Positions 1 to 64,000 of a stretch of 64,000 bases of DNA are shown piece by piece (positions within the stretch are counted from its first letter, which is position 1; every line of letters starts with the position of its first letter). Source of the DNA: Acidimicrobiales bacterium (GTDB taxonomy: Bacteria > Actinomycetota > Acidimicrobiia > Acidimicrobiales > JADJXE01); assembly GCA_016716005.1 (NCBI GenBank), contig JADJXE010000001.1:2167733-2231732 (forward strand), read 5' to 3'. A program made the position numbers and the translations under genes. The notes beneath the pieces were generated by a model that was not told the origin of the DNA, made no database searches, and saw nothing but the letters and a program-made list of their open reading frames with translations.

Positions 1-1
1 G

Positions 2-160
2 GCGATGGCCGCCTGGGAGCGGGAGGTGCCGTTCCGCGCGCTGCTCGAGGCCGACCCCCGCGTGACGCTCACGGCGGAGCAGCTCGACGAGGCCTTCTCG
101 CTCGACCGGGCCCTCCGCCACACCGACCGCGTGTTCGATGCCCTGGCGGCGGTGCCGTGA
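2..160 (+). CDS. purB: adenylosuccinate lyase, C-terminal fragment (gene starts upstream of window)
   Basis: Frame translation AMAAWEREVPFRALLEADPRVTLTAEQLDEAFSLDRALRHTDRVFDALAAVP* looks like a PurB C-terminus. The TGA at 158-160 overlaps the GTG start of purC (GTGA). Sits in a pur gene context. Confidence 0.55.
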   Translation, partial: AMAAWEREVPFRALLEADPRVTLTAEQLDEAFSLDRALRHTDRVFDALAAVP

Positions 161-1056
161 GCGCGGGGTTGGCGCTGCCGCACCTGCACTCCGGGAAGGT
201 GCGCGACGTCTACGACGCCGGTGACGACCACCTGCTGATCGTCGCCTCCGACCGGCTCTCGGCCTTCGACGTGGTGATGGTGGAGCCGATCCCCGACAAG
301 GGCCGGGTGCTCACGGCCATGACGGCCTTCTGGTGCGCCGAGCTGGCCGACGTGGCGCCGAGCCACCTCGTCTCGACGGAGCTGGCCGACCTGCCCGAGC
401 CGGCGCGCCGGCCCGAGCTGGCCGGACGGGTGATGCTGGTGCGGCGGGCCAGGATGCTGCCGATCGAGTGCATCGTGCGGGGCTACCTGGCCGGCTCCGG
501 CTGGAAGGAGTACCGCGACTCCGGCACCCTCCACGGCACCCCGTACCCGCGGGGGCTCCGCCAGAGCGACCGCCTCCCCGAGCCGGTGTTCACGCCCTCC
601 ACCAAGGCGGCCGACGGCACCCACGACGTGAACCTGTCGTTCGACGAGGCCGAGCGCCTGGTGGGCCGAGAGGTGGCGGAGCGGGCCCGCGAGGTGTCGC
701 TGGCCCTGTACCGGCGCGGCGCGGCGCGGGCGGCCGAGCGGGGGATCATCGTGGCCGACACCAAGTTCGAGCTCGGCTTCGTCGACGGCGAGCTGGTCGT
801 GGCCGACGAGATCCTCACCCCCGACTCGTCGAGGTTCTGGCCCGCCGACGGCTGGGTGCCCGGCGAGGTGCCCCCCTCGTTCGACAAGCAGCCCGTGCGC
901 GACTACCTCGACGCCCTCGACTGGGACAAGTCGCCCCCGCCGCCTCCGCTGCCCGACGAGGTCGTGGCGGCGACCCGGCGGCGCTACGTCGAGGCCTACG
1001 AGCGCATCACCCGGCTGTCCTTCGCCGCCTGGCCCGGTGGGCCGGCGGAGCCGTGA
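157..1056 (+). CDS. purC: phosphoribosylaminoimidazole-succinocarboxamide (SAICAR) synthase
   Basis: 299-aa ORF with HSGKVRDVYD...LLIVASDRLSAFD...TKFELG and the C-terminal YVEAYERIT typical of PurC. Followed by purS and purQ. Confidence 0.95.
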   Translation: MSAGLALPHLHSGKVRDVYDAGDDHLLIVASDRLSAFDVVMVEPIPDKGRVLTAMTAFWCAELADVAPSHLVSTELADLPEPARRPELAGRVMLVRRARMLPIECIVRGYLAGSGWKEYRDSGTLHGTPYPRGLRQSDRLPEPVFTPSTKAADGTHDVNLSFDEAERLVGREVAERAREVSLALYRRGAARAAERGIIVADTKFELGFVDGELVVADEILTPDSSRFWPADGWVPGEVPPSFDKQPVRDYLDALDWDKSPPPPPLPDEVVAATRRRYVEAYERITRLSFAAWPGGPAEP

Positions 1057-1068
1057 GAGCATGGCCCC

Positions 1069-1341
1069 ATGACGTTCTCGGTCCTCGTCGAGGTCCGCCT
1101 GCGCGCCGGGGTCGCCGATCCCCAGGGCGCCACGATCGAGCGCTCGCTCCCAACGCTCGGGTTCCCGGGCGTCCGCGGGGTTCGGGTGGGCAAGGCCATC
1201 CGCTTCCACCTGGAGGCGGCCGACGAGGCCGCCGCACGCGCCGAGGTCGACGACCTGTGCCGGCGCTTCCTCACCAACCCGGTCATCGAGGACGCGGTGG
1301 TCACCGTCGAGCCGGCCGCCGAGCGGCTCGCGCGCCGATGA
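1069..1341 (+). CDS. purS: phosphoribosylformylglycinamidine synthase subunit PurS
   Basis: 90-aa ORF (MTFSVLVEVRLRAGVADPQGATIERSL...) with PurS size and motif. Its stop overlaps the purQ ATG (ATGA at 1338-1341). Confidence 0.9.
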   Translation: MTFSVLVEVRLRAGVADPQGATIERSLPTLGFPGVRGVRVGKAIRFHLEAADEAAARAEVDDLCRRFLTNPVIEDAVVTVEPAAERLARR

Positions 1342-2012
1342 GCGCCCGGGTCGGGGTCGTGCTGTTCCCCGGCTCCAACTGCGAGGCCGACGTGGTCGAG
1401 GTGGTGCGCGACCTGGGGGGCGAGGCCGAGGTGGTCTGGCACGGGTCGACGGCGCTGGGCGACGTCGACGCCGTGGTCCTGCCGGGCGGCTTCGCCCACG
1501 GCGACTACCTGCGCACCGGGGCCATCGCCCGGTTCTCCCCGGTCATGACAGCGGTGAGCGGGTTCGCGGCGGCCGGTGGCCCGGTCGTCGGGATCTGCAA
1601 CGGCTTCCAGATCCTCACCGAGGCCGGTCTCCTCCCGGGGGCCCTCCAGAAGAACCGCGGGCTGAAGTTCGTGTGTGCCACCGTGGCCGTCCGGGTGGAG
1701 ACGTCGGCATCGGTGCTGACGGCCGAGGTGGCGTCGGGCACGGTGCTGCACGTCCCCGTCAACCACTTCGAGGGCAACTACACGTGCAGCCCCGAGACGC
1801 TGGCCGAGCTCCGTGCCGACGATCGGGTCGTGGTGCGCTATGTCGACAACCCCAACGGGTCGGTCGACGACATCGCCGGCGTGTGCTCCGCCGGGCGCAA
1901 CGTGGTGGGGCTCATGCCCCATCCCGAGCGAGCGTGCCATCCCCTGCTCGGCTCGACGGACGGCGTGCCCCTGGTGCGGTCGCTCCTGGCGTCGGCCGGC
2001 GCCCGAGCCTGA
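1338..2012 (+). CDS. purQ: phosphoribosylformylglycinamidine synthase subunit PurQ (glutaminase)
   Basis: C-terminal 224 aa of track ORF 333..2012, starting at MSARVGVVLFPGSNCE. Shows the GICNGFQ catalytic Cys and MPHPER His motifs. The N-terminal part of the track ORF is a shadow frame over purC/purS. Confidence 0.95.
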   Translation: MSARVGVVLFPGSNCEADVVEVVRDLGGEAEVVWHGSTALGDVDAVVLPGGFAHGDYLRTGAIARFSPVMTAVSGFAAAGGPVVGICNGFQILTEAGLLPGALQKNRGLKFVCATVAVRVETSASVLTAEVASGTVLHVPVNHFEGNYTCSPETLAELRADDRVVVRYVDNPNGSVDDIAGVCSAGRNVVGLMPHPERACHPLLGSTDGVPLVRSLLASAGARA

Positions 2013-2025
2013 GCGCCGAGGCCGA

Positions 2026-2445
2026 TCAGCCGCCCCGGCCGATCCCGGCCCGCTTGAGCACCGCGGCGGGCACCCCCACCTCGCGCCATGCGGCATAGGA
2101 GATGCCCTTGCGCTCGCCGTAGCCCTTGGCGGCGGCGGCGAAGGCGTCCTCGAGCTCGGTGAGGTCGACGGTCTCGGCCATGCCCGCCAGCTCCTCGGTG
2201 AGATCCTGGCGTTCCTGCACGAGCTGGAGCCTCTTCAGCGGGTCGGCACCCGACAGCTGGGACTCGATGCCGGCGAGGCGCTTCTTGATCGAGTCCGGCG
2301 TGCGCTTGCGTCCTCGCTTCGGCCGGTGATCCTCGAGCGCTTTGAGGTAATTGCGGACGGCCCGACCTTCGGCACGGCCTCGGGCGAGGGCCTCTTTGTG
2401 CTCGTCGGTCATCGAGGGCGGACGGCGGGTCTTGGTGGCGGTCAT
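2026..2445 (-). CDS. hypothetical charged protein (coiled-coil-like, possible C-terminal HTH)
   Basis: Internal start MTATKTRRPP in track ORF 2026..2712. Lys/Arg/Glu-rich, ending ISYAAWREVGVPAAVLKRAGI. Convergent with purQ and divergent from purL. No family recognised. Confidence 0.45.
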   Translation of the reverse strand: MTATKTRRPPSMTDEHKEALARGRAEGRAVRNYLKALEDHRPKRGRKRTPDSIKKRLAGIESQLSGADPLKRLQLVQERQDLTEELAGMAETVDLTELEDAFAAAAKGYGERKGISYAAWREVGVPAAVLKRAGIGRGG

Positions 2446-2602
2446 CGGGTGAATCCTCGCGGTTGGCATTGCCTCGTTGCAAGCACGCTCGCGCCCGGCA
2501 TTGATGCTCGACACCGTGTCGAGATTCTGCGGATCGCGCGCCAGCCGTTGCTGCCGGTCAGCCCGACCGGCGCGGGCGGCGCCCTCCGGTAGGTTGGCGA
2601 CC

Positions 2603-4816
2603 GTGCCCGCGCAGCAGCAGCCTCTCCACCGGGCCCTCGGCCTCACCGACGACGAGCTGGCCGCCATCGAGCGGATCCTCGGCCGGACGCCCAACCACCT
2701 CGAGCTGGCCATGTACGCGGTGATGTGGTCGGAGCACTGCTCCTACAAGTCGTCGCGGCTCCACCTGCGCCGCTTGCCCACCGAGGCGCCGTGGGTGCTG
2801 GTCGGGCCGGGCGAGAACGCCGGGGTGATCGACGTCGGCGACGGCATCGCCGCGGCCATCCGGATCGAGAGCCACAACCACCCTTCGGCGATCGAGCCGT
2901 ACCAGGGTGCGGCCACGGGCGTGGGCGGGATCCTCCGCGACATCTTCACGATGGGTGCCCGGCCGATCGCCCTGATGGATCCGCTGCGCTTCGGGCCGCT
3001 CGACCACGCCCGCAGCCGCTGGGTCGCCGAGGGGGTGGTGAGCGGGATCTCCGGCTACGGCAACTCCGTGGGCGTCCCCACCGTCGGCGGGGAGGTCGTG
3101 TTCGACGAGACGTACGCCGAGAACCCGCTGGTGAACGTGCTGTGCCTGGGCCTGCTGCCCACCGAGCGACTGGTGCTGGGACAGGCCAGCGGGGTCGGCA
3201 ACCTGGCGGTGCTCCTGGGCTCCACCACGGGGCGCGACGGCATCGGTGGCGTGAGCGTGCTGGCCTCGGCCGGCTTCGCCGACGAGGAGACCGACGCGTC
3301 GAAGCGACCCAGCGTGCAGGTGGGCGACCCCTTCGAGGAGAAGCGGCTCATCGAGGCGTGCCTCGAGCTGCTCGACGCCGGCCTGGTGGTCGGCATCCAG
3401 GACCTCGGGGGGGCCGGCCTCACCTGCGCCACCAGCGAGACGGCGTCGCGCGGCCGCGTCGGCATGGACGTCGACGTCCGCGCCGTGCCGAGGCGCGAAC
3501 CGGGCATGGAGCCCTTCGAGGTGCTCACCAGCGAGAGCCAGGAGCGCATGCTGGCGATCGTCGAGCCGGCCGGCCTCGACCGGGTCCTCGAGATCTGCGC
3601 TCGCTGGGACGTGCGCGCCACCGTGGTGGGCAGGGTCACCGACGGGTGGGAGCTGCGGATCCTGGACGGCTTCGACGGCGAGGTGCTGGCCGACGTGCCG
3701 GCCGCGTCGCTGCACGAGGACGCCCCCCTGTACGACCGGCCGCGCCGGGCACCCGAGCGGGATCCCGCCGCGGTCGACCCCGCCTCGCAGACCGACGGGG
3801 TCGACGCCGGCGCCGACCTGCTCGGCATGCTCTGCGACCCGGCGTGGGTGTACCGCCAGTTCGACCACCAGCTCTTCCTGAACACCGTCGAGGCTCCCGG
3901 GGGGGACGCCGCCGTGCTCCGGCTGAAGCACCCGGCCACGGGGGTCGACACCGGCCGGGGCCTCGGCCTCACCACCGACGGCAACCACCGCTGGTGCGCC
4001 GTCGACCCCCGCGCCGGCACCGCGCTCGTGGTGGCCGAGGCCACGCTCAACCTGGCGTGCGTCGGCGCTCGCCACCGTGCGCTGGTCAACTGCCTGAACT
4101 TCGGGAACCCCGAGCACCCGGAGGTGATGTGGCAGCTCTCCGAGGCCATCGACGGCATGGCCGAGACCTGCCTGGCCCTCGACCTCCCCGTTGTGGGTGG
4201 CAACGTCAGCCTCTACAACGAGAGCCGGGGCCGCGACATCGACCCGACCCCGATCGTGGGTGTCCTCGGCGTGATCGACCGCCTCGAGCGACGACCGCCG
4301 GGCGTGCGGCTCGTCGACGGCGGCCGGGTGCTCACGATCGGCCCCGGCCAGGCGGCACTCGGCGGCTCGGAATGGGCGTGGCGGCGAGGGGCCCGCGGCG
4401 GGGCGCTGCCCTCCCTCGACCTCGCGCTCCATGCCCGCGTGCTCGACCTGGTGCGCGAGCTCGTGCTCGAGGGGCTCCTCGCCGGCGTGCACGACGTGGC
4501 CGGAGGCGGGTTCGCGGTGGCGCTGGCCGAGATGGCGGTGCGGGGCGGGGTGGGGGCCAGGGTCGTCGGCCCGGCCTCCGTCGCCGAGGCCTTCACGGAG
4601 GCGCCCTCGCAGGTGATCGCCTGCGCCGAGCCCGACGTGGCCCAGGAGGTCGCCCGCCGGGCGGCCGCGGCCGGGGTGCCGGTGGCCCTCGTCGGGGGGT
4701 GCGGCGGGGACCGGCTCGTGCTGGAGGGCCTGCTCGACGTGAGCCTCGCCGACGCCACCGCTTCGTGGCGCGATCGGTTGCCGACGGCGTTCGGCACCGG
4801 GGCGCTCCATGACTGA
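2603..4816 (+). CDS. purL: phosphoribosylformylglycinamidine synthase subunit PurL
   Basis: GTG start giving [51 protein letters not shown], plus ESHNHPS. About 737 aa, the normal PurL size. Confidence 0.95.
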
Positions 4817-6311
4817 TCGGTCCTACGATGGAGAGGTGGTCGTCGCCGACGCCGACACGCCGAAGGAGGCCTGCGGGGTCTTCGGTGTGTACGCCCCCGG
4901 TCAGCCGGTGGCGCACCTGACGTACCTGGGTCTGTACGCCCTGCAGCACCGCGGCCAGGAGTCGGCGGGCATGTCGGTGAGCGACGGCCGGCTGCTCACC
5001 GTCGTGAAGGACATGGGCCTCGTCTCCAACGCCTTCGACGATCGCACCCTGGCCGCCCTCGCCGGGCACCTGGCCATCGGCCACACCCGCTACTCGACCA
5101 CCGGGTCGAGCACGTGGCAGAACGCCCAGCCGGTGTACCGCGACACCGGCGCCGGTGGCTTCGCCCTCGGCCACAACGGCAACCTGGTGAACACCAACGA
5201 CCTGGCCGTGGAGCTGGGCGCGCTGCCCGGCACCATCACCAGCGACACCGACCTCATCGCCGAGCTGCTGGCGGCCGAGGTGCGCGCCGGCGACGACTCC
5301 GGCGAGTCGCACGACCTCGAGTGGGCCTTGGAGCAGGTGGTCCCCCGCCTGCGCGGGGCCTTCTCCCTCGTGCTCATGGACGAGCGGCGGATCGTGGGCG
5401 TGCGCGACCCCAACGGCTTCCGACCGCTGTGCCTCGGCCGCCTGGGCAGCGGTTGGGTGCTCGCGTCCGAGACCCCGGCCCTCGACATCGTGGGGGCGCA
5501 CTTCGTGCGCGAGCTCGATCCGGGCGAGATGGTGGTCATCGACGCCTCGGGCCCCCGATCGGTCGCCCTGTTCGCCGCCGAGCAGATCGATCCGACGCTC
5601 TGCCTGTTCGAGTTCGTCTACTTCGCCCGCCCCGACAGCCAGCTCTACGGACGCAACGTGCAGGCGGCGCGCAAGCGGATGGGTCGGCTGCTCGCCGAGC
5701 AGGCGCCCCTGTCGCCGGACCCCACCGGCCTCGACCGGCCGGCCATGGTGATGCCGGTGCCCGAGTCGGGCATCCCCGCGGCCCAGGGCTACGCCGAGGC
5801 CAGCGGCATCCCCTACGGCGACGGCCTCGTGAAGAACCGCTACATAGGCCGCACGTTCATCGCTCCCAGCCAGGAGCTGCGCGCCATGGCGGTGCGGATG
5901 AAGCTCAACCCCATCCGAGAGGCCATCGCCGGGAAGCGGCTCGTCGTGGTCGACGACTCGATCGTGCGCGGCACCACCACCCGGGCGATGGTCGCGATGC
6001 TGCGGGAGTCGGGCGCGGCCGAGGTGCACCTGCGGGTGTCGTCGCCGCCCTACCGCTGGCCCTGCTACTACGGCATGGACACGGGTGAGCGGGGTGAGCT
6101 GCTGGCGGCCAACCTCACGGTCGACGAGATCCGCGACTACCTGGGCGTCGACACGCTGTCGTACCTGGCCCTCGACCGCCTGCTCGCGGCCACCGGGGCC
6201 AGCGGCGCGGGCTTCTGCACGGCCTGCCTCACCGGTGAGTACCCGGTGGACCTGCCCGTGCTCGTGGGCAAGCGGGTGCTCGAGGCGGAGGGCGTCGCGG
6301 CGCGTGGGTGA
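4809..6311 (+). CDS. purF: amidophosphoribosyltransferase
   Basis: 500-aa ORF with N-terminal ...[10 protein letters not shown] (catalytic Cys after propeptide), the PRPP loop [12 protein letters not shown], and C-terminal Cys residues (CYYG, CTAC). Start overlaps the purL stop. Confidence 0.95.
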
Positions 6312-7335
6312 GACCTACAAGGCGTCGGGCGTCGACATAGCGGCCGGCGAGGAGGCCGTCGAGCGCATCAAGGCCAAGGTGCGGTCCACCTTCCGCCCGG
6401 AGGTCATCGGCGACATCGGCGGCTTCGGCGGGCTCTTCGCCTTCCCGGCCAAGCGCTACCGCGACCCGGTGCTGGTCTCCACCACGGACGGGGTGGGCAC
6501 CAAGGCGCTGGTCGCCCAGGCGGTCGGTCGCTTCGACACCATCGGCGTCGACCTGGTCGCCATGTGCGTCGACGATCTGGTCTGCCAGGGGGCCGAGCCG
6601 CTCTTCTTCCTCGACTACATCGCCGTGGGCCGCCTCGATCCCGACCAGATCGAGGAGATCGTGGAGGGGGTGGCCGAGGGTTGCCGGCAGGCGCGCTGCG
6701 CCCTCATCGGCGGCGAGATGGCCGAGCACCCCGGCTCCATGGAGCCCGGCGAGTTCGACCTGGTCGGGTTCGCCGTCGGCGTCGTCGAGCGCGAGCGCCT
6801 GGTCGGCCCGCACCGCCCGCGCCGGGGTGACGTGCTGATCGGCCTGCCGTCGCCCGGGCTGCGCTCCAACGGCTACTCCCTCGCCCGACGGGTGCTGCTC
6901 GACGTGGCCGGGCGCCCGCTCGACGGCCCGGCGTTCGACGGCGCCCACACCACGCTGGCCGAGGAGCTGCTCCGCCCGTCGGTGATCTACGCGCCGGCCG
7001 TGGGAGAGCTGCTGCGGCACGTCGACGTGCGCGCCGTGGCCCACGTCACCGGAGGCGGGATCGTGGGGAACGTGGCCCGGGTGCTCCCCCACTCGCTCGA
7101 CGCGGTCGTGCACCGCGGGTCGTGGGAGCCACCTCGCATCTTCGGCGAGATCCAGCGGCTGGGCCACGTCGACGACGAGGAGATGGCTCGCGTGTTCAAC
7201 CTGGGCGTCGGCATGGTGGTGGTGGTGCCGCCGTCCGACGCGCTCCGGGCGCTCGACGTGCTGCGAACCGCCGGCCACCGTGCCATCGAGCTGGGGGAGC
7301 TGGTACCCGGTCACGGCCACGTGCGCATCGTCTGA
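6304..7335 (+). CDS. purM: phosphoribosylformylglycinamidine cyclo-ligase (AIR synthetase)
   Basis: GTG start [23 protein letters not shown]... inside track ORF 6085..7335, with DGVGTK and GGE motifs. Overlaps the purF stop by 8 nt. Confidence 0.95.
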   Translation: MGETYKASGVDIAAGEEAVERIKAKVRSTFRPEVIGDIGGFGGLFAFPAKRYRDPVLVSTTDGVGTKALVAQAVGRFDTIGVDLVAMCVDDLVCQGAEPLFFLDYIAVGRLDPDQIEEIVEGVAEGCRQARCALIGGEMAEHPGSMEPGEFDLVGFAVGVVERERLVGPHRPRRGDVLIGLPSPGLRSNGYSLARRVLLDVAGRPLDGPAFDGAHTTLAEELLRPSVIYAPAVGELLRHVDVRAVAHVTGGGIVGNVARVLPHSLDAVVHRGSWEPPRIFGEIQRLGHVDDEEMARVFNLGVGMVVVVPPSDALRALDVLRTAGHRAIELGELVPGHGHVRIV

Positions 7336-7417
7336 AGGTGCGGCGCCGCTCGCCTGCTCGGAGCGGCATACTTGTGGCCGTGAGCGCGTCGCCCGTCGGG
7401 ACGTCCGGAGTGCGCTG

Positions 7418-7801
7418 GTGATCCGCCTGGTCGCGTCGGCGGTGGTCGCGCTGCTCGCCGATGCCGTCGCCCTCCTGGTCACCTCGCTGGTCCTCGACGA
7501 CGTGACCCTGGACGCCACCGGCTTCGTCGTCGGCGTGGTCGTGTTCACGGTCGTCGGCGTCTTCGTCGAGCCGCTCCTGCGCCAGACGGCCCTGAAGAGC
7601 GCACCGGCGCTGCTCGGCAGCAGCTCCCTCGTCGCGACGCTCGTCAGCCTCGTCGTCGCAACGCTCGTCGCCGACGGCCTGCAGATCTCGGGCGCCCTCA
7701 CCTGGGTGCTGGCGACGGTGATGGTGTGGCTGATCGCGCTCGGCGCCCGTCTGCTGCTCCCGCTGGTCATCTTCAAGAAGACGCTGGCGCGGGCCCGCTG
7801 A
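7418..7801 (+). CDS. small multi-pass membrane protein (resembles phage-holin-4_2 / 4-TMS family)
   Basis: GTG start VIRLVASAVVALLADAV... Has four hydrophobic segments in two pseudo-repeats (LDDVTLDATGF / VADGLQISGAL). The family assignment is from memory only. Confidence 0.45.
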   Translation: MIRLVASAVVALLADAVALLVTSLVLDDVTLDATGFVVGVVVFTVVGVFVEPLLRQTALKSAPALLGSSSLVATLVSLVVATLVADGLQISGALTWVLATVMVWLIALGARLLLPLVIFKKTLARAR

Positions 7802-7835
7802 TCGTCGGCGGGGCCCGGGGCCCGGGGCCAGGGGC

Positions 7836-8150
7836 CTACTCGTCCCAGCCGATCCGACACCAACTCCGCCGCTCGCAGGTGGGGCAGCGGAGCCAGTGGG
7901 CGTGGCGGCGTACCGGGAGCCACAGGGTGACCGGCAGCATGCGCATCCCCAGGTCGACGAGCGCCAGCCGCGCCCGTGCGCCGCACGCGTCGCACTCGAC
8001 CACCACGGTCCCCTGGCGCCGGGGGCCGGTGGAGAACAGGACGGTCTTGCCCTCGCCGAGCCGTCCGGCCAGCACGTCGGGGGCGACGTCGACCGGTGCC
8101 TCGAACAGCGCCCGCTTGCCCTGCGGGTCGCGCCGTCCGGCCGGGTTCAC
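7836..8150 (-). CDS. small CxxC...CPxC zinc-ribbon-like protein
   Basis: 104 codons at the end of track ORF 7836..9404, with ECDACG...RCPTCE. The GTG start overlaps the TGA of the upstream ParA-like gene (GTGA at 8147-8150). Confidence 0.45.
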   Translation of the reverse strand: MNPAGRRDPQGKRALFEAPVDVAPDVLAGRLGEGKTVLFSTGPRRQGTVVVECDACGARARLALVDLGMRMLPVTLWLPVRRHAHWLRCPTCERRSWCRIGWDE

Positions 8151-8938
8151 GAGGCCTCGGCCGGCCGGGCGGCCAGCGGGTCGCCCAGCTCGTCGACCCG
8201 CTGCGCGAGCGCCCGGTAGGCCTGGGCGGCCGTGGAGCGGGGGGCGTGCTCGAGCACCGAGCGGCCCCGGCCCGGCGCCTCTGCCACCCGGACCGACTTG
8301 GGCACGGGCGGCTCGAGCACCGTGAGGCCGTAGCGGCCGCGGACGGCGTCGAGCACCTCGTGGGCCAACCGGGTGCGGCCGTCGTACAGCGTGGCCACGA
8401 CCCCCAGGACCTCGAGGCCGGGGTTGGTGTACGAGCGCACGTCGTCGACCGTCTCGAGCAGCTGGCCGACGCCCCGGTGCGAGAGGGTCTCGCACTGGAG
8501 GGGCACGAGCACCTCGTGGGCCGCGGTGAGCCCGTTGATGGTGAGGATGCCGAGCGACGGCGGGCAGTCGAGCAGCACGACGTCGTACGCCTCGAGCAGC
8601 GGCGCCAGGGCCCTGGCCACGGCGTACTCGCGGCCGGTGCGGGTGAGCAGGTGCACCTCGGCGCCGGCCAGGTCGATCGTGGCGGGCAGGAGGAACAGGT
8701 CGCCGCGCTTCACCACCACGTCGGCCGGTCGGGCGACCCGGCCCAGGAGCAGGTCGTGCAGCGACCGCTCGAGCAGCTCCGAGTCGATGCCGGTCGACCA
8801 CGTGAGGCAGGCCTGCGGGTCGAGGTCGACCAGGAGCACCCGCCGGCCCCGCTCGGCCAGGGCGGTGCCCAGGGAGTGGACGGTGGTGGTCTTGGCGACG
8901 CCGCCCTTCTGGTTGGCGACGGCGATCACCCTGGCCAT
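8147..8938 (-). CDS. ParA/Soj-family ATPase (orphan, no parB nearby)
   Basis: MARVIAVANQKGGVAKTTTVHSLG... deviant Walker A, VLLVDLDPQ, and DVVLLDCPPSLG. An alternative upstream start lies at 8998. Confidence 0.85.
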   Translation of the reverse strand: MARVIAVANQKGGVAKTTTVHSLGTALAERGRRVLLVDLDPQACLTWSTGIDSELLERSLHDLLLGRVARPADVVVKRGDLFLLPATIDLAGAEVHLLTRTGREYAVARALAPLLEAYDVVLLDCPPSLGILTINGLTAAHEVLVPLQCETLSHRGVGQLLETVDDVRSYTNPGLEVLGVVATLYDGRTRLAHEVLDAVRGRYGLTVLEPPVPKSVRVAEAPGRGRSVLEHAPRSTAAQAYRALAQRVDELGDPLAARPAEAS

Positions 8939-9027
8939 GAGGCGAGTGTACGACGGCCGCTCCGCGCGACCGTGCGGGTCCGTGGTGGCGCCGGTCACCC
9001 GAACCCGGCCCGATACGGTCGGGAGCC

Positions 9028-9582
9028 GTGACCCTCGACGCGCTCCGTGACCACCTGCTCACCCACGCCGTCCGGCGGGGCGAGTTCACCCTCAAGTCGG
9101 GGCGGCGCAGCACGTGGTTCATCGACGGGAAGCAGACCCTCTGCCGGCCCGAGGGGCTGCTGCTGGTGGCCGAGGCCGCCCTCGCCGTGCTCCCGGCGGA
9201 GGCCACCGCCATCGGTGGTCTCACCATGGGCGCCGACCCCATGGCGTTCGGGCTCGCCGGCGTCGCGGCGACCACGGGTCGGATGCTGCGCTCGTTCAGC
9301 ATCCGGAAGGACCCGAAGGACCACGGGGTGACGGGCCGGCTCGCGGGCGCGCTCGAGGCCGGCGACCGAGTCGTGGTCGTCGAGGACGTGGTGAGTCGGG
9401 GCACCTCCGTGCTGGAGGCCGCCCGCGTGGTCCGCGAGCTGGGCGCCGAACCGGTGCTGCTGCTCGCCGTGGTCGACCGGGGCGGTACGTGCGGCGAGCT
9501 GGCCGCGGCCGAGGGGATCCCCTTCCGCCCGCTGCTGACCGCCCCGGACCTGGGGCTCCCCTACGAGGGCGGCGCCGGCTGA
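9028..9582 (+). CDS. pyrE: orotate phosphoribosyltransferase
   Basis: 184-aa ORF with GEFTLKSGRRSTWFIDGK and the PRPP-binding loop RVVVVEDVVSRGTS. Confidence 0.9.
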   Translation: MTLDALRDHLLTHAVRRGEFTLKSGRRSTWFIDGKQTLCRPEGLLLVAEAALAVLPAEATAIGGLTMGADPMAFGLAGVAATTGRMLRSFSIRKDPKDHGVTGRLAGALEAGDRVVVVEDVVSRGTSVLEAARVVRELGAEPVLLLAVVDRGGTCGELAAAEGIPFRPLLTAPDLGLPYEGGAG

Positions 9583-9643
9583 GGGGCGCCCACGGGCACG
9601 CCTCGGGCTGCCGGGGCGCCCGGCTGCGGCTCGACCCCCGCAC

Positions 9644-11077
<1,434 letters not shown>

Positions 11078-11104
<27 letters not shown>

Positions 11105-11150
11105 CCTCGCGCTTTTCAGGCGCGCGCTCTGCCAACTGAGCTACCCGACC
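11078..11150 (-). tRNA. tRNA-Phe (anticodon GAA)
   Basis: Reverse complement GGTCGGGTAGCTCAGTTGGCAGAGCGCGCGCCTGAAAAGCGCGAGGTCACCGGATCGACGCCGGTCCCGACCA folds as a cloverleaf with anticodon loop CTGAAAA. CCA is not encoded. The T-loop reads ATCGACG. Confidence 0.9.
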
Positions 11151-11190
11151 GTGTCACGGCGGGCCGGGGCCCGACCGTGGCGGTTGTTGT

Positions 11191-11268
11191 TGGCGGTCCC
11201 GACGGGATTTGAACCCGCGGCCTCCGGCTTGACAGGCCGGCGTGCACTCCAAACTGCACCACGGGACC
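11191..11268 (-). tRNA. tRNA-Asp (anticodon GTC)
   Basis: Reverse complement GGTCCCGTGGTGCAGTTTGGAGTGCACGCCGGCCTGTCAAGCCGGAGGCCGCGGGTTCAAATCCCGTCGGGACCGCCA has anticodon loop CTGTCAA and an encoded CCA. Confidence 0.95.
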
Positions 11269-11300
11269 AGGTGTGGGTGACGTTGCCGAGCGGTTGAGGT

Positions 11301-11377
11301 TGGGCGCCCCCAACGGGATTCGAACCCGTGCCGCCGCCTTGAAAGGGCGGTGTCCTCGGCCACTAGACGATGGGGGC
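11301..11377 (-). tRNA. tRNA-Glu (anticodon TTC)
   Basis: Reverse complement GCCCCCATCGTCTAGTGGCCGAGGACACCGCCCTTTCAAGGCGGCGGCACGGGTTCGAATCCCGTTGGGGGCGCCCA has anticodon loop CTTTCAA and an encoded CCA. Confidence 0.95.
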
Positions 11378-11439
11378 TCGACTCCCCTGGGAAGCGCGAG
11401 GACAGTAGCAGGGGCGGCGGAGCCGCCCAAACCCGTGCC

Positions 11440-11913
11440 TCAGCCCGGATCGAGCGCGGCCACGACCTGCTCGAGCAACCAGCCCAGGTAGACGTACACG
11501 GCGAGCAGCGGGCCGTCGGGGTCGTCGGGGTCGAGCGCGAGCTCGGTCCCCTCCGAGACGTCGAGCCGGGTGCCGAGGACGAGCCGGAGGTCGTTGATGG
11601 CACCCATGCACACGACCAGCTGCTGCTCGTCGAGCCGGTCGGCGCCCAGGGTCTCCTCCAGCACGTCGAGCGCGTCGAGGCGCCGCCGGAGGAGCTCGTC
11701 GCCCATCAGCCGCTGGTACTCGGCGTCGCGCTCGGCGTCGTCGGGGTAGGCGGTGGGGTAGAGGCGGCGCAGCGACGGGTCGCCGCCCATCACGAGCAGC
11801 TCGCGCAGCTGTGGCACCAGCGAGGCCAGCACCCGGCGCTCCGACTCGGGGAGGCGGATCTCGAACTCGCCCTGGCGGGTCCGGCGGATCCTCCGCCGCG
11901 GGAACGGGGTCAT
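11440..11913 (-). CDS. DUF2017-like protein (conserved ClpS neighbour)
   Basis: Start [29 protein letters not shown]... Acidic C-terminal half. ATGA overlap with the clpS stop. The clpS-DUF2017 pairing is typical of Actinomycetota (from memory). Confidence 0.65.
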
Positions 11914-12215
11914 GTGTCGTGCTGCATGGTGGCCCAGAGGCCGTGCTCGTGGAGCCGGAAGACGTCGAGCTCGGCCTTCTCGCGGGAGCCGCTCGACACC
12001 ACCGCCCGACCCTTCTCGTGGACGTCGAGCATCAGCCGGGTCGCGGTGGGCTTGTCGTAGCCGAACAGCTTCTGGAACACGTAGACGACGTAGGACATGA
12101 GGTTGATGGGGTCGTTCCAGACCAGCACGATCCAGGGGAGGTCGGGGTCGGCGGTGGTGTCGCCGACCGGCGCCTCGATCTCCGCGGGAGCGGTGGACGG
12201 GCCGGGGGTGGGCAC
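11910..12215 (-). CDS. clpS: ATP-dependent Clp protease adaptor ClpS
   Basis: GTG start, 101 aa, with [47 protein letters not shown], a characteristic ClpS core. Confidence 0.9.
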
Positions 12216-12308
12216 GGCACCAGTGTCCCGCGCGTCCCCGGGCCCGACCAGTGCTCCGACCTGCACACGTTGAGCAGCGACCGCGTGGCCCCGTACCATC
12301 CACTCCGT

Positions 12309-13277
12309 ATGGCCCGGCCCGGTCGCCCCCTCGTGCCCTCTCGCCTGGCACACGGCGGCGGGTCGTCCCGGTCGACAGGGGCGCGGGCACCGGCCGCCCG
12401 CCGCCCGCGGGGCCGGGTGGCGGCCTACGTCGCCCTCACCAAGCCCCGCATCATCGAGCTCCTGCTCATCACGACGGTGCCGACGATGGTGGTGGCCCAG
12501 CAGGGCCTCCCCTCGCTCGGCCTGGTGCTGGCCACGCTGGTCGGCGGCACCCTCGCCGCCGGGGGCGCCAACGCGGTGAACATGTACATCGACCGCGACA
12601 TCGACCGGGTCATGCACCGCACCAAGGGCCGTCCGCTGGCGACCGGCGAGCTGGAGCCTCGCCGCGCCCTCCTCTTCGCCCTGGCGCTCGAGGTCGTCGC
12701 CTTCGCCGTGCTGTACGGGTTCGTGAACCTGCTCAGCGCCGCGCTGGCCCTGGGCGCCATGCTCTTCTACGTCTTCGTCTACTCGCTGTGGCTGAAGCGG
12801 ACGTCGCGGCAGAACATCGTCATCGGCGGTGCCGCCGGTGCCGTCCCGGTCCTCATCGGATGGTCGGCCGTCACCGATGGCCTGGGCTGGGCCCCCTGGG
12901 TGCTGTTCGCCCTGATGTTCTTCTGGACGCCACCCCACTTCTGGGCGCTCGCCATCCGCTACACCGACGATTACCGGGCGGCCGACGTGCCGATGCTCCC
13001 CGTGGTCGCCAGCCTCCGACACACCGCAAGCCAGATCCTGGCCTACACGGTGGTCGTGTTCGCCCTGTCGCTGGTGTTCGCGCCGGTCGCGGACCTGGGC
13101 TGGATCTACCTCGGCACCGCCCTCGCCGTCGGGCTGTTGTTCACCGCGCTCGCCGTCGATCTGCGCCGCGAGCCCACGGCCGGCCGAGCCATGCGACTGT
13201 TCACCTTCTCCATCTCCTACGTCACCGTGCTGTTCCTGGCCATGGCGGTCGACGTGCTCGTCCGCCACGGCTGGTGA
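12309..13277 (+). CDS. ctaB: protoheme IX farnesyltransferase (heme O synthase)
   Basis: [40 protein letters not shown] and [12 protein letters not shown] motifs. Start at ATG 12309, or GTG 12417. Confidence 0.9.
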
Positions 13278-13431
13278 CCAGCCGATCGGCTCACCACGAA
13301 CCCGGTTCGAAGGGGGTCGCGGCGGCTGACTAGAGTCGCCGCCGAACCGTCCGTCAGCTCGAACTCGCCGGTCCGGCCCTCTCCCCAGGGGCACCCGGGG
13401 CGGCCATCGGCCCGCTGAGGTCCACCTGCCC

Positions 13432-15057
13432 ATGACGATGACCGAGATGAGACCCGAGGAGGTGGCGGCCCCTGTGGCCGCGCCACCCCCTGAACCGGAG
13501 GTGCTGGCCCAGCCGGCCGGTCTGGCGGGCTGGCTCACCACCACCGACCACAAGCGGATCGGCCTGCTGTATGTGGTCACCGGTCTGCTGTTCCTGCTGG
13601 GGATGCTCGTGCTCACCGGCATCGTCGGCGTCGAGCAGGCCGACCCGGCCACGGGCACGCTGGTCGCGCCCGTCGGCGCCGTCGGCCAGGTCGCCTCTCT
13701 CGCCGCCATCGGCCTCGTGCTCACCGCCGTGGTGCCGATCTGGCTGGGCCTGGCCACCTACCTGGTGCCGCTCCAGGTCGGGGCCCACGGCATCGCCTAC
13801 CCGCGGGCCGCGGCCGCCGGCTACTGGGGCTACCTCCTGTCGGCCTCGCTGCTCCTCGCCAGCTACGCGATGAACGGCGGCCCGGGAGGAGGTGACCCGG
13901 ACGGCGTCGAGCTGTTCCTGCTCGCCCTCGGCCTCCTGGCCGTGTCGCTGCTGCTCGGCTCGATCTGCATCGCGACCACGGCCCTCACCATGCGGGTCGC
14001 CGGGATGGACCTGCGCCAGGTGCCGTTCCAGACCTGGTCGGCGCTGGTGGGCGCGGTGATGCTCATGGTGACCCTGCCCGTGCTCGTCGCGGAGCTGGTC
14101 CTGCTCTACCTCGACCACCACTACGGGCAGGTCTTCCTCGGGGGTGCCGACGGCGTCCTCGGCTACCTCGGGTGGCTGTTCCTGCAGCCGCAGGTGCTGC
14201 TGTTCGCCCTGCCCGCCGTCGGGGTGGTCGCCGACGTGGTGCCCGTGTTCGCGGGCCAGCGCCAGAAGAGCCCCGGGGTGATCCTGGTGGCGATCGGCGC
14301 GCTCGGCGTGCTGGGCTTCGGGGCGTTCCTCCAGACCGGCCTGATCCCCGACGTGCGGACGCAGCCGCTCGCCATCGGCATGACGGTGGCCGCGGTCGTG
14401 CCGGTGCTGGTGCTCCTCGGGCTGTGGGGGCGCACGCTGGCCGCCGGCGCAGCTGCGGCGCGCCTCACGCCCGCACTGCTCTTCGCCCTCACCACCGCCG
14501 CGTTCCTCCTGGTGGCGGTGGCGTGCGGCGCCGTCACCGTGATCGACCCGTTCGACCTTCGGGGCACCACCTGGGACACGGCGGTGCTGTACGCCTTCGT
14601 CGTGGGGGTGGGGGTCACCGGCGCCTTCACGGCCCTGCACTTCTGGGTGCCCAAGATGTCCGGCAGGAAGCTGAGCGTGGGCGCGGCCGCCGCGCAGTGG
14701 TTCGCCGTGCTGCTGGGCGGCCTGCTGCTCGTGGTCCCGTCGCTGATCACCGGCGGGCTCGGACAGCCGGCGGGTGCCGTCGACTACCCGCGCGAGACTG
14801 CTTCGACGTTCCTCAACTCGCTCACCGTCGTCGGGGTGGTGCTGCTGCTGCTCGCCCTGGCGGTGCTGCTGATCGACCTGTTCCGGACCGTGGCCGACCC
14901 GGCCAGCCCGCGCGCAGGGGCCGACCCCTGGCGCGGCCACACCCTCGAGTGGGCCACGTCGTCGCCGCCCCCCTTGGCCGACTTCGACGCCCCGCTTCCG
15001 GCCGTCACGTCCGACCGACCCGTGCTCGACGCCCGTGAGGCGGAGGCCGCGCGATGA
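13432..15057 (+). CDS. cytochrome c oxidase subunit I-like membrane protein lacking the canonical heme/CuB His ligands
   Basis: 541 aa, colinear with the genuine CtaD at 17941 ([47 protein letters not shown]). GHPEVY is replaced by LQPQVL, WAHHMF by AFLQTG, and AHFHY is absent. There is no His in the helix II equivalent. Confidence 0.8.
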
Positions 15058-15659
15058 CCGACACGAGCGACGTCCTGCTGGCCCTGCCCCCGGCCGCTCG
15101 GCCGGCGCGGCCCCGCACCCAGCTGGTGGCCACGGCGCTGGCCGTGGCCGGCGGCGCCATGCTGATCGGCGGGCTGCTCGCCATCTACCTGCACCTGCGC
15201 AGCGCCGCCGGTGGCACCACGGCCTCGTGGCTCCCCGCCGGCGTCTCGATCCCCGGCGTGCCCGCGAACATGGCGCTCGTCACCATCGTGATGACGGTGA
15301 TCACGATGCAGTGGGCGGTCTACGCCATCGCGCGCAACGACCGGCGCAACACCTACGTGGCCCTCGGCCTCACCCTGCTGCTCGGCGTGGCCTTCATCAA
15401 CAACATGGCCTTCGTCTACCAGCGGCTCGAGCTGCCCATCGCCGACTCGGCCTACGCGGTGCTCGTGTACGCCATCACCGGCACGCAGCTGGCGCTGTTC
15501 GTGGCGGCCATGGTCTACGCGGGGGTCGCCGCCTTCCGGGCGCTCGGTGGCGAGTACTCGTCCCGGCAGCCCGAGGGCCTGGCCGCCGCCGCCCTGTTCT
15601 GGCACTTCACCGTCGTCGCCTTCGCCGTGATCTGGGCGTTGGTGTTCGCTCTCAAGTAG
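15054..15659 (+). CDS. cytochrome c oxidase subunit III-like membrane protein (divergent paralogue)
   Basis: 201 aa, colinear with the genuine CtaE at 19937 (LFWHFTVVAFAVIWALVF versus LYWHFVDIVWIVIFTVVY). TGFHGVHV is replaced by TGTQLALF. The ATGA overlap with the preceding ORF implies translational coupling. Confidence 0.75.
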   Translation: MTDTSDVLLALPPAARPARPRTQLVATALAVAGGAMLIGGLLAIYLHLRSAAGGTTASWLPAGVSIPGVPANMALVTIVMTVITMQWAVYAIARNDRRNTYVALGLTLLLGVAFINNMAFVYQRLELPIADSAYAVLVYAITGTQLALFVAAMVYAGVAAFRALGGEYSSRQPEGLAAAALFWHFTVVAFAVIWALVFALK

Positions 15660-15668
15660 GCGCCGCAG

Positions 15669-16736
15669 ATGACCAGCACCGGGATCTTCACGACGGGATC
15701 GAAGCTCTTCTTCGGCATCGCCGCCGCGGCTCTCGCCGGCCTCGTGGTCTGGGGCGTCGGCGCCGACTGGGATCCGCTCGGCAACGTGGCCTTCATCGGA
15801 CTGGCCGCGGCGTCCGGCTTCCTCGGCGGGACCATCATCGCCTTCCGCGACGCCGGTGCCACCGCCGTCGCCGGCGCGCCGGTCACGGCGGCGTCGGGCG
15901 GCCCGGCCGCCTCACCCATCCCCTGGCCCCTGGTCGCTGCGTTCGCCGTGGCCGTGGCGGTGCTCGGCCTGGTCACCGAGCCGCTGGTGCTGATCGGGGG
16001 CCTCGTGCTGCTCGGCATCTCGGTGCTCGAGTGGATGGTGGCCGCCTGGGCCGACGACCTGTCTTCGGACCCCGCGTACAACCGCTCGGTGCGGAACCGG
16101 GTGATGTACCCGATCGAGGTCCCGGTCGCGGCGGTGCTGGTCGCCGCGGTGGTGATCATCGGCTTCTCCCGGCTGCTGCTGGCCATGCCCAAGACCGGTT
16201 CCACCACGGTGTTCGGGATCCTGGGCGCCATCGTGTTCTTCATCGGGATCATGGTCTCGCTGCGCCCGCGCATCAGCGCCAACGTGGTGAGCGTCCTGCT
16301 CGTGGTGGGCGGCATCGGGATCCTCGCGGCCGGCGTCACCGGCGCCGCGGTGGGCGAGCGGGAGATCTCCGCCCACCCCGAGGAGTGGGAGCGCACGGCC
16401 ACCGTCGCCGACATGGCCGCCGCCGATGCCGTGATCGTGCTGAAGGACGGCGAGTTCGACCTCACGCGGATCGAGATCCCCAGGGCGACCACGGTCACCT
16501 TCATCTTCCAGAACGAGGACGAGGCCGAGGCCAACCTCCACCTGCTCGTCGACGGCGACCCGGCCACGCCGCTGCGCACGGGCCCGGTGGCGCAGTCGCT
16601 GACCTTCCGCATCGACATCCCCGGCGAGTACGAGTTCGTGAACGACGCCGACCCCGAGAACGACCGCGGCACCATCGTCGTCATCGGCACCCCACCGAGC
16701 GTCACGACGACCACGACCGCGGCGTCGTCGAACTGA
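15669..16736 (+). CDS. polytopic membrane protein with CtaF-like hairpin and C-terminal cupredoxin-like domain lacking Cu ligands
   Basis: 355 aa. PIPWPLVAAFAVAVAVLGLV...LLGISVLEW resembles the CtaF-like hairpin at the CtaD C-terminus. The C-terminus FDLTRIEIPRATTVTFIFQNED...NLHLLV...PGEYEFVNDADPENDRGTIVV follows the cupredoxin strand pattern but has no Cys/His/Met loop. Confidence 0.65.
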   Translation: MTSTGIFTTGSKLFFGIAAAALAGLVVWGVGADWDPLGNVAFIGLAAASGFLGGTIIAFRDAGATAVAGAPVTAASGGPAASPIPWPLVAAFAVAVAVLGLVTEPLVLIGGLVLLGISVLEWMVAAWADDLSSDPAYNRSVRNRVMYPIEVPVAAVLVAAVVIIGFSRLLLAMPKTGSTTVFGILGAIVFFIGIMVSLRPRISANVVSVLLVVGGIGILAAGVTGAAVGEREISAHPEEWERTATVADMAAADAVIVLKDGEFDLTRIEIPRATTVTFIFQNEDEAEANLHLLVDGDPATPLRTGPVAQSLTFRIDIPGEYEFVNDADPENDRGTIVVIGTPPSVTTTTTAASSN

Positions 16737-16842
16737 GGGGCTGGACTTGGTGCGCCCCCGAACCATGAGCGATGCTCGTTGGATCACGGCGAGCCGGCCC
16801 CCGGCCGGTGCGCCCCGGACACAGCGAAGGACGGGAGATCAG

Positions 16843-17922
16843 ATGTCGCGTCGTCGTGACGCCCGCCGGTGGCTGCTGGCCGTCGGCGTCGGGCTGGTGC
16901 TCGTGCTCACGGCCTGTGCCGAGGACGCTCCCCAGGACACCCTCCAGCCCAAGGGCCCCGAGGCGCAGACGATCCACAACCTGATCGTGCCGATCTTCGT
17001 GGTTGCCGGCGTCGTCGGCCTCCTCGTCTTCGCCGCCGTCGCGTTCGTGATGGTGAAGTACCGCGCCGGCAAGTTCCACGCCACCGACGTCCCCGAGCAG
17101 GTGCACGGCAACCCGAAGCTCGAGATCGGCTGGACCATCCTCCCGGCGATCATCATGGCGGCCATCGCCGTGCCGACCGTGAGCGTGATCTTCGACCTGG
17201 CGTCGAAGCCCACGGATGCCATGGAGATCAACGTCGTGGGCCAGCAGTGGTGGTGGGAGTTCGACTACCCGGGCACCAACGTCGTCACCGCCAACGAGAT
17301 CGTGATCCCTGCGGGTGAGCCGGTCGTGGTGAACATCACGTCGCGCGACGTCATCCACTCGTTCTGGGTCCCCGGCCTCAACGGCAAGAAGGACGCCGTA
17401 CCGGGACGCACCTCCAGCATCACGATCCAGGCCGACGAGCCCGGCCGCTACATGGGCGCGTGCACCGAGTACTGCGGCCTCTCGCACGCCAACATGCGCA
17501 TCGTGGCCGTGGCCCTCACGCCCGACGACTTCGACGAGTGGCTCGCGAACCAGGAGACGGCGGCGGCCGCGCCCACCGGCGCCGACGCCCGGGCCGGCCT
17601 CGAGGTCTTCAACGGCCGCGGCTGCGGCGCCTGCCACATGATCGACGGTGCGGGCGTCACCCAGCAGCCGCAGGTGGTGCCGCTGGTGTCGGGTGTCGCG
17701 CCGAACCTCACGCACCTCATGAGCCGCGACGTGTTCGCCGGGGCCATGTTCCCGCTGAAGAACCCCGACGGCACGCTCAACCGTCCGCTGCTCGAGGCCT
17801 GGCTGCGCAACTCGCCGGCCATGAAGCCCATGTATCCGCAGGGGGGGCGGGGCATGCCCGCCCAGGGCCTCACCGAGCAGCAGATCGACGACCTCGTCGC
17901 CTACCTGTCCACGCTGAAGTAG
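16843..17922 (+). CDS. ctaC: cytochrome c oxidase subunit II with fused C-terminal cytochrome c domain (caa3 type), lipoprotein
   Basis: ATG after the GAAGGACGGGAG RBS. Lipobox LVLVLTAC. CuA motif HSFWVP...CTEYCGLSHANM. Heme c motif CGACH with a downstream MP. Confidence 0.93.
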   Translation: MSRRRDARRWLLAVGVGLVLVLTACAEDAPQDTLQPKGPEAQTIHNLIVPIFVVAGVVGLLVFAAVAFVMVKYRAGKFHATDVPEQVHGNPKLEIGWTILPAIIMAAIAVPTVSVIFDLASKPTDAMEINVVGQQWWWEFDYPGTNVVTANEIVIPAGEPVVVNITSRDVIHSFWVPGLNGKKDAVPGRTSSITIQADEPGRYMGACTEYCGLSHANMRIVAVALTPDDFDEWLANQETAAAAPTGADARAGLEVFNGRGCGACHMIDGAGVTQQPQVVPLVSGVAPNLTHLMSRDVFAGAMFPLKNPDGTLNRPLLEAWLRNSPAMKPMYPQGGRGMPAQGLTEQQIDDLVAYLSTLK

Positions 17923-17940
17923 ACCAGGGAGCTTTGTCGC

Positions 17941-19929
17941 ATGGCCATCGTCGAGCAGGACCGCCCCGCCGGCCCCCTCGCCCTCCCAGCGGGTGACGGG
18001 GAGCACCGCGAGCGCGAGCCGCTGGGCGTGTTCTCGCGGCCTGTCCACGCGCGCGGCTGGCGCAGCTGGCTGTTCACCGTCGACCACAAGCGCATCGGGA
18101 TCATGTACGGCGCCGCTGCGCTGTTCTTCCTGATCCTGGGCGGCGTCCCCGCCCTGCTGATCCGGGCCCAGCTGGCCGGACCGAACGGCACCGTGCTCAC
18201 CGCCGACCAGTACAACCAGGTGATGACGATGCACGGCACGGTGATGATCTTCCTGGTCGTCATGCCCATCGGTGCCTGCTTCATCAACTACCTGGTGCCG
18301 CTGCAGATCGGCGCCCGCGACGTGGCCTTCCCCCGGCTGAACGCCCTCAGCTTCTGGACGTTCCTGTTCGGGGGGCTGTTCCTGAACCTCAGCTGGATCC
18401 TGGGCGGCGCGCCCGACGGCGGGTGGTTCTCGTACGCGCCCAACACCGGGGTGGTCTTCTCGCCCACGCACGGCATGGACTTCTGGGCGCTCACCATCAT
18501 CATCACCGGCATCGCCTCGTCGGTCGGCGCCGTCAACCTGATCGTGACGATGCTCAACATGCGGGCGCCGGGCATGTCGCTGATGCGGATGCCGATCTTC
18601 ACGTGGATGGCGCTGGTCACGCAGTTCCTGCTGCTGTTCGCCATCCCCGTGCTGACCGTGGCGGCCTTCCTGCTCTTCTTCGACCGCCGCTTCGGGGCCA
18701 ACTTCTTCGACGTGTCCCAGGGCGCCGACCCGCTGCTGTGGCAGCACCTGTTCTGGATCTTCGGGCACCCCGAGGTGTACCTGATGATCCTCCCGGCGTT
18801 CGGGATCGTGTCCGAGGTCCTGCCGGTCTTCGCCCGCAAGCCGCTGTTCGGCTACCCGTTCGTGGTGTTCTCGGGCGTCGCCATCGCCTTCATGGGCTTC
18901 GGGGTGTGGGCCCACCACATGTTCGCCTCCGGCCTCGGTCCCGTGTCGGTGGCCGCGTTCGCCCTGGCCACCATGTTCATCGCCGTGCCCACCGGCGTGA
19001 AGATCATCAACTGGGTGGCCACCATGTGGGGCGGCCGGCTGAAGTTCGACCCGGCGATGCTCTTCGCCATCGCCCTCGTGCTGCAGTTCACCCTCGGCGG
19101 GCTCTCGGGCGTCACCCACGCCATCGCCCCGGCCGACACCCAGCAGACCGACACCTACTACATCGTCGCCCACTTCCACTACGTGCTGTTCGGCGGCGCC
19201 CTGTTCGGGTTCGTGGCCGGTTGGTACTTCTGGTGGCCGAAGGTGTTCGGCTACAAGCTCAACCGCACCCTGGGTCTCGTGCACTTCTGGTGGATGGTGA
19301 TCGGCTTCAACCTGACCTTCGGGTTCATGCACATCCTCGGCCTGCAGGGCATGCCCCGACGCATCTACACCTACGCCGACGGCATGGGCTGGAACCTGTG
19401 GAACATGGTCAGCACGGCCGGCGCGTTCATCCTGGCGACCAGCTTCATCGTCTTCTTCGTCAACATCTTCGTGAGCCGAAAGCACAAGACCCACGAGGTC
19501 GACCCGTGGGACGCTCGATCGATCGAGTGGATGACGTCGTCGCCGCCGCCGGCCCACAACTTCGACGAGATCCCGGTGGTGCACCACCTCGACGAGTTCT
19601 GGTACCGCAAGTACGCGGAGGACGACGACGGCCAGCTCGTCCAGATCGCCACCGGCGACGAGGTGTACCGCAAGGAGCTGGCGCAGGCCGAGCAGGACCA
19701 CGCGGCCGAGCACATGCACATGCCGTCGGTGTCGTACTGGCCGATCGTGTTCTCGGCCGGACTCCCGCTCGTCGGGCTGGGCATGATCTTCAACCTTGGG
19801 CTGGCCGTGCTCGGCGGCCTGGTCTCGCTGGTCGCCCTGTTCGGCTGGGTGCTCGAGCCGTCCGTGGCCCCCGAGGACTCCCACGGACCCGCCCCGGCGA
19901 GCGAGGAGGAGGCGGTCTCCGTTGGCTGA
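17941..19929 (+). CDS. ctaD: cytochrome c oxidase subunit I with C-terminal two-helix extension
   Basis: All canonical motifs are present: MTMHGTVMIF, WIFGHPEVY, WAHHMF, VAHFHYV. An extra ~120 aa follows PPPAHNFDEIP, containing HMPSVSYWPIVFSAGLPLVGLG... Confidence 0.95.
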   Translation: MAIVEQDRPAGPLALPAGDGEHREREPLGVFSRPVHARGWRSWLFTVDHKRIGIMYGAAALFFLILGGVPALLIRAQLAGPNGTVLTADQYNQVMTMHGTVMIFLVVMPIGACFINYLVPLQIGARDVAFPRLNALSFWTFLFGGLFLNLSWILGGAPDGGWFSYAPNTGVVFSPTHGMDFWALTIIITGIASSVGAVNLIVTMLNMRAPGMSLMRMPIFTWMALVTQFLLLFAIPVLTVAAFLLFFDRRFGANFFDVSQGADPLLWQHLFWIFGHPEVYLMILPAFGIVSEVLPVFARKPLFGYPFVVFSGVAIAFMGFGVWAHHMFASGLGPVSVAAFALATMFIAVPTGVKIINWVATMWGGRLKFDPAMLFAIALVLQFTLGGLSGVTHAIAPADTQQTDTYYIVAHFHYVLFGGALFGFVAGWYFWWPKVFGYKLNRTLGLVHFWWMVIGFNLTFGFMHILGLQGMPRRIYTYADGMGWNLWNMVSTAGAFILATSFIVFFVNIFVSRKHKTHEVDPWDARSIEWMTSSPPPAHNFDEIPVVHHLDEFWYRKYAEDDDGQLVQIATGDEVYRKELAQAEQDHAAEHMHMPSVSYWPIVFSAGLPLVGLGMIFNLGLAVLGGLVSLVALFGWVLEPSVAPEDSHGPAPASEEEAVSVG

Positions 19930-19936
19930 CACAGCG

Positions 19937-20554
19937 ATGCAGATGCCGGCCGCGTACGAGGTGGCCCCCGACGACTTCGGCGAGGGGCACCACACCACCA
20001 CGGGCCTGTCCAACACCAAGCTGGGCATGTGGGCGTTCCTCGGTTCGGAGTGCCTGCTGTTCGGTGGGCTCATCTCCACGTACATGCTCTACCGGGGCCG
20101 TGTGGCCGCCGGGCCCGGGCCCGAGGACGTGTTCGACATCCCGTTCACGTCGATCAGCTCGTTCGTGCTCCTCATGAGCTCGCTCACGATGGTGCTCGCC
20201 GTTGTGTCGATCGCCCAGGGAGACCTCAAGCGCTTCCGCACGTGGGTGCTGACCACCGCCTTCCTCGGGGCCGTCTTCGTGTCCGGGCAGGCCTACGAGT
20301 TCACGGTCTTCTACCGGGAGGGCCTGGGCTTCACCACCAGCCTGTTCAGCTCGTCCTTCTACGTGCTCACCGGGTTCCACGGTGTGCACGTCACCTTCGG
20401 CATCATGATGCTGCTGGCGCTGTTCGGGCTGTCCCTCCGGGGCCGGCTGGGCGTCGGGCAGGCCGAGACGGTCGAGATCGTCGGCCTCTACTGGCACTTC
20501 GTCGACATCGTGTGGATCGTGATCTTCACGGTCGTCTACCTGATCCCCGCCTAG
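19937..20554 (+). CDS. ctaE: cytochrome c oxidase subunit III
   Basis: Start MQMPAAYEV. Carries LGMWAFLGSECLLFGG, TGFHGVHVTFG and LYWHFVDIVW. Confidence 0.92.
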   Translation: MQMPAAYEVAPDDFGEGHHTTTGLSNTKLGMWAFLGSECLLFGGLISTYMLYRGRVAAGPGPEDVFDIPFTSISSFVLLMSSLTMVLAVVSIAQGDLKRFRTWVLTTAFLGAVFVSGQAYEFTVFYREGLGFTTSLFSSSFYVLTGFHGVHVTFGIMMLLALFGLSLRGRLGVGQAETVEIVGLYWHFVDIVWIVIFTVVYLIPA

Positions 20555-20561
20555 GAGCGCC

Positions 20562-20948
20562 ATGAGCACCGCCACCGAGACCGAGCAGCCCACCGAGACC
20601 GAGCAGCAGGGCCACCACGAGCCGCCGCCCGAGGCGGAGACCCACGGGTGGGAGATCGAACGGGCGCCGGGCGAGCACGCCCACCCGCCCCACGGCGAGT
20701 ACGTCAAGATCGCCGCCGTCCTGGCGGTGCTGACCGCGATCGAGATCGCGATCTCCTACGTCGACATCGGCCCGGTCTTCATCCCGGCGCTGATGGTGCT
20801 GATGGTGATCAAGTTCGCCCTGGTGGTGCTGTTCTTCATGCACCTGCGCTACGACGCCAAGATCTTCGGCCGGCTGTTCTGGGCCGGCGTCGGCTGCGCC
20901 GTCGCGGTGTACATCGTGATGCTCACCACGTTCCGCTTCTGGGGCTGA
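20562..20948 (+). CDS. ctaF: cytochrome c oxidase subunit IV (prokaryotic COX4/CtaF-type)
   Basis: 128 aa with YVKIAAVLAVLTAIEIAISY...VIKFALVVLFFMHLRYD, typical of small subunit IV. The N-terminus contains a TETEQ direct repeat. Confidence 0.8.
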   Translation: MSTATETEQPTETEQQGHHEPPPEAETHGWEIERAPGEHAHPPHGEYVKIAAVLAVLTAIEIAISYVDIGPVFIPALMVLMVIKFALVVLFFMHLRYDAKIFGRLFWAGVGCAVAVYIVMLTTFRFWG

Positions 20949-20997
20949 GCCGCTCCGCCCCTCCCTGCTCGAACACGGCACCCGGCACACGCGTCCA

Positions 20998-21019
20998 GGG
21001 CCGCCCTCCGGGGCGGCCC
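20998..21019. terminator. GC-rich hairpin between convergent ctaF and ABC-2 permease (candidate bidirectional terminator)
   Basis: GGGCCGCCC-TCCG-GGGCGGCCC is a perfect 9-bp stem with a 4-nt loop. No clear U-tract. Confidence 0.45.
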
Positions 21020-21037
21020 GGTCGCGAGACGGGGCGG

Positions 21038-21766
21038 TCAGTCCCAGCGGAACGTGATCGCGGCCACCGCGGGGGCCAGGACGGCCCAGCCGGCCAGCAC
21101 CAGCCAGGCGGTGGCGGGCACACCGTCGGCGGACCCGATCGTGCCGTGCAGCACCTCGGAGAGCGCGGCCGCGGGCAGCAGCCTGGCCAGCGCCGCGAGC
21201 CCGGCGGGCAGCTCGTCCAGGGGGATCACCATGCCCCCGAGGAGCAGCAGCACGAGGTACAGCCCGTTGAGCGCAGCCAGGTTCACCTCGCCCCGCAGCG
21301 ACCCGGCGAGGGCCAGGCCGATGCCGGCGAAGGCGATGGTGCCCAGCACGATGCCGGCCACGGCCAGGACGGTGCGGCTGCCGGGGCTCCATCCGAGGGC
21401 CAGGGAGATGGGCACCAGCACCACGACCTGGACCCCCTCGAGGGCCACGACCGAGCCCGTCTTGGCCGCCAGCAGTGCCGGCCGTCCCAAGGGGGTCGCC
21501 CCCAGGCGCTTCAGGACGCCGTACTGGCGCTCGAACCCCGTGGCGATGCCCAGGCCGACCATGGCGGTCGACATCACGGCCAGGCCCAGCACGCCTGGGG
21601 CCAGGAAGTCGACCGGGTCCGGCGCGGCCCCCTCCGTGGGCAGGACGTCGACCAGCGAGAAGAAGGCGAGCAGCAGCACCGGGATGCCCAGCGTGAGCAG
21701 CAGCGACTCGCCTCGGCGGAGGGTGAGCACCAGCTCGATGCGCGCCTGCGCCAGGACGGGTCTCAC
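21038..21766 (-). CDS. ABC-2 type transporter permease
   Basis: GTG start VRPVLAQARIELVLTLRRGESLLL... Six hydrophobic segments. GTGA overlap with the upstream ATPase stop. Confidence 0.8.
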   Translation of the reverse strand: MRPVLAQARIELVLTLRRGESLLLTLGIPVLLLAFFSLVDVLPTEGAAPDPVDFLAPGVLGLAVMSTAMVGLGIATGFERQYGVLKRLGATPLGRPALLAAKTGSVVALEGVQVVVLVPISLALGWSPGSRTVLAVAGIVLGTIAFAGIGLALAGSLRGEVNLAALNGLYLVLLLLGGMVIPLDELPAGLAALARLLPAAALSEVLHGTIGSADGVPATAWLVLAGWAVLAPAVAAITFRWD

Positions 21767-22725
21767 CGGCGCCGTCGCCGGGGGCGGCCCGGCGGCGGAG
21801 ACGCCGGCGGCTCGTCGTCCGAGGAGGAGGTGAGGCGGAGGAAGACGTCCTCCAGCCTGCCCCCGGTCCGCAGATCGGTGAGCGGGAGGTCGTGCTGGGC
21901 GAGCCAGGCGGTGAGCGCTGCCACGACCGACGGCGTGCCTGCGGTGGCGACGCGGTAGCGGCCGGAGCCCTCGGCGGTGACCGCGGCGCCGAGCGCGGCG
22001 CCCAGGGCGACCGCGTCGAGGTCGCCGGTGGCCGCGAACCGGAGCTCGGAGGCCTCGGACGCGGCAGCCAGCTGCGCAGGGGTGCCCAGGGCGAGGAGGC
22101 GGCCCCGGTCGACGATCGCCACCCGGTCGGCCACCCGCTCGGCCTCGTCGAGCTCGTGGGTGGTGAGGAGCACGCACACGCCGGCGTCGCGCAGGTCGGT
22201 GATCACGCGGCGGACCACCTGGCGGCCGGCCACGTCGACCCCCGCGGTCGGCTCGTCGAGGAACGCCACCGCGGGGCGGCCCACGAGCGCCAGCGCCAGG
22301 GACAGCCGCTGCTGCTCGCCGCCGGACAGGTGGCGCCACGTGGCGCCGGCGCGACCGGCGAGGCCGACGCGGGCGAGCAGCTCGTCGGGGTCGGTGGGGT
22401 CGTCGTAGTAGGCCGCGAACAGGTGCAGGGACTCCCGGCAGCGGATCCCGGGCATGAGCCCGCCCGACTGGGGCATGACGCCGATGCGGCGCACCACCGC
22501 GGCGTGGTCGCTCACCGGGTCGAGCCCCAGCACCCGCACCGCTCCCCCGTCGGGACGCCGGTACCCCTCGAGGGTCTCGACGGTCGAGGTCTTCCCCGCC
22601 CCGTTCGGCCCGAGGAGCGCCAGCACCTCGCCCGGCTCGACGGAGAGCGACAGGCGGTCGACGGCGGTCAGGTCGCCGTAGCGGACGACCAGGTCGAGCG
22701 CCTCGATCGCGGCAGCACCGGACAC
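21763..22725 (-). CDS. ABC transporter ATP-binding protein (ABC-2/DrrA-like)
   Basis: GTG start VSGAAAIEALDLVVRYG... Has Walker A GPNGAGKTS, signature LSGGEQQRL and Walker B AFLDEPTAGVD. Confidence 0.9.
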   Translation of the reverse strand: MSGAAAIEALDLVVRYGDLTAVDRLSLSVEPGEVLALLGPNGAGKTSTVETLEGYRRPDGGAVRVLGLDPVSDHAAVVRRIGVMPQSGGLMPGIRCRESLHLFAAYYDDPTDPDELLARVGLAGRAGATWRHLSGGEQQRLSLALALVGRPAVAFLDEPTAGVDVAGRQVVRRVITDLRDAGVCVLLTTHELDEAERVADRVAIVDRGRLLALGTPAQLAAASEASELRFAATGDLDAVALGAALGAAVTAEGSGRYRVATAGTPSVVAALTAWLAQHDLPLTDLRTGGRLEDVFLRLTSSSDDEPPASPPPGRPRRRRR

Positions 22726-22821
22726 CGGGGGCGACGCTACCCGTGGCCCCTCGCCGGCCACGAACCGGCTCGGTGGCGGTGCGCCGGGAGCCCGGCGGGG
22801 CGGCGAGTACCGTGCTGGCCC

Positions 22822-24111
22822 ATGATCGACGTCCACCTGCTCCGGACCGATCCCGAGGGGGTGAAGGCCGCCCTGGCCCGTCGCCGGATCGACGTCTCCG
22901 ACGTCGATCGAGCCGCGGCTCTCGACGTCGAGCAGCGCGAGCTGGCCACCCGCCGCGACGAGCTCCGCGCCCGGGTGAAGGGGCTGTCGAAGGAGGTCGG
23001 CCGGCTCCGTGGTGCGGGCCGGGCCGACGAGGCGGCCGCCCTCCAGGACGAGAGCAAGGCGCTGGGCGACGAGGAGCGGTCGCTCGCAGGGCGCGTCGAC
23101 GTGCTCGCCGCCGAGCTCCGCACCCTGCTGCTCGGGCTCCCCAACCTCCCGGCTCCCGAGTGCCCCGACGGCGCCGACGCCGCCGACAACCCGGTGCTGC
23201 GCACCCAGGGGTACGACCCCGCCGCCTACGCGCCGCACCAGCGGGTCGCGCACTGGGACATCGGCGCCGAGCTGGGCATCCTCGACCTCGAGCGGGGCGC
23301 CAAGCTCTCGGGGTCGATGTTCGTCGCCTATCGGGGGTGGGGCGCGCGGCTGGAGCGGGCGCTCGTGCAGCTGGCGCTCGACCGCAACGGCGATGCCTAC
23401 GAGGAGATCCGCCCGCCCACGCTCGTCCGCACCGAGACGGCCACGGCCACCGGGCACCTGCCGAAGTTCTCCGACGAGCTGTACGCGGTGGAGCGTGACG
23501 GTCTCTGGGCCGTCCCCACGGCCGAGGTGCCGCTCACCTCGATGTACCGGGACGAGATCCTGACCGAGGACGAGCTCCCCAAGCGGATGATGGCGTACAC
23601 GTCGTGCTTCCGACGCGAGGCCGGTGCCGCCGGGCGCGACACCCGCGGCCTGCTGCGGGTGCACGAGTTCGACAAGGTCGAGCTGCTGGCCCTCTGCACC
23701 CCCGAGCAGGCCGCCGGCGTGCACGCCGACATCCTCGACCGGGCCGAGCGGATCATCGCCGACCTCGGCCTCGCCCACCGGGTCGTCGACCTGTGCACCG
23801 GCGACCTGTCGGCGTCGTCGGCGCGCACGTTCGACATCGAGGTGTACGCGCCCGGCGTCCACCAGTGGCTGGAGGTGTCGTCGGTGTCGTGGTTCCGCGA
23901 CTACCAGGCCCGCCGGGCGAACCTCCGCTACCGGCCGACGGGCGAGGGGCGGGGCACGGCGGTGCTGCACACCCTCAACGGCTCGGGGCTGGCCGTTCCG
24001 CGCGTGTGGGCGGCCCTGGTCGAGACCCACCGGCAGCCGGACGGCTCGATCCTGCTGCCCGGCGTCCTGCGGCCCCATCTGGGTGGCGCCGAGCGCATCC
24101 CCGCCCGTTAG
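22822..24111 (+). CDS. serS: seryl-tRNA synthetase
   Basis: Start MIDVHLLRTDPEGVKAAL. Class II motifs FRREAGAAGRDTRGLLRVHEFDKVE and TLNGSGLAVPR. The upstream part of track ORF 21892..24111 is a shadow frame. Confidence 0.95.
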   Translation: MIDVHLLRTDPEGVKAALARRRIDVSDVDRAAALDVEQRELATRRDELRARVKGLSKEVGRLRGAGRADEAAALQDESKALGDEERSLAGRVDVLAAELRTLLLGLPNLPAPECPDGADAADNPVLRTQGYDPAAYAPHQRVAHWDIGAELGILDLERGAKLSGSMFVAYRGWGARLERALVQLALDRNGDAYEEIRPPTLVRTETATATGHLPKFSDELYAVERDGLWAVPTAEVPLTSMYRDEILTEDELPKRMMAYTSCFRREAGAAGRDTRGLLRVHEFDKVELLALCTPEQAAGVHADILDRAERIIADLGLAHRVVDLCTGDLSASSARTFDIEVYAPGVHQWLEVSSVSWFRDYQARRANLRYRPTGEGRGTAVLHTLNGSGLAVPRVWAALVETHRQPDGSILLPGVLRPHLGGAERIPAR

Positions 24112-24168
24112 GCCGGCCGCCACCCACGGTTTCGTGGTGCCCGGGGGGCGCGGCTACGGTACGAGCCC

Positions 24169-24294
24169 GTGACCAGGGCACAGTGGATCTTCTCCTTCGC
24201 CCTCGTCGTGGTGTCGCTGATCATCGTGGCTTTCACGGTGTTCGTGGCCCGCACCACGTTCTGGGGTGATCGCTGGTACCGGAGGCGTGGATGA
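24169..24294 (+). CDS. candidate 41-aa single-pass membrane peptide, translationally coupled to sdhC
   Basis: GTG...TGA ORF VTRAQWIFSFALVVVSLIIVAFTVFVARTTFWGDRWYRRRG, not in the track because it is under 60 aa. High GC3. Its stop overlaps the sdhC ATG (ATGA at 24291-24294). One TM helix flanked by Arg residues. Confidence 0.35.
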   Translation: MTRAQWIFSFALVVVSLIIVAFTVFVARTTFWGDRWYRRRG

Positions 24295-24680
24295 GCCGAG
24301 CCAGGGTCGCCAACAGCACGATCTACAAGGGCCGCTCGGGGCAGTGGACCTTCGTGGCCCACCGCACCACCGGCTTCCTCGTCTTCTTCTTCCTGCTGCT
24401 GCACATCATCGACGTGTCGCTGGTGAACGTGGACCCCGAGCTCTACGACGAGGTGCACGAGCTGTACGGCAACGTGTTCCTCCGGCTGTTCACGCTGGGC
24501 CTCCTGTTCGCCCTGTTGTTCCACGCCCTGAACGGCCTGCGGATCATCGCCGTCGACTTCTTCCCCAGGGCCGTGAGGAACGAGCGGGTGCTCACCGGCT
24601 GGGTGGTGTTCCTCACCCTCGCCGCCGGGCTCCCGGTGGCCTGGGTGATCATGTGGCCGTGGCTCGAGGGGCGGTTCTGA
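24291..24680 (+). CDS. sdhC: succinate dehydrogenase cytochrome b subunit
   Basis: 129 aa with three TM helices. HRTTGFLVFFFLLLHI and FHALNGLRII motifs. GGAGG RBS 5 nt upstream. Confidence 0.85.
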   Translation: MSRARVANSTIYKGRSGQWTFVAHRTTGFLVFFFLLLHIIDVSLVNVDPELYDEVHELYGNVFLRLFTLGLLFALLFHALNGLRIIAVDFFPRAVRNERVLTGWVVFLTLAAGLPVAWVIMWPWLEGRF

Positions 24681-25084
24681 TGGCCTCGACCGTGGAGCGC
24701 CCCGGGTCACCGATCGCGCCCAGCGCCCAGCCGGGGCGTCGTCCGCGCCAGAGCTTCGAGACCTGGCAGTGGTTCTTCATGCGGGTGTCGGGCCTGGTGC
24801 TCGTGTTCCTCGCCCTCGGCCACTTCACGATCACCCACGTCATCAACGACGTGGCCGACACCGACTCGGCCTTCGTCGCCAACCGCTGGGACAACCCGGT
24901 CTGGCGGATCTACGACTGGTCCCTGCTGGCCCTGGCCCTGTTCCACGGCCTCAACGGCCTGCGCGTGATCATGGACGACTACATCGCCAGCCCCGGCAAG
25001 CGGGCGGCCACCAAGGCGCTGCTCTACGCCGTGAGCTTCGGTCTGTTCGCCTACGGCACGCTGACGATCGTCACCTTCGGCTGA
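24680..25084 (+). CDS. sdhD: succinate dehydrogenase hydrophobic membrane anchor subunit
   Basis: Start MASTVERPGS... overlapping the sdhC stop (TGATG). Carries MRVSGLVLVFLALGHFTITH and FHGLNGLRVIMDDY. Confidence 0.85.
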   Translation: MASTVERPGSPIAPSAQPGRRPRQSFETWQWFFMRVSGLVLVFLALGHFTITHVINDVADTDSAFVANRWDNPVWRIYDWSLLALALFHGLNGLRVIMDDYIASPGKRAATKALLYAVSFGLFAYGTLTIVTFG

Positions 25085-25109
25085 CCCGGCGCCGCCGCAA
25101 CGACCGCGG

Positions 25110-26345
25110 TCACGCCACCGACAGCCGGAGGGGGACCGTCGACGGGGAGCGGTCCGAGATGTTCGGCTTCCAGGTGGGTGGCCCCGCGGGCTGCAGGTCG
25201 GGGAACGCGGCGAAGAGCCGCGGCAGCGCGACCCGGAGCTCCAGGCGGGCGAGGGATGCGCCGAGGCAGAAGTGGACGCCGTGCCCGAACGCGAGGTGGG
25301 GGTTGGGGGAGCGGTCGAGCCGGAGCTCGTCGGGGGCGTCGAACACGCGGGGGTCGCGATTGGCGGCGAGGATCGTGAGGAACACCGCCTCGCCGGGTTC
25401 GAGGTGCCGCCCGCCGAGCGCGAGCGGTTCGGCGACCTGGCGCATCATCGCCTTGGCCGAGCCCTCGAAGCGCAGCAGCTCCTCGATGGCGCGGTCGAGG
25501 TCGACCGCGCCTGCCGCGAAGCGTGCCCGCTGGTCGGGGTGGTCGCAGAGGGCGAGCGTGGCCGACGAGAGGAGCGACGCCGTGGTGTCGTGCCCGGCGA
25601 ACAGGAGCAGCGAGCAGGCGCCGAGCACCTCGAGGTCGTCGAGCTCGCCGGAGCGGGCCAGGGCACTCACCAGGTCGTCTCGCGGATCGGCTCGGCGCTG
25701 TGCCAGCAGCTCGCCCAGGTGGTGGTGGAACTCCTCGCCGGCCGAGCGGGCGACCTCCTCGTAGTCGGGGCGGCGGGTGGCGCCGAACACGACCACGCCG
25801 AACCGGGCCGACCAGTCGGTGAGCCACGGACGAAGGTCGGCGGGCACCCCGAACAGCTCGGCGATCACGGCCGCGGGGAGCGGGTGCGAGAAGGCCTCGA
25901 CCAGATCCACGGTGTCGCTGCCACGGCGAGCGGCCATCCGGTCGAGCAGGTCGTCGCAGATCGTCTCCACGTCGGCGCGCAGCGACGACACGGCCCTGGG
26001 CGTGAACCGCCGCTGGAACGGTGCGCGCAGGCGGGTGTGCTCGGGCGGGTCGTGGAAGAGCATCCACCCGTTCAGCAGCTCGATCGCCCTGGCCAGCGCG
26101 TCGGCCCGCGACCCGCTGAGGCGGGCCGAGAACGCACCGATCCGATCGGTCGAGAGCTCGGGTGCCCGGAACGCAGCATCCAGCTCCGGATGGCCGGTGA
26201 CGACCCAGGCGTGGTGCCGCTCGCTCCAGGCCACCGGGCCCAGCTCGTCGCGCACCCGTGCGAAGTACCCGTGCGGTCGTTCGATCGCCTCGGGATCGAG
26301 GAAGTCGATGTCGGGCACGCCCGTGGTCTCCGTCCGGCGGCTCAT
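25110..26345 (-). CDS. cytochrome P450
   Basis: Start [20 protein letters not shown]-helix LLLFAGHDTT, ExxR ELLR, and heme loop FGHGVHFCLGASLAR. Confidence 0.93.
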   Translation of the reverse strand: MSRRTETTGVPDIDFLDPEAIERPHGYFARVRDELGPVAWSERHHAWVVTGHPELDAAFRAPELSTDRIGAFSARLSGSRADALARAIELLNGWMLFHDPPEHTRLRAPFQRRFTPRAVSSLRADVETICDDLLDRMAARRGSDTVDLVEAFSHPLPAAVIAELFGVPADLRPWLTDWSARFGVVVFGATRRPDYEEVARSAGEEFHHHLGELLAQRRADPRDDLVSALARSGELDDLEVLGACSLLLFAGHDTTASLLSSATLALCDHPDQRARFAAGAVDLDRAIEELLRFEGSAKAMMRQVAEPLALGGRHLEPGEAVFLTILAANRDPRVFDAPDELRLDRSPNPHLAFGHGVHFCLGASLARLELRVALPRLFAAFPDLQPAGPPTWKPNISDRSPSTVPLRLSVA

Positions 26346-27055
26346 CGCATCCTGAGGGCGCCGTCGAGGCGGATGACGGTGCCGTTGAGCATCGTGTTCT
26401 CGACGACGTGCTGGGCGAGGGCGGCGAACTCGCCGGGCTGGCCGAACCGGTGGGGGAACGGCGTCTCCGCGGCCAGCTGGTCGGCGTAGGCGGGGGGCAT
26501 CGACGCCACCATCGGGGTGGCGAACGAGCCGGGAGCGATCGACACGACCCGGATCCCGAGGGGCGCCAGGTCGCGGGCGACGGGCAGGGTCATGCCGGCC
26601 ACGCCGGCCTTGGCGGCCGAGTAGGCGGCCCCGCCGGTGACGCCGTCGAAGGCGGCGATCGACGAGGTGGTGACGATCACGCCTCGCTCGCCGGCGTCGT
26701 CGACCGGCTCGAGCCGGCTCATCGCCCACGCGGCCAGGCGCACGCAGTTGAACGTGCCGATCAGGTTGACCCGCACGATCCGCTCGAACACGTCGAGATC
26801 GTGAGGGCCCTGCCGGCGCACCGTCCGGTGGCCGGCGGCGGGTACGCCGGCGCAGCACACCAGCACCCGGAGCTCGCCGAGCCGATCGACGACGGCGGCG
26901 ACGGCGTCGGGGTCGCACACGTCGACCGGCGGCTCGCCACGCAGGTCGATCGTGGTCACCCGGGAGCCGGCCGAGGCCAGCCGCTGGGCCGTCGCCGCGC
27001 CGAGGCCGGACGAGCCGCCGGTCACCAGCGCGTCGACCCCGTCGAGGTGCATCAC
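26342..27055 (-). CDS. short-chain dehydrogenase/reductase (3-hydroxyacyl-CoA dehydrogenase-like)
   Basis: TGGSSGLG cofactor motif and YSAAKAG catalytic motif. ATGA overlap with the P450 start. Confidence 0.88.
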
Positions 27056-27233
27056 CCGCAGTCTTGCCGACCCGGCTCGCCGTGGCTGTCGTGAGGAGCG
27101 GCGGTGCCGGGATCCCGTGCGACTGTCCCGGACCTGACGGGACTTTTGCCCCTGGGGTGACCCCCGCCACCCGACCTACGGTCGCAGACGGACCGGCCGT
27201 TCGGCCGTGCTCTGCCCTGGGTGGGGGTGACCC

Positions 27234-29726
27234 ATGAAGTTCTGGCGAGCCAGCGCCGAGATCATCGGTCGGCGCTACAAGGTCGTGATCCTGGTGGCGG
27301 TGCTGCTGGCCGCCGTGACGGCGTTCGGGCTCCCCCGCCTGGAGTTCGCGACGGGACAGGACTCGATCATCCCGGCGGGCTCGCAGGTCTACAAGGACAA
27401 CCTCGTCTACCAGGGGCAGTTCGGAGGCGAGCCGATGCTCGCCCTGTGGACGGGGCCCATCGAGGAGGTCTTCAGCGAGGAGAACCTCCCCAGGATCCAG
27501 GCCGTCGAGCAGGCGCTCATCGACGACGGCCGCTACGCGGCCGTGCTCGGGCCCTACCAGTCGCTGCAGTACGCGGCCGACCAGCTACCGATCCTCGAGG
27601 CCGACCTGCTGCCGGCCACGATCGAGACGGTGGCCGAGGAGGCCCGCCAGGAGGCCCTCGCCGGTGGAGCGACCGAGGCGGAGGCCGACGCGGCCGCGGC
27701 CGAGGCGTCGGCGGTCCGCACCGACGAGCTGCTGGCCGAGGCGGCGCGGCTCAACGAGGCCGCGCCCACGCCGGAGTCCCGCACCTTCGCCAACCCCGAG
27801 TTCGTGGAGTTCCTGCTCTACGAGGGCGACGGCGACATCCGGCCGATCCTGCGGGACAACTTCCCCGACCCCAACCACGCGCTGATGATCGTCCGGCTCC
27901 CGGGGAACGCCGAGCTGAAGACCCTCGGCCCCGACTCCGACCTGGTGAGGGAGCTGGTCGACCAGAACGCGCTGAGCGGCTTCGACTCCGTGGTGTCGGG
28001 ACCTCCCCGCTACCTCAAGGACATCAACGACTACCTCCAGGGGGGCATGGCCACGCTGGGCGGCATCGCGGTGCTGGTGATGGTGGTCGTGCTGGCGCTG
28101 GTGTTCCGGGTGCGCTGGCGGCTGCTGTCGCTCGCCATCGTCACGGTGGGGTCGATCTGGGCCTTCGGGATCATGGGCTTCGTCGACATCCCCCTGTCGA
28201 TGGTGACCATCTCGGGGTTCCCCATCCTGATCGGCCTGGGCGTCGACTTCTCCATCCAGATGCACAGCCGCTTCGAGGAGGAGGTCACCTCCGACGGCGA
28301 CGCGAACCGGTCGCGGCGCATGACCATGATGCACATGGGCCCGCCGCTGCTGGTGGCCATGCTCGCCGCCGCCATCGGGTTCCTCGCCCTCCAGCTGTCG
28401 CAGGTGCCGATGATCCGCACCTTCGGGTGGATGCTGATCATCGGCGTCATCGCCCTGGTGACGGCCGCGATCTTCCTGCCCACGTCGTTCCTCACCTGGC
28501 GGGAGCACGCCAAGCCCACCGTGCCGCACCGCGGTGCCGTGCGGAGCAAGTGGCTCGAGCGGGTCGTGGGCGCCCTCACGTCGATGAAGCCCAAGGCCCT
28601 GGGCCCGATCATGCTCGTCGGGGTGGCCATCATCGTCGGCTGGGTGCTCACCGACGGCCAGTTCACGATCCAGACCGATGCCGAGAAGTGGGTGAACCAG
28701 CAGAGCGACACCATCGAGGAGCTGAAGGAGCTGCGCGAGGGCACCGGCTTCTCGTCGGAGCTGGGCGTGCTCATCGAGGCACCCGACGTCACCGCCACCG
28801 AGGTGCAGCAGTGGATGAACGAGTTCGCCGCGGCCCAGGTGGGCCAGCACCCTGCGGTGCTGCTGCGGTACACGAGCCTCCCCGCCATCGTGCAGGCAGC
28901 CACCAACGTCCCTCCGACCGAGGAGTCGCTCAACGCGCTCCTGCCGGTCACGCCGGAGCAGGTCCGCATCTCGCTCCTGAGCGACGACCTGACCAAGGCG
29001 AACCTGGTGTTCCCGATCGGGCCGGTGTCGCTCGACGAGCGGGGGGTGATGCTCGAGGAGTTCGAGGCCGACCTGAACGGTGATCTGGCCCCCCCGGAGG
29101 GGGTGACGGCCACCCCGTCGGGGCTCGGCGTCACCGGCGTGCAGCTGGTGGAGAGCCTCGAGGCCAACCGCACCACCATGACCTGGCTCGCCCTCGGCCT
29201 GGTGGCCCTGTGGCTCCTGGTCTTCTATCGCAGCATCGCCATGATGGTGCTGCCGCTCATCCCGGTGATGATCGCCGTGGGCCTGTCGTCGATCGCGATC
29301 TTCCTGATGGGCCTCGAGCTCAGCCCGCTCACCACGGTCACCGGCCCGCTGGTGATCGCGGTGTGCACCGAGTTCACGGTGCTGATCCAGACCCGGTACG
29401 TGGAGGAACGCCAGGAGGGGAGGCATCCCGAGGAGGCCGTGCGCATCGCCAGCCTCCGCATCGGGCGGGCCTTCGTGGCCTCCGGCCTCACCCTGCTCGG
29501 CGGGTTCGGCGTGCTCGCCTTCTCCAGCCTGCCGCTGCTGCGCGACTTCGGCATCGTCGTGGCCGTGAAGGTGCTGGCCGCCCTGCTGTCGGCCCTGGTG
29601 GTGCTGCCGCCGCTGCTCGTCTACGCCGACAAGCACCAGAGCTGGACCCGCTTCCACCCCCAGCGGGGCAACCACCCGGACCGGGTGCCCGAGGCCGAGC
29701 AGGCCGTCGTCACCTCGTCGGGCTGA
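27234..29726 (+). CDS. MMPL/RND-superfamily membrane transporter
   Basis: 830 aa with two repeats of a large extracytoplasmic loop followed by a six-helix bundle (GVDFSIQMHSRFEEE; VCTEFTVLIQTRYVEE). Confidence 0.85.
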   Translation: MKFWRASAEIIGRRYKVVILVAVLLAAVTAFGLPRLEFATGQDSIIPAGSQVYKDNLVYQGQFGGEPMLALWTGPIEEVFSEENLPRIQAVEQALIDDGRYAAVLGPYQSLQYAADQLPILEADLLPATIETVAEEARQEALAGGATEAEADAAAAEASAVRTDELLAEAARLNEAAPTPESRTFANPEFVEFLLYEGDGDIRPILRDNFPDPNHALMIVRLPGNAELKTLGPDSDLVRELVDQNALSGFDSVVSGPPRYLKDINDYLQGGMATLGGIAVLVMVVVLALVFRVRWRLLSLAIVTVGSIWAFGIMGFVDIPLSMVTISGFPILIGLGVDFSIQMHSRFEEEVTSDGDANRSRRMTMMHMGPPLLVAMLAAAIGFLALQLSQVPMIRTFGWMLIIGVIALVTAAIFLPTSFLTWREHAKPTVPHRGAVRSKWLERVVGALTSMKPKALGPIMLVGVAIIVGWVLTDGQFTIQTDAEKWVNQQSDTIEELKELREGTGFSSELGVLIEAPDVTATEVQQWMNEFAAAQVGQHPAVLLRYTSLPAIVQAATNVPPTEESLNALLPVTPEQVRISLLSDDLTKANLVFPIGPVSLDERGVMLEEFEADLNGDLAPPEGVTATPSGLGVTGVQLVESLEANRTTMTWLALGLVALWLLVFYRSIAMMVLPLIPVMIAVGLSSIAIFLMGLELSPLTTVTGPLVIAVCTEFTVLIQTRYVEERQEGRHPEEAVRIASLRIGRAFVASGLTLLGGFGVLAFSSLPLLRDFGIVVAVKVLAALLSALVVLPPLLVYADKHQSWTRFHPQRGNHPDRVPEAEQAVVTSSG

Positions 29727-30840
29727 CCGACGCCGACGAGGGGACGGCCCTCCGGGCGGCGAGCACCAGCCGCTCGGGGGTCAGCACCCCGAGGTAGGTG
29801 TCGTCGCGGTCGAGCACGGCCACCCAGCCGGCGTCGTACAGCAGCATCTCGGAGAAGGCGTCCTTGAGGCTGGCGTCGACGTAGACGAACGCCTCGAGGC
29901 GTCGCAGGCGGTCGCCCACCACGCCCCCGCCCTCGGCACGGGACTCGCTGAGGTACCCACGGAGCCGGCGTTCTTCGTCGAGCACCACGGCGACCTCGAG
30001 GTGGTGCTCGGCGAGCCGCCGGCGGGCCTCGTCGAGCGGGGTGCCCACCGTCACCTCGAGGGGCTGCTCCAGGTCGAGGGGGTCGATCGGGGTGACCTTC
30101 AGCCGCTTGAGGCCGCGGTCGGCGCCCACGAAGTCCGCGACGAAGTCGGAGGCCGGGCCGGCGAGGATCTCCGACGGCGTCCCCGTCTGGGCCAGCACGC
30201 CACCCTCGGCGAGGATGGCGATGCGGTCGCCCAGCTTCACCGCCTCCTCGACGTCGTGGGTGACGAAGAGCACGGTCTTGCCCAGCTCGGCCTGCAGCCG
30301 CAGGAACTCGTTCTGCAGCCGGTCCCTGGTGATGGGGTCGATGGCGCCGAAGGGCTCGTCCATCAGGAGCACCGGCGGGTCGGCGCCGAGCGCCCGGGCG
30401 ACGCCGACGCGCTGCTGCTGCCCACCGGAAAGCTGGTGGGGGTAGCGGTCGCGATAGGTGGGTGGGTCGAGGCCCACGAGCTGGAGCAGCTCGTCGACGC
30501 GGTCGCGGATCCGGGCCCGGTCCCAGCGGAGGAGCCGGGGCACCGTGGCCACGTTGGCGCCGATCGTCTGGTGCGGGAACAGGCCGACGTGCTGGATCAC
30601 GTACCCGATGCGGCGGCGGAGCTGCACCGGATCGACGTGGGTGACGTCGTCCCCGCCGAGCAGGATCCGACCCGACGTCGGCTCGATCAGGCGGTTGACC
30701 ATCCGCATGGTCGTCGTCTTGCCGCAGCCCGACGGCCCGACGAGCACGCAGATCTCACCTTCGGGCACCTCCAGGGAGAGGTCCCGCACGGCGACGTGCC
30801 CGTTCGGGTAGCGCTTGGAGACGCCGTCCAGCGTGATCAC
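29710..30840 (-). CDS. osmoprotectant (glycine betaine/choline-type) ABC transporter ATP-binding protein with CBS pair
   Basis: Walker A GPSGCGKTT, signature LSGGQQQRV, Walker B LLMDEPFGAID, and a C-terminal ~120-aa CBS-like region. Divergent from the cognate permeases. Confidence 0.88.
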   Translation of the reverse strand: MITLDGVSKRYPNGHVAVRDLSLEVPEGEICVLVGPSGCGKTTTMRMVNRLIEPTSGRILLGGDDVTHVDPVQLRRRIGYVIQHVGLFPHQTIGANVATVPRLLRWDRARIRDRVDELLQLVGLDPPTYRDRYPHQLSGGQQQRVGVARALGADPPVLLMDEPFGAIDPITRDRLQNEFLRLQAELGKTVLFVTHDVEEAVKLGDRIAILAEGGVLAQTGTPSEILAGPASDFVADFVGADRGLKRLKVTPIDPLDLEQPLEVTVGTPLDEARRRLAEHHLEVAVVLDEERRLRGYLSESRAEGGGVVGDRLRRLEAFVYVDASLKDAFSEMLLYDAGWVAVLDRDDTYLGVLTPERLVLAARRAVPSSASVSPTR

Positions 30841-31028
30841 GCCGGGCGGCGCCCCTGCCGCTCGCCGGCGGCGTCCCCATGCGAACCCATCGGGGCAAGG
30901 CTACTGTCGGGTCCTCGCCGGCGACCTGGGTCGCGAACCGCCCCGGCCTCCCGGAGGAGACGACAGGCACTGGACGACGACCGCCGCGAGGCCATCCGCC
31001 ACGTCACCCGGGTGAGGCACCTCGGGCC

Positions 31029-31715
31029 ATGAGCCCCGTGGCGCCGCTGCTCGCGGGTCCCGAGTCGTGGATCTGGTGGTCGTGGGTGGGGGATCACCTC
31101 GGCGACATCGGCGACGCCCTGCGCGAGCACCTCCTGCTCACGACGCTGGCCGTCGGGCTGGGGTTCTCGGTGGCGTTCCCGCTGGCCCTGGCGGCGAGAC
31201 GATGGCGGTGGCTGTACCCCCCGGTGCTGTCGGTCACGGGGATCCTCTACACGATCCCCTCGCTCGCCCTGTTCGCCCTGCTGATCCCCTGGACGGGCCT
31301 CAGCCGCACCACCGCCGTCGTGCCGCTGGCCGCGTACACCCTGCTGATCCTGGTGCGGAACACGGTCATCGGCCTCGAGTCGGTGCCGGCGGCCACCGTC
31401 GACGCGGCGACGGGCATGGGCTACGGCCCGGTGGCCCGACTGGTGCGCGTGGAGCTGCCGCTCGCCGTCCCGACGATCATCGCCGGGCTTCGCATCGCGG
31501 TGGTGAGCACCATCGCCCTGGTCACCGTCACGGCCGTGATCGGTCTGGGCGGGCTGGGCGCCCTCATCAAGGACGGCCTGAACCGGGACTTCCGCACCCC
31601 GCTGGTGGTGGGGACGGTGCTCTGCGTGGCCCTCGCGGTCATCGCCGACCTGGCGCTGGTCGGGCTCGAGCGGCTCCTCACCCCCTGGTCCCGCCGGAGC
31701 CGGAGCCGGAGCTGA
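31029..31715 (+). CDS. osmoprotectant ABC transporter permease
   Basis: Start MSPVAPLLAG. Shows the BPD-transport EAA-like loop (ATGMGYGPVARLVRVELPLAVP). Confidence 0.85.
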   Translation: MSPVAPLLAGPESWIWWSWVGDHLGDIGDALREHLLLTTLAVGLGFSVAFPLALAARRWRWLYPPVLSVTGILYTIPSLALFALLIPWTGLSRTTAVVPLAAYTLLILVRNTVIGLESVPAATVDAATGMGYGPVARLVRVELPLAVPTIIAGLRIAVVSTIALVTVTAVIGLGGLGALIKDGLNRDFRTPLVVGTVLCVALAVIADLALVGLERLLTPWSRRSRSRS

Positions 31716-31716
31716 G

Positions 31717-32421
31717 ATGGGCTTCCTGGGCGACGTGGCGGCGTGGTTCGCCGATGGCGGCAACTGGCAGGGGACGTTCGGCATCACCAACCGCCTGTGG
31801 CAGCACCTGGTGATGTCCGGCGTGGCCATCGTCGTGGCGATGGTGCTGGCGCTGCCGGTGGGCCTGGTGCTCGGTCACCACCGGCGGGGAGGCACCGCGG
31901 CGGTCAACGTCTCCAACCTGGGCCGGGCCATCCCGTCGTTCGCCCTCCTCGTGCTGGGCGTGCAGATCTGGGGGCTGGCCGAGTGGTGGGGCATCCCGTA
32001 CGGCGCCCTGGTCGCCCTGGTGGCGCTGGCCGTCCCGCCCATGCTCACCAACGCCTACGTGGGGATGGCACAGGTGCCCGACGACCTGCGCGACGCGGCC
32101 TGCGGGATGGGCATGACGGCCAGCCAGACCGCGCTGCGGGTGGAGCTGCCCGTCGCCCTCCCGGTGGTGTTCGCCGGCATCCGGACCTCGGCCGTGCTGG
32201 TGGTGGCCACGGCGACCCTGGCGGCGGTCGTGGCCGCCGGTGGTCTCGGCCGCTACATCGTCGACGGCATCGCCACCCGTGACTTCGTGGAGGTGTTCGC
32301 CGGCGCCGTGCTCGTGGCCGCCCTCTCGGTGGGGGTCGAGGTCGGGCTGGCCGGCGTCGAGCGCCTCGTCGTGTCCAAGGGCCTCCGCGACGCGGAGGCC
32401 GCTCCCTCTCGCAACCCGTGA
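31717..32421 (+). CDS. osmoprotectant ABC transporter permease
   Basis: 234 aa with the loop ACGMGMTASQTALRVELPVALP. Starts 1 nt after the previous permease gene. Confidence 0.85.
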   Translation: MGFLGDVAAWFADGGNWQGTFGITNRLWQHLVMSGVAIVVAMVLALPVGLVLGHHRRGGTAAVNVSNLGRAIPSFALLVLGVQIWGLAEWWGIPYGALVALVALAVPPMLTNAYVGMAQVPDDLRDAACGMGMTASQTALRVELPVALPVVFAGIRTSAVLVVATATLAAVVAAGGLGRYIVDGIATRDFVEVFAGAVLVAALSVGVEVGLAGVERLVVSKGLRDAEAAPSRNP

Positions 32422-32440
32422 CCCGACCAAGGAGACCTAC

Positions 32441-33418
32441 GTGCGCAGATCCCGACTCCACCTGTTCGCCGGCGTCGTGCTGGCCTTCACCCTGCTGGTC
32501 GCCGCCTGCGGCGACGACGACGACACGACGGCCACGACGTCGGAGAGCAGCGACACCACCGCGGCGGCCGGCGGCGAGGGTGCCGTGATCGAGTTCAAGC
32601 CGCTCGACGCCGGCGGCCCCCTCACGACCGCGGCGCTGGAGAGCGGCGACATCGACGTCGCCCTGATGTTCAGCAGCCAGGGGATCATCGCCCAGAACGG
32701 CTGGGTGGTGCTCGAGGACGACCAGGGCCTGCAGCCGGTCGAGAACCTGGTCCCGGTGGGTCGAGCCGACGCCCTGACCCCGGACGTGGCTGCGGCACTC
32801 GACGAGGTGTCGGCCGCCCTCACCACCGAGGAGCTGGCCGAGCTCAACCGCCGGGTCGACGCCGACAAGGAGGATCCGGCCGTCGTCGCCGAGGACTGGC
32901 TGACCCAGGAGGGCCTCCTCGACGCCGAGGCCACCCTCGAGGGCACGTCGATCACCGTGGGGTCGGCCGACTTCTCGGAGCAGGAGATCGTGGCGAACAT
33001 GTACGCCGACGTGCTCGGAGCCCGCGGGGCCGACGTCACCCGGCAGTTCCGCCTGGGCAGCCGCGAGGTGGTGAACCCGGCGCTGGAGAGCGGCGAGGTG
33101 GACGTGGTGCCCGAGTACGTGGGCAGCCTGCTCACCTTCCTCGAGGGGAGCCCCACCAGCGACCTCGACCAGTCGCTGGCCGACCTCCAGGCCGCCCTGG
33201 AGAGCGTGGGCCTGGTGGCGCTCACCCCGTCGCCGGCCGAGGACAAGAACGCCCTGGTCGTCACCCAGGAGACCGCTGACGAGTACGGGCTCACGACCAT
33301 CTCCGACCTGGCGAGCGTCACCGACACCCTGGTGCTCGGGGGTCCGCCGGAGTGCCCGGAGCGACCGCTGTGCATCCTCGGCTTCGAGGAGGTCTACGGG
33401 CTGCAGTTCGACGTGTAG
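32441..33418 (+). CDS. osmoprotectant ABC transporter substrate-binding lipoprotein
   Basis: GTG start preceded by an AAGGAG RBS. Lipobox LLVAAC. OpuAC-like body (DIDVALMFSSQG, VVPEYVGSLL). Confidence 0.85.
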   Translation: MRRSRLHLFAGVVLAFTLLVAACGDDDDTTATTSESSDTTAAAGGEGAVIEFKPLDAGGPLTTAALESGDIDVALMFSSQGIIAQNGWVVLEDDQGLQPVENLVPVGRADALTPDVAAALDEVSAALTTEELAELNRRVDADKEDPAVVAEDWLTQEGLLDAEATLEGTSITVGSADFSEQEIVANMYADVLGARGADVTRQFRLGSREVVNPALESGEVDVVPEYVGSLLTFLEGSPTSDLDQSLADLQAALESVGLVALTPSPAEDKNALVVTQETADEYGLTTISDLASVTDTLVLGGPPECPERPLCILGFEEVYGLQFDV

Positions 33419-33439
33419 GGCGGACTGCCGCCGGGTGCG

Positions 33440-33470
33440 GGGGGCGGGATCCGGGGCGGGTCCCGCCCCC
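33440..33470 (+). terminator. GC-rich hairpin after the SBP gene
   Basis: GGGGGCGGGA-11 nt-TCCCGCCCCC is a perfect 10-bp stem lying 22 nt after the stop. Confidence 0.4.
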
Positions 33471-33502
33471 ATCCGCGCATCGGCCGCCCCGGTCGCCCAG
33501 AC

Positions 33503-33832
33503 TTGTACCTCCCCGGGGGGACCGTGACCGAGAGGAGGACCGTGATCACCCGCAAGCCCGTCCGCAACGGCGGCACCGTCAAGATCACCTTCGCCCTGCC
33601 CGACGAGGGCCTGCCCATGTCCGTCGTCGGCGACTTCAACGCCTGGGATCCGCACGCGCACCCGCTGCGCCGCCGGTCCAACGGCACCCGCTCGGCGGTC
33701 GTCGAGCTCGAGCAGGGGAGGATCTACGCCTTCCGCTACCTCGCCGAGGGCGGCACCTTCCTCGACGACCCCGCCGCCGACGGGTTCGAGCCGAACGGCT
33801 ACGGCGGCACCCACGGCGTGGTGCGCTGCTAG
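33503..33832 (+). CDS. isoamylase early-set / CBM48-like glycogen-binding domain protein
   Basis: VKITFALPDEG..VSVVGDFNAWDPHAHPLRRRSNGTRSAVVELEQGRIYAFRYL pattern. The start is uncertain. Confidence 0.6.
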   Translation: MYLPGGTVTERRTVITRKPVRNGGTVKITFALPDEGLPMSVVGDFNAWDPHAHPLRRRSNGTRSAVVELEQGRIYAFRYLAEGGTFLDDPAADGFEPNGYGGTHGVVRC

Positions 33833-33842
33833 CGGAGCCGGC

Positions 33843-34517
33843 ATGGCCCTCTGGGAGCCGGAGGGGGGGTCCCGCCCGGTCGAGCTGGCCGTGCTGCGCC
33901 AGGAGTACGCCGACCGCGGCCTCGACCCCGCCGACCTCGATCCCGACCCGATCGCCCAGGTGGGGCGTTGGCTCGAGGCGGCCGTGGCCGCGGGGGTGCC
34001 CGAGCCCAACGCCATGACCCTGGCCACGGTCGACGCGGCCGGCGCCCCCGACGCGCGCGTGGTGCTGCTCAAGGGGATCGACCCTCGGGGCTTCACCTTC
34101 TTCACGAGCTACACGAGCACCAAGGGCGAGCAGCTGGCCGCGCGGCCCAGCGCCGCCCTGGTGCTCGTGTGGCTCGACCTGGGCCGCCAGGTCCGGGTGG
34201 TCGGCCCCGTGGAGCGGCTCCCCGCCGAGGAGAGCGACGCCTACTACGCCAGCCGCCCCCGGGAGAGCCGGCTGGGCGCGTGGGCGTCCGACCAGAGCGC
34301 CGTGCTCCCCGGCCGGGCCCCGCTCGAGGAGCGCTTCGCGGCGGTGACGGCACGGTTCGCCGGGAGCGAGCCACCCCGGCCCGAGCACTGGGGCGGGTAC
34401 CTGGTGCGCCCCGAGCGGGTGGAGCTGTGGCAGGGCCGGCCCCGCCGGCTCCACGACCGGCTCCGGTACCGCCGCGGCGACGGGGCGGGGTGGATCGTGG
34501 AGCGCCTGTCGCCCTAG
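33843..34517 (+). CDS. pdxH: pyridoxamine 5'-phosphate oxidase
   Basis: PNAMTLATVD..RVVLLKG.D.RGFTFFT.Y.S.KG, and the C-terminal WGGY...P..VEFWQGR..RLHDR..Y pattern. Confidence 0.92.
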   Translation: MALWEPEGGSRPVELAVLRQEYADRGLDPADLDPDPIAQVGRWLEAAVAAGVPEPNAMTLATVDAAGAPDARVVLLKGIDPRGFTFFTSYTSTKGEQLAARPSAALVLVWLDLGRQVRVVGPVERLPAEESDAYYASRPRESRLGAWASDQSAVLPGRAPLEERFAAVTARFAGSEPPRPEHWGGYLVRPERVELWQGRPRRLHDRLRYRRGDGAGWIVERLSP

Positions 34518-34631
34518 GTGCGGTGTGGCGAGCCGGTCGGCCTCGACGGCGGCGGAGGAGCGGCCGAGGTCGTCGGGCGACCACATCGACACACCTCGAC
34601 ACGGCCGGTCGTCGCCCGCGAGCGTCCCCGG

Positions 34632-37457
34632 CTACGGGCGGCTCCCGAATGCGCCTCCGGGGCGGCGAGCGGCACGCATCCCGGCCCCGAGGGCGGCGGC
34701 GAGCAGCACGAGGACGGCGGCCACGGGCACCCAGTCGCCGAGGCGGACGTAGGGGGTCTGCCCGCCCACGAGGGGCACCTCGGCCACCCACACCCCGGTC
34801 TCGTGGTTGCCGAGCCGGGTGAGCTGGTGACCCTCGGCGTCGAACACGGCCGACACGCCGCTCACGGCCGCGTGCACCACGGGCCGACCGCTCTCGATGG
34901 CCCGGATGGCGCCGAGGCTGGCGTGCTGGGCCTGGGCCCAGCTCCCCTGGAACGTGGTGGTGGCGGCCTGGAGCACGACGACGTCGGTGCCCCGCTCGGC
35001 GAGGAGGCGGCTCAGGTCGGGGAACGCCGACTCGAAGCACACGAGCGGTCCGATGCGGAAGCCGTCGACATCCATCACCACCAAGCCGTCGCCGCGGCGG
35101 CGGTCCTCCGCGGCGGCCGGGGTGAACGAGCTCATCCACCCGAGGAGAGGGCGCAGGGGGATGTACTCCCCGAAGGGCACCAGGCGCATCTTGTCGTACC
35201 GGTCGACCACGCCGGCGTCGTCGACGAGCACCGAGCTCTTGAAGATGCCGCCCTCGCCGCGACGGGCGTCGACGTTGACGAGGATCGGCGCACCGACCTC
35301 GGCCGACAGGCGCGTGAGCCGCTCGGCGTAGGCCGGCTCGTCGGCCAGGTCGAAGCCGACGCTGCTCTCGGCCCACACCACCAGGTCGAGGTCGCGGCCC
35401 GCCAGCGTGCGGGTGAGCTCCTCGTGGGCGGCGAAGCGCTCGTCGCCACGTTCGACGCGCCCGGGCTGCACCCCGGCGACGACGACCGTGCCCGTCTCGG
35501 TCGGCGTCGGTCGCAGCCCTCCGAAGGCCCAGGTGCCTGCGACCGAGAGCAGTGCCAGCCCGAGCGCCACGGAGCGGGTCGACCGGCGCAGGCCGGGCAG
35601 CGTCGCACTGGCCAGCGTCACGTTGGTCGCCATCAGGACGGCCCCCAGCAGCCACACCCCGCCGACCGAGGCGAGCGCCGCGAGGGTGGGACGGGTCCAC
35701 AGCGCGGCGCCGAGCAGGACCCACGGCCCGCCGAGCCCCTCCCACGAGCGCAGGTACTCGGCCACGACCCACGCGCTCGGCACCACCAGCACGGCCGCCG
35801 CGACCGCCAGGGGCGCCGGCTTCCCCCGCAGCAGCCGGAAGGCCAGCCACCCCCAGGGGATCCACAGCGCCCCGAAGGCCAGTGCCAGCACCACGACGAA
35901 GGGCCCCACGACGGGCAGGAGCCAGTGGTGGGCGACCACGAAGAAGCCGACACCGCCCGCCCACGCGCGCATCGCCGCCTCGCGCCCCGAGGGGGCGCGG
36001 ACGACGAGCACGAGCAGGGGGACCAGCCCGACCCAGCCGAGCAGCCACGCGTCGGTGGCGGGGAAGGCCAAGGCCGGCACGACGCCCACCGCCAGCGCGG
36101 CGACTCGCCCCGTCCACCGCCCCCGAGCTCGCGGGGGCGGTGGCTGCGGCGCGGCCGCGGCCGCGGCGGCGGTCCCCGGCCGGGGAGCGAACGGCCACGT
36201 CCGCTGGCGACTGGCCACCAGTGCGCCGGCGGCCACGAACGCGAGCGCGAGCTCCCACAGGCGGGCTCGCTCCCCGCCCGGCTCCCACAACGGCACGAGG
36301 GCCAGGCCGGCCAGGATGAACGCCACGTTGTAGAGCAGGTCGTAGACCGAGAACACGCGGCCGCGCACCTCGTCGGGGCTCTCCTCCTGCACGAGCGCGT
36401 CGACGAGGACCTTCAGCACCTGGAAGGCGAAGGCGGCCGCTCCCACTCCGGCCAGGAGCACGCCGAGGGTGGTGGAGAAGGCGGCGCAGACCGCGGCCGC
36501 AGCGCCCACGAGGAACGTCAGCGGGAGCAGCCCCCGCCGCTCGTAGCGTGCGCCGAGCACGGGGGCCAGCCACGTGCCGGCGAAGGCGCCCACGCCGGTG
36601 ACGGCGAGGGCGAGCCCGTAGCCGGCGGCCTCGAGGTCGTAGCGCTCGTCGGCGACCAGCACCAGCATGATGAAGCCGGCACCGAGCAGCATCCGGTTGG
36701 CGGCCACGGTGAGCAGGGGGCGCCGCACCTGGGCGTGCCGGGCCACGAAGGCGAGGCCGTCGGCGAGCTCGGCGACGACCCGGCGCGCGCCGCCGGTGAC
36801 GGTCTCGGTGACGCTGCCGCCCCCGACGTCGGGAAGGGCGTGGAACGCCCCAGCCGCCGCCAGGTAGGCGGCGCCGGCCACCAGCAGGCCGAGGGCGGGC
36901 ACCAGGGCGACGAAGGTGGAGCCCACCACGGCACCCAGGAACGCCGCGGTCATGCCGGCGAGGGCCGACACGGCGTTGGCGGTGACCAGGTCGGCGCTCC
37001 CCACGGTGTTGGGCAGTGCCGCGCCCTTGGCCGCCAGCACGAACCGCGACGACGAGAGGAGGAGGAGAACGGCGATGTACGCCAGCACCTGAGAATCGAG
37101 CACGAGCACGCCCACCGACGCCGTGACGAGCAGCGCCCGGAGGAGCGACACCACGACCATCACCCGGCGACGGTCGTACCGGTCGATGACGACCCCGGCG
37201 AAGGGCCCCACCAGCGAGTAGGGCAGGAGGGTGACGGCCAGGAGCTTGGTGATCTCCAGCGGCGTCGCGCCCTGCCCCACCTCGAACAGCACCACCTGGG
37301 CGAAGGCGATCTGGGCCAGGCCGTCGGCGGCCTGCCCGGCGATCTGGCCGCCGAGCAGGGCCCGGAATTCGGCCCGGTGGCGGAGCGGGCCGGCGGCCCG
37401 CCAGCCGGGGACGAGGGCGGTGGGCACGAGCGCTCGCCCTCCCTCGGGACCGGTCAT
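34632..37457 (-). CDS. lnt: in-frame fusion: MFS transporter (N-terminal ~415 aa) + apolipoprotein N-acyltransferase (C-terminal ~490 aa)
   Basis: A single frame with no stop. The MFS part carries GVVIDRYDRRRVMVV. An Ala/Pro linker APRPGTAAAAAAAPQPPPPRA follows. The Lnt part has LAFPATDAW and an E-K-C triad context (VWAESSV, YDKMRLVPFGEYIP, PLVCFESAF). Part of the 1405-aa track ORF. Confidence 0.75.
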   Translation of the reverse strand: MTGPEGGRALVPTALVPGWRAAGPLRHRAEFRALLGGQIAGQAADGLAQIAFAQVVLFEVGQGATPLEITKLLAVTLLPYSLVGPFAGVVIDRYDRRRVMVVVSLLRALLVTASVGVLVLDSQVLAYIAVLLLLSSSRFVLAAKGAALPNTVGSADLVTANAVSALAGMTAAFLGAVVGSTFVALVPALGLLVAGAAYLAAAGAFHALPDVGGGSVTETVTGGARRVVAELADGLAFVARHAQVRRPLLTVAANRMLLGAGFIMLVLVADERYDLEAAGYGLALAVTGVGAFAGTWLAPVLGARYERRGLLPLTFLVGAAAAVCAAFSTTLGVLLAGVGAAAFAFQVLKVLVDALVQEESPDEVRGRVFSVYDLLYNVAFILAGLALVPLWEPGGERARLWELALAFVAAGALVASRQRTWPFAPRPGTAAAAAAAPQPPPPRARGRWTGRVAALAVGVVPALAFPATDAWLLGWVGLVPLLVLVVRAPSGREAAMRAWAGGVGFFVVAHHWLLPVVGPFVVVLALAFGALWIPWGWLAFRLLRGKPAPLAVAAAVLVVPSAWVVAEYLRSWEGLGGPWVLLGAALWTRPTLAALASVGGVWLLGAVLMATNVTLASATLPGLRRSTRSVALGLALLSVAGTWAFGGLRPTPTETGTVVVAGVQPGRVERGDERFAAHEELTRTLAGRDLDLVVWAESSVGFDLADEPAYAERLTRLSAEVGAPILVNVDARRGEGGIFKSSVLVDDAGVVDRYDKMRLVPFGEYIPLRPLLGWMSSFTPAAAEDRRRGDGLVVMDVDGFRIGPLVCFESAFPDLSRLLAERGTDVVVLQAATTTFQGSWAQAQHASLGAIRAIESGRPVVHAAVSGVSAVFDAEGHQLTRLGNHETGVWVAEVPLVGGQTPYVRLGDWVPVAAVLVLLAAALGAGMRAARRPGGAFGSRP

Positions 37458-37759
37458 CCTCGGCGCGACGCCGGGTGGAGGAGGAACATCCGAGGCTCGC
37501 GGTCGGTGAGCCGCCGGAGATGGGTGTCGTACCCGCCGTCGATGGCGGTGAGCCTCGGCCAGAGCCGATCGAAGGTGTGCGCATCGGCCAGCTCGGCCGT
37601 GACGGGAACGGTCTCGGCGCCCACGACCAGCTGCGCGTCGGGGTGCGCCAGCCGGTTGCCCGTCGGGTGGATGCCCGCCTCGTCGGCGGCGACCCGGTCG
37701 AGCTGGGAGCGCAGTCGCTCGGGTGTCCCATCGGCCGCGGTCCCCGCGTCGTCGGGCAT
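37454..37759 (-). CDS. hypothetical protein resembling only the C-terminal half of DUF385/Ddn-type F420H2-dependent reductases
   Basis: HPTGNRLAHPDAQLVVGAETVPVTAELADAHTFDRLWPRLTAIDGGYDTHLRRLTDREPRMFLLHP matches the Ddn C-terminal pattern. The N-terminal barrel half is absent. ATGA overlap with the MFS-Lnt start. Confidence 0.35.
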   Translation of the reverse strand: MPDDAGTAADGTPERLRSQLDRVAADEAGIHPTGNRLAHPDAQLVVGAETVPVTAELADAHTFDRLWPRLTAIDGGYDTHLRRLTDREPRMFLLHPASRRG

Positions 37760-37891
37760 CGCCGTGAGCGTACGGGGCCGCGGACGGCGGGCCGCGCGGG
37801 CGGGCCGTGGAGGGCCTTGGTGGCGCAGCCGGGGCGGGATCATGCCGGACGGACGGCGCAGCGGGCGAGGAGACCGCCGACCGGGCGCGCC

Positions 37892-38521
37892 CTAGATGGG
37901 CTGGTCGACCGGGTCCCCCGGCGGCCAGGAGCAGGCGGCCGCGGCCAGGGCGTCGATGAGCGCCTCGGTGTGCGGGACCAGCCCGGGCCCGGTGAAGTCG
38001 GCCCAGACGGGGCTGCGACCGCGGACGCGAGGCGGCAGCTCCAGCTGCACGCCACCGCCCGGGGGGAGGTTGACCGGGTTCTCGGGGTGCAGGCCGCGGA
38101 GCGGGCGGGGGATCCGCTCGACGTCGTCGAGGTGCTCGTACATCGGCAGGGCCGCGTCCAGGTGCCGGCGCAGGTGGCCGGCCAGGGCCCGGTTGGTCCC
38201 CCCGAGGAGCAGGGTGGTCCACATGCCCTCGCGGCCGTACCCGTGCACCGCGACGGCCACGTCGACGTGGCCCAGGAAGCGGGCCAGGGCGGGTGACGCG
38301 TCCGGTCGCACCTTGGTCGAGGGGATGTGCCAGCGCAGGTCGGGCGGCTGGAGGACCGCGTAGAGCGAGCTGCCGCTGCGCTGGGCCGCGGCCGCGGCGA
38401 CGACGTCGGTCATCTCCTCCAGGCTGCCGCCGTGGAAGGCCATGAAGCCGAACGGCGAGCGCAGCTCGAGCACCTCGCTCACCCCGGGATGGGCGAGCAG
38501 CTCCGCGAACAGCACGGGCAC
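37892..38521 (-). CDS. poly-gamma-glutamate hydrolase family protein (DUF867-like)
   Basis: 209 aa with FGFMAFHGGSLEEMTD, VAVHGY, LLGG and GVQLELP, as in the PghP/YjqB-like family (from memory). Confidence 0.6.
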   Translation of the reverse strand: MPVLFAELLAHPGVSEVLELRSPFGFMAFHGGSLEEMTDVVAAAAAQRSGSSLYAVLQPPDLRWHIPSTKVRPDASPALARFLGHVDVAVAVHGYGREGMWTTLLLGGTNRALAGHLRRHLDAALPMYEHLDDVERIPRPLRGLHPENPVNLPPGGGVQLELPPRVRGRSPVWADFTGPGLVPHTEALIDALAAAACSWPPGDPVDQPI

Positions 38522-38640
38522 CGACGGTACCGGCTGGCCGGCGGGGAAGGGGTGCCGGCGGGGTGGAGGATCGACCGGGCGCCGGCAGACTTGCCGGGTC
38601 GCCGGCCGCTCCGGCCGGTGTCCCGACCCCGGAGGACGCC

Positions 38641-39030
38641 GTGATCCCCGACTCGCACCGTGACCTGCTGGAGAGCAAGGCGCTGGCCCACGTCGCCACC
38701 ATCGGACCGGACGGCGAGCCGCAGAGCAACCCGGTGTGGTTCGACTGGGACGGCGAGCTGCTGGTCTTCAGCCAGACGACCGGCCGCCAGAAGTACAGGA
38801 ACCTGCAGCGCGAGCCGCGCCTCGCGGTCTCGATCGTCGACCCGGCCAACCCTTACCGCTACCTCGAGCTCCGCGGCAGGGTCGTCGAGATCGCGGACGA
38901 CGAGGGGAACGCCTTCATCAACGGCATGGCCAAGAAGTACCTCGGCCAGGACGAGTACCCGTGGCACCAGCCCGGCGACCACCGCGTGGTGGTGAAGGTT
39001 CGCCCGGAGCGCACCACCCAGATGGGTTGA
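38641..39030 (+). CDS. PPOX-class (split beta-barrel) probable F420-dependent oxidoreductase
   Basis: GTG start VIPDSHRDLLESKALAHVATIGPDGEPQSNPVWFDWDGELLVFSQTTGRQKYRNLQREPRLAVSIVD. Confidence 0.7.
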   Translation: MIPDSHRDLLESKALAHVATIGPDGEPQSNPVWFDWDGELLVFSQTTGRQKYRNLQREPRLAVSIVDPANPYRYLELRGRVVEIADDEGNAFINGMAKKYLGQDEYPWHQPGDHRVVVKVRPERTTQMG

Positions 39031-39039
39031 GCGGACGGC

Positions 39040-39936
39040 TCAGGTGGGGTCGCTGGCGGCGTGCGCCGCAGGCTCCACCGCCGTCCGCCGCGAGCCCCGG
39101 CGGAGCAGCACCACGCTGATCGCGGCTGCGGCCACGACGGCCACCAGCACCAAGCCGACGCGGGCGGCGCCCCAGTTCTGGATGTTGGTCGCCAGGCGGC
39201 CGGACAGGCTCTCCACCCAGCGGATCACCCCGGATCCGCCGCTGGTGCCCGGATCGGTCAGCAGGTCGTAGAGCCAGTAGTAGGTGACGTAGACGCCGGC
39301 CACCACGAGCAGCGCGCCCGAGATCCGGTCGACGTAGGGGAGGGCGCGGCGCAAGCCCCGGACGAGGGACTGCTTGGCCAGGGCCAGCGTGACCGTGAGA
39401 GCGGTGAGCACCAGGCCCATCCCCAGGGCGTAGGCCACGAAGGTGGCGATCCCCGACGCCACGTTCTCGCGCGTGAAGGTGCCGGCGACCAGGCTGAGGA
39501 ACAGCGGGAGCGTGCACCCGAGCGAGGCCACCGCGTAGGACACGCCGAACACGAACATGGAGGTGAGCGTGCGGTGCCTGCCGCCCTTGTCGAGCCGGGG
39601 GAGCGACAGCGTGAGCTTGAAGCCGAGCAGCATGGCCACGCCCAGGCCGAGCACGGCGATGCCGACCACCACGCCGAGCCAGGGGATCACGTCCATCACC
39701 GAGGCGGTGACGAGCCGGACAACCGTGCCGACCACCGCGAACACCACGATGAAGCCGGCCGAGACGGTCGCCCCCACGGCCAGCGCACGGGCCAGGCCGG
39801 CCTCGGTGTCGCCGCCGTCGCCGGTGTCGTCCATGCCCACGAAGTACGAGAGGTACGCGGGCAGCATGGCGAAGCCGCAGGGGTTCACGGTGGCGACCAG
39901 ACCGGCGGTGAAGGCCAGCGCCAGCGGGGCGTCCAT
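39040..39936 (-). CDS. ccdA: cytochrome c biogenesis protein CcdA (thiol-disulfide transporter)
   Basis: TVNPCGFAMLPAYLSY and SLGCTLPLFL Cys motifs in a polytopic membrane protein. Confidence 0.88.
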   Translation of the reverse strand: MDAPLALAFTAGLVATVNPCGFAMLPAYLSYFVGMDDTGDGGDTEAGLARALAVGATVSAGFIVVFAVVGTVVRLVTASVMDVIPWLGVVVGIAVLGLGVAMLLGFKLTLSLPRLDKGGRHRTLTSMFVFGVSYAVASLGCTLPLFLSLVAGTFTRENVASGIATFVAYALGMGLVLTALTVTLALAKQSLVRGLRRALPYVDRISGALLVVAGVYVTYYWLYDLLTDPGTSGGSGVIRWVESLSGRLATNIQNWGAARVGLVLVAVVAAAAISVVLLRRGSRRTAVEPAAHAASDPT

Positions 39937-40529
39937 CAGGGCGCCGTCACCCCGAAGTGCTCCTCGATCCGGGCGGCGAGCTCGTCGGCCGACAGCTCGC
40001 CGTTGTGCAGCTCGAGCACCTCGCCGTCGGCGCTCACGAAGACCGTGGTCGGCATGACGATCCCGCCCACGTCCACGAGCAGGTCACCCGAGGGGTCGCG
40101 ACCGAGGTCGTAGCTGACGCCGGTCTCGTCGACGATCTGCTGGGCGTCGGTCAGGCGATCCTGGTTGGCGATGCCCAGGAACGCCACCTGGTCGCCCAGG
40201 CGCTGGTGCACCGCCTCGAAGTCGGGCATCTCGCGGACGCACGGTGCACACCACGAGGCGAAGAAGTTCAGCACCAAGGGCCTGCCCTGGTAGTCGGCCA
40301 GGCTGGCCGCCGAGCCGTCGAACCGCTCGAACGCCGTGTCGGGGGCGGGCTCTCCGTTGCCGGCACTGCTCTCGGGGACCCCGATCCGCTCCGGTTCGGG
40401 CCCGCCGCCGTCGCGCGCCACCCACACGACCAGGGCCACGGCTCCGACGAGGATGACCCCCAGGAGCAGCCCGAGCCCCAGGGAACGGCGCTTGGCGCTC
40501 GCCGGCGCGGGGTCGACAGGCTCGTCCAC
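39936..40529 (-). CDS. TlpA/ResA-family membrane-anchored thioredoxin-like protein
   Basis: N-terminal TM helix, then LVLNFFASWCAPCVREMP (CxxC). Its stop overlaps the ccdA start. Confidence 0.85.
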   Translation of the reverse strand: MDEPVDPAPASAKRRSLGLGLLLGVILVGAVALVVWVARDGGGPEPERIGVPESSAGNGEPAPDTAFERFDGSAASLADYQGRPLVLNFFASWCAPCVREMPDFEAVHQRLGDQVAFLGIANQDRLTDAQQIVDETGVSYDLGRDPSGDLLVDVGGIVMPTTVFVSADGEVLELHNGELSADELAARIEEHFGVTAP

Positions 40530-40637
40530 GGGACCGACGGTACCGACTCCGAGCCGGCCCGACCAGGCAGGCGGCCGACCTCCCGGTTGGCTGCCGGGGG
40601 GACGGGCGGCCCGGCGTGGGAGCGCGGGTGGACCGCA

Positions 40638-40682
40638 GGCAGGCCGGGGCTCGACGGGGGGCGGTCGTCGCCCCGGCCTGCC
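40638..40682 (-). terminator. long GC hairpin downstream of whiB7
   Basis: GGCAGGCCGGGG-21 nt-CCCCGGCCTGCC is a perfect 12-bp stem about 80 nt after the whiB7 stop. No U-tract. Confidence 0.4.
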
Positions 40683-40759
40683 GATGCGGTGAGCGGGCCG
40701 CGGTCACGGCCGCCCCGGGTGGGGGGAGCGGTCCGTGCCGCGGCGGAGGTGGACCCCGC

Positions 40760-41143
40760 TCAGGCCGAGCGGGTGCGGTCGAGGTAGCCCGGGGGCAGCG
40801 GCACCTCCGGCACCTCGGGCTCGGGCCTCGGGTGCTTCGGGGGTCGCCCCCGCCGGCGCTTCTGGGCGACGATCCGCCCGTCGGCGATCAGCTCGCCACC
40901 CCAGACGCCCCAGGGCTCGACCCGCTCCAGGGCACCGGCCAGGCAGGCCTCCCGCACGACGCAGCGCGAGCAGATCGCCTTGGCCCGGGCGATGTCGATC
41001 AGGTCGTCGGAGAAGAACAGCGAGCTCAGCGTGCCGTTGCTGTCGTTGCAGCGGGCCCGCACCCACCAGGTCTGCGGAGCCGGGGGCGCCGTGGGCGCCC
41101 GGGGCTGTTCGGGTTCGGGTTCGAGATCGATGGTGACGAGCAT
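40760..41143 (-). CDS. whiB7: WhiB7-type transcriptional activator (Fe-S WhiB domain + EPW motif + C-terminal AT-hook)
   Basis: 127 aa with Cys pattern C-x29-C-x2-C-x5-C. VEPWGVWGGELIADGRIVAQKRRRGRPPKH closely parallels M. tuberculosis WhiB7 AEPWGVWGGEIF...KRPRGRPRK. GGAAGGA RBS. Confidence 0.88.
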   Translation of the reverse strand: MLVTIDLEPEPEQPRAPTAPPAPQTWWVRARCNDSNGTLSSLFFSDDLIDIARAKAICSRCVVREACLAGALERVEPWGVWGGELIADGRIVAQKRRRGRPPKHPRPEPEVPEVPLPPGYLDRTRSA

Positions 41144-41535
41144 TGGAGTCCTTCCCCCCAGGTGGTCGTTCCGATCGGTTCCGGGAAAGCAAGAAGGCCG
41201 CCGGGATGTCCCGACGGCCTCCGGAGGAGCTTCGACGTGCGCTGCGGCTACGGCGAGAGCTCTGGAGGCCGAGTGGCCGGGGTGGCCGGGGTGGCGAGAC
41301 CGGTGGCCACCATGCGATCGAACCCGTGGTCGGCCACGGGGGACGCGGAGGTGGCGACGGGCCACGCGGCTGCGCACACGGTGGACGGCGCGACAGCCCG
41401 GCGACCCTGCGGGTTCGCCATGGTGCGGGGCTGCTCTGTCACGCCGGCTCCTCGGATCGGAACGAGGCCCGACCGAGCGGCCGGGCACCGCCAATGCCAG
41501 CACGCCCCTCGGGAGGCGTCAACCGAGTTTCCCGG
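41144..41535 (-). promoter_or_regulatory. whiB7 5' leader: candidate promoter, 57-codon uORF and attenuator hairpin
   Basis: TTGACG (41522-41517) is preceded after 3 nt by the AT-rich AAACT. The uORF runs ATG 41421 to TAG 41248 (MANPQGRRAVAPS..., Ala/Pro/Thr-rich). The hairpin is at 41196-41219. Confidence 0.45.
41183..41219 (-). terminator. intrinsic-terminator-like hairpin inside the whiB7 leader
   Basis: RNA GGCCGUCGGG-ACAU-CCCGGCGGCC has 10 bp including one G-U pair, followed by UUCUUGCUUUCC. It lies about 40 nt upstream of the whiB7 ATG and about 30 nt after the uORF stop. Confidence 0.5.
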
Positions 41536-41563
41536 GGCCGGGCCGGCGGTAGCGTCCGCGCTC

Positions 41564-42319
41564 GTGCCCGTCGCCGATCCCCTCGTGCCCCTGCCCCGAT
41601 CGGGCCGGACCTTCGGCGCCACCACGGTGGTGCGCCTGGGTGACGTCAGCCCGGCCGGCCGGCTCCGGCTCGACGCCCTCGCCCGGTACCTCCAGGACGT
41701 GGCCGGCGACGACGCCGCCGCCGCCGGCCTGCCGGGCGAGCAGGCCTGGGTGGTCCGCCGCACGGTCCTTCGCGTCGACCGGCCCGCGGTGCTGGGCGAG
41801 CACCTCCGGCTGACGACGTGGTGCGCGGGCCTGGGCCCGCGCTGGGCCGATCGCCGGACGTCGGTCGTCGGGGATCAGGGTGGGGGGGCCGAGGCCGCGA
41901 GCCTGTGGGTGTACGTCGATCCTCGGACCGGCCGGCCGCTGCGGCTGCCGCCGGGGTTCCACGAGCGCTACGGCGAGTCCGCGGGCGGCCGCACGGTTCG
42001 GGCCCGCCTCGCCCTGCCCGACCCGCCGGCCGGCGCCACCTCCCGCCCCTGGCCGCTGCGCTTCGCCGACTTCGACGCGCTCGGGCACGTGAACAACGCC
42101 GTCTCCTGGGCGGCCATCGAGGATGCCCTCGCCCCCCGGCGCGAGCTGCGGGCGCCCCTGGAGGCGGTCGTCGAGTGGCGGTCGCCGCTGGAGCGGGGGG
42201 CCGAGCCGGAGCTGGTGACCGCCGATGCGGCCGAGGGGCGCGCCGCCGGTCTGGCCGCCTGGCTCGTCGATCGCGGCGCGGTGGTCACCGCGGCGCAGGT
42301 GGGTCAGCGCAGGGCGTAG
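41564..42319 (+). CDS. acyl-ACP thioesterase-like (double hotdog) protein
   Basis: GTG start VPVADPLVPLP... RLGDVSPAGRLRLDALARYLQDVA and FADFDALGHVNNAVSW resemble the two hotdog repeats of the acyl-ACP thioesterase family. Confidence 0.6.
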   Translation: MPVADPLVPLPRSGRTFGATTVVRLGDVSPAGRLRLDALARYLQDVAGDDAAAAGLPGEQAWVVRRTVLRVDRPAVLGEHLRLTTWCAGLGPRWADRRTSVVGDQGGGAEAASLWVYVDPRTGRPLRLPPGFHERYGESAGGRTVRARLALPDPPAGATSRPWPLRFADFDALGHVNNAVSWAAIEDALAPRRELRAPLEAVVEWRSPLERGAEPELVTADAAEGRAAGLAAWLVDRGAVVTAAQVGQRRA

Positions 42320-43380
42320 CGGAGGACCCCGCCCTCGCCGTCGAGGCGCTCGGCCTCGCCGAGCAGCCGCAGGTGCTCGAGGTGCGCGTACGTCTCGCTC
42401 TCGGCCATGGAGCCCCAGGCCCGTGGCGAGAACACCTCGTGCGACAGGTCCTCCACCGTGGCCGGCCCCAGATCGGCCGTGGCCCGCCGAAGGGCGTCGA
42501 GGCGCTCCTCGTGGTGGCGACGGATCGCCTTGACGCGCTGCCGGGCATCGTCGAAGGGGTGGCCGTGGGCCGGCAGGACGGTGGTGACCCCGTCGAGCTC
42601 GCCGATCCGCTCCAGCGAGGCGAAGAAGGCGGCCAGCGGATCGGCGTCGAGGCCGAGGCCGCCGATGTGGGGCGTGATGGTGGGGAGCACGTGATCGCCC
42701 GAGAGCAGCACGCCCTCGGCCGGGTCGAACAGGCAGAGGTGGTCGGGGGTGTGGCCCGGGGTGTGCAGCGACACCCACTCGCGCCCGGCCAGGTGGACCA
42801 CCTCGGCATCGTCGACCCGCCGCGTGGGGGTGGGCCCGGGGAACCACCGGCGCAGCGACCCCCGCATCAACCCGAACACGACCCGCTGGCGCAGGGGCGG
42901 GCGGTGGCGCTGGCCCCCCCACGGGGTCTCCCGCTGCCAGGGGGAACGGCCGGCGCGGGCGCGGGCCGCCAGCTCGCGGTCGGGGTTGGCGGGCAGCTCG
43001 GGAGACTCGTCCTCGCCGGTCTCGTCGGGGTCCCAGAAGGTCCGGAAGCTGCGGTGGGTGACGATCTCGGCCCCGGTCTCCCGGCGGAGGCGCCCGGCCC
43101 CGCCGAAGTGGTCGGGGTGGGAGTGGGTGACCACCACGGTGTGGACCCGGCGCAGCGGGACGTCGGCCCGCTCCAGCCCGGCCCGGAGCGCCTTCCAGGC
43201 GGCGGGCCCGGGCAGGCCGGGGTCGACCACGGCCACCCCTCGCCGGTCCTCGAGCACGTAGCAGTTCACGTGGCCGAGCCCGGGCAGCGCGATGGGGAGC
43301 TGGACCCGTCGCACCCCGGGCGCGACCTCGGTCACGGCCTCGCCGGCCGGCTCCTGCTCCTGGCGGTGGGGCCGGGTCAT
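42304..43380 (-). CDS. MBL-fold metallo-hydrolase
   Basis: VVVTHSHPDHFGG (HxHxDH) plus downstream His/Asp ligands (HTPGHTPDH, PAHGHPF). Confidence 0.88.
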   Translation of the reverse strand: MTRPHRQEQEPAGEAVTEVAPGVRRVQLPIALPGLGHVNCYVLEDRRGVAVVDPGLPGPAAWKALRAGLERADVPLRRVHTVVVTHSHPDHFGGAGRLRRETGAEIVTHRSFRTFWDPDETGEDESPELPANPDRELAARARAGRSPWQRETPWGGQRHRPPLRQRVVFGLMRGSLRRWFPGPTPTRRVDDAEVVHLAGREWVSLHTPGHTPDHLCLFDPAEGVLLSGDHVLPTITPHIGGLGLDADPLAAFFASLERIGELDGVTTVLPAHGHPFDDARQRVKAIRRHHEERLDALRRATADLGPATVEDLSHEVFSPRAWGSMAESETYAHLEHLRLLGEAERLDGEGGVLRYALR

Positions 43381-43405
43381 CCGGCCAGGTTACTTGACCG
43401 CTCGG

Positions 43406-44017
43406 TCAAGTCGTCGGGCCGGGCACGGGTGGCACGGGGACGCCCGGGGGGCGGAAGCCGACCCTGCGGTAGAACCGGAGCTCCTCGACGCTCTCGCGGA
43501 TGTCGTCGAGGGCGCGGTGGCTCGTCGACTTCTCGGGTCGCCCGGCCATGACCTCGGGGTACCAGCGCCTCACCAGCTCCTTCACGCTCGAGACGTCGAC
43601 GGAGCGGTAGTGGAGGTACTCCTCGATGTCGGGGAGGTAGGCGGCCAGGAAGCGTCGGTCCGTCCCGATCGAGTTGCCGCACAGCGGCACCGTGCGGGGC
43701 TGGGGGACGTGGGCCCGGATGAAGGCCAGGGTGGCCAGGCCGGCCTCGGCGAGACCCGTGGTGCTGGCCTCGATGGCCGGCAGGAGGCCGCTCTTGGTGT
43801 GCATGGTGCGGACGACGTCGTCCATCCCGGCGAGCACCTCGGGTGGTTGGTGCACTACCAGCGCCGGGCCCTCGGCCACCACCGCGAGGTCGTCGTCGGT
43901 GACGAGCGTGGCTATCTCCACGATCGCGTGGCGGGCCGGGTCGAGCCCGGTCATCTCGAGGTCCATCCACACCAGCACGGCGGCGATGCTACGGCGCTTC
44001 CCTAGGCTGGCCGCCAT
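43406..44017 (-). CDS. orn: oligoribonuclease
   Basis: [27 protein letters not shown] and [11 protein letters not shown] (DEDDh exonuclease). The start is ambiguous: ATG 44017 shares a CATG with the dut start, and GTG 43978 or ATG 43966 are alternatives. Confidence 0.88.
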
Positions 44018-44453
44018 GCTCGACCTGCCCGTGCTCCTCCTCGACCCCGACCTGCCGCTGCCGTCCTACGCGCACCCGGGCGACGCCGGGGCCGACCTGG
44101 TGGCCCGGGAGGGGGCGGTGCTGGCGCCCGGAGGGGGACGCGCCCTGGTGCCCACCGGGGTCGCGCTCGCCATCCCCGCGGGCTACGCCGGCTTCGTGCA
44201 GCCCCGCTCCGGCCTGGCGCTCCGCCACGGGGTGACGTGCCTGAACACGCCCGGTCTCATCGACGCCGGGTACCGCGACGAGATCAAGGTGATCCTGGTC
44301 AACCTCGACCCGGTCGAGCCCTACGAGGTGCACCGCGGCGACCGGATCGCCCAGCTGGTGATCCAGCGGGTCGAGCACGTGGCCTTCCAGCCGGTGGTCG
44401 CGCTGCCCGACTCGTCACGAGGGCTCGGCGGGTTCGGCCACACCGGGCGCTGA
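44016..44453 (+). CDS. dut: dUTP diphosphatase
   Basis: 145 aa with [27 protein letters not shown], and the C-terminal [12 protein letters not shown]. Confidence 0.93.
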
Positions 44454-45683
44454 CGCCGGCCGGCGCCCGGCGAGCACCAGGGCAGCCAGGCCGGTGGTGA
44501 TCGGCACCGCCGCCACCAGGCCGATGCTCCCGACGAGGGTCCGCACGACCTCGACGGCCACGACCTCGCCGGTGATGATCTCGCCCAGCGGGCGACTCGC
44601 CTGGGTGAAGAGCAGCAGCAGCGGCAGGGACGCCCCCGCGTAGGCGAGCACCAGGGTGTTCACCGTCGAGGAGATGTGGTCGCGGCCGATGCGCAGGGCC
44701 GACCGGTACAGCTGGCGGGCGCCGAGCCCGGGGCTGGCCCGGCGCAGCTCCCACACCGCCGACACCTGGGTGACCGTGACGTCGTCGAGCACGCCGAGGG
44801 AGCCGATGACGATGCCGGCCAGCAGGAGCCCCCGCAGGTCGATCTGGTCGGACGACACCTGCAGGTAGATGGCCTCCTCGTCGCCGAGCCCGGTGAACCG
44901 GGCCAGGGACACGAACACCAGGCCGAGCAGGCCGGTGAGGGCGAGGCTCAGGAAGGTGCCGAGCAGGGCGGTGGTGGTGCGCGTGTTCACGCCGTGGGCG
45001 AGGTAGAGGGCGAGGAAGGCCACCGCCGAGGCGGAGACCAGGGCGACCGCGAGAGGGCTGTCGCCCTCGAGCAGCGCGGGGAGGGTGAACGCCACCAGCA
45101 CGAGCAGGCTCAGGGCCAGCCCGGCCAGCGCCCGCAGGCCCTGCCAGCGGCCCAGCACCACGACGGCCACCGCGAAGATCACCGCCAGGGCGACGAGCGG
45201 CCCGCGGCGCTGGAAGTCGGCGAAGTAGTACTGGAACCCCGGGTCGGCGTCGGGGGCGTAGCCGAGCACGATCCGGTCGCCGGCAGCGAGGCCGGGGTTG
45301 CTGGCACCGGGGGCGAGCTCGAAGGCGGCGACGTCGCCCTCGGTCGGCCCGTTCGTGATCCGCGCCTCGATCTCGTCGCACACGACCCCGTCGGAGGGTG
45401 CGGTCCCCTGGCAGGGCCCCTCGCGCACCGACGTGACCGTGGCGTCCACGAGCTGTGCCGGGAACCCGAGCTCTCCGAGGTCGGCGTCGGCCTCGCCCCG
45501 GGGCCACAGCAGCACCAGGCCGAGCAGGGTCAGGGCGCCGACCGCGGCCGCGGCGACCAGGAGGGCACGCCGTGCCGCCGAGGGTGCGAGCTCGGGCTCG
45601 TGACCGTCGCCGTGGGAGTGCGAGTGCGCGTGACCGCCGCCCATGGGGGCAGCATGGCCCATGCCCGCCGGCACACGGGCCAT
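44415..45683 (-). CDS. YibE/F-family membrane protein with His-rich N-terminus
   Basis: N-terminal [15 protein letters not shown], a soluble beta-rich segment, then about 8 TM helices ([12 protein letters not shown] motif), as in the YibE/F family. Confidence 0.75.
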
Positions 45684-45692
45684 GCCTCCTCG

Positions 45693-46931
45693 TCAGTCGG
45701 CCAGGCTCCGGGGACGGCGGGCCGACAGGACGCCGTCGGCCAGCAGCCGCTCGAGCTCGGCGGCTCCCACGCCCACCTCGGCGAACACCTCACGGTTGTG
45801 CTCGCCGCGATAGGCGGGCCGGCCCCGCACCCCGCTGTCGGCGGCCGAGAACCGGATGGGCGAGTCGGGGATGCGAACGGTCCCCCCGTGGCGGTCGTCG
45901 ACGTCGACGATCACGCCCCGCTCACGGGCCCACTCGGTCTCGGCCACCTCGGCGACCGAGCGCACCACCCCCAGGGCCAGGTCCTCGGCCGCGAAGGCCT
46001 CGACCAGGAGGTCGAGGTCGTCGAACGACGACGTGAACTCGCAGAGGGCGTCGACGACGACGTCGAGGTGCTCGCGCCGGCCGGCCACCGTCTGGAGGCG
46101 GGGATCGTCGAGCAGGTCGCGCCGACCCATCACGGTGCAGTAGCGCTCGAACGTCCCCCGGCTCGCCGGGTGCCCGCTCACCGTGACCAGGTGGCCCTCG
46201 CCGGTCGGCAGCACGGGGTAGTCGCCGGGCGCGAACGAGGGCACCTCGTCGACCACGTCGATGCCGCTCAGCGGGTGGTGCGCGTGCTCGTTGACCGACA
46301 GCAGGGTCTCGGCCATCGACACCTCGACCCGCTGCCCCAGCCCGGTGCGCTCCCGCTGGTAGAGCGCAGCGAGGATGCCGGCCAGGCACTCCAGGGCCGT
46401 GTACACGTCGCCATGGGAGTGCGGATCGTTGCGGGGACGGCCCCCGTGGGCCTCGGCCGTGGCGTGGGTCATGCCGGCCTCGGCCTGCACGACCACGGCA
46501 TAGGCGCGGCGCTGGGCCCAGGGCCCGGTGCCGCCGAACCCTGTGATCGACGCGTACACGAGCCGCGGGTTCTGGGCTGCCAGCACGGTGTGGCCGAGAC
46601 CCAGGCGATCCATCACCCCCGGACGGAAGTTCTCGACCAGCACGTCGGCGGTGGCGGCGAGGCGGCGGAAGAGCGCCACGCCCTCGCGGCGGTGGAGGTC
46701 GAGCGACACGTTGCGCTTGCCGCAGTTCTGCTGGACGAAGTACGTCGCCAGCGAGCCGACCCGCGGGAACGAGAAGCGGGTGAGGTCCCCCTCGGGTGGC
46801 TCCACCTTGATGACGTCGGCGCCCAGGTCGGCGAGCATCCGGCCGCAGTGCGGCCCGGACAGCACCCGGCTGAGATCGAGCACGCGCAGGCCGGTGAGCG
46901 GGCCGTCGCCCCGGGCCACCTCCCGGCTCAT
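45693..46931 (-). CDS. CaiB/BaiF family III CoA-transferase
   Basis: Start MSREVARGDGPLTGLRVLDLSRVLSGPHCGRMLADLGADVIKVEPPEGD. ATGA overlap with the upstream DLH gene. Confidence 0.88.
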   Translation of the reverse strand: MSREVARGDGPLTGLRVLDLSRVLSGPHCGRMLADLGADVIKVEPPEGDLTRFSFPRVGSLATYFVQQNCGKRNVSLDLHRREGVALFRRLAATADVLVENFRPGVMDRLGLGHTVLAAQNPRLVYASITGFGGTGPWAQRRAYAVVVQAEAGMTHATAEAHGGRPRNDPHSHGDVYTALECLAGILAALYQRERTGLGQRVEVSMAETLLSVNEHAHHPLSGIDVVDEVPSFAPGDYPVLPTGEGHLVTVSGHPASRGTFERYCTVMGRRDLLDDPRLQTVAGRREHLDVVVDALCEFTSSFDDLDLLVEAFAAEDLALGVVRSVAEVAETEWARERGVIVDVDDRHGGTVRIPDSPIRFSAADSGVRGRPAYRGEHNREVFAEVGVGAAELERLLADGVLSARRPRSLAD

Positions 46932-47659
46932 CCCACGGGCCCCGCCGGGCCGAGGAAGCGCTCGAACCAGGCGAGGGTCCGGGCCCAGGCGTCGGCGGCC
47001 GAGCGGGGCTCGTACGAGGCCCGGGCGTCGCAGTGGAAGCCGTGCCCGGCGGCGGGGTAGCGCACGATCTCGGTCGGAACGGCGGCCGCCGCCGAGGCGG
47101 CGCGGAGGGCCTCCACGTCGGCCGTGGGGATCTGGGTGTCGAGGTCGCCGAAGAGCCCGAGGAACGGCGTCCGCAGGGCACCGGCCTCGCCGATCAGCGG
47201 GGGGAAGCCGGGGAGGCCGCGCCCGACGATCCCGCCTCCGTAGAAGCCGACGGCCGCGCCGAGGGCGCGCCGGACGGCCGCCAGGAAGGCGAAGCGGCCG
47301 CCGATGCAGAAGCCCACCACCCCGATGCGGCGGTCGTCCCATCCGGCGGACCGGAGGTGCGCCAGGGTGGCGTCGAGGTCGACCAGCACGGCGGCGTCGT
47401 CGAGCCCCGCGAACAGCTCGAGCACGGCGGGCATGTCGCCGTACGCGGCGGTGCCACCCCCGGCCCGGTGGAAGAGCGCCGGGGCGACCCCGTGGTAGCC
47501 GGCCTCGGCCACCCTCCGGGTGACGTCCTCGATGTGGTCGTTCACCCCGAAGGCCTCCTGCACGACCACGACGGCGCCGCGGGCGTGGCCGTCGGGCGTG
47601 GCCTCGTAGACCGGGAGCCGGCCGTCAGGGGTGGGGAGCTCGATCGTCTGCGCGGGCAC
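46928..47659 (-). CDS. dienelactone hydrolase family protein
   Basis: GTG start VPAQTIELPTPDGRLPVYEATP... Nucleophile elbow GVVGFCIGG, with GDLD and GHGF motifs. Confidence 0.85.
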   Translation of the reverse strand: MPAQTIELPTPDGRLPVYEATPDGHARGAVVVVQEAFGVNDHIEDVTRRVAEAGYHGVAPALFHRAGGGTAAYGDMPAVLELFAGLDDAAVLVDLDATLAHLRSAGWDDRRIGVVGFCIGGRFAFLAAVRRALGAAVGFYGGGIVGRGLPGFPPLIGEAGALRTPFLGLFGDLDTQIPTADVEALRAASAAAAVPTEIVRYPAAGHGFHCDARASYEPRSAADAWARTLAWFERFLGPAGPVG

Positions 47660-47777
47660 GGGCCGCGAGCGTAGGGTGCCGTCGCCCCGCCCGTGCGGTC
47701 CGAGGGGCCTGCCCCGAAGCGCCGTCCCGATCCACCGCGCGACGCGGTGCGCACCACCTGACAGAGGAGGACCGTCG

Positions 47778-48617
47778 ATGACCGAGCTCCCCCTGGCCGG
47801 CCGAGGCGCCCTGGTCACCGGAGGTGGCAGTGGGATCGGGCTGGCCGTGGCCCGTCGCCTGGTCGCCGACGGGGCCGCGGTGACGATCGGTGGGCGCAGC
47901 GAGGAGCGCCTCCGGGTGGCGGCCGAGCAGCTGGGCGCGTCGGCGCCGCCGGGGATCCCTGTGGGTTGGGTCGTGGTCGACGTGGCCGACGAGGAGCAGG
48001 TGCGGTCGGCCGTCGCCGCCGCGGCCGAGCCGGCAGGCGGGCTCCACCTGGCCGCGCTGGCTGCGGGCACGGGCACGCTCGGGCCGCTGGTGGTCACCCC
48101 CGTCGACGCCTGGCGGGCGGTGCTCGAGACGAACCTCACGGGGGCGTTCCTCTGCATCAAGCACGCCGCGCCGGCCATGGTCCGGGCCGGCGGGGGTGCC
48201 ATCGTGGCCGTCTCCTCCATCGCCGGGCCGCTCACCCACCGCTACATGGGCGCCTACGCCGTGAGCAAGACCGGGCTCGAATCGCTGGTGCGCAACGCCG
48301 CCGACGAGCTGGGTCGGGCCGGGGTGCGGGTCAACGCCGTGCGCCCGGGTCTGGTGCCGACGGAGCTGTCGGCGGCGCTGGCCGGCGACGAGGCCATCCG
48401 TGCCGACTACCTGGCCCAGATGCCCCTCGCCCGGCTGGGCACCCCCGACGACGTGGCGAACGGCGTGCGCTACCTGCTCGGGCCGGAGTCGGCATGGGTG
48501 ACGGGCCAGTGCCTCGCCATCGACGGCGGTCACACGCTGCGCCGCGGGCCCGACCTCGAGGCCGTGGCGCGGCTGCTCTTCGGCGACGACGCGGTCGAGG
48601 GGCGCGGCGCCCCCTGA
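47778..48617 (+). CDS. short-chain dehydrogenase/reductase
   Basis: Start MTELPLAGRGALVTGGGSGIG, with catalytic YAVSKTG. Confidence 0.88.
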   Translation: MTELPLAGRGALVTGGGSGIGLAVARRLVADGAAVTIGGRSEERLRVAAEQLGASAPPGIPVGWVVVDVADEEQVRSAVAAAAEPAGGLHLAALAAGTGTLGPLVVTPVDAWRAVLETNLTGAFLCIKHAAPAMVRAGGGAIVAVSSIAGPLTHRYMGAYAVSKTGLESLVRNAADELGRAGVRVNAVRPGLVPTELSAALAGDEAIRADYLAQMPLARLGTPDDVANGVRYLLGPESAWVTGQCLAIDGGHTLRRGPDLEAVARLLFGDDAVEGRGAP

Positions 48618-48635
48618 TCCTCGCCAGGGGCCGGG

Positions 48636-51110
48636 GTGCCCGGCGCCGCTCAACTTCCCCGACCCCGCGGCCGATGGGCACTCGATGGCCGGGACGGGCG
48701 CGTCGCGCCGCCGGCGTGGAGGGTGCGCGTGGCCTCACGGGAGCCGAGCGAGCCGGGAGGGCCGGGGCCGACGCCTCGGCCCGCGCCCCGCGCCCGGTCC
48801 GGCCGGGCCGTGGTCGCGGCCACGGGCGCCGCCGGGGTGCTGGCCGCGACCGCCACCTGGTTCGAGGCCGGCGGCGAGGGGTTCGGCAACCCCGCACTCC
48901 TGCTCACCTTCACGGCCCTGCTGGCGCTCAGCTGGGCGTTCCCCCTGCTCCTGCCCAAGAACGACGAGACCGAGGGCTTCCAGCTCGACGAGGCCTTCTT
49001 CGTGGCGTCGGCGCTGCTCCTGCCGCCGTGCGGCACGGTGGCGGTGTTCCTGGTGGGCGTGCTCGCGGGGCTGACCGTCCGGCGGACCCCGTGGCCGAAG
49101 GTGGTGTTCAACGTCGGTCAGGTCACGGCCGCGGCCTCGCTGGGGGTCGCCGCGGTCCACCTGCTCCGCCCGGGCCCGCTCGAGGTGGGATCGCCCTTCG
49201 CGCTGCTCGCCATCGTGGCCGGCGCCCTGGTGTTCCTCGTCGTGAACACCGGGCTGGTGGCCGCCGTGGTCGCAACCACCGAGGGGACCTCCGTCCGGGC
49301 GACGGTGCTCGACGGTCTGGGCGCTCGGTTGCTGCAGTGGGCGAGCGCCATCTCCATCGGGCTCCTGGCCGGCCTTGGGGGCTCGGCCTACGCCTGGGCG
49401 CCGCTGTTCGCGGTGCTCCCCATGGGCATGGTGCACGTCGTGCTGGCCGAGCACCTGCGGGCGGCTCGCGACCGCCAACGCGTCGACGGGCTCTTCCGCA
49501 CCGCAGTGCAGGCCCACGCCAGCGTGCGGACCGACGACGTGGTCGCGGCGCTCACCCGGTCGGCGGAGGAGCTGCTCCGGTGCCGGTCGTCGCGCGTCGG
49601 GCACGACCCGCCCGGGAGCGGCGAGCGAGGGGCCATGGTGTCGGCCGGCGGCGGCGAGCAGTGGCTCGTCGTGGCCGATCGGCGGGGGACGGAGCCCTTC
49701 GGCGAGCAGGACGACCGGCTGCTCGAAGCCATCGCCGCGGTGGGGTCGTCCGCCCTCGAGAACGCGCACCTGGTCGAGGAGATCCGCCACCAGGCGACCC
49801 ACGACCGCCTCACCGGGTTGCCGAACCAGCTGCTGTTCGACGACCGCGTGACCCAGGCGGTGGCCCGGGCCCGGCGCCTCCGCGAGCAGCTCGCCCTGCT
49901 CGTGCTCGACCTCGATGCCTTCAAGAAGGTGAACGAGAGCCGCAACCACCAGGCCGGCGACGAACTGCTCCGGCAGGTGGCGGCCCGGCTGCGGCGCGCG
50001 GCGCGCGAGTCGGACACGGTGGCCCGCATGAGCGGCGACCACTTCACGGTGCTGCTGCCCGGCGTGGGTTCACCCGAGACGGCGCTGGTCGTCGCCGAGA
50101 AGCTGCTGGCCGAGCTCCGGCGGCCCTTCGTGCTCGACGACGGCCACGAGCTGTTCATGAGCGCCAGCCTCGGCATCGCCCTGTTCCCGGCGCACGGCGA
50201 CGACGGCGCCGGGCTGCTGCGGAACGCCGACAGCGCCATGCACCAGGCCAAGGAGGCGGGCGGCGACGACCTGCGCCTGTACGACGTCGGCATGAACCGG
50301 GAGGCCCGCCAGCGGGTGGCCCGCGAGACCGAGCTGCACAACGCGCTGGCGCGGCGCGAGCTGCGCGTGGTGTACCAGCCGCAGGTCGATCTGCGCACCC
50401 ACCGGATCATCGGCGTGGAGGCCCTGGTCCGCTGGGAGCACCCCGAGCACGGCCTGCTGGCGCCCGTCGAGTTCGTGCCCCTGGCCGAGCAGTCCGGCCT
50501 GATCGTGGAGGTCGACGCCTTCGTGCTGCGCGCCGCCTGCCGCCAGGCCCGGGCCTGGAGCGACGCCGGGCTGCCGCCGGTGCGCATGGCCGTGAACCTC
50601 TCGGGGCGCCACTTCCACGGAGGTCAGCGCCTGGTCGGCATGGTGACCGACGCGCTCGAGGCCGCGGCACTGGATCCGGCCATGCTCGAGGTGGAGATCA
50701 CCGAGGGGCTGGCGGTGCGCGAGAGCCAGGGGGCGTTCGAGGTGCTGGCCCGGCTGCGCGACGCCGGCGTCCACATCGCCATCGACGACTTCGGCACCGG
50801 CTACTCGGCACTGGCCCGGATGCACCGGTTCCCCGTCGACCGCCTCAAGATCGACCGCTCCTTCGTGAACACCATCACCGCGGCCGACGGGAACGCACCG
50901 CTGGTGTCGGCCTTCCTCGGCATCGCCCGGGGGTTGCGGCTGGGGGTGATCGCCGAGGGGGTGGAGACGGTGGAGCAGGCCGCCTTCCTCCGCCGCCACG
51001 GCTGCCACGAGGCCCAGGGCTTCCTCTTCAGCCGGCCGGTCGACCCGGACGAGGTCGCCCGGCTCCTGCGGTCGCCCTCGCTCGGGCTCCACGTCGGGCA
51101 CCAGGGGTGA
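48636..51110 (+). CDS. membrane-anchored signalling protein with degenerate GGDEF and intact EAL domain
   Basis: About 6 N-terminal TM helices. The GGDEF position reads SGDHF. The EAL domain retains EALVRWEHP, DDFGTGYS, KIDRSFV and EGVE. The exact start is uncertain. Confidence 0.85.
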   Translation: MPGAAQLPRPRGRWALDGRDGRVAPPAWRVRVASREPSEPGGPGPTPRPAPRARSGRAVVAATGAAGVLAATATWFEAGGEGFGNPALLLTFTALLALSWAFPLLLPKNDETEGFQLDEAFFVASALLLPPCGTVAVFLVGVLAGLTVRRTPWPKVVFNVGQVTAAASLGVAAVHLLRPGPLEVGSPFALLAIVAGALVFLVVNTGLVAAVVATTEGTSVRATVLDGLGARLLQWASAISIGLLAGLGGSAYAWAPLFAVLPMGMVHVVLAEHLRAARDRQRVDGLFRTAVQAHASVRTDDVVAALTRSAEELLRCRSSRVGHDPPGSGERGAMVSAGGGEQWLVVADRRGTEPFGEQDDRLLEAIAAVGSSALENAHLVEEIRHQATHDRLTGLPNQLLFDDRVTQAVARARRLREQLALLVLDLDAFKKVNESRNHQAGDELLRQVAARLRRAARESDTVARMSGDHFTVLLPGVGSPETALVVAEKLLAELRRPFVLDDGHELFMSASLGIALFPAHGDDGAGLLRNADSAMHQAKEAGGDDLRLYDVGMNREARQRVARETELHNALARRELRVVYQPQVDLRTHRIIGVEALVRWEHPEHGLLAPVEFVPLAEQSGLIVEVDAFVLRAACRQARAWSDAGLPPVRMAVNLSGRHFHGGQRLVGMVTDALEAAALDPAMLEVEITEGLAVRESQGAFEVLARLRDAGVHIAIDDFGTGYSALARMHRFPVDRLKIDRSFVNTITAADGNAPLVSAFLGIARGLRLGVIAEGVETVEQAAFLRRHGCHEAQGFLFSRPVDPDEVARLLRSPSLGLHVGHQG

Positions 51111-51608
51111 CCGGGCCGAGCGTGGCCACGGCACGCCGGAGGACGCGGACCGTTCACGACAGTTTCAACATCTGCCCCTTCCCTCACAGGAGCCACAGGC
51201 CCTAGCATGCGGCCCAGCCGGTCCCCGGACCGGTGGCGATGCGTGCGGAAGGGAGGTGGTGCATCATGCGCCGCGGCACCAGCTGGCGTTAGCCGGCAGG
51301 GGCTGAGCGGCGCGGAGGGGTGAGCGCCTGCCACCTGGCCGGGGCGATGGCCCGGTGACAGCGTCCCTCGACGTCCTCGGCTCGAGCCGGTAGAGACGGG
51401 CCCTCGGCGCCCGCCCGCCGCGACCTCGCCGCCACCTCGTTCCACGGGCTCGCAGCCCGGTTCCCGCACTCCACGTCGCAGCCCGAACCCCGCCCGCCCG
51501 AGAGGTGGACCGGTCGACGCGGTCGGCCCCGCCGGGGGCCCCGACGCGCCCGGCCGGGGGCGCTCGGCGCACGTCCTGGCTCCCGACCGGTGGGATGATG
51601 CGGGCTCA

Positions 51609-52967
51609 GTGGACGTCTGCGACGTGGTGGTGGTGGGAGCCGGCCTGGCCGGGCTGGGGGCGGCGCGGCGCCTGGCCGACGCCGGCCGCGAGGTGCTCGT
51701 GGTGGAGGCGCGCGACCGGGTCGGCGGTCGCCTCCTCGGGCACGACCTCGGCGACGGCACGGTGGTGGAGCTCGGTGGCCAGTGGGTCGGGCCGACACAG
51801 GACCGCGTGAACGCCCTCGTGCGCGAGCTCGGCCTCACGACGTTCCCGACGTATGTCACCGGGGACCACCTGGCTGCCGTCGGGGGTGACGTGCGCCGCT
51901 ACCGCGGCGGCACGCCGCCGTTCTCGCCGATCGTGCTGGCCGACCTGCTGCAGGCCCAGCGCCGCCTCGAGCGGATGGCCCGCCAGGTGCCGCTCGACGC
52001 GCCGTGGGCGGCTCCCCGCGCCCGCTCGTGGGACGCCGAGACCTTCGACGGGTGGCTCCGCCGCAACGTGGCGACCGCCACCGGGCGCACCTTCTTCCGC
52101 ATCGTGGCCGATGCGGTCTTCGCGAGCGACGCCAGCACGCTCTCGCTGCTCCACCTGCTCTTCTACGTGCACTCCGGCCGCGGCCTCGACCGCCTGCTCG
52201 GCACCGCCGGCGGCGCCCAGCAGGACCGCGTGGTCGGCGGGTCGCAGCTGCTCGCGGTCGGCCTGGCCGACCGCCTGGGTCCCCGGGTGCGGCAGGGCCA
52301 CCCGGTCCGTCGCCTGGATCACCGGGGCGGGCGCGTGCGGGTGTTCGCGGACGGCCTCGAGGTCGAGGCCCGCAGGGCGATCGTGGCCGTGCCGCCCACC
52401 CTCGCCGGGCGCATCGCCTACGACCCGCCGCTGCCCGGGGCGCGCGACCAGCTCACCCAGCGGATGCCCATGGGCGCGGTGGTCAAGTGCATGGCTGTGT
52501 ACGAGCGGCCGTGGTGGCGCGACGAGGGGCTCTCCGGCTCGGGGGCCACCGACGTCGCGCCGGTGGGCCTGACGTTCGACAACTCGCCCCCGGGCGGCAC
52601 GCTGGGCGTGCTGCTGGCCTTCGTGGAGGGCCGGCACGCGGTCGCGTTGGGTCGGGTCTCGCCGGGTGATCGTCGCCGGGCCGTGATCGATGCCCTGGTG
52701 CGCCTGTACGGGAGCCGGGCGGCTGCGCCCGTCGACTACGTGGAGCGCGACTGGGCCGCCGAGGAGTGGAGCCGCGGCTGCTACGGCGCTCATCTCCCGC
52801 CCGGGGCCTGGACGCAGCTCGGGCCGGACCTGCGGCGCCCGGTCGGGCGCATCCACTGGGCCGGCACCGAGACCGCCGAGGTGTGGAGCGGCTACATGGA
52901 CGGCGCCCTCGAGTCGGGCGACCGCGCCGCCGCCGAGGTGCTGGCCGCACTCGCCGGCGGGGGCTGA
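51609..52967 (+). CDS. flavin-containing amine oxidase (monoamine/putrescine oxidase-like)
   Basis: GTG start, VVVVGAGLAGLGAARRL...VLVVEARDRVGGR dinucleotide fold, and C-terminal HWAGTETA...GYMDGALESG. Confidence 0.88.
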   Translation: MDVCDVVVVGAGLAGLGAARRLADAGREVLVVEARDRVGGRLLGHDLGDGTVVELGGQWVGPTQDRVNALVRELGLTTFPTYVTGDHLAAVGGDVRRYRGGTPPFSPIVLADLLQAQRRLERMARQVPLDAPWAAPRARSWDAETFDGWLRRNVATATGRTFFRIVADAVFASDASTLSLLHLLFYVHSGRGLDRLLGTAGGAQQDRVVGGSQLLAVGLADRLGPRVRQGHPVRRLDHRGGRVRVFADGLEVEARRAIVAVPPTLAGRIAYDPPLPGARDQLTQRMPMGAVVKCMAVYERPWWRDEGLSGSGATDVAPVGLTFDNSPPGGTLGVLLAFVEGRHAVALGRVSPGDRRRAVIDALVRLYGSRAAAPVDYVERDWAAEEWSRGCYGAHLPPGAWTQLGPDLRRPVGRIHWAGTETAEVWSGYMDGALESGDRAAAEVLAALAGGG

Positions 52968-53006
52968 GCGGCCGGCGGGGGCTGAGCGGGCGGCGGGCGA
53001 GTAGCG
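52953..53006 (+). repeat. 18-bp tandem repeat (2 perfect + 1 degenerate copy) spanning the amine oxidase stop codon
   Basis: GCCGGCGGGGGCTGAGCG occurs at 52953-52970 and 52971-52988, then GGCGGCGGGCGAGTAGCG. The gene's TGA (52965-52967) lies in copy 1, and a second in-frame TGA lies in copy 2. Confidence 0.9.
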
Positions 53007-53037
53007 GGCGGGCGGTCCCACGGGCGAGGCTGGCACG

Positions 53038-54234
53038 GTGACGCTGCAACGGGTCGTGGTGGTGGGTGCCTCGCTGGCCGGCCTGCGGGCGGCGGAGACG
53101 CTGCGCCGGGAGGGGTTCGACGGCACCCTCACGGTGGTGGGCGACGAGCCCCACCTGCCCTACACCCGTCCGCCCCTCTCGAAGCAGATCCTCAAGGGCG
53201 AGTGGGAGCCCGAGCGGGCCGCGCTGCGGCCGGCCGCCACCTACGAGGGGTGGGACCTGCGGCTGGGCCGGCGGGCCGTCGCCCTCGACGTGGCCGCCCG
53301 CCGCGTGCTGCTCGACGGCGACGAGCCCCTGCCCTTCGACGGCCTGGTGATCGCCACCGGGGCCTCGCCGCGGTGGCCGGCGGGCCTGCCCCGGCTCGAG
53401 GGCGTGCACGTGCTGCGCACCCTCGACGACTGCTCGGCCATCAGCGCCGAGGTCGCCCAGGCGCCCCGGGTGGCGGTGATCGGGGCGGGCTTCATCGGCG
53501 CCGAGGTCGCGGCCACCTGCCGCCAGCGGGGGCTCGACGTCGCGCTGATCGAGGCCTTGCCGGTGCCGCTCGCGCGGGGCCTCGGGGAGCGGATGGGAGC
53601 GGCCTGCGCCGAGCTGCACCGCGACCACGGGGTGGCGCTGCACCTGGGGAACGCGGTGGAGACGCTGGAGGGCGGCAGTCGCGTGGAGGCGGTGCGCCTG
53701 GCCGACGGGTCGCGGGTCGAGGCCGATCTGGTGGTGGTGGGGGTGGGCGTGGCGCCGTCGACGGGGTGGCTCGAGGGCTCGGGCCTGGCCCTGGGCGACG
53801 GGGTGCGCTGCGACGCGACCGGCGCGGCCGCGCCGGGCGTGTACGCCGCCGGCGACGTGGCCCGGTGGCCGCACCCGCTGTACGGCGAGGAGATCCGCGT
53901 CGAGCACTGGAGCAACGCCAACGAGCAGGGCGCGGCCGTGGCCAGGAACCTGCTCCACCCCGGCCTGGCCGAGCCCTTTTCCCCGGTGCCGTGGTTCTGG
54001 TCCGACCAGTACGGCACACGGATCACCTTCGTCGGCCGGGTCCGACCCGACGACCATGTGGAGGTGGCCCGGGGATCGGTGGACGAGCGCCGCTTCATCG
54101 CGATCTACGGGCGAGACGGAGTGGTCGTGGGCGCCCTCGGCTTCGACGAGCCCAAGCGCGTCCTCGGCCTGCACGGGCTGCTGGCCGGCCGGGCGCCCCT
54201 GGCCGACGCCGTCGCCGCGGCCCGGGCGGACTGA
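53038..54234 (+). CDS. FAD-dependent pyridine nucleotide-disulfide oxidoreductase (ferredoxin reductase-like)
   Basis: VVVVGASLAGLRAAETLR, Y.RPPLSK, a second Rossmann fold VAVIGAGFIGAEVA, and AAGDVA. Confidence 0.88.
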   Translation: MTLQRVVVVGASLAGLRAAETLRREGFDGTLTVVGDEPHLPYTRPPLSKQILKGEWEPERAALRPAATYEGWDLRLGRRAVALDVAARRVLLDGDEPLPFDGLVIATGASPRWPAGLPRLEGVHVLRTLDDCSAISAEVAQAPRVAVIGAGFIGAEVAATCRQRGLDVALIEALPVPLARGLGERMGAACAELHRDHGVALHLGNAVETLEGGSRVEAVRLADGSRVEADLVVVGVGVAPSTGWLEGSGLALGDGVRCDATGAAAPGVYAAGDVARWPHPLYGEEIRVEHWSNANEQGAAVARNLLHPGLAEPFSPVPWFWSDQYGTRITFVGRVRPDDHVEVARGSVDERRFIAIYGRDGVVVGALGFDEPKRVLGLHGLLAGRAPLADAVAAARAD

Positions 54235-54355
54235 GGCGCCGGCCGAGGCGCCGGCCAGGGAGGCGCGCGGCCCCAGCGGCGTCGACGCCCTGCCGGGGTC
54301 CGACGCCCCGGAGGTGGGCCCGGCCCCGGCGGGCGGGAGCAGGAAGGGGGATGAT

Positions 54356-55822
54356 GTGGGTGTGAGGGCGCGTCGGATGTCGACGACACAGCGGATCGGT
54401 GCGGCGCTGGTCGCGGCCGGGCTCGCCCTGGGCGGCGTGCTCACGGTGGCCCCGGCCGCGTGGGCCGCGTCGGCCTTCACCGTCGAGCAGTTCCCCGGAG
54501 CGCCGGCCGACGGGCGGGTGGTGGCGCTCACGTTCGACGACGGGCCCGACCCCACCTGGACGCCGCAGGCGCTCGACGTGCTGGCGTCCCGCGGCGTGAC
54601 CGCGACCTTCTTCATGGTCGGGCGGAGCGCCGCCGCGCACCCCGACCTGGTCCGGCGGGTCGCCGCCGGCGGCCACGCCATCGGCGGGCACACGTGGGAC
54701 CACGCCGACCTCACCCGCACGCGCGACTTCGACGGGCAGGTCGACCGGGCGAACGACCTGCTGGCCTCGTTGACAGGGCGGCCCGTCACCTGTGTGCGGC
54801 CTCCCTACGGGGCGTCGAACGCGTCGGTGGTGCAGCGGCTCGCCGACCGGGGCCTCACGACCGCCCTGTGGAGCGTCGATCCGCAGGACTACCGCCGGCC
54901 GGGCGCCGCGACCATCGCCCAGCGCGCGCTCGCCGGCCTGCGCCCCGGTGCGGTCATCCTGATCCACGACGGCGGTGGTGATCGCAGCCAGACGGTGGCG
55001 GCGTTGCCCCAGATCATCGATGGCGTCCGGGCCGCCGGCTACCGCATCGTGCCGGTGTGCGGTGCGGCGCCGGCCGAGCCGCGCACCGAGCGCATCGAGC
55101 TCACCGCGGTGGGGCCGGCTTCGGCCTCCGGGTACGCCCTCGACTCCTGGGGCGGCTTGCACGCCTTCGGCGCCGCGACCCCCGTCGAGCCCTCGGCCAC
55201 GTGGCCGGGCCGCTACCTGGCCCGCTCGCTGGCGCTGCGCCCGGACGGTGCGTCGGGGTTCGTGCTGGACGCCCACGGGGGCCTCCACCCGTTCGGGGGT
55301 GCGCCGGCGGTGGTGGGCAGCGGCTACTGGCCCGACCAGGACGTGGCCCGCGACCTGGCGCTGCGCCCGGACGGTGCGTCGGGGTTCGTGCTGGACGCCC
55401 ACGGGGGCCTCCACCCGTTCGGGGGTGCGCCGGCGGTGGTGGGCAGCGGCTACTGGCCCGACCAGGACGTGGCCCGCCGGATCGTGGTGGGGCCCGACGG
55501 CGCCTCCGGCTACGTCGTCGACGCCTTCGGCGGGATCCACCCCTTCGGGGCGGCTCCGGTCGCGCCGGGGTCGGGCTACTGGGCCGGCCAGGACCTCCTC
55601 CGCGACGTGGTGCTGCGCCCGGACGGCGTGTCGGGGTTCGTGCTGGACGCCTACGGGGGCCTCCACCCGTTCGGGGGTGCGCCGGCGGTGGTGGGCAGCG
55701 GCTACTGGCCGGGTCGGGACGTGGCCCGGGCGCTGACGCTGGGTGCCGACGGCGCCAGCGGCGCGGTCGTCGACCTGTTCGGGGGCGTCCACCCGTTCGG
55801 CCCGCCGCCCGCCGGGGGCTAG
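54356..55822 (+). CDS. secreted NodB-type polysaccharide deacetylase with ~5.5 C-terminal 42-aa repeats
   Basis: Signal peptide ...LTVAPAAWAAS. NodB motifs TFDDGP, GGHTWDH and RPPYG. Then repeats of SG[FY]VLDxxGGLHPFGGAPxxxGSGYWPxxDVARxLxLRPDG. GTG 54356 follows GGAAGGGGG; an alternative ATG lies at 54377. Confidence 0.85.
   Translation: MGVRARRMSTTQRIGAALVAAGLALGGVLTVAPAAWAASAFTVEQFPGAPADGRVVALTFDDGPDPTWTPQALDVLASRGVTATFFMVGRSAAAHPDLVRRVAAGGHAIGGHTWDHADLTRTRDFDGQVDRANDLLASLTGRPVTCVRPPYGASNASVVQRLADRGLTTALWSVDPQDYRRPGAATIAQRALAGLRPGAVILIHDGGGDRSQTVAALPQIIDGVRAAGYRIVPVCGAAPAEPRTERIELTAVGPASASGYALDSWGGLHAFGAATPVEPSATWPGRYLARSLALRPDGASGFVLDAHGGLHPFGGAPAVVGSGYWPDQDVARDLALRPDGASGFVLDAHGGLHPFGGAPAVVGSGYWPDQDVARRIVVGPDGASGYVVDAFGGIHPFGAAPVAPGSGYWAGQDLLRDVVLRPDGVSGFVLDAYGGLHPFGGAPAVVGSGYWPGRDVARALTLGADGASGAVVDLFGGVHPFGPPPAGG
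55229..55477 (+). repeat. near-perfect 126-bp in-frame tandem duplication inside the deacetylase repeat region
   Basis: Positions 55229-55351 and 55355-55477 are identical over 123 nt, separated by one codon. A third, diverged copy lies near 55600-55730. Confidence 0.9.
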
Positions 55823-55831
55823 GATCGTCTC

Positions 55832-55987
55832 GTGGCCGGTGGCATCGTCATGGTCGTCCTCCTCCTGCTCTTCCCGTTCGTGTTCACCATCACGCTGTCG
55901 GTGGTGGCCGGGCTCCTCGGCAAGCTGCTGAAGGACGAGGGAGAAGCCACGCACCCCGGCAGCGAGCTGATCGAGCTCAACACCTGA
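55832..55987 (+). CDS. candidate 51-aa membrane peptide
   Basis: VAGGIVMVVLLLLFPFVFTITLSVVAGLLGKLLKDEGEATHPGSELIELNT*. High GC3, with one or two TM segments and an acidic tail. Not in the track (under 60 aa). It fills the gap between the deacetylase and SBP genes. Confidence 0.35.
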   Translation: MAGGIVMVVLLLLFPFVFTITLSVVAGLLGKLLKDEGEATHPGSELIELNT

Positions 55988-56034
55988 GGCGGCCCGGGCC
56001 GACGGCCCGGGGCCGCGCACCGGAGGAGGGGTCG

Positions 56035-57648
56035 GTGCCGGCGAGACGCATCACCAGGCCGAGGATGGTGTGCACCCTGGCTGCGATCGCGCTGGTCGCC
56101 GCCCTGGCCGCCGGCTGCACCGGCGGGAACGACGACGAGGGGCCGGCGGCCGACGTGACCACCACGACGGTGGGCGAGCCCCAGGCCGGTGGGACCCTCG
56201 TCGTGGGGCTCGAGGCCGAGACCGACGGCTTCGACCCCACCCAGAACCGGTGGGCGATCTCGGGCCTGGCGGTCGCCAAGACCATCTTCGAGCCGCTGGT
56301 GGCGGTGGCCGCCGACGGCTCCATCCAGCCCTACCTGCTCGAGTCGATCGAGCCCAACGACGATGCCACCGTGTGGACGCTCCGGGTGCGCCCCGGGATC
56401 ACCTTCCACGACGGCACCCCCCTCGACGCCGCTGTGGTGAAGGCCAACCTCGACCTGTCGATGGCGTCCATCACGACGACCGGTGCGCTCATCTTCGGGC
56501 CGGTCGAGTCGGTCGAGGCCATCGACCCGATGACGGTCGAGATCCGCATGAGCGAGTCCTGGTACCCGTTCCCGGCCTCCCTCCTGGGCCAGTTCGGCTA
56601 CATGGCCTCGCCGGCCCAGCTCGCGGACCGCGACGGCGGTCCCCGTGCCCCGGTCGGCACCGGGCCCTTCGTGTTCGAGTCGTGGCAGCGCGACAGCCAG
56701 CTCACGGTGGTCCGCAACGCCGACTACTGGCGCGAAAGCCTCCCCTACCTCGACGAGATCACGTTCCGTCCCCTGCCCGACGAGGGGACGCGCTACAACG
56801 CCGTGACCACGGGGGCGGTCGACGTGGTGGTCACGGGCAACGGGGCGGCCATGGAGGACCTGGGCGACGACCCCGACTACACCGTCGCCGAGTACCGCGG
56901 CAACGAGGCGATCAACGTGATCTTCAACACCGCCGCACCGCCGTTCGACGACGTGCGAGTGCGGCGGGCCCTGGCCCTCGCCACCGATCGCGAGGCGGTG
57001 AACGCGGTGTCCGGCGGCGGCGTGCGGGCCGACGCCGACGGGCCCATCGCGCCCACCTCGGAGTGGTACGCCCCGACGGGCTACCCGGCCTTCGACCCCG
57101 ACGAGGCCCGCCGGCTCGTCGCCGAGTACGAGGCCGAGACCGGCACCGACCTGGCGTTCACCCTGAACATGCCGGCTGCTCCCCAGACCCTCCAGTTCGC
57201 GCAGCTGCTGCAGGCCGAGTGGAAGGACGTCGGAGCCGACGCCGAGATCGTGCCGGTCGATCAGCAGACCCTCATCAGCGCCGTCGTCGCCAAGGACTTC
57301 CAGGCCAGCGGCTGGCGCAGCTTCGAGTTCCTCGACCCCGACTCGCTCTATCCCTACTGGCGCTCGGGCGGGGTGAACTTCACCCAGCTCGTCGACCCGG
57401 AGGTCGACGCGGCCCTCGACGCCGGTCGCTCCTCCCCGGATCGGGCCACCCGCCAGGAGGCCTACGCGGCATTCGGCCGCCGACTGGGCGAGCTGGTGCC
57501 GGCCGTGTGGATCGGGCACAACGTGTGGGGCGTCATCGCCGCCTCCAACGTGCACGACATCACCGAGTGGACCCTCCCCGACGGCGAGCCCGGCATGCCC
57601 CTGTTCGCGGGCAACTTCGAGCTCGCCCAGATCTGGCGCAGCCGTTGA
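56035..57648 (+). CDS. ABC transporter substrate-binding lipoprotein, family 5 (peptide/nickel type), orphan
   Basis: GTG after the GGAGGAGGGG RBS. Lipobox LAAGC. GGTLVVGLEAETDGFDP and GTGPFVFESWQRDSQL resemble the SBP_bac_5 family. No permease or ATPase genes are adjacent. Confidence 0.85.
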   Translation: MPARRITRPRMVCTLAAIALVAALAAGCTGGNDDEGPAADVTTTTVGEPQAGGTLVVGLEAETDGFDPTQNRWAISGLAVAKTIFEPLVAVAADGSIQPYLLESIEPNDDATVWTLRVRPGITFHDGTPLDAAVVKANLDLSMASITTTGALIFGPVESVEAIDPMTVEIRMSESWYPFPASLLGQFGYMASPAQLADRDGGPRAPVGTGPFVFESWQRDSQLTVVRNADYWRESLPYLDEITFRPLPDEGTRYNAVTTGAVDVVVTGNGAAMEDLGDDPDYTVAEYRGNEAINVIFNTAAPPFDDVRVRRALALATDREAVNAVSGGGVRADADGPIAPTSEWYAPTGYPAFDPDEARRLVAEYEAETGTDLAFTLNMPAAPQTLQFAQLLQAEWKDVGADAEIVPVDQQTLISAVVAKDFQASGWRSFEFLDPDSLYPYWRSGGVNFTQLVDPEVDAALDAGRSSPDRATRQEAYAAFGRRLGELVPAVWIGHNVWGVIAASNVHDITEWTLPDGEPGMPLFAGNFELAQIWRSR

Positions 57649-57659
57649 CGGGGGGTGGG

Positions 57660-58928
57660 GTGCGCGACCACCGACGGCTGAACCGGGTGATGGTGGTCGT
57701 GGCGGCCGTGCTGGGCACCCTCGCCGTGGTCGCCTCGGTGGTCGTCGCCGTGGTGGCGATCGTGATCGACCGGGCGGTCACGGTGGACACCGTCACCGAC
57801 CCCGAGGTGCTGGCCTTCTACGACGCCCCGTCCGGGTGGGAGGACGCCGCGCCGGGCGAGCTGCTGCGGTCGGCTCCGCTGCCCGGCGGCCCGGCCGCGG
57901 CCCGGGCGTGGCGGGTGCTGTACCGGACCGAGGGTGCGTCGGGGGAGCCTCGCGTGTCGTCCGGCATGGTGTTCGCCCCCGAGGGCGCGACCCCGCCCGG
58001 CGGTCGGCCGGTGGTGGCCTGGGCCCACCCCACCGTGGGCATGGGCCGCAGCTGCACCCCGTCGCTCCGGGTCGACCCCATCGCCGACATGCCCTGGCTG
58101 GAGGGGATGCTGTCGCAGGGCTGGGTGGTGACCGCCACCGACTACGCCGGCCTCGGCACCGACGGTGACCTGGCCTACCTGATCAGCGCGGCCGAGTCGT
58201 ACGACGTGCTCAACTCCGTCCGCATGCTCGACGGCCTGCCCGAGGCCGGCGCCGGCGACCGCTACGCGCTCTGGGGCCACTCCCAGGGGGGCCACGCGGT
58301 GTACGCCGCGGCCGAGGTGGCGAGCGGGTACCTGCCCGACGAGGAGCTGGTCGCCGTGGCGGCGGCGGCGCCGGCCACCGCGCTGGTGCCGCTGGTCGAG
58401 GCCCAGTGGGACACCACGATCGCCTGGGTGCTCGGCTCGGAGGTGCTGCAGGCCTGGCCGCAGCAGTACCCGGCCCTCGACGTCGATGCCGTCACCACGG
58501 AGGAGGGCCGGGACCGCGCGCGGGGGCTGGCCGACCGGTGCATCGACGCCGGGGCCGTCGAGGCCGAGCTGATCGACGTGTTCGGTGGCCGTCTCTTCAG
58601 CGAGGACCCGATGGGGGAGCCGGCGTGGCGGGAGGTGGCCGAGGAGAACTCGCCGGACGGGCTGCCCACCGACGTGCCGATCCTGATCGCCCAGGGCCTG
58701 TCGGACCCGGTGGTGCTCCCGCCGGTGCAGCTCGGCTACGTGCGCGGCCAGTGCGAGCGCGGGGTGGCGCTCAGCCAGGTGTGGATGGGCGAAACGGGGC
58801 ACACCAAGGCGGCCTGGATCTCGGGGCCGATCGCCACCACGTGGCTGGCCGGGCGCTTCGACGGCGTGCCGGCTGGCGGCGACTGCGCCGTGGCCCTCCC
58901 GCCGCTGCGCGCCCGGTCGCGCGGCTGA
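57660..58928 (+). CDS. secretory lipase (LIP) family protein with N-terminal membrane anchor
   Basis: TM anchor VMVVVAAVLGTLAVVASVVVAVVAIVI. Carries VVAWAHPTVGMGRSCTPS, TDYAGLG and the nucleophile elbow WGHSQGG. Confidence 0.8.
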   Translation: MRDHRRLNRVMVVVAAVLGTLAVVASVVVAVVAIVIDRAVTVDTVTDPEVLAFYDAPSGWEDAAPGELLRSAPLPGGPAAARAWRVLYRTEGASGEPRVSSGMVFAPEGATPPGGRPVVAWAHPTVGMGRSCTPSLRVDPIADMPWLEGMLSQGWVVTATDYAGLGTDGDLAYLISAAESYDVLNSVRMLDGLPEAGAGDRYALWGHSQGGHAVYAAAEVASGYLPDEELVAVAAAAPATALVPLVEAQWDTTIAWVLGSEVLQAWPQQYPALDVDAVTTEEGRDRARGLADRCIDAGAVEAELIDVFGGRLFSEDPMGEPAWREVAEENSPDGLPTDVPILIAQGLSDPVVLPPVQLGYVRGQCERGVALSQVWMGETGHTKAAWISGPIATTWLAGRFDGVPAGGDCAVALPPLRARSRG

Positions 58929-58994
58929 CCGGCCCGTTGCGCCGGCCCGGCCGCGGGCGTAGCGTTGTCCAACTCGACACCAGGGGGGTGGTCG

Positions 58995-59441
58995 ATGGTC
59001 GCGATCCCTGCTCCGGCCCAGGCGTTGCTCGGCTCCGATGCCGTGGCGCACGTGTGGACCAGCAACCCGGACGGCTCGCCGCAGGTGTCGGTGGTGTGGG
59101 TGCTCGTACGAGGCGACGAGATCCTGTTCGGCACCGACGGGGCGAGCCGCAAGGCGCAGAACCTGGCGAGGAACCCGCGCGTGATCCTCTCGATCGAGGA
59201 CAGCGAGCGCAACGAGCGGGGGTTCCAGCGCCATCTGGTCGTGCACGGGCGGGCCACCATCGACGGCGGCCCCGACCCGGCTGTCATGGACGCCATGGCG
59301 ATGAAGTACCTCGGGCTCGACCGGCACCCGCTGGCCATCCGCACGTCTCCCACCGCGGTGGTGGTGCGGGTGGAGATCGACCGCATCAGCGGGCTCGGTC
59401 CCTGGGTCGACGACCGCTCCCTGCAGCCCACCGGCTCCTGA
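58995..59441 (+). CDS. PPOX-class (split beta-barrel) probable F420-dependent oxidoreductase
   Basis: MVAIPAPAQALLGSDAVAHVWTSNPDGSPQVSVVWVLVRGDEILFGTDGASRKAQNLARNPRVILSIED. A paralogue of the gene at 38641. Confidence 0.7.
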   Translation: MVAIPAPAQALLGSDAVAHVWTSNPDGSPQVSVVWVLVRGDEILFGTDGASRKAQNLARNPRVILSIEDSERNERGFQRHLVVHGRATIDGGPDPAVMDAMAMKYLGLDRHPLAIRTSPTAVVVRVEIDRISGLGPWVDDRSLQPTGS

Positions 59442-59447
59442 CCCACA

Positions 59448-59469
59448 CCGGCCGCGGCGCTGCGGCCGG
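59448..59469 (+). terminator. short GC hairpin after the PPOX gene
   Basis: CCGGCCGC-GGCGCT-GCGGCCGG is a perfect 8-bp stem 7 nt after the stop. Confidence 0.3.
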
Positions 59470-59489
59470 CCCGGTGGGACGATGAGCGG

Positions 59490-60773
59490 GTGACCGACGA
59501 GGGGCTCACGGCGCCCGACGGGCCGCGCCGCTCGCGCGTGTTCCGCTCGCTCCGCCACCGCAACGCGCGCCTGTACTTCCTCGGGCTGGTGGTCTCGAAC
59601 GTCGGCACGTGGCTGCAGGCCACGGCGCTGGCGTGGCTCGTGCTCGGCCTCACCGGGAGCGGCACGGCGCTCGGCATCGTCACGGCCCTGCAGTTCCTGC
59701 CCATGCTGCTGTTCGGGGCGTGGGGCGGTGCCATCGCCGATCGCGTCGACCGCCGCCGCCTGCTGTACCTCACCCAGTCGCTGGCCGCCGCGCAGGCCAT
59801 CGTGCTCGGGGCAGCGGTGCTGGGCGGGTGGGTGACGATCGGCCTCGTCTACGCGCTCGCTGCCGCTCTCGGGCTGATCAACGCGGTCGACACACCGGTG
59901 CGGCGGTCGTTCATCGGCGACCTGGTCGAGCACGACGAGCTGGCCAACGCCATGTCGCTGAACACCGCGGTGATGACAGGTTCACGGATCGCGGGCCCGG
60001 CCCTGGCCGGCCTCCTCATCGATGTCGTCGGCACCGGCTGGTGCTTCGTGGCCAACGGCGTGTCGTTCGCGGCCCTCCTGCTCGCCCTCGCCGCCATCGA
60101 CCGGACCGCCGTGCACCCGGTGCCGCCCGTCGGTGACGCGCGCGGCCAGGTGCTGGCGGGGCTGCGCTACGTGCGGAGCCACCCGGTGCTGCGGCTCACC
60201 ATGCTCACCCTGCTCGTGGTGTCGACGTTCACGTTCAACTACCAGGTCACCCTGCCGCTGCTGGTGGATCGGGTGTTCGGCGGCGGCGCAGGAGCCTTCG
60301 GGGCGCTGCTCGCCATCATCAGCGCCGGGAGCCTGGTCGGGTCGTTCGTGACGGCGGCCCGCCCCGACGCCACGGTGCGGTTCATGCTGGGCTCACTGGC
60401 CGTGCTGGGGGTGTTCCTGGGCCTGCTGGCCCTCGCCCCGACCCTGCCCGTCGCCATGGCCCTGGGCGTGCCCATGGGCGCCGGTGGCGCCGCCTTCGTG
60501 GCCTGCACCAGCGGTCTGCTGGTGGCCAACACCGCACCTCAGCTCCGGGGTCGGGTGCTGGCCCTGCAGTCGATCGCCTTCCTCGGGTCGACGCCGATCG
60601 GCGGGCCGGTGGTCGGCTGGATCGGCGAGGAGGCCGGCGCCCGCTGGGCGCTGGCCGTGGGCGCGATCGTGGCGCTGGGCACGCTGGTCGTGGCCGCGCT
60701 GGCCGCCCGCACCGGCCTCCGGCCCGACCGGGCCGCGGCGCACGAGGAGATCAGCGGCGTGCCGCAGGCCTGA
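59490..60773 (+). CDS. MFS transporter (DHA3/EntS-like)
   Basis: 427 aa with 12 predicted TM helices and the GAIADRVDRRRLLY loop motif. A paralogue of the MFS half of the fusion at 34632-37457. Confidence 0.85.
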   Translation: MTDEGLTAPDGPRRSRVFRSLRHRNARLYFLGLVVSNVGTWLQATALAWLVLGLTGSGTALGIVTALQFLPMLLFGAWGGAIADRVDRRRLLYLTQSLAAAQAIVLGAAVLGGWVTIGLVYALAAALGLINAVDTPVRRSFIGDLVEHDELANAMSLNTAVMTGSRIAGPALAGLLIDVVGTGWCFVANGVSFAALLLALAAIDRTAVHPVPPVGDARGQVLAGLRYVRSHPVLRLTMLTLLVVSTFTFNYQVTLPLLVDRVFGGGAGAFGALLAIISAGSLVGSFVTAARPDATVRFMLGSLAVLGVFLGLLALAPTLPVAMALGVPMGAGGAAFVACTSGLLVANTAPQLRGRVLALQSIAFLGSTPIGGPVVGWIGEEAGARWALAVGAIVALGTLVVAALAARTGLRPDRAAAHEEISGVPQA

Positions 60774-61005
60774 TCAGGTTCCACACGAGCAGGACGACGA
60801 CCGCCCCGACGAACGAGCCGATCAGCCCGCTCGGCCGGAGCTTCACGCCGTCACCGGCGATGAGGCTCACGAGCAGTCCGCCGACGAAGGAGCCGACCAG
60901 GCCGGCGACCAGCGACTGCGCGTTCGGCCGCGTGCCCATGCCGAGGAGCAGCTGGGCGAGCCAGCCGATGAGCATGCCGAAGGCGAGGATGGCCAGGATG
61001 AGCAC
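60751..61005 (-). CDS. GlsB/YeaQ/YmgE-family small stress membrane protein
   Basis: GTG start VLILAILAFGMLIGWLAQLLLG...GLVGSFVGGLL...GSFVGAVVVLLVW. The upstream part of the track ORF was discarded. The 3' end overlaps the convergent MFS gene by 23 nt. Confidence 0.65.
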   Translation of the reverse strand: MLILAILAFGMLIGWLAQLLLGMGTRPNAQSLVAGLVGSFVGGLLVSLIAGDGVKLRPSGLIGSFVGAVVVLLVWNLIRPAARR

Positions 61006-61158
61006 GGGGAGCTCCAGACGATGGCGGACGGCGTCAGCGCGCCACGATACGACGCCGTGCCGGCACCGGCGCCACCGCCCGTCCGCATCGAGCCGGTCCT
61101 CGCGGCCCAGGTTCACCAGCACCTCGGCCTGGGTCACGCCGTCGGCCCGCTCCGCCGT

Positions 61159-62367
61159 TCAGGCGGCTCGGGGTGGGGGCCGCGATCTGGGGCGTGCGGT
61201 GCGGGCCCGGTTGTGGGGGCCGCACAGCAGCCGACCGTTGGCCTGGGTGGTGGGCCCGCCGGCCTCCCACGGCACGATGTGGTCGACCTGGCAGCGGCCG
61301 GCGGGCACGTCGCAGCCCGAAGGGTGCCGGCAGTGGCCGTCGCGCACCTGGATCACCCGGCGCAGCGCCCCGGTGAAGAACCGCTCGCGGACGCTCACCG
61401 ACAGGGCCCGCCGGGCCGAGTCGAACACGATCGACTCGATGTCGGCCCGCTCCAGCAGGGGCAGCCACTGGCCCCGGCCGAGCACCGTGCCGTCATCCAG
61501 CCGGCACAACCCGCCGGCGAAGTCCTCCAAGCCGACCACCACGGTGATCAGCGGCTCCGGCCGGCGGCCACCAGCCGGCGCGGCGCGGGACCGCTCGGCC
61601 ATGCGCACCAGAGCATCGGCCCGCCGCTGGGCCGGGGTGCGGGCCAGCTCGGCCGACCCCACGTGGTCGCAGCCCAACCGGGCGCGGGCCTCGGCCACGT
61701 CGTCGTCGTACAGCAGGTCCTCCAGACGCTGGAGCTCGCCCTGCACCGCGGTGCCCCACACCGCGTCCAGCCGGCCCCGCAGATCGAAGCTCCCCCCGAA
61801 CGTGCGCACCAGGCTCACGAAGCGCCCGTCGCGCTCGCGTCGGGCCCGCTCGGTCTCACCGTCGGCGTCCACCCGCAACAGCCAGTAGGCCACCGCCTGC
61901 TCGAACTGCGCGAACCGCAGCGACCGGGCCTGACCCACCAGCACCGCCTCGTCGCGGGCCAGGGCCTCCTCGTGCTCAGGGGTGTGCAACCGCACGAACA
62001 CGTCCACATGGTCGGCGCCGATCTCCCCCGCCTCGAACGCGGCGCCCACCAACGGCAGGTCGCGCAGATGCCGGCCCCGGCGCACCTGGGCCTTGGCCGT
62101 GCGCCCGGCCACGTTGGCCTCCCGACCCAGCCGGGCCCCCGAGCTGCGAGACCCGTCGTCGGCCCACGACCCGCTGGCGTCCCACGCCGCCGCCCACCGG
62201 GCCGCCAGCGCGTCCAGCCGGGCCCGCTCCACCAGCAGGGCCACCGCCATCTCGTGGCGCACCCCGGCCGGGGCCCCCTCGGGATCCATGGCCGCGCACC
62301 GCCCGATGGCCTGGCGCAGCGCCCCCAACACCCCCACGTCCCGCTCGGGCGCCACGTCCGCCTTCAT
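61159..62367 (-). mobile_element. DUF222 + HNH endonuclease protein (13E12-repeat-family type)
   Basis: 402-aa ORF. The N-terminal DUF222-like region has many Arg/Ala-rich helices. The C-terminus VRDGHCRHPSGCDVPAGRCQVDHIVPWEAGGPTTQANGRLLCGPHN is the HNH signature. Confidence 0.85.
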
Positions 62368-62390
62368 GCCCGCCAGCCTACCACACGAGA

Positions 62391-62406
62391 TCGAACGTAT
62401 GTTCGA
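62391..62406. promoter_or_regulatory. LexA (SOS) box, perfect mycobacterial-type consensus
   Basis: TCGAACGTATGTTCGA matches TCGAAC-N4-GTTCGA. It lies 24 nt upstream of the DUF222-HNH ATG (62367). Confidence 0.7.
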
Positions 62407-62999
62407 CTATTTCGGTACAGGGCGACCGGTCTGGTGGCTGAGCATCGACGGCATCGAGCGGGAGGACCGTCGGGTGGCGTTCAGACAACTGGACCCGGGA
62501 GTCGGGCGAACGACCCGACCGAGCGGATAGCCGAGCGCGACGAACTCGCCGAACAGCTCGGTGGCCCACACGTGCGGGTCGTCGAGCGCGACGGCCCCTT
62601 CGTGTCAGCCCCATCGGCACCGCCGGCACCGCCGCGCACACCACCTCACCAGCGACAACGATTCGGGAGTCCTTCGCACCTGGCGCCGATCGTCCGATCG
62701 CGAGGTCGTTGCCGGCTCAGATCCGGGCCGGCGCTCCAACCTCACGCCCCACGTGACGGTCCCGGCCCCAGTCATGGATGCCTGCGCGTCGCTCTCCCCG
62801 TTCGGGTGACCGGGAGCCTCGCCAGCGCTGTCGACACGAGATCGCGTGCGTCTCAGCTCTGACCCGAGAGCGGACGCGGCGGCATCGCTTCCACGGGTCT
62901 GCTCGGTGTCCTCGCCGATGAGCGCACCCGTCGCCTGCGAACGCTCGTTGCGCAGCCACCGGTCACCGTCTCACCCCACACCACTGCCGATCACCCGAT

Positions 63000-63180
63000 C
63001 AGTCCGGCCATTGACGGACCTGCCGACCACGCCGACCGCCTCGCCGGGAACCACCGACAGGTCCGGCGCCTGGTCGACGATCGACGCGTCCCGGTCGTGA
63101 GGTGGGGCCACCTGCTCCGGTTCGACCCGGACGAGATCGCTGCCTGGCTCGACGCTGCCCGAGTGCCCGCCGAGCCGTGA
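63000..63180 (+). pseudogene. excisionase-family (HTH_17-like) DNA-binding domain remnant without start codon
   Basis: The frame reads ...ADRLAGNHRQVRRLVDDRRVPVVRWGHLLRFDPDEIAAWLDAARVPAEP* (TGA 63178-63180). No ATG/GTG/TTG lies upstream of the HTH in this frame, back to the preceding stop near 62860. Confidence 0.4.
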
Positions 63181-63184
63181 CCCG

Positions 63185-63660
63185 CTACAGCGGCCTGATG
63201 ACGATCTCGGGATGGCCGCTGGCGAGCGGCTCGAGGTCGTCGGGATCGCCGGTGAGCACGACGCCGCCGCCGAGCTCGATCGCGGAGGCCACCACCAGCG
63301 CGTCGACCGTGGAAGCCGAACGGGCGGCACCGAGCAGCGCGCCCGCTGCGCGCCCAGTGCTCTCGTCGGCGGAGGTCACCTCGCCAACGGCCTTGACCAC
63401 GCTATTGACCGGGCGCGAAGGTCGTTGCGGGACAGGGCGATGACGGCACCGCCGTCGAGGATCAGGCGCTGCGGCGGGGGGCTTGGGTGCGGCGGTGGGG
63501 CCCCGCCACAGCAGCCGGGCCTCCTCCATCAGGTCTTCGGGGATCGCGCCCGATTCGGCTACCCCGAGTAGCAATCCCTTGCGAGCGCCGCACGCCTCTC
63601 CCGGCCCGCCAGCTGTTCCTGAGTGCGTTGGTCGAATGCCTCTCAGGGTTCGAGGAACGA
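63185..63660 (-). pseudogene. decayed type II toxin-antitoxin remnant (PIN-like toxin C-terminus plus frameshifted N-terminus and antitoxin fragments)
   Basis: The toxin C-terminus GALLGAARSASTVDALVVASAIELGGGVVLTGDPDDLEPL is in one frame. The N-terminus RLILDGGAVIALSRNDLRARS is in another frame ending in a stop. Antitoxin-like pieces (EAFDQRTQEQLAGRERRAALAR; GAIPEDLMEEARLLW) are in different frames. Confidence 0.45.
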
Positions 63661-63790
63661 CTCGGCGTGACCTTCTCCGTGGATCTCAGGACGCCCTGGC
63701 CAGCGATCCGAACTCGCGTCGAGGCCTCTGGAAGCACCGGCCACGCGGGCCGATCGGCCGGCGGTCCGACGGACCACAGACGGGCCGAAT

Positions 63791-63826
63791 GGGCCGCTGA
63801 CCCAGGTCTCCCCAGGTCAGCGGCCC
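63791..63826 (-). terminator. hairpin immediately downstream of glnA
   Basis: GGGCCGCTGACC-12 nt-GGTCAGCGGCCC is a perfect 12-bp stem 7 nt after the glnA stop. Confidence 0.5.
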
Positions 63827-63832
63827 ACTGGC

Positions 63833-64000
63833 TCAGATGTCGTAGTAGAGGGCGAACTCGTAGGGGTGCGGCCGCAGCCGGATCGCGTCGACCTCGTTCT
63901 CGCGCTTGTAGCGGATGTGGGTCTCGATCAGGTCGTCGGTGAACACCCCGCCCTTCTTCAGGTACTCCTGGTCGGCCTCGAGGGCCAGCAGGGCCTCGTC
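63833..64000 (-). CDS. glnA: glutamine synthetase type I, C-terminal fragment (gene continues beyond window)
   Basis: Reverse translation [55 protein letters not shown] matches the conserved GSI C-terminus. Confidence 0.9.

Follow-up and report, generated by a model that had tools for sequence, protein, structure and literature searches.

The window, by which we mean the whole 64,000-nt stretch of DNA that was analyzed, carries a string of oxidase genes on the forward strand. It begins with ctaB (12309..13277), which codes for a heme O synthase of the UbiA family. The UbiA-type reading frame extends from 11811 to 13277, and translation probably starts at the ATG at 12309, the first start that is clear of the divergent clpS. 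A ctaB ortholog with the PF01040 domain is found in every related locus. ctaB is directly followed by three ORFs, here called S1 (subunit-I-like, 541 aa, 13432..15057), S3 (subunit-III-like, 201 aa, about five TM helices, 15054..15659) and SX (15669..16736). The original prediction described them as paralogs of oxidase subunits, and this is borne out by Pfam matches (S1: PF00115; S3: PF00510) and by alignments to CtaD and CtaE. The genuine caa3 operon comes next. ctaC (16843..17922), with a GGGAG preceding its ATG, encodes subunit II with a lipoprotein-type N-terminus, a CuA domain and a fused cytochrome c (COX2, COX2_TM and Cytochrom_C domains; TIGR02866, 208 bits, cutoff 147.7). ctaD (17941..19929) encodes subunit I with all ligands (pattern HDNWHEYHHTKDHHRR; TIGR02891, 680.6 bits, cutoff 670.75) and a C-terminal Cyt_c_ox_IV-like hairpin (PF12270 at residues 585-640). 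ctaE (19937..20554) encodes subunit III (PF00510, E 1.9e-19; 131-143 bits with the CyoC, QoxC and CtaE models), and ctaF (20562..20948) encodes a caa3-type subunit IV of the COX4_pro type (PF03626, E 1e-10; TIGR02229, 42.4 bits, cutoff 37.25).

S1 and S3 are joined by an ATGA stop/start overlap (15054-15057), and 9 nt separate S3 from SX. The frames are intact, and GC3 of the three ORFs is 0.94-0.98, as had been noted before. When six genomes are compared, the spacings within S1-S3-SX range from -4 to +9 nt and those between SX and ctaC from -8 to +106 nt. In the window, the gaps are 154 nt after ctaB and 106 nt before ctaC, so that there is room for separate promoters; a terminator-like site was not found between the genes of the string. 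The duplicated set has no paralog of subunit II. The proposal of a complete copy of the oxidase core thus stands for the I-, III- and IV-like subunits, but without a subunit II paralog the copy is not complete.

S1 matches the COX1 profile PF00115 over nearly its full length (E 1.1e-46, profile positions 1-435 of 436), and BLAST aligns it with the neighboring CtaD over its whole length (29% identity, E 7e-58). HMM scores group it with the A family and not with the B or NOR lineages. Its score with TIGR02891 is 225 bits, below the cutoff of 670.75. The AF2 model (pLDDT 86.8, pTM 0.89) is a complete 12-helix subunit I, and Foldseek aligns this model to A-family subunit I with TM-scores of 0.80-0.86 over 515-551 columns. 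By homology and by its predicted structure, S1 is a true homolog of subunit I that retains the complete fold. It also has the CtaD loop motifs DHKRIG, VPLQxGAxxxAFPR, RxPGM..P.F.W, WxPKxxG and EW..SPPP. S1 and real CtaD have 55 conserved positions in common, mostly Pro, Gly, Trp and Arg. Going by textbook subunit I topology, we take these to lie mainly in the cytoplasmic loops and in the C-terminal EW..SPPP tail, and for that reason we read them as determinants of the fold. The positions whose conservation is peculiar to S1 hold Leu, Gly, Ala, Thr, Ser, Ile, Val and Phe, with one Arg in the N-terminal DHKRIG; the comparison of conserved positions with CtaD revealed no family-specific polar or catalytic motif in S1.

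The claim that every canonical metal ligand of the CoxI-like ORF is replaced is confirmed by the alignments and by about 100 relatives. The ligand columns of S1 read A/Q/Q/T/V-L/Y-A in BLAST and HMMER alignments, and the cross-linked Tyr is a Leu. The low-spin heme site has Ala on helix II and a helix X segment devoid of His, while the binuclear-center columns (the proximal His of the high-spin heme and the three CuB/FeB His) are occupied by Q, Q, T and V/L. The motif pairs quoted originally are all reproduced: MTMHGTVMIF of CtaD is aligned to a 10-residue stretch of S1 that has no His ligand, FGHPEVY to LQPQVL and WAHHMF to AFLQTG, and the AHFHY heme a/a3 pair is missing. S1 contains six His in total (in DHK, GAHG, DHHYG, LHFW and GHTLEW), none of them at a ligand column. 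The proton channels are affected as well (D132 to G, N139 to A, E286 to Q, T359 to V and K362 to L, in R. sphaeroides numbering), and S1 has neither the heme-propionate Arg pair (R481/R482) nor the Mg-site Asp. Because ligands, Tyr, channels and Arg pair are gone, O2 reduction and proton pumping by the known mechanism are impossible for the window set, which, judged by its residues, is non-catalytic. A repurposed proton- or ion-conducting module, one of the roles suggested originally, is disfavored since the equivalents of D132, N139, E286, T359 and K362 are lost.

The relatives of S1 show a graded picture. The CuB/heme a3 set is found in none of 101 non-canonical relatives. Both low-spin His are present in 34 of them, one in 12 and none in 55. 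K362 is lost in all 101; D132, N139 and the R481/R482 pair are lost in nearly all. A further 44 S1 proteins from fetched loci (41 independent metagenomic loci) have the same ligand and channel pattern. The binuclear set is absent from all 44, and five of them (L064, L070, L071, L073 and L075) have a single His aligned at the first CuB column. Gln is found repeatedly where His used to be, and the replacement residues differ between subclades.

No NOR-type or divergent family of heme-copper oxidases (HCOs) is known to lack either heme or the metal-binding binuclear center. S1 differs from these by having no binuclear center and, in the window, no heme ligand at all. It resembles cNOR, qNOR, eNOR, sNOR, gNOR and nNOR in belonging to the HCO superfamily while being devoid of the active-site Tyr. 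NOR-type HCOs lack this Tyr, cNOR and qNOR lack proton channels, and in gNOR the cupredoxin subunit is devoid of CuA and one active-site His is altered; the same source shows hemes and metal center retained for the canonical NOR site (bioRxiv 10.1101/2021.10.15.464467).

S3 matches COX3 (PF00510) with E 4.3e-12 and 46.9 bits (gathering cutoff 23.8). All NCBIfam equivalogs score far below their cutoffs, the best being aa3_CtaE_Actin (51 bits, cutoff 190). In the alignment with CtaE (26% identity, E 1e-10), LFWHF is retained and TGFHGVHV is gone, again as originally described.

The third ORF had been described as a CtaF-like helical hairpin with a cupredoxin-patterned C-terminus that has lost its copper loop. 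The cupredoxin part of this description stands. The membrane part (residues 1-244, 15669..16400) is, however, not a hairpin but is modeled by AF2 with seven TM helices (9-31, 36-68, 86-102, 105-129, 135-172, 175-198 and 204-228), and "CtaF-like" holds if actinobacterial Cyt_c_ox_IV is meant, to which the first four helices are probably related, but not for the neighboring COX4_pro-type ctaF. SX from the window has no match to PF12270 at E <= 1, and the assignment is reached via relatives. The homolog P0124 (46% identity to SX in alignment A2; 40% by BLASTP) scores 31.1 bits (cutoff 26.9; profile positions 5-124 of 132), and PF12270 is matched by five of 26 family members. With hhalign, TM3-4 of SX are aligned to the PF12270-like C-terminal hairpin of real CtaD (74% probability, E 2.8e-5). 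Residues K12, R60, D61, E121, W122, D134, P148, E150, P152, S167, R168 and R231 are invariant in the family. SX is thus probably a subunit IV of the actinobacterial type, distinguished from the usual one by three additional helices and by a cupredoxin domain that not all family members have.

The C-terminal part of SX (16401..16736) comprises a cupredoxin-fold domain (residues about 245-340) and a Thr/Ser-rich tail. Residues 250-338 match Cupredoxin_1 (PF13473, E 4.4e-9), and AF2 models the beta-sandwich with pLDDT 83-91. Foldseek relates the domain to plastocyanin, to the CuA domains of NosZ and ba3 and to the Cupredoxin_1 protein 4hcf (E about 1e-4). It is not a CuA domain. The loop in the window is EFVNDADPENDRG, where P0124 has EFFCDVHPEQMRG. 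Thus, NDADPEND is opposed to CDVHPEQM, so that Asn, Asp and Asp stand in place of Cys, His and Met. Of the four ligands, the upstream His is the only one left, and the domain contains no Cys at all. About half of the SX family has the cupredoxin domain, and the C-x-H-x-M loop is kept in eight of 51 domain-bearing representatives. CDVHPxxM is found at the NDADPEND position in P0124, L083 and L084. Because some relatives keep the type-1 loop at this position, cofactor loss was progressive, and the domain in the window is a secondarily degenerated type-1 (plastocyanin-like) cupredoxin. It shares the beta-sandwich with plastocyanin, amicyanin and PF13473 proteins, and its relatives share their C-x2-H-x3-4-M loop, but it differs in being attached to a subunit-IV-like anchor of seven TM helices. 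As a cupredoxin fold predicted to be copper-free, it is also comparable to CyoA, the CuA-less subunit II of quinol oxidase.

One might ask if the window proteins are still redox-active, binding heme or copper via Gln, Tyr or Asp and serving caa3 as a module for electron entry or storage. Electron transport is plausible for L083, which has both the bis-His site and the blue-copper loop, and for P0124 and L084, which have the loop alone; in the window, some columns that once held ligands now hold Gln or Tyr. Against this, the window has lost the six heme/CuB His and the propionate Arg pair, and of its four type-1 copper ligands, Cys, His and Met are gone. Their replacements (Ala, Gln, Thr, Val/Leu, Asn and Asp) vary between subclades, which is not the behavior of a real alternative site. 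We regard residual redox activity in the window as very improbable.

The same losses would be expected of a dead duplicate, and the three proteins diverge more than the real subunits. That they are decaying pseudogenes or annotation artefacts is nevertheless refuted by the conservation data (26 complete loci and three isolates are intact), and we give this explanation practically no weight. Omega is 0.136 for S1, 0.141 for S3 and 0.189 for SX, similar to the neighboring cta genes (ctaC 0.125, ctaD 0.135, ctaB 0.150), as estimated by simple NG86 for a single close pair that shares 91% amino-acid identity; the GC content of the genome is 73%. Frames are intact, GC3 is high and AF2 models are confident. 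Dozens of genomes have full-length orthologs (30-47% identity) that are arranged and coupled in the same way. The set is kept across the class Acidimicrobiia under purifying selection, so these are not decaying duplicates, in agreement with the original view that the genes are maintained. All seven genes are intact in the 26 complete loci, with median pairwise identities of 0.36 (S1), 0.41 (S3), 0.41 (SX), 0.42 (CtaF), 0.47 (CtaC), 0.67 (CtaD) and 0.63 (CtaE). The module diverges like the accessory CtaF and CtaC, at about twice the rate of CtaD and CtaE.

The proposed organization, a single string that also contains ctaB and the genuine caa3 operon, is essentially invariant, and the suggested survey of relatives found it conserved. 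Upstream of SX, S3 is found in 46 of 46 loci, S1 in 29 of 29 and ctaB in 27 of 27. Downstream, ctaC is found in 52 of 52, ctaD in 34 of 34, and ctaE and ctaF in 25 of 25. Every metagenomic locus with enough flanking sequence has the order ctaB, I', III', IV', ctaCDEF(G), and in nearly all loci ctaA/ctaB are on one side of the module and the structural genes on the other, with ctaG ending the operon. Among the metagenomic loci and three isolates, the set was not found anywhere except between ctaB and ctaC. The 70 metagenomic loci were retrieved through SX, so that they demonstrate a constant context of SX and not the presence of the set in every Acidimicrobiia caa3 operon; the unbiased check consists of three cultured isolates that were reached via their real CtaD, all three of which have the set.

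S1, S3 and SX thus form a conserved, non-catalytic paralog module. We favor the view that it is a structural partner of caa3, to which we give an even chance; this partnership is suggested by the gene arrangement and by analogy. The translational coupling of the genes (-4 to +9 nt) suggests that the three proteins are made together, and the module is probably transcribed along with the caa3 genes. In the membrane, the products would form a I'/III'/IV' subcomplex and bind to the genuine caa3 as a structural pseudoenzyme partner. The family was probably redox-active ancestrally, some members still having the bis-His heme site and the blue-copper loop, the bis-His heme site and the blue-copper loop then having been lost repeatedly. 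This repeated loss implies that the selected function is independent of these sites. Alternatively, the retention of bis-His in many relatives could mean that the core function is heme-dependent and that the window lineage does something different.

There are precedents for such an arrangement. CydB of cytochrome bd is a cofactor-free paralog of CydA and its structural partner, and the core proteins of bc1 are inactive peptidase-like subunits. By analogy only, the module resembles these as a duplicated catalytic membrane subunit that has been kept, minus redox cofactors, as a structural partner of its active paralog. The superfamily is, however, unrelated to that of CydB, a whole three-subunit set and not a single subunit is duplicated, and the partnership, which has been shown structurally for CydB, is deduced here from genes.

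A different role close to caa3 would be that of a biogenesis scaffold, in which I'/III'/IV' serve as a temporary platform on which the real oxidase is assembled and are missing from the mature enzyme. For example, the module might imitate the core for factors like CtaG while holding heme O/A, CtaC or early intermediates of CtaD. This would fit its location, with the heme O/A synthase genes ctaA and ctaB on one side and, on the other, the structural genes followed by ctaG as the last gene of the operon. The features common to S1 and CtaD (mainly cytoplasmic loops and the C-terminal tail) are surfaces that an assembly factor could recognize. The bis-His site of many relatives could hold heme transiently. 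Yet the window lineage has lost all His ligands under unchanged constraint, so that a heme-holding role is dispensable. Three large membrane proteins so tightly coupled in translation look more like subunits made in fixed stoichiometry than like a chaperone that acts catalytically, and no oxidase assembly factor is known to be a paralog of subunit I. We consider a scaffold rather unlikely, though less so than the other alternatives.

The old fold may also have been recruited for an independent function, for example in transport, in sensing or in the binding of lipids or quinones, and may merely be co-transcribed with respiratory genes. With 1480 SX representatives at 50% identity, 341 of them with E <= 1e-30, the family is both large and old, the module evolves faster than the catalytic subunits, SX has invariant charged residues (including E121, D134, E150, R168 and R231), and the recurrent Gln of S1 could be seen in this light. 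What makes such a function quite unlikely is that the set lies between ctaB and ctaC in all loci surveyed, that no polar or catalytic motif peculiar to the family is seen in S1, and that the destroyed D and K pathways argue against a conserved proton or ion path.

Returning to the structural partner, we tentatively propose, at somewhat less than even chances, that caa3 of Acidimicrobiia is a hetero-assembly of the catalytic CtaCDEF and a full-size, cofactor-free I'/III'/IV' pseudo-core. If so, this would be the first heme-copper oxidase scaffold kept purely as a structural or regulatory element, and the relatives with bis-His and blue-copper sites would represent an intermediate that was once an extra electron-entry branch.

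The module is a previously undescribed non-catalytic "pseudo-oxidase". It was originally held not to be assignable to a described system, and neither a curated model nor a published description of the family was found when NCBIfam was scanned and the literature searched. With caa3/aa3 CtaD, CtaE and actinobacterial CtaF of the A family it shares PF00115, PF00510 and (via relatives) PF12270 as well as the location in the cta operon. It differs from an A-family oxidase in that a partner subunit II, the ligands for heme a, heme a3 and CuB, the Tyr cross-link, the D and K channels, the Arg pair and the Mg-site Asp are all missing, and in scoring far below every NCBIfam equivalog cutoff. The profile-HMM comparison that had been suggested confirms homology to COX1, COX3 and cupredoxins, with ligand columns devoid of His. 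The PGAP label for the family is "cbb3-type subunit I".

Three open reading frames lie between ctaB, the gene for haem O synthase (about 12309-13277), and a genuine caa3 oxidase operon with ctaC (16843-17922), ctaD (17941-19929), ctaE (19937-20554) and ctaF (20562-20948). They code for a subunit-I-like protein (S1; 13432-15057, 541 aa), a subunit-III-like protein (S3; 15054-15659, 201 aa) and a third protein with a cupredoxin domain (SX; 15669-16736, 355 aa), together referred to as the shadow set. All of these genes are on the forward strand. The GC content of the window is ~73%, and GC3 is 0.94-0.98 in all three shadow ORFs, similar to their neighbours. The stop codon of S1 overlaps the start codon of S3 (ATGA), S3 and SX are 9 nt apart, and GGGAG precedes the ATG of ctaC at 16843. 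A promoter/terminator scan, uninformative in this GC-rich DNA, found no terminator-like site between the genes. An Rfam search of the whole window matched three tRNAs only, and the gap of 154 nt between ctaB and S1 gave neither a riboswitch nor a leader. The cluster is preceded by clpS and a DUF2017 gene on the opposite strand and followed by genes for an ABC-2 exporter, serS and sdhC. The four genes downstream of SX hit the oxidase models expected of them, with ctaC, ctaD and ctaF above equivalog or subfamily cutoffs in NCBIfam.

S1 is homologous to CtaD and ligand-less, as originally predicted. It matches COX1 with an E-value of 1.1e-46 over profile positions 1-435 of 436, and TIGR02891 with 225 bits (cutoff 670.75). 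It shares 29% identity with the neighbouring CtaD over the full length (E 7e-58). Subunit I from mycobacteria, Thermus and B. subtilis aligns along nearly the whole length of S1, and that from Rhodobacter along most of it (E about 1e-45 to 1e-39 throughout). The ligand columns were read from pairwise alignments and from a 122-sequence MAFFT alignment, and all landmarks are replaced (R. sphaeroides numbering is used where residues are numbered). The helix II His is Ala, the first CuB His is Gln, the cross-linked Tyr is Leu and the HH pair is Gln-Thr. Both helix X His are replaced, by Val/Leu and Tyr/Ala, the register being uncertain by one position in a His-free vicinity. Residues of the proton pathways and other sites have also changed (E286 to Gln, D132 to Gly, N139 to Ala, T359 to Val, K362 to Leu, the Mg-site Asp to Gly and the Arg pair to Ala-Gly). 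The entire protein has six His, all of them, as read from its sequence, within motifs whose counterparts in subunit I are loops or termini. The module encoded in the window cannot bind haem or copper via any canonical site. It can be neither an oxidase nor an NO reductase, nor can it conduct protons along canonical pathways.

The fold is retained nonetheless. The AlphaFold model of S1 (pLDDT 86.8, pTM 0.89), a check proposed with the original prediction, superposes on solved A-family subunit I with a TM-score of 0.80-0.86 over 515-551 columns. Positions common to S1 and the real CtaD are mostly Pro, Gly, Trp and Arg; we read them as fold-determining, and according to our own topology assignment they belong mainly to the C-terminal tail and to loops on the cytoplasmic side. 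The conserved positions specific to S1 have residues that serve packing, the one exception being an Arg of the N-terminal DHKRIG motif. Among them, no replacement active site is visible, and we consider it quite improbable that the ancient fold was recruited for an unrelated new function. In the window S1 and its relatives, Gln recurs across divergent subclades at former His/Glu columns (e.g., QQ.Q..Q). The columns concerned are those of the first CuB His, the second CuB His, E286 and the His of haem a3, and a possible explanation is that polar side chains pack the vacated binuclear pocket.

S3 matches COX3 (E 4.3e-12) and is 26% identical to CtaE, with LFWHF retained and TGFHGVHV gone. Its NCBIfam scores, like those of S1, fall well short of the cutoffs. 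In the alignments, every detail quoted in the original prediction, here and for the ligand motifs of S1, proved accurate.

The third ORF had been described as a CtaF-like helical hairpin followed by a cupredoxin domain with a destroyed copper loop. The domain and its damage were confirmed: residues 250-338 match Cupredoxin_1 (E 4.4e-9). The membrane part, however, is not a hairpin, as the AlphaFold model has seven transmembrane helices, followed by a seven-stranded beta-sandwich. The beta-domain matches plastocyanins, CuA domains and Cupredoxin_1 structures in Foldseek; these matches span the cupredoxin domain only, so that the seven-helix core is without a structural match. SX has no NCBIfam match at all and no match in a PDB sequence search. 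The seven helices, together with loops rich in Arg in agreement with the positive-inside rule, predict a cytoplasmic N-terminus and a cupredoxin domain on the outside. In the family alignment, the membrane part is the conserved core, with invariant residues K12, R60, D61, E121, W122, D134, P148, E150, P152, S167, R168 and R231. Not every member has the beta-domain, which occurs in 51 of 103 evaluable representatives. At the copper-loop position, the related protein P0124 has EFFCDVHPEQMRG whereas SX from the window has EFVNDADPENDRG. The former is a textbook type-1 copper loop, so the domain in the window is a blue-copper domain minus its Cys, His and Met. Of the 51 representatives with the domain, just 8 retain such a loop.

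The resemblance to CtaF holds only in that a subunit IV is involved. P0124 scores above the gathering cutoff of PF12270, the actinobacterial subunit IV (profile positions 5-124 of 132), 5 of 26 SX family members match this profile, and hhalign aligns TM3-4 of SX with a PF12270-like hairpin that the real CtaD carries as a fusion (E 2.8e-5). Judged from these relatives, the N-terminal four helices appear to be actinobacterial subunit IV. The neighbouring ctaF, which is of the COX4_pro type, was rejected as the source of the hairpin (hhalign probability 0.3%). The set had also been considered a complete copy of the oxidase core. It does contain I-, III- and IV-like proteins, but a subunit II paralogue is absent. 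Given the homologies of its members, it therefore consists of I'/III'/IV' plus a degenerate blue-copper domain.

The hairpin of the genuine CtaD is a C-terminal two-helix extension (residues 585-640; 19693-19860) that matches PF12270 positions 71-126 of 132, the second half of actinobacterial subunit IV. Since ctaF, of the COX4_pro type, exists as a separate gene as well, the real enzyme is a hybrid that combines accessory elements of the Bacillus type with those of the actinobacterial type. In one related locus from a long-read MAG (L004, 14536-16616), two ORFs (396 and 297 aa) make up the genuine ctaD, owing either to a frameshift introduced by sequencing or to a real division of the gene.

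A search with S1 retrieved ~100 non-canonical relatives (30-66% identity) that outrank any genuine CtaD. Those that are named belong, by the names supplied by the sources, to Acidimicrobiales, Acidimicrobiaceae, Iamia, Ilumatobacter or Actinomycetota. None of 101 non-canonical relatives has the CuB/haem a3 His set. Both low-spin haem His are present in 34, one in 12 and none in 55. K362 is absent from all 101; D132, N139 and the Arg pair are absent from almost all. In an exhaustive profile search, the SX family comprised 1480 representatives at 50% identity, 341 of them with E <= 1e-30. The bis-His site and the blue-copper loop coexist in locus L083 (JAABUN010000454.1), whose S1 is the shortest S1 branch. 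Because both sites survive sporadically, the data suggest a redox-active ancestor and repeated cofactor loss, which implies that the selected function is not cofactor-dependent. That some residual, non-canonical redox activity is what is maintained seems to us highly unlikely. The least-degenerate members are L083, locus L084 and P0124, with intact type-1 copper loops in SX (CDVHPAM, CDVHPEM and CDVHPEQM, respectively); in S1 of L083, both His of the low-spin haem are present, as is the equivalent of D132. If any form is still redox-active, these three are, by their sequences, the most likely to represent it.

The shadow genes had been thought to be maintained rather than decayed, and this is borne out for what is a family both large and old. 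Estimated with a simple method from a single sequence pair (a 91%-identical relative), dN/dS (ω) is 0.136 for S1, 0.141 for S3 and 0.189 for SX, compared with 0.125 for ctaC, 0.135 for the ctaD N-terminus and 0.150 for ctaB. All seven genes are intact across 26 complete loci, in which the median pairwise identity is 0.36 for S1, 0.41 for S3 and 0.41 for SX, versus 0.67 for CtaD, 0.63 for CtaE, 0.47 for CtaC and 0.42 for CtaF. Thus, the shadow proteins evolve as accessory subunits do and not as dead genes. These conservation data refute the notion of pseudogenes, to which we attach practically no credence.

The gene order that had been singled out for a survey (ctaB, shadow set, ctaCDEF) holds wherever contigs reach. 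Six loci were obtained via S1 and 70 metagenomic ones via a narrower SX alignment, so that most were ascertained through SX; their genes were classified with purpose-built HMMs, and counts refer to loci whose contig reaches far enough. Upstream of SX are S3 (46/46), S1 (29/29), ctaB (27/27) and a divergent ctaA (19/24). Downstream are ctaC (52/52), ctaD (34/34), ctaE and ctaF (25/25) and ctaG (18/20). In an unbiased check, entered via the real CtaD, the set is in the same place in three of three complete genomes: Iamia majanohamensis (S1 with the helix II His only), Actinospongicola halichondriae (bis-His) and Aquihabitans sp. McL0605 (none). In the gene calls of six genomes, spacings are -4 to +9 nt within S1-S3-SX and -8 to +106 nt between SX and ctaC. 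Selection acts on the shadow set, and the set is inseparable from the caa3 operon.

We propose that S1, S3 and SX form a I'/III'/IV' membrane subcomplex, which would be made together with caa3 and would dock onto it as a structural, pseudoenzyme-type partner. Cytochrome bd, in which the cofactor-free CydB stands beside CydA, provides an analogy. We hold this proposal with about as much confidence as doubt. The set might instead act only transiently, as a scaffold during assembly of caa3, which we judge to be unlikely.

No NCBIfam model accepts S1, S3 or SX, and their Pfam matches are to generic superfamily domains. To our knowledge, subunit I binds two haems and a metal in every described haem-copper oxidase family. 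No description of a ligand-less subunit I family was found in the literature, coverage of which is incomplete so that an earlier description is possible; the literature covered included a survey of novel haem-copper oxidase families and a paper on oxidase evolution that covers Acidimicrobiaceae CtaA. Within these limits, the set could not be assigned to a described system, as originally stated, and we file it as a previously undescribed cofactor-free clade of the haem-copper oxidase superfamily. This class-wide clade retains the whole fold without a binuclear centre, and many of its lineages have no cofactor at all. It is thus a natural experiment that reveals the role of the scaffold apart from catalysis, as well as the stepwise decay of a respiratory enzyme into a pseudoenzyme. 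It also poses a testable question about supercomplex architecture in abundant, poorly studied actinobacteria from soil, marine habitats and activated sludge; the three cultured, fully sequenced hosts together span the bis-His, single-His and no-His states. The S1 relatives carry generic product names (PGAP, "cbb3-type cytochrome c oxidase subunit I"; IMG, "cytochrome c oxidase subunit 1"), and metagenomic surveys of terminal oxidases will therefore credit Acidimicrobiia with a nonexistent second or high-affinity oxidase.

The origin of the set may be an in-operon duplication or descent from an older aa3 enzyme; both are possible. In a neighbour-joining tree (100 bootstraps), the long branch of S1 falls within the A family and has as its sister neither the Acidimicrobiia caa3 CtaD clade, which by itself has 98% support, nor classical actinobacterial aa3 CtaD. 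Actinobacterial signs are the best-scoring model of S3, which is actinobacterial CtaE, and the actinobacteria-specific subunit IV domain of SX. An insensitive search of genome contigs with the single S1 protein gave 8 loci. Seven of these (L007-L012, L014) are genuine CtaDs from Solirubrobacterales, Streptomyces, Mycobacteriales and a Limnocylindria (Chloroflexota) bin. The Acidimicrobiales MAG contig DASZOE010000393.1 (L013, 2125-3843) has a less-degenerate S1, a subunit-I-like gene immediately 3' of ctaB, with near-equal scores against the S1 (399 bits) and CtaD (406 bits) profiles. It keeps the helix II His and an HH in helix X, the CuB His motifs are absent, and it looks like a transitional form between CtaD and S1.

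Some further observations concern the window. The public annotation of the genome appears to begin S1 five codons later than the putative start (13432-13446); P0165, a member of its 90% cluster, has 536 aa. The N-terminus of CtaC (16843-16930), MSRRRDARRWLLAVGVGLVLVLTAC, resembles a lipoprotein signal peptide with a lipobox Cys, and a longer, TTG-initiated ORF from 16747 probably does not represent the real start. In most relatives, ctaA is divergent between clpS and ctaB, and ctaG follows ctaF; the cluster in the window (11440-13277, 20948-21802) is without both, and tblastn found neither anywhere in the 64 kb. Presumably, they are encoded elsewhere in the 3.63-Mb genome. Aquihabitans (L087) likewise is without ctaG after ctaF. 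The ORFs scanned, which cover the annotated part of the window, include no second respiratory complex (qcr or ACIII). A cluster of tRNA-Phe(GAA), tRNA-Asp(GUC) and tRNA-Glu(UUC) is at 11077-11377 on the reverse strand, just upstream of the DUF2017/clpS pair. The flanks (157-7335, 8147-11104, 24291-33418) consist of housekeeping genes, namely purC, purL, purF and purM-like genes together with those for a ParA-like ATPase, a malic enzyme with an ACT domain, sdhC, an MMPL transporter and a glycine-betaine-type ABC system.
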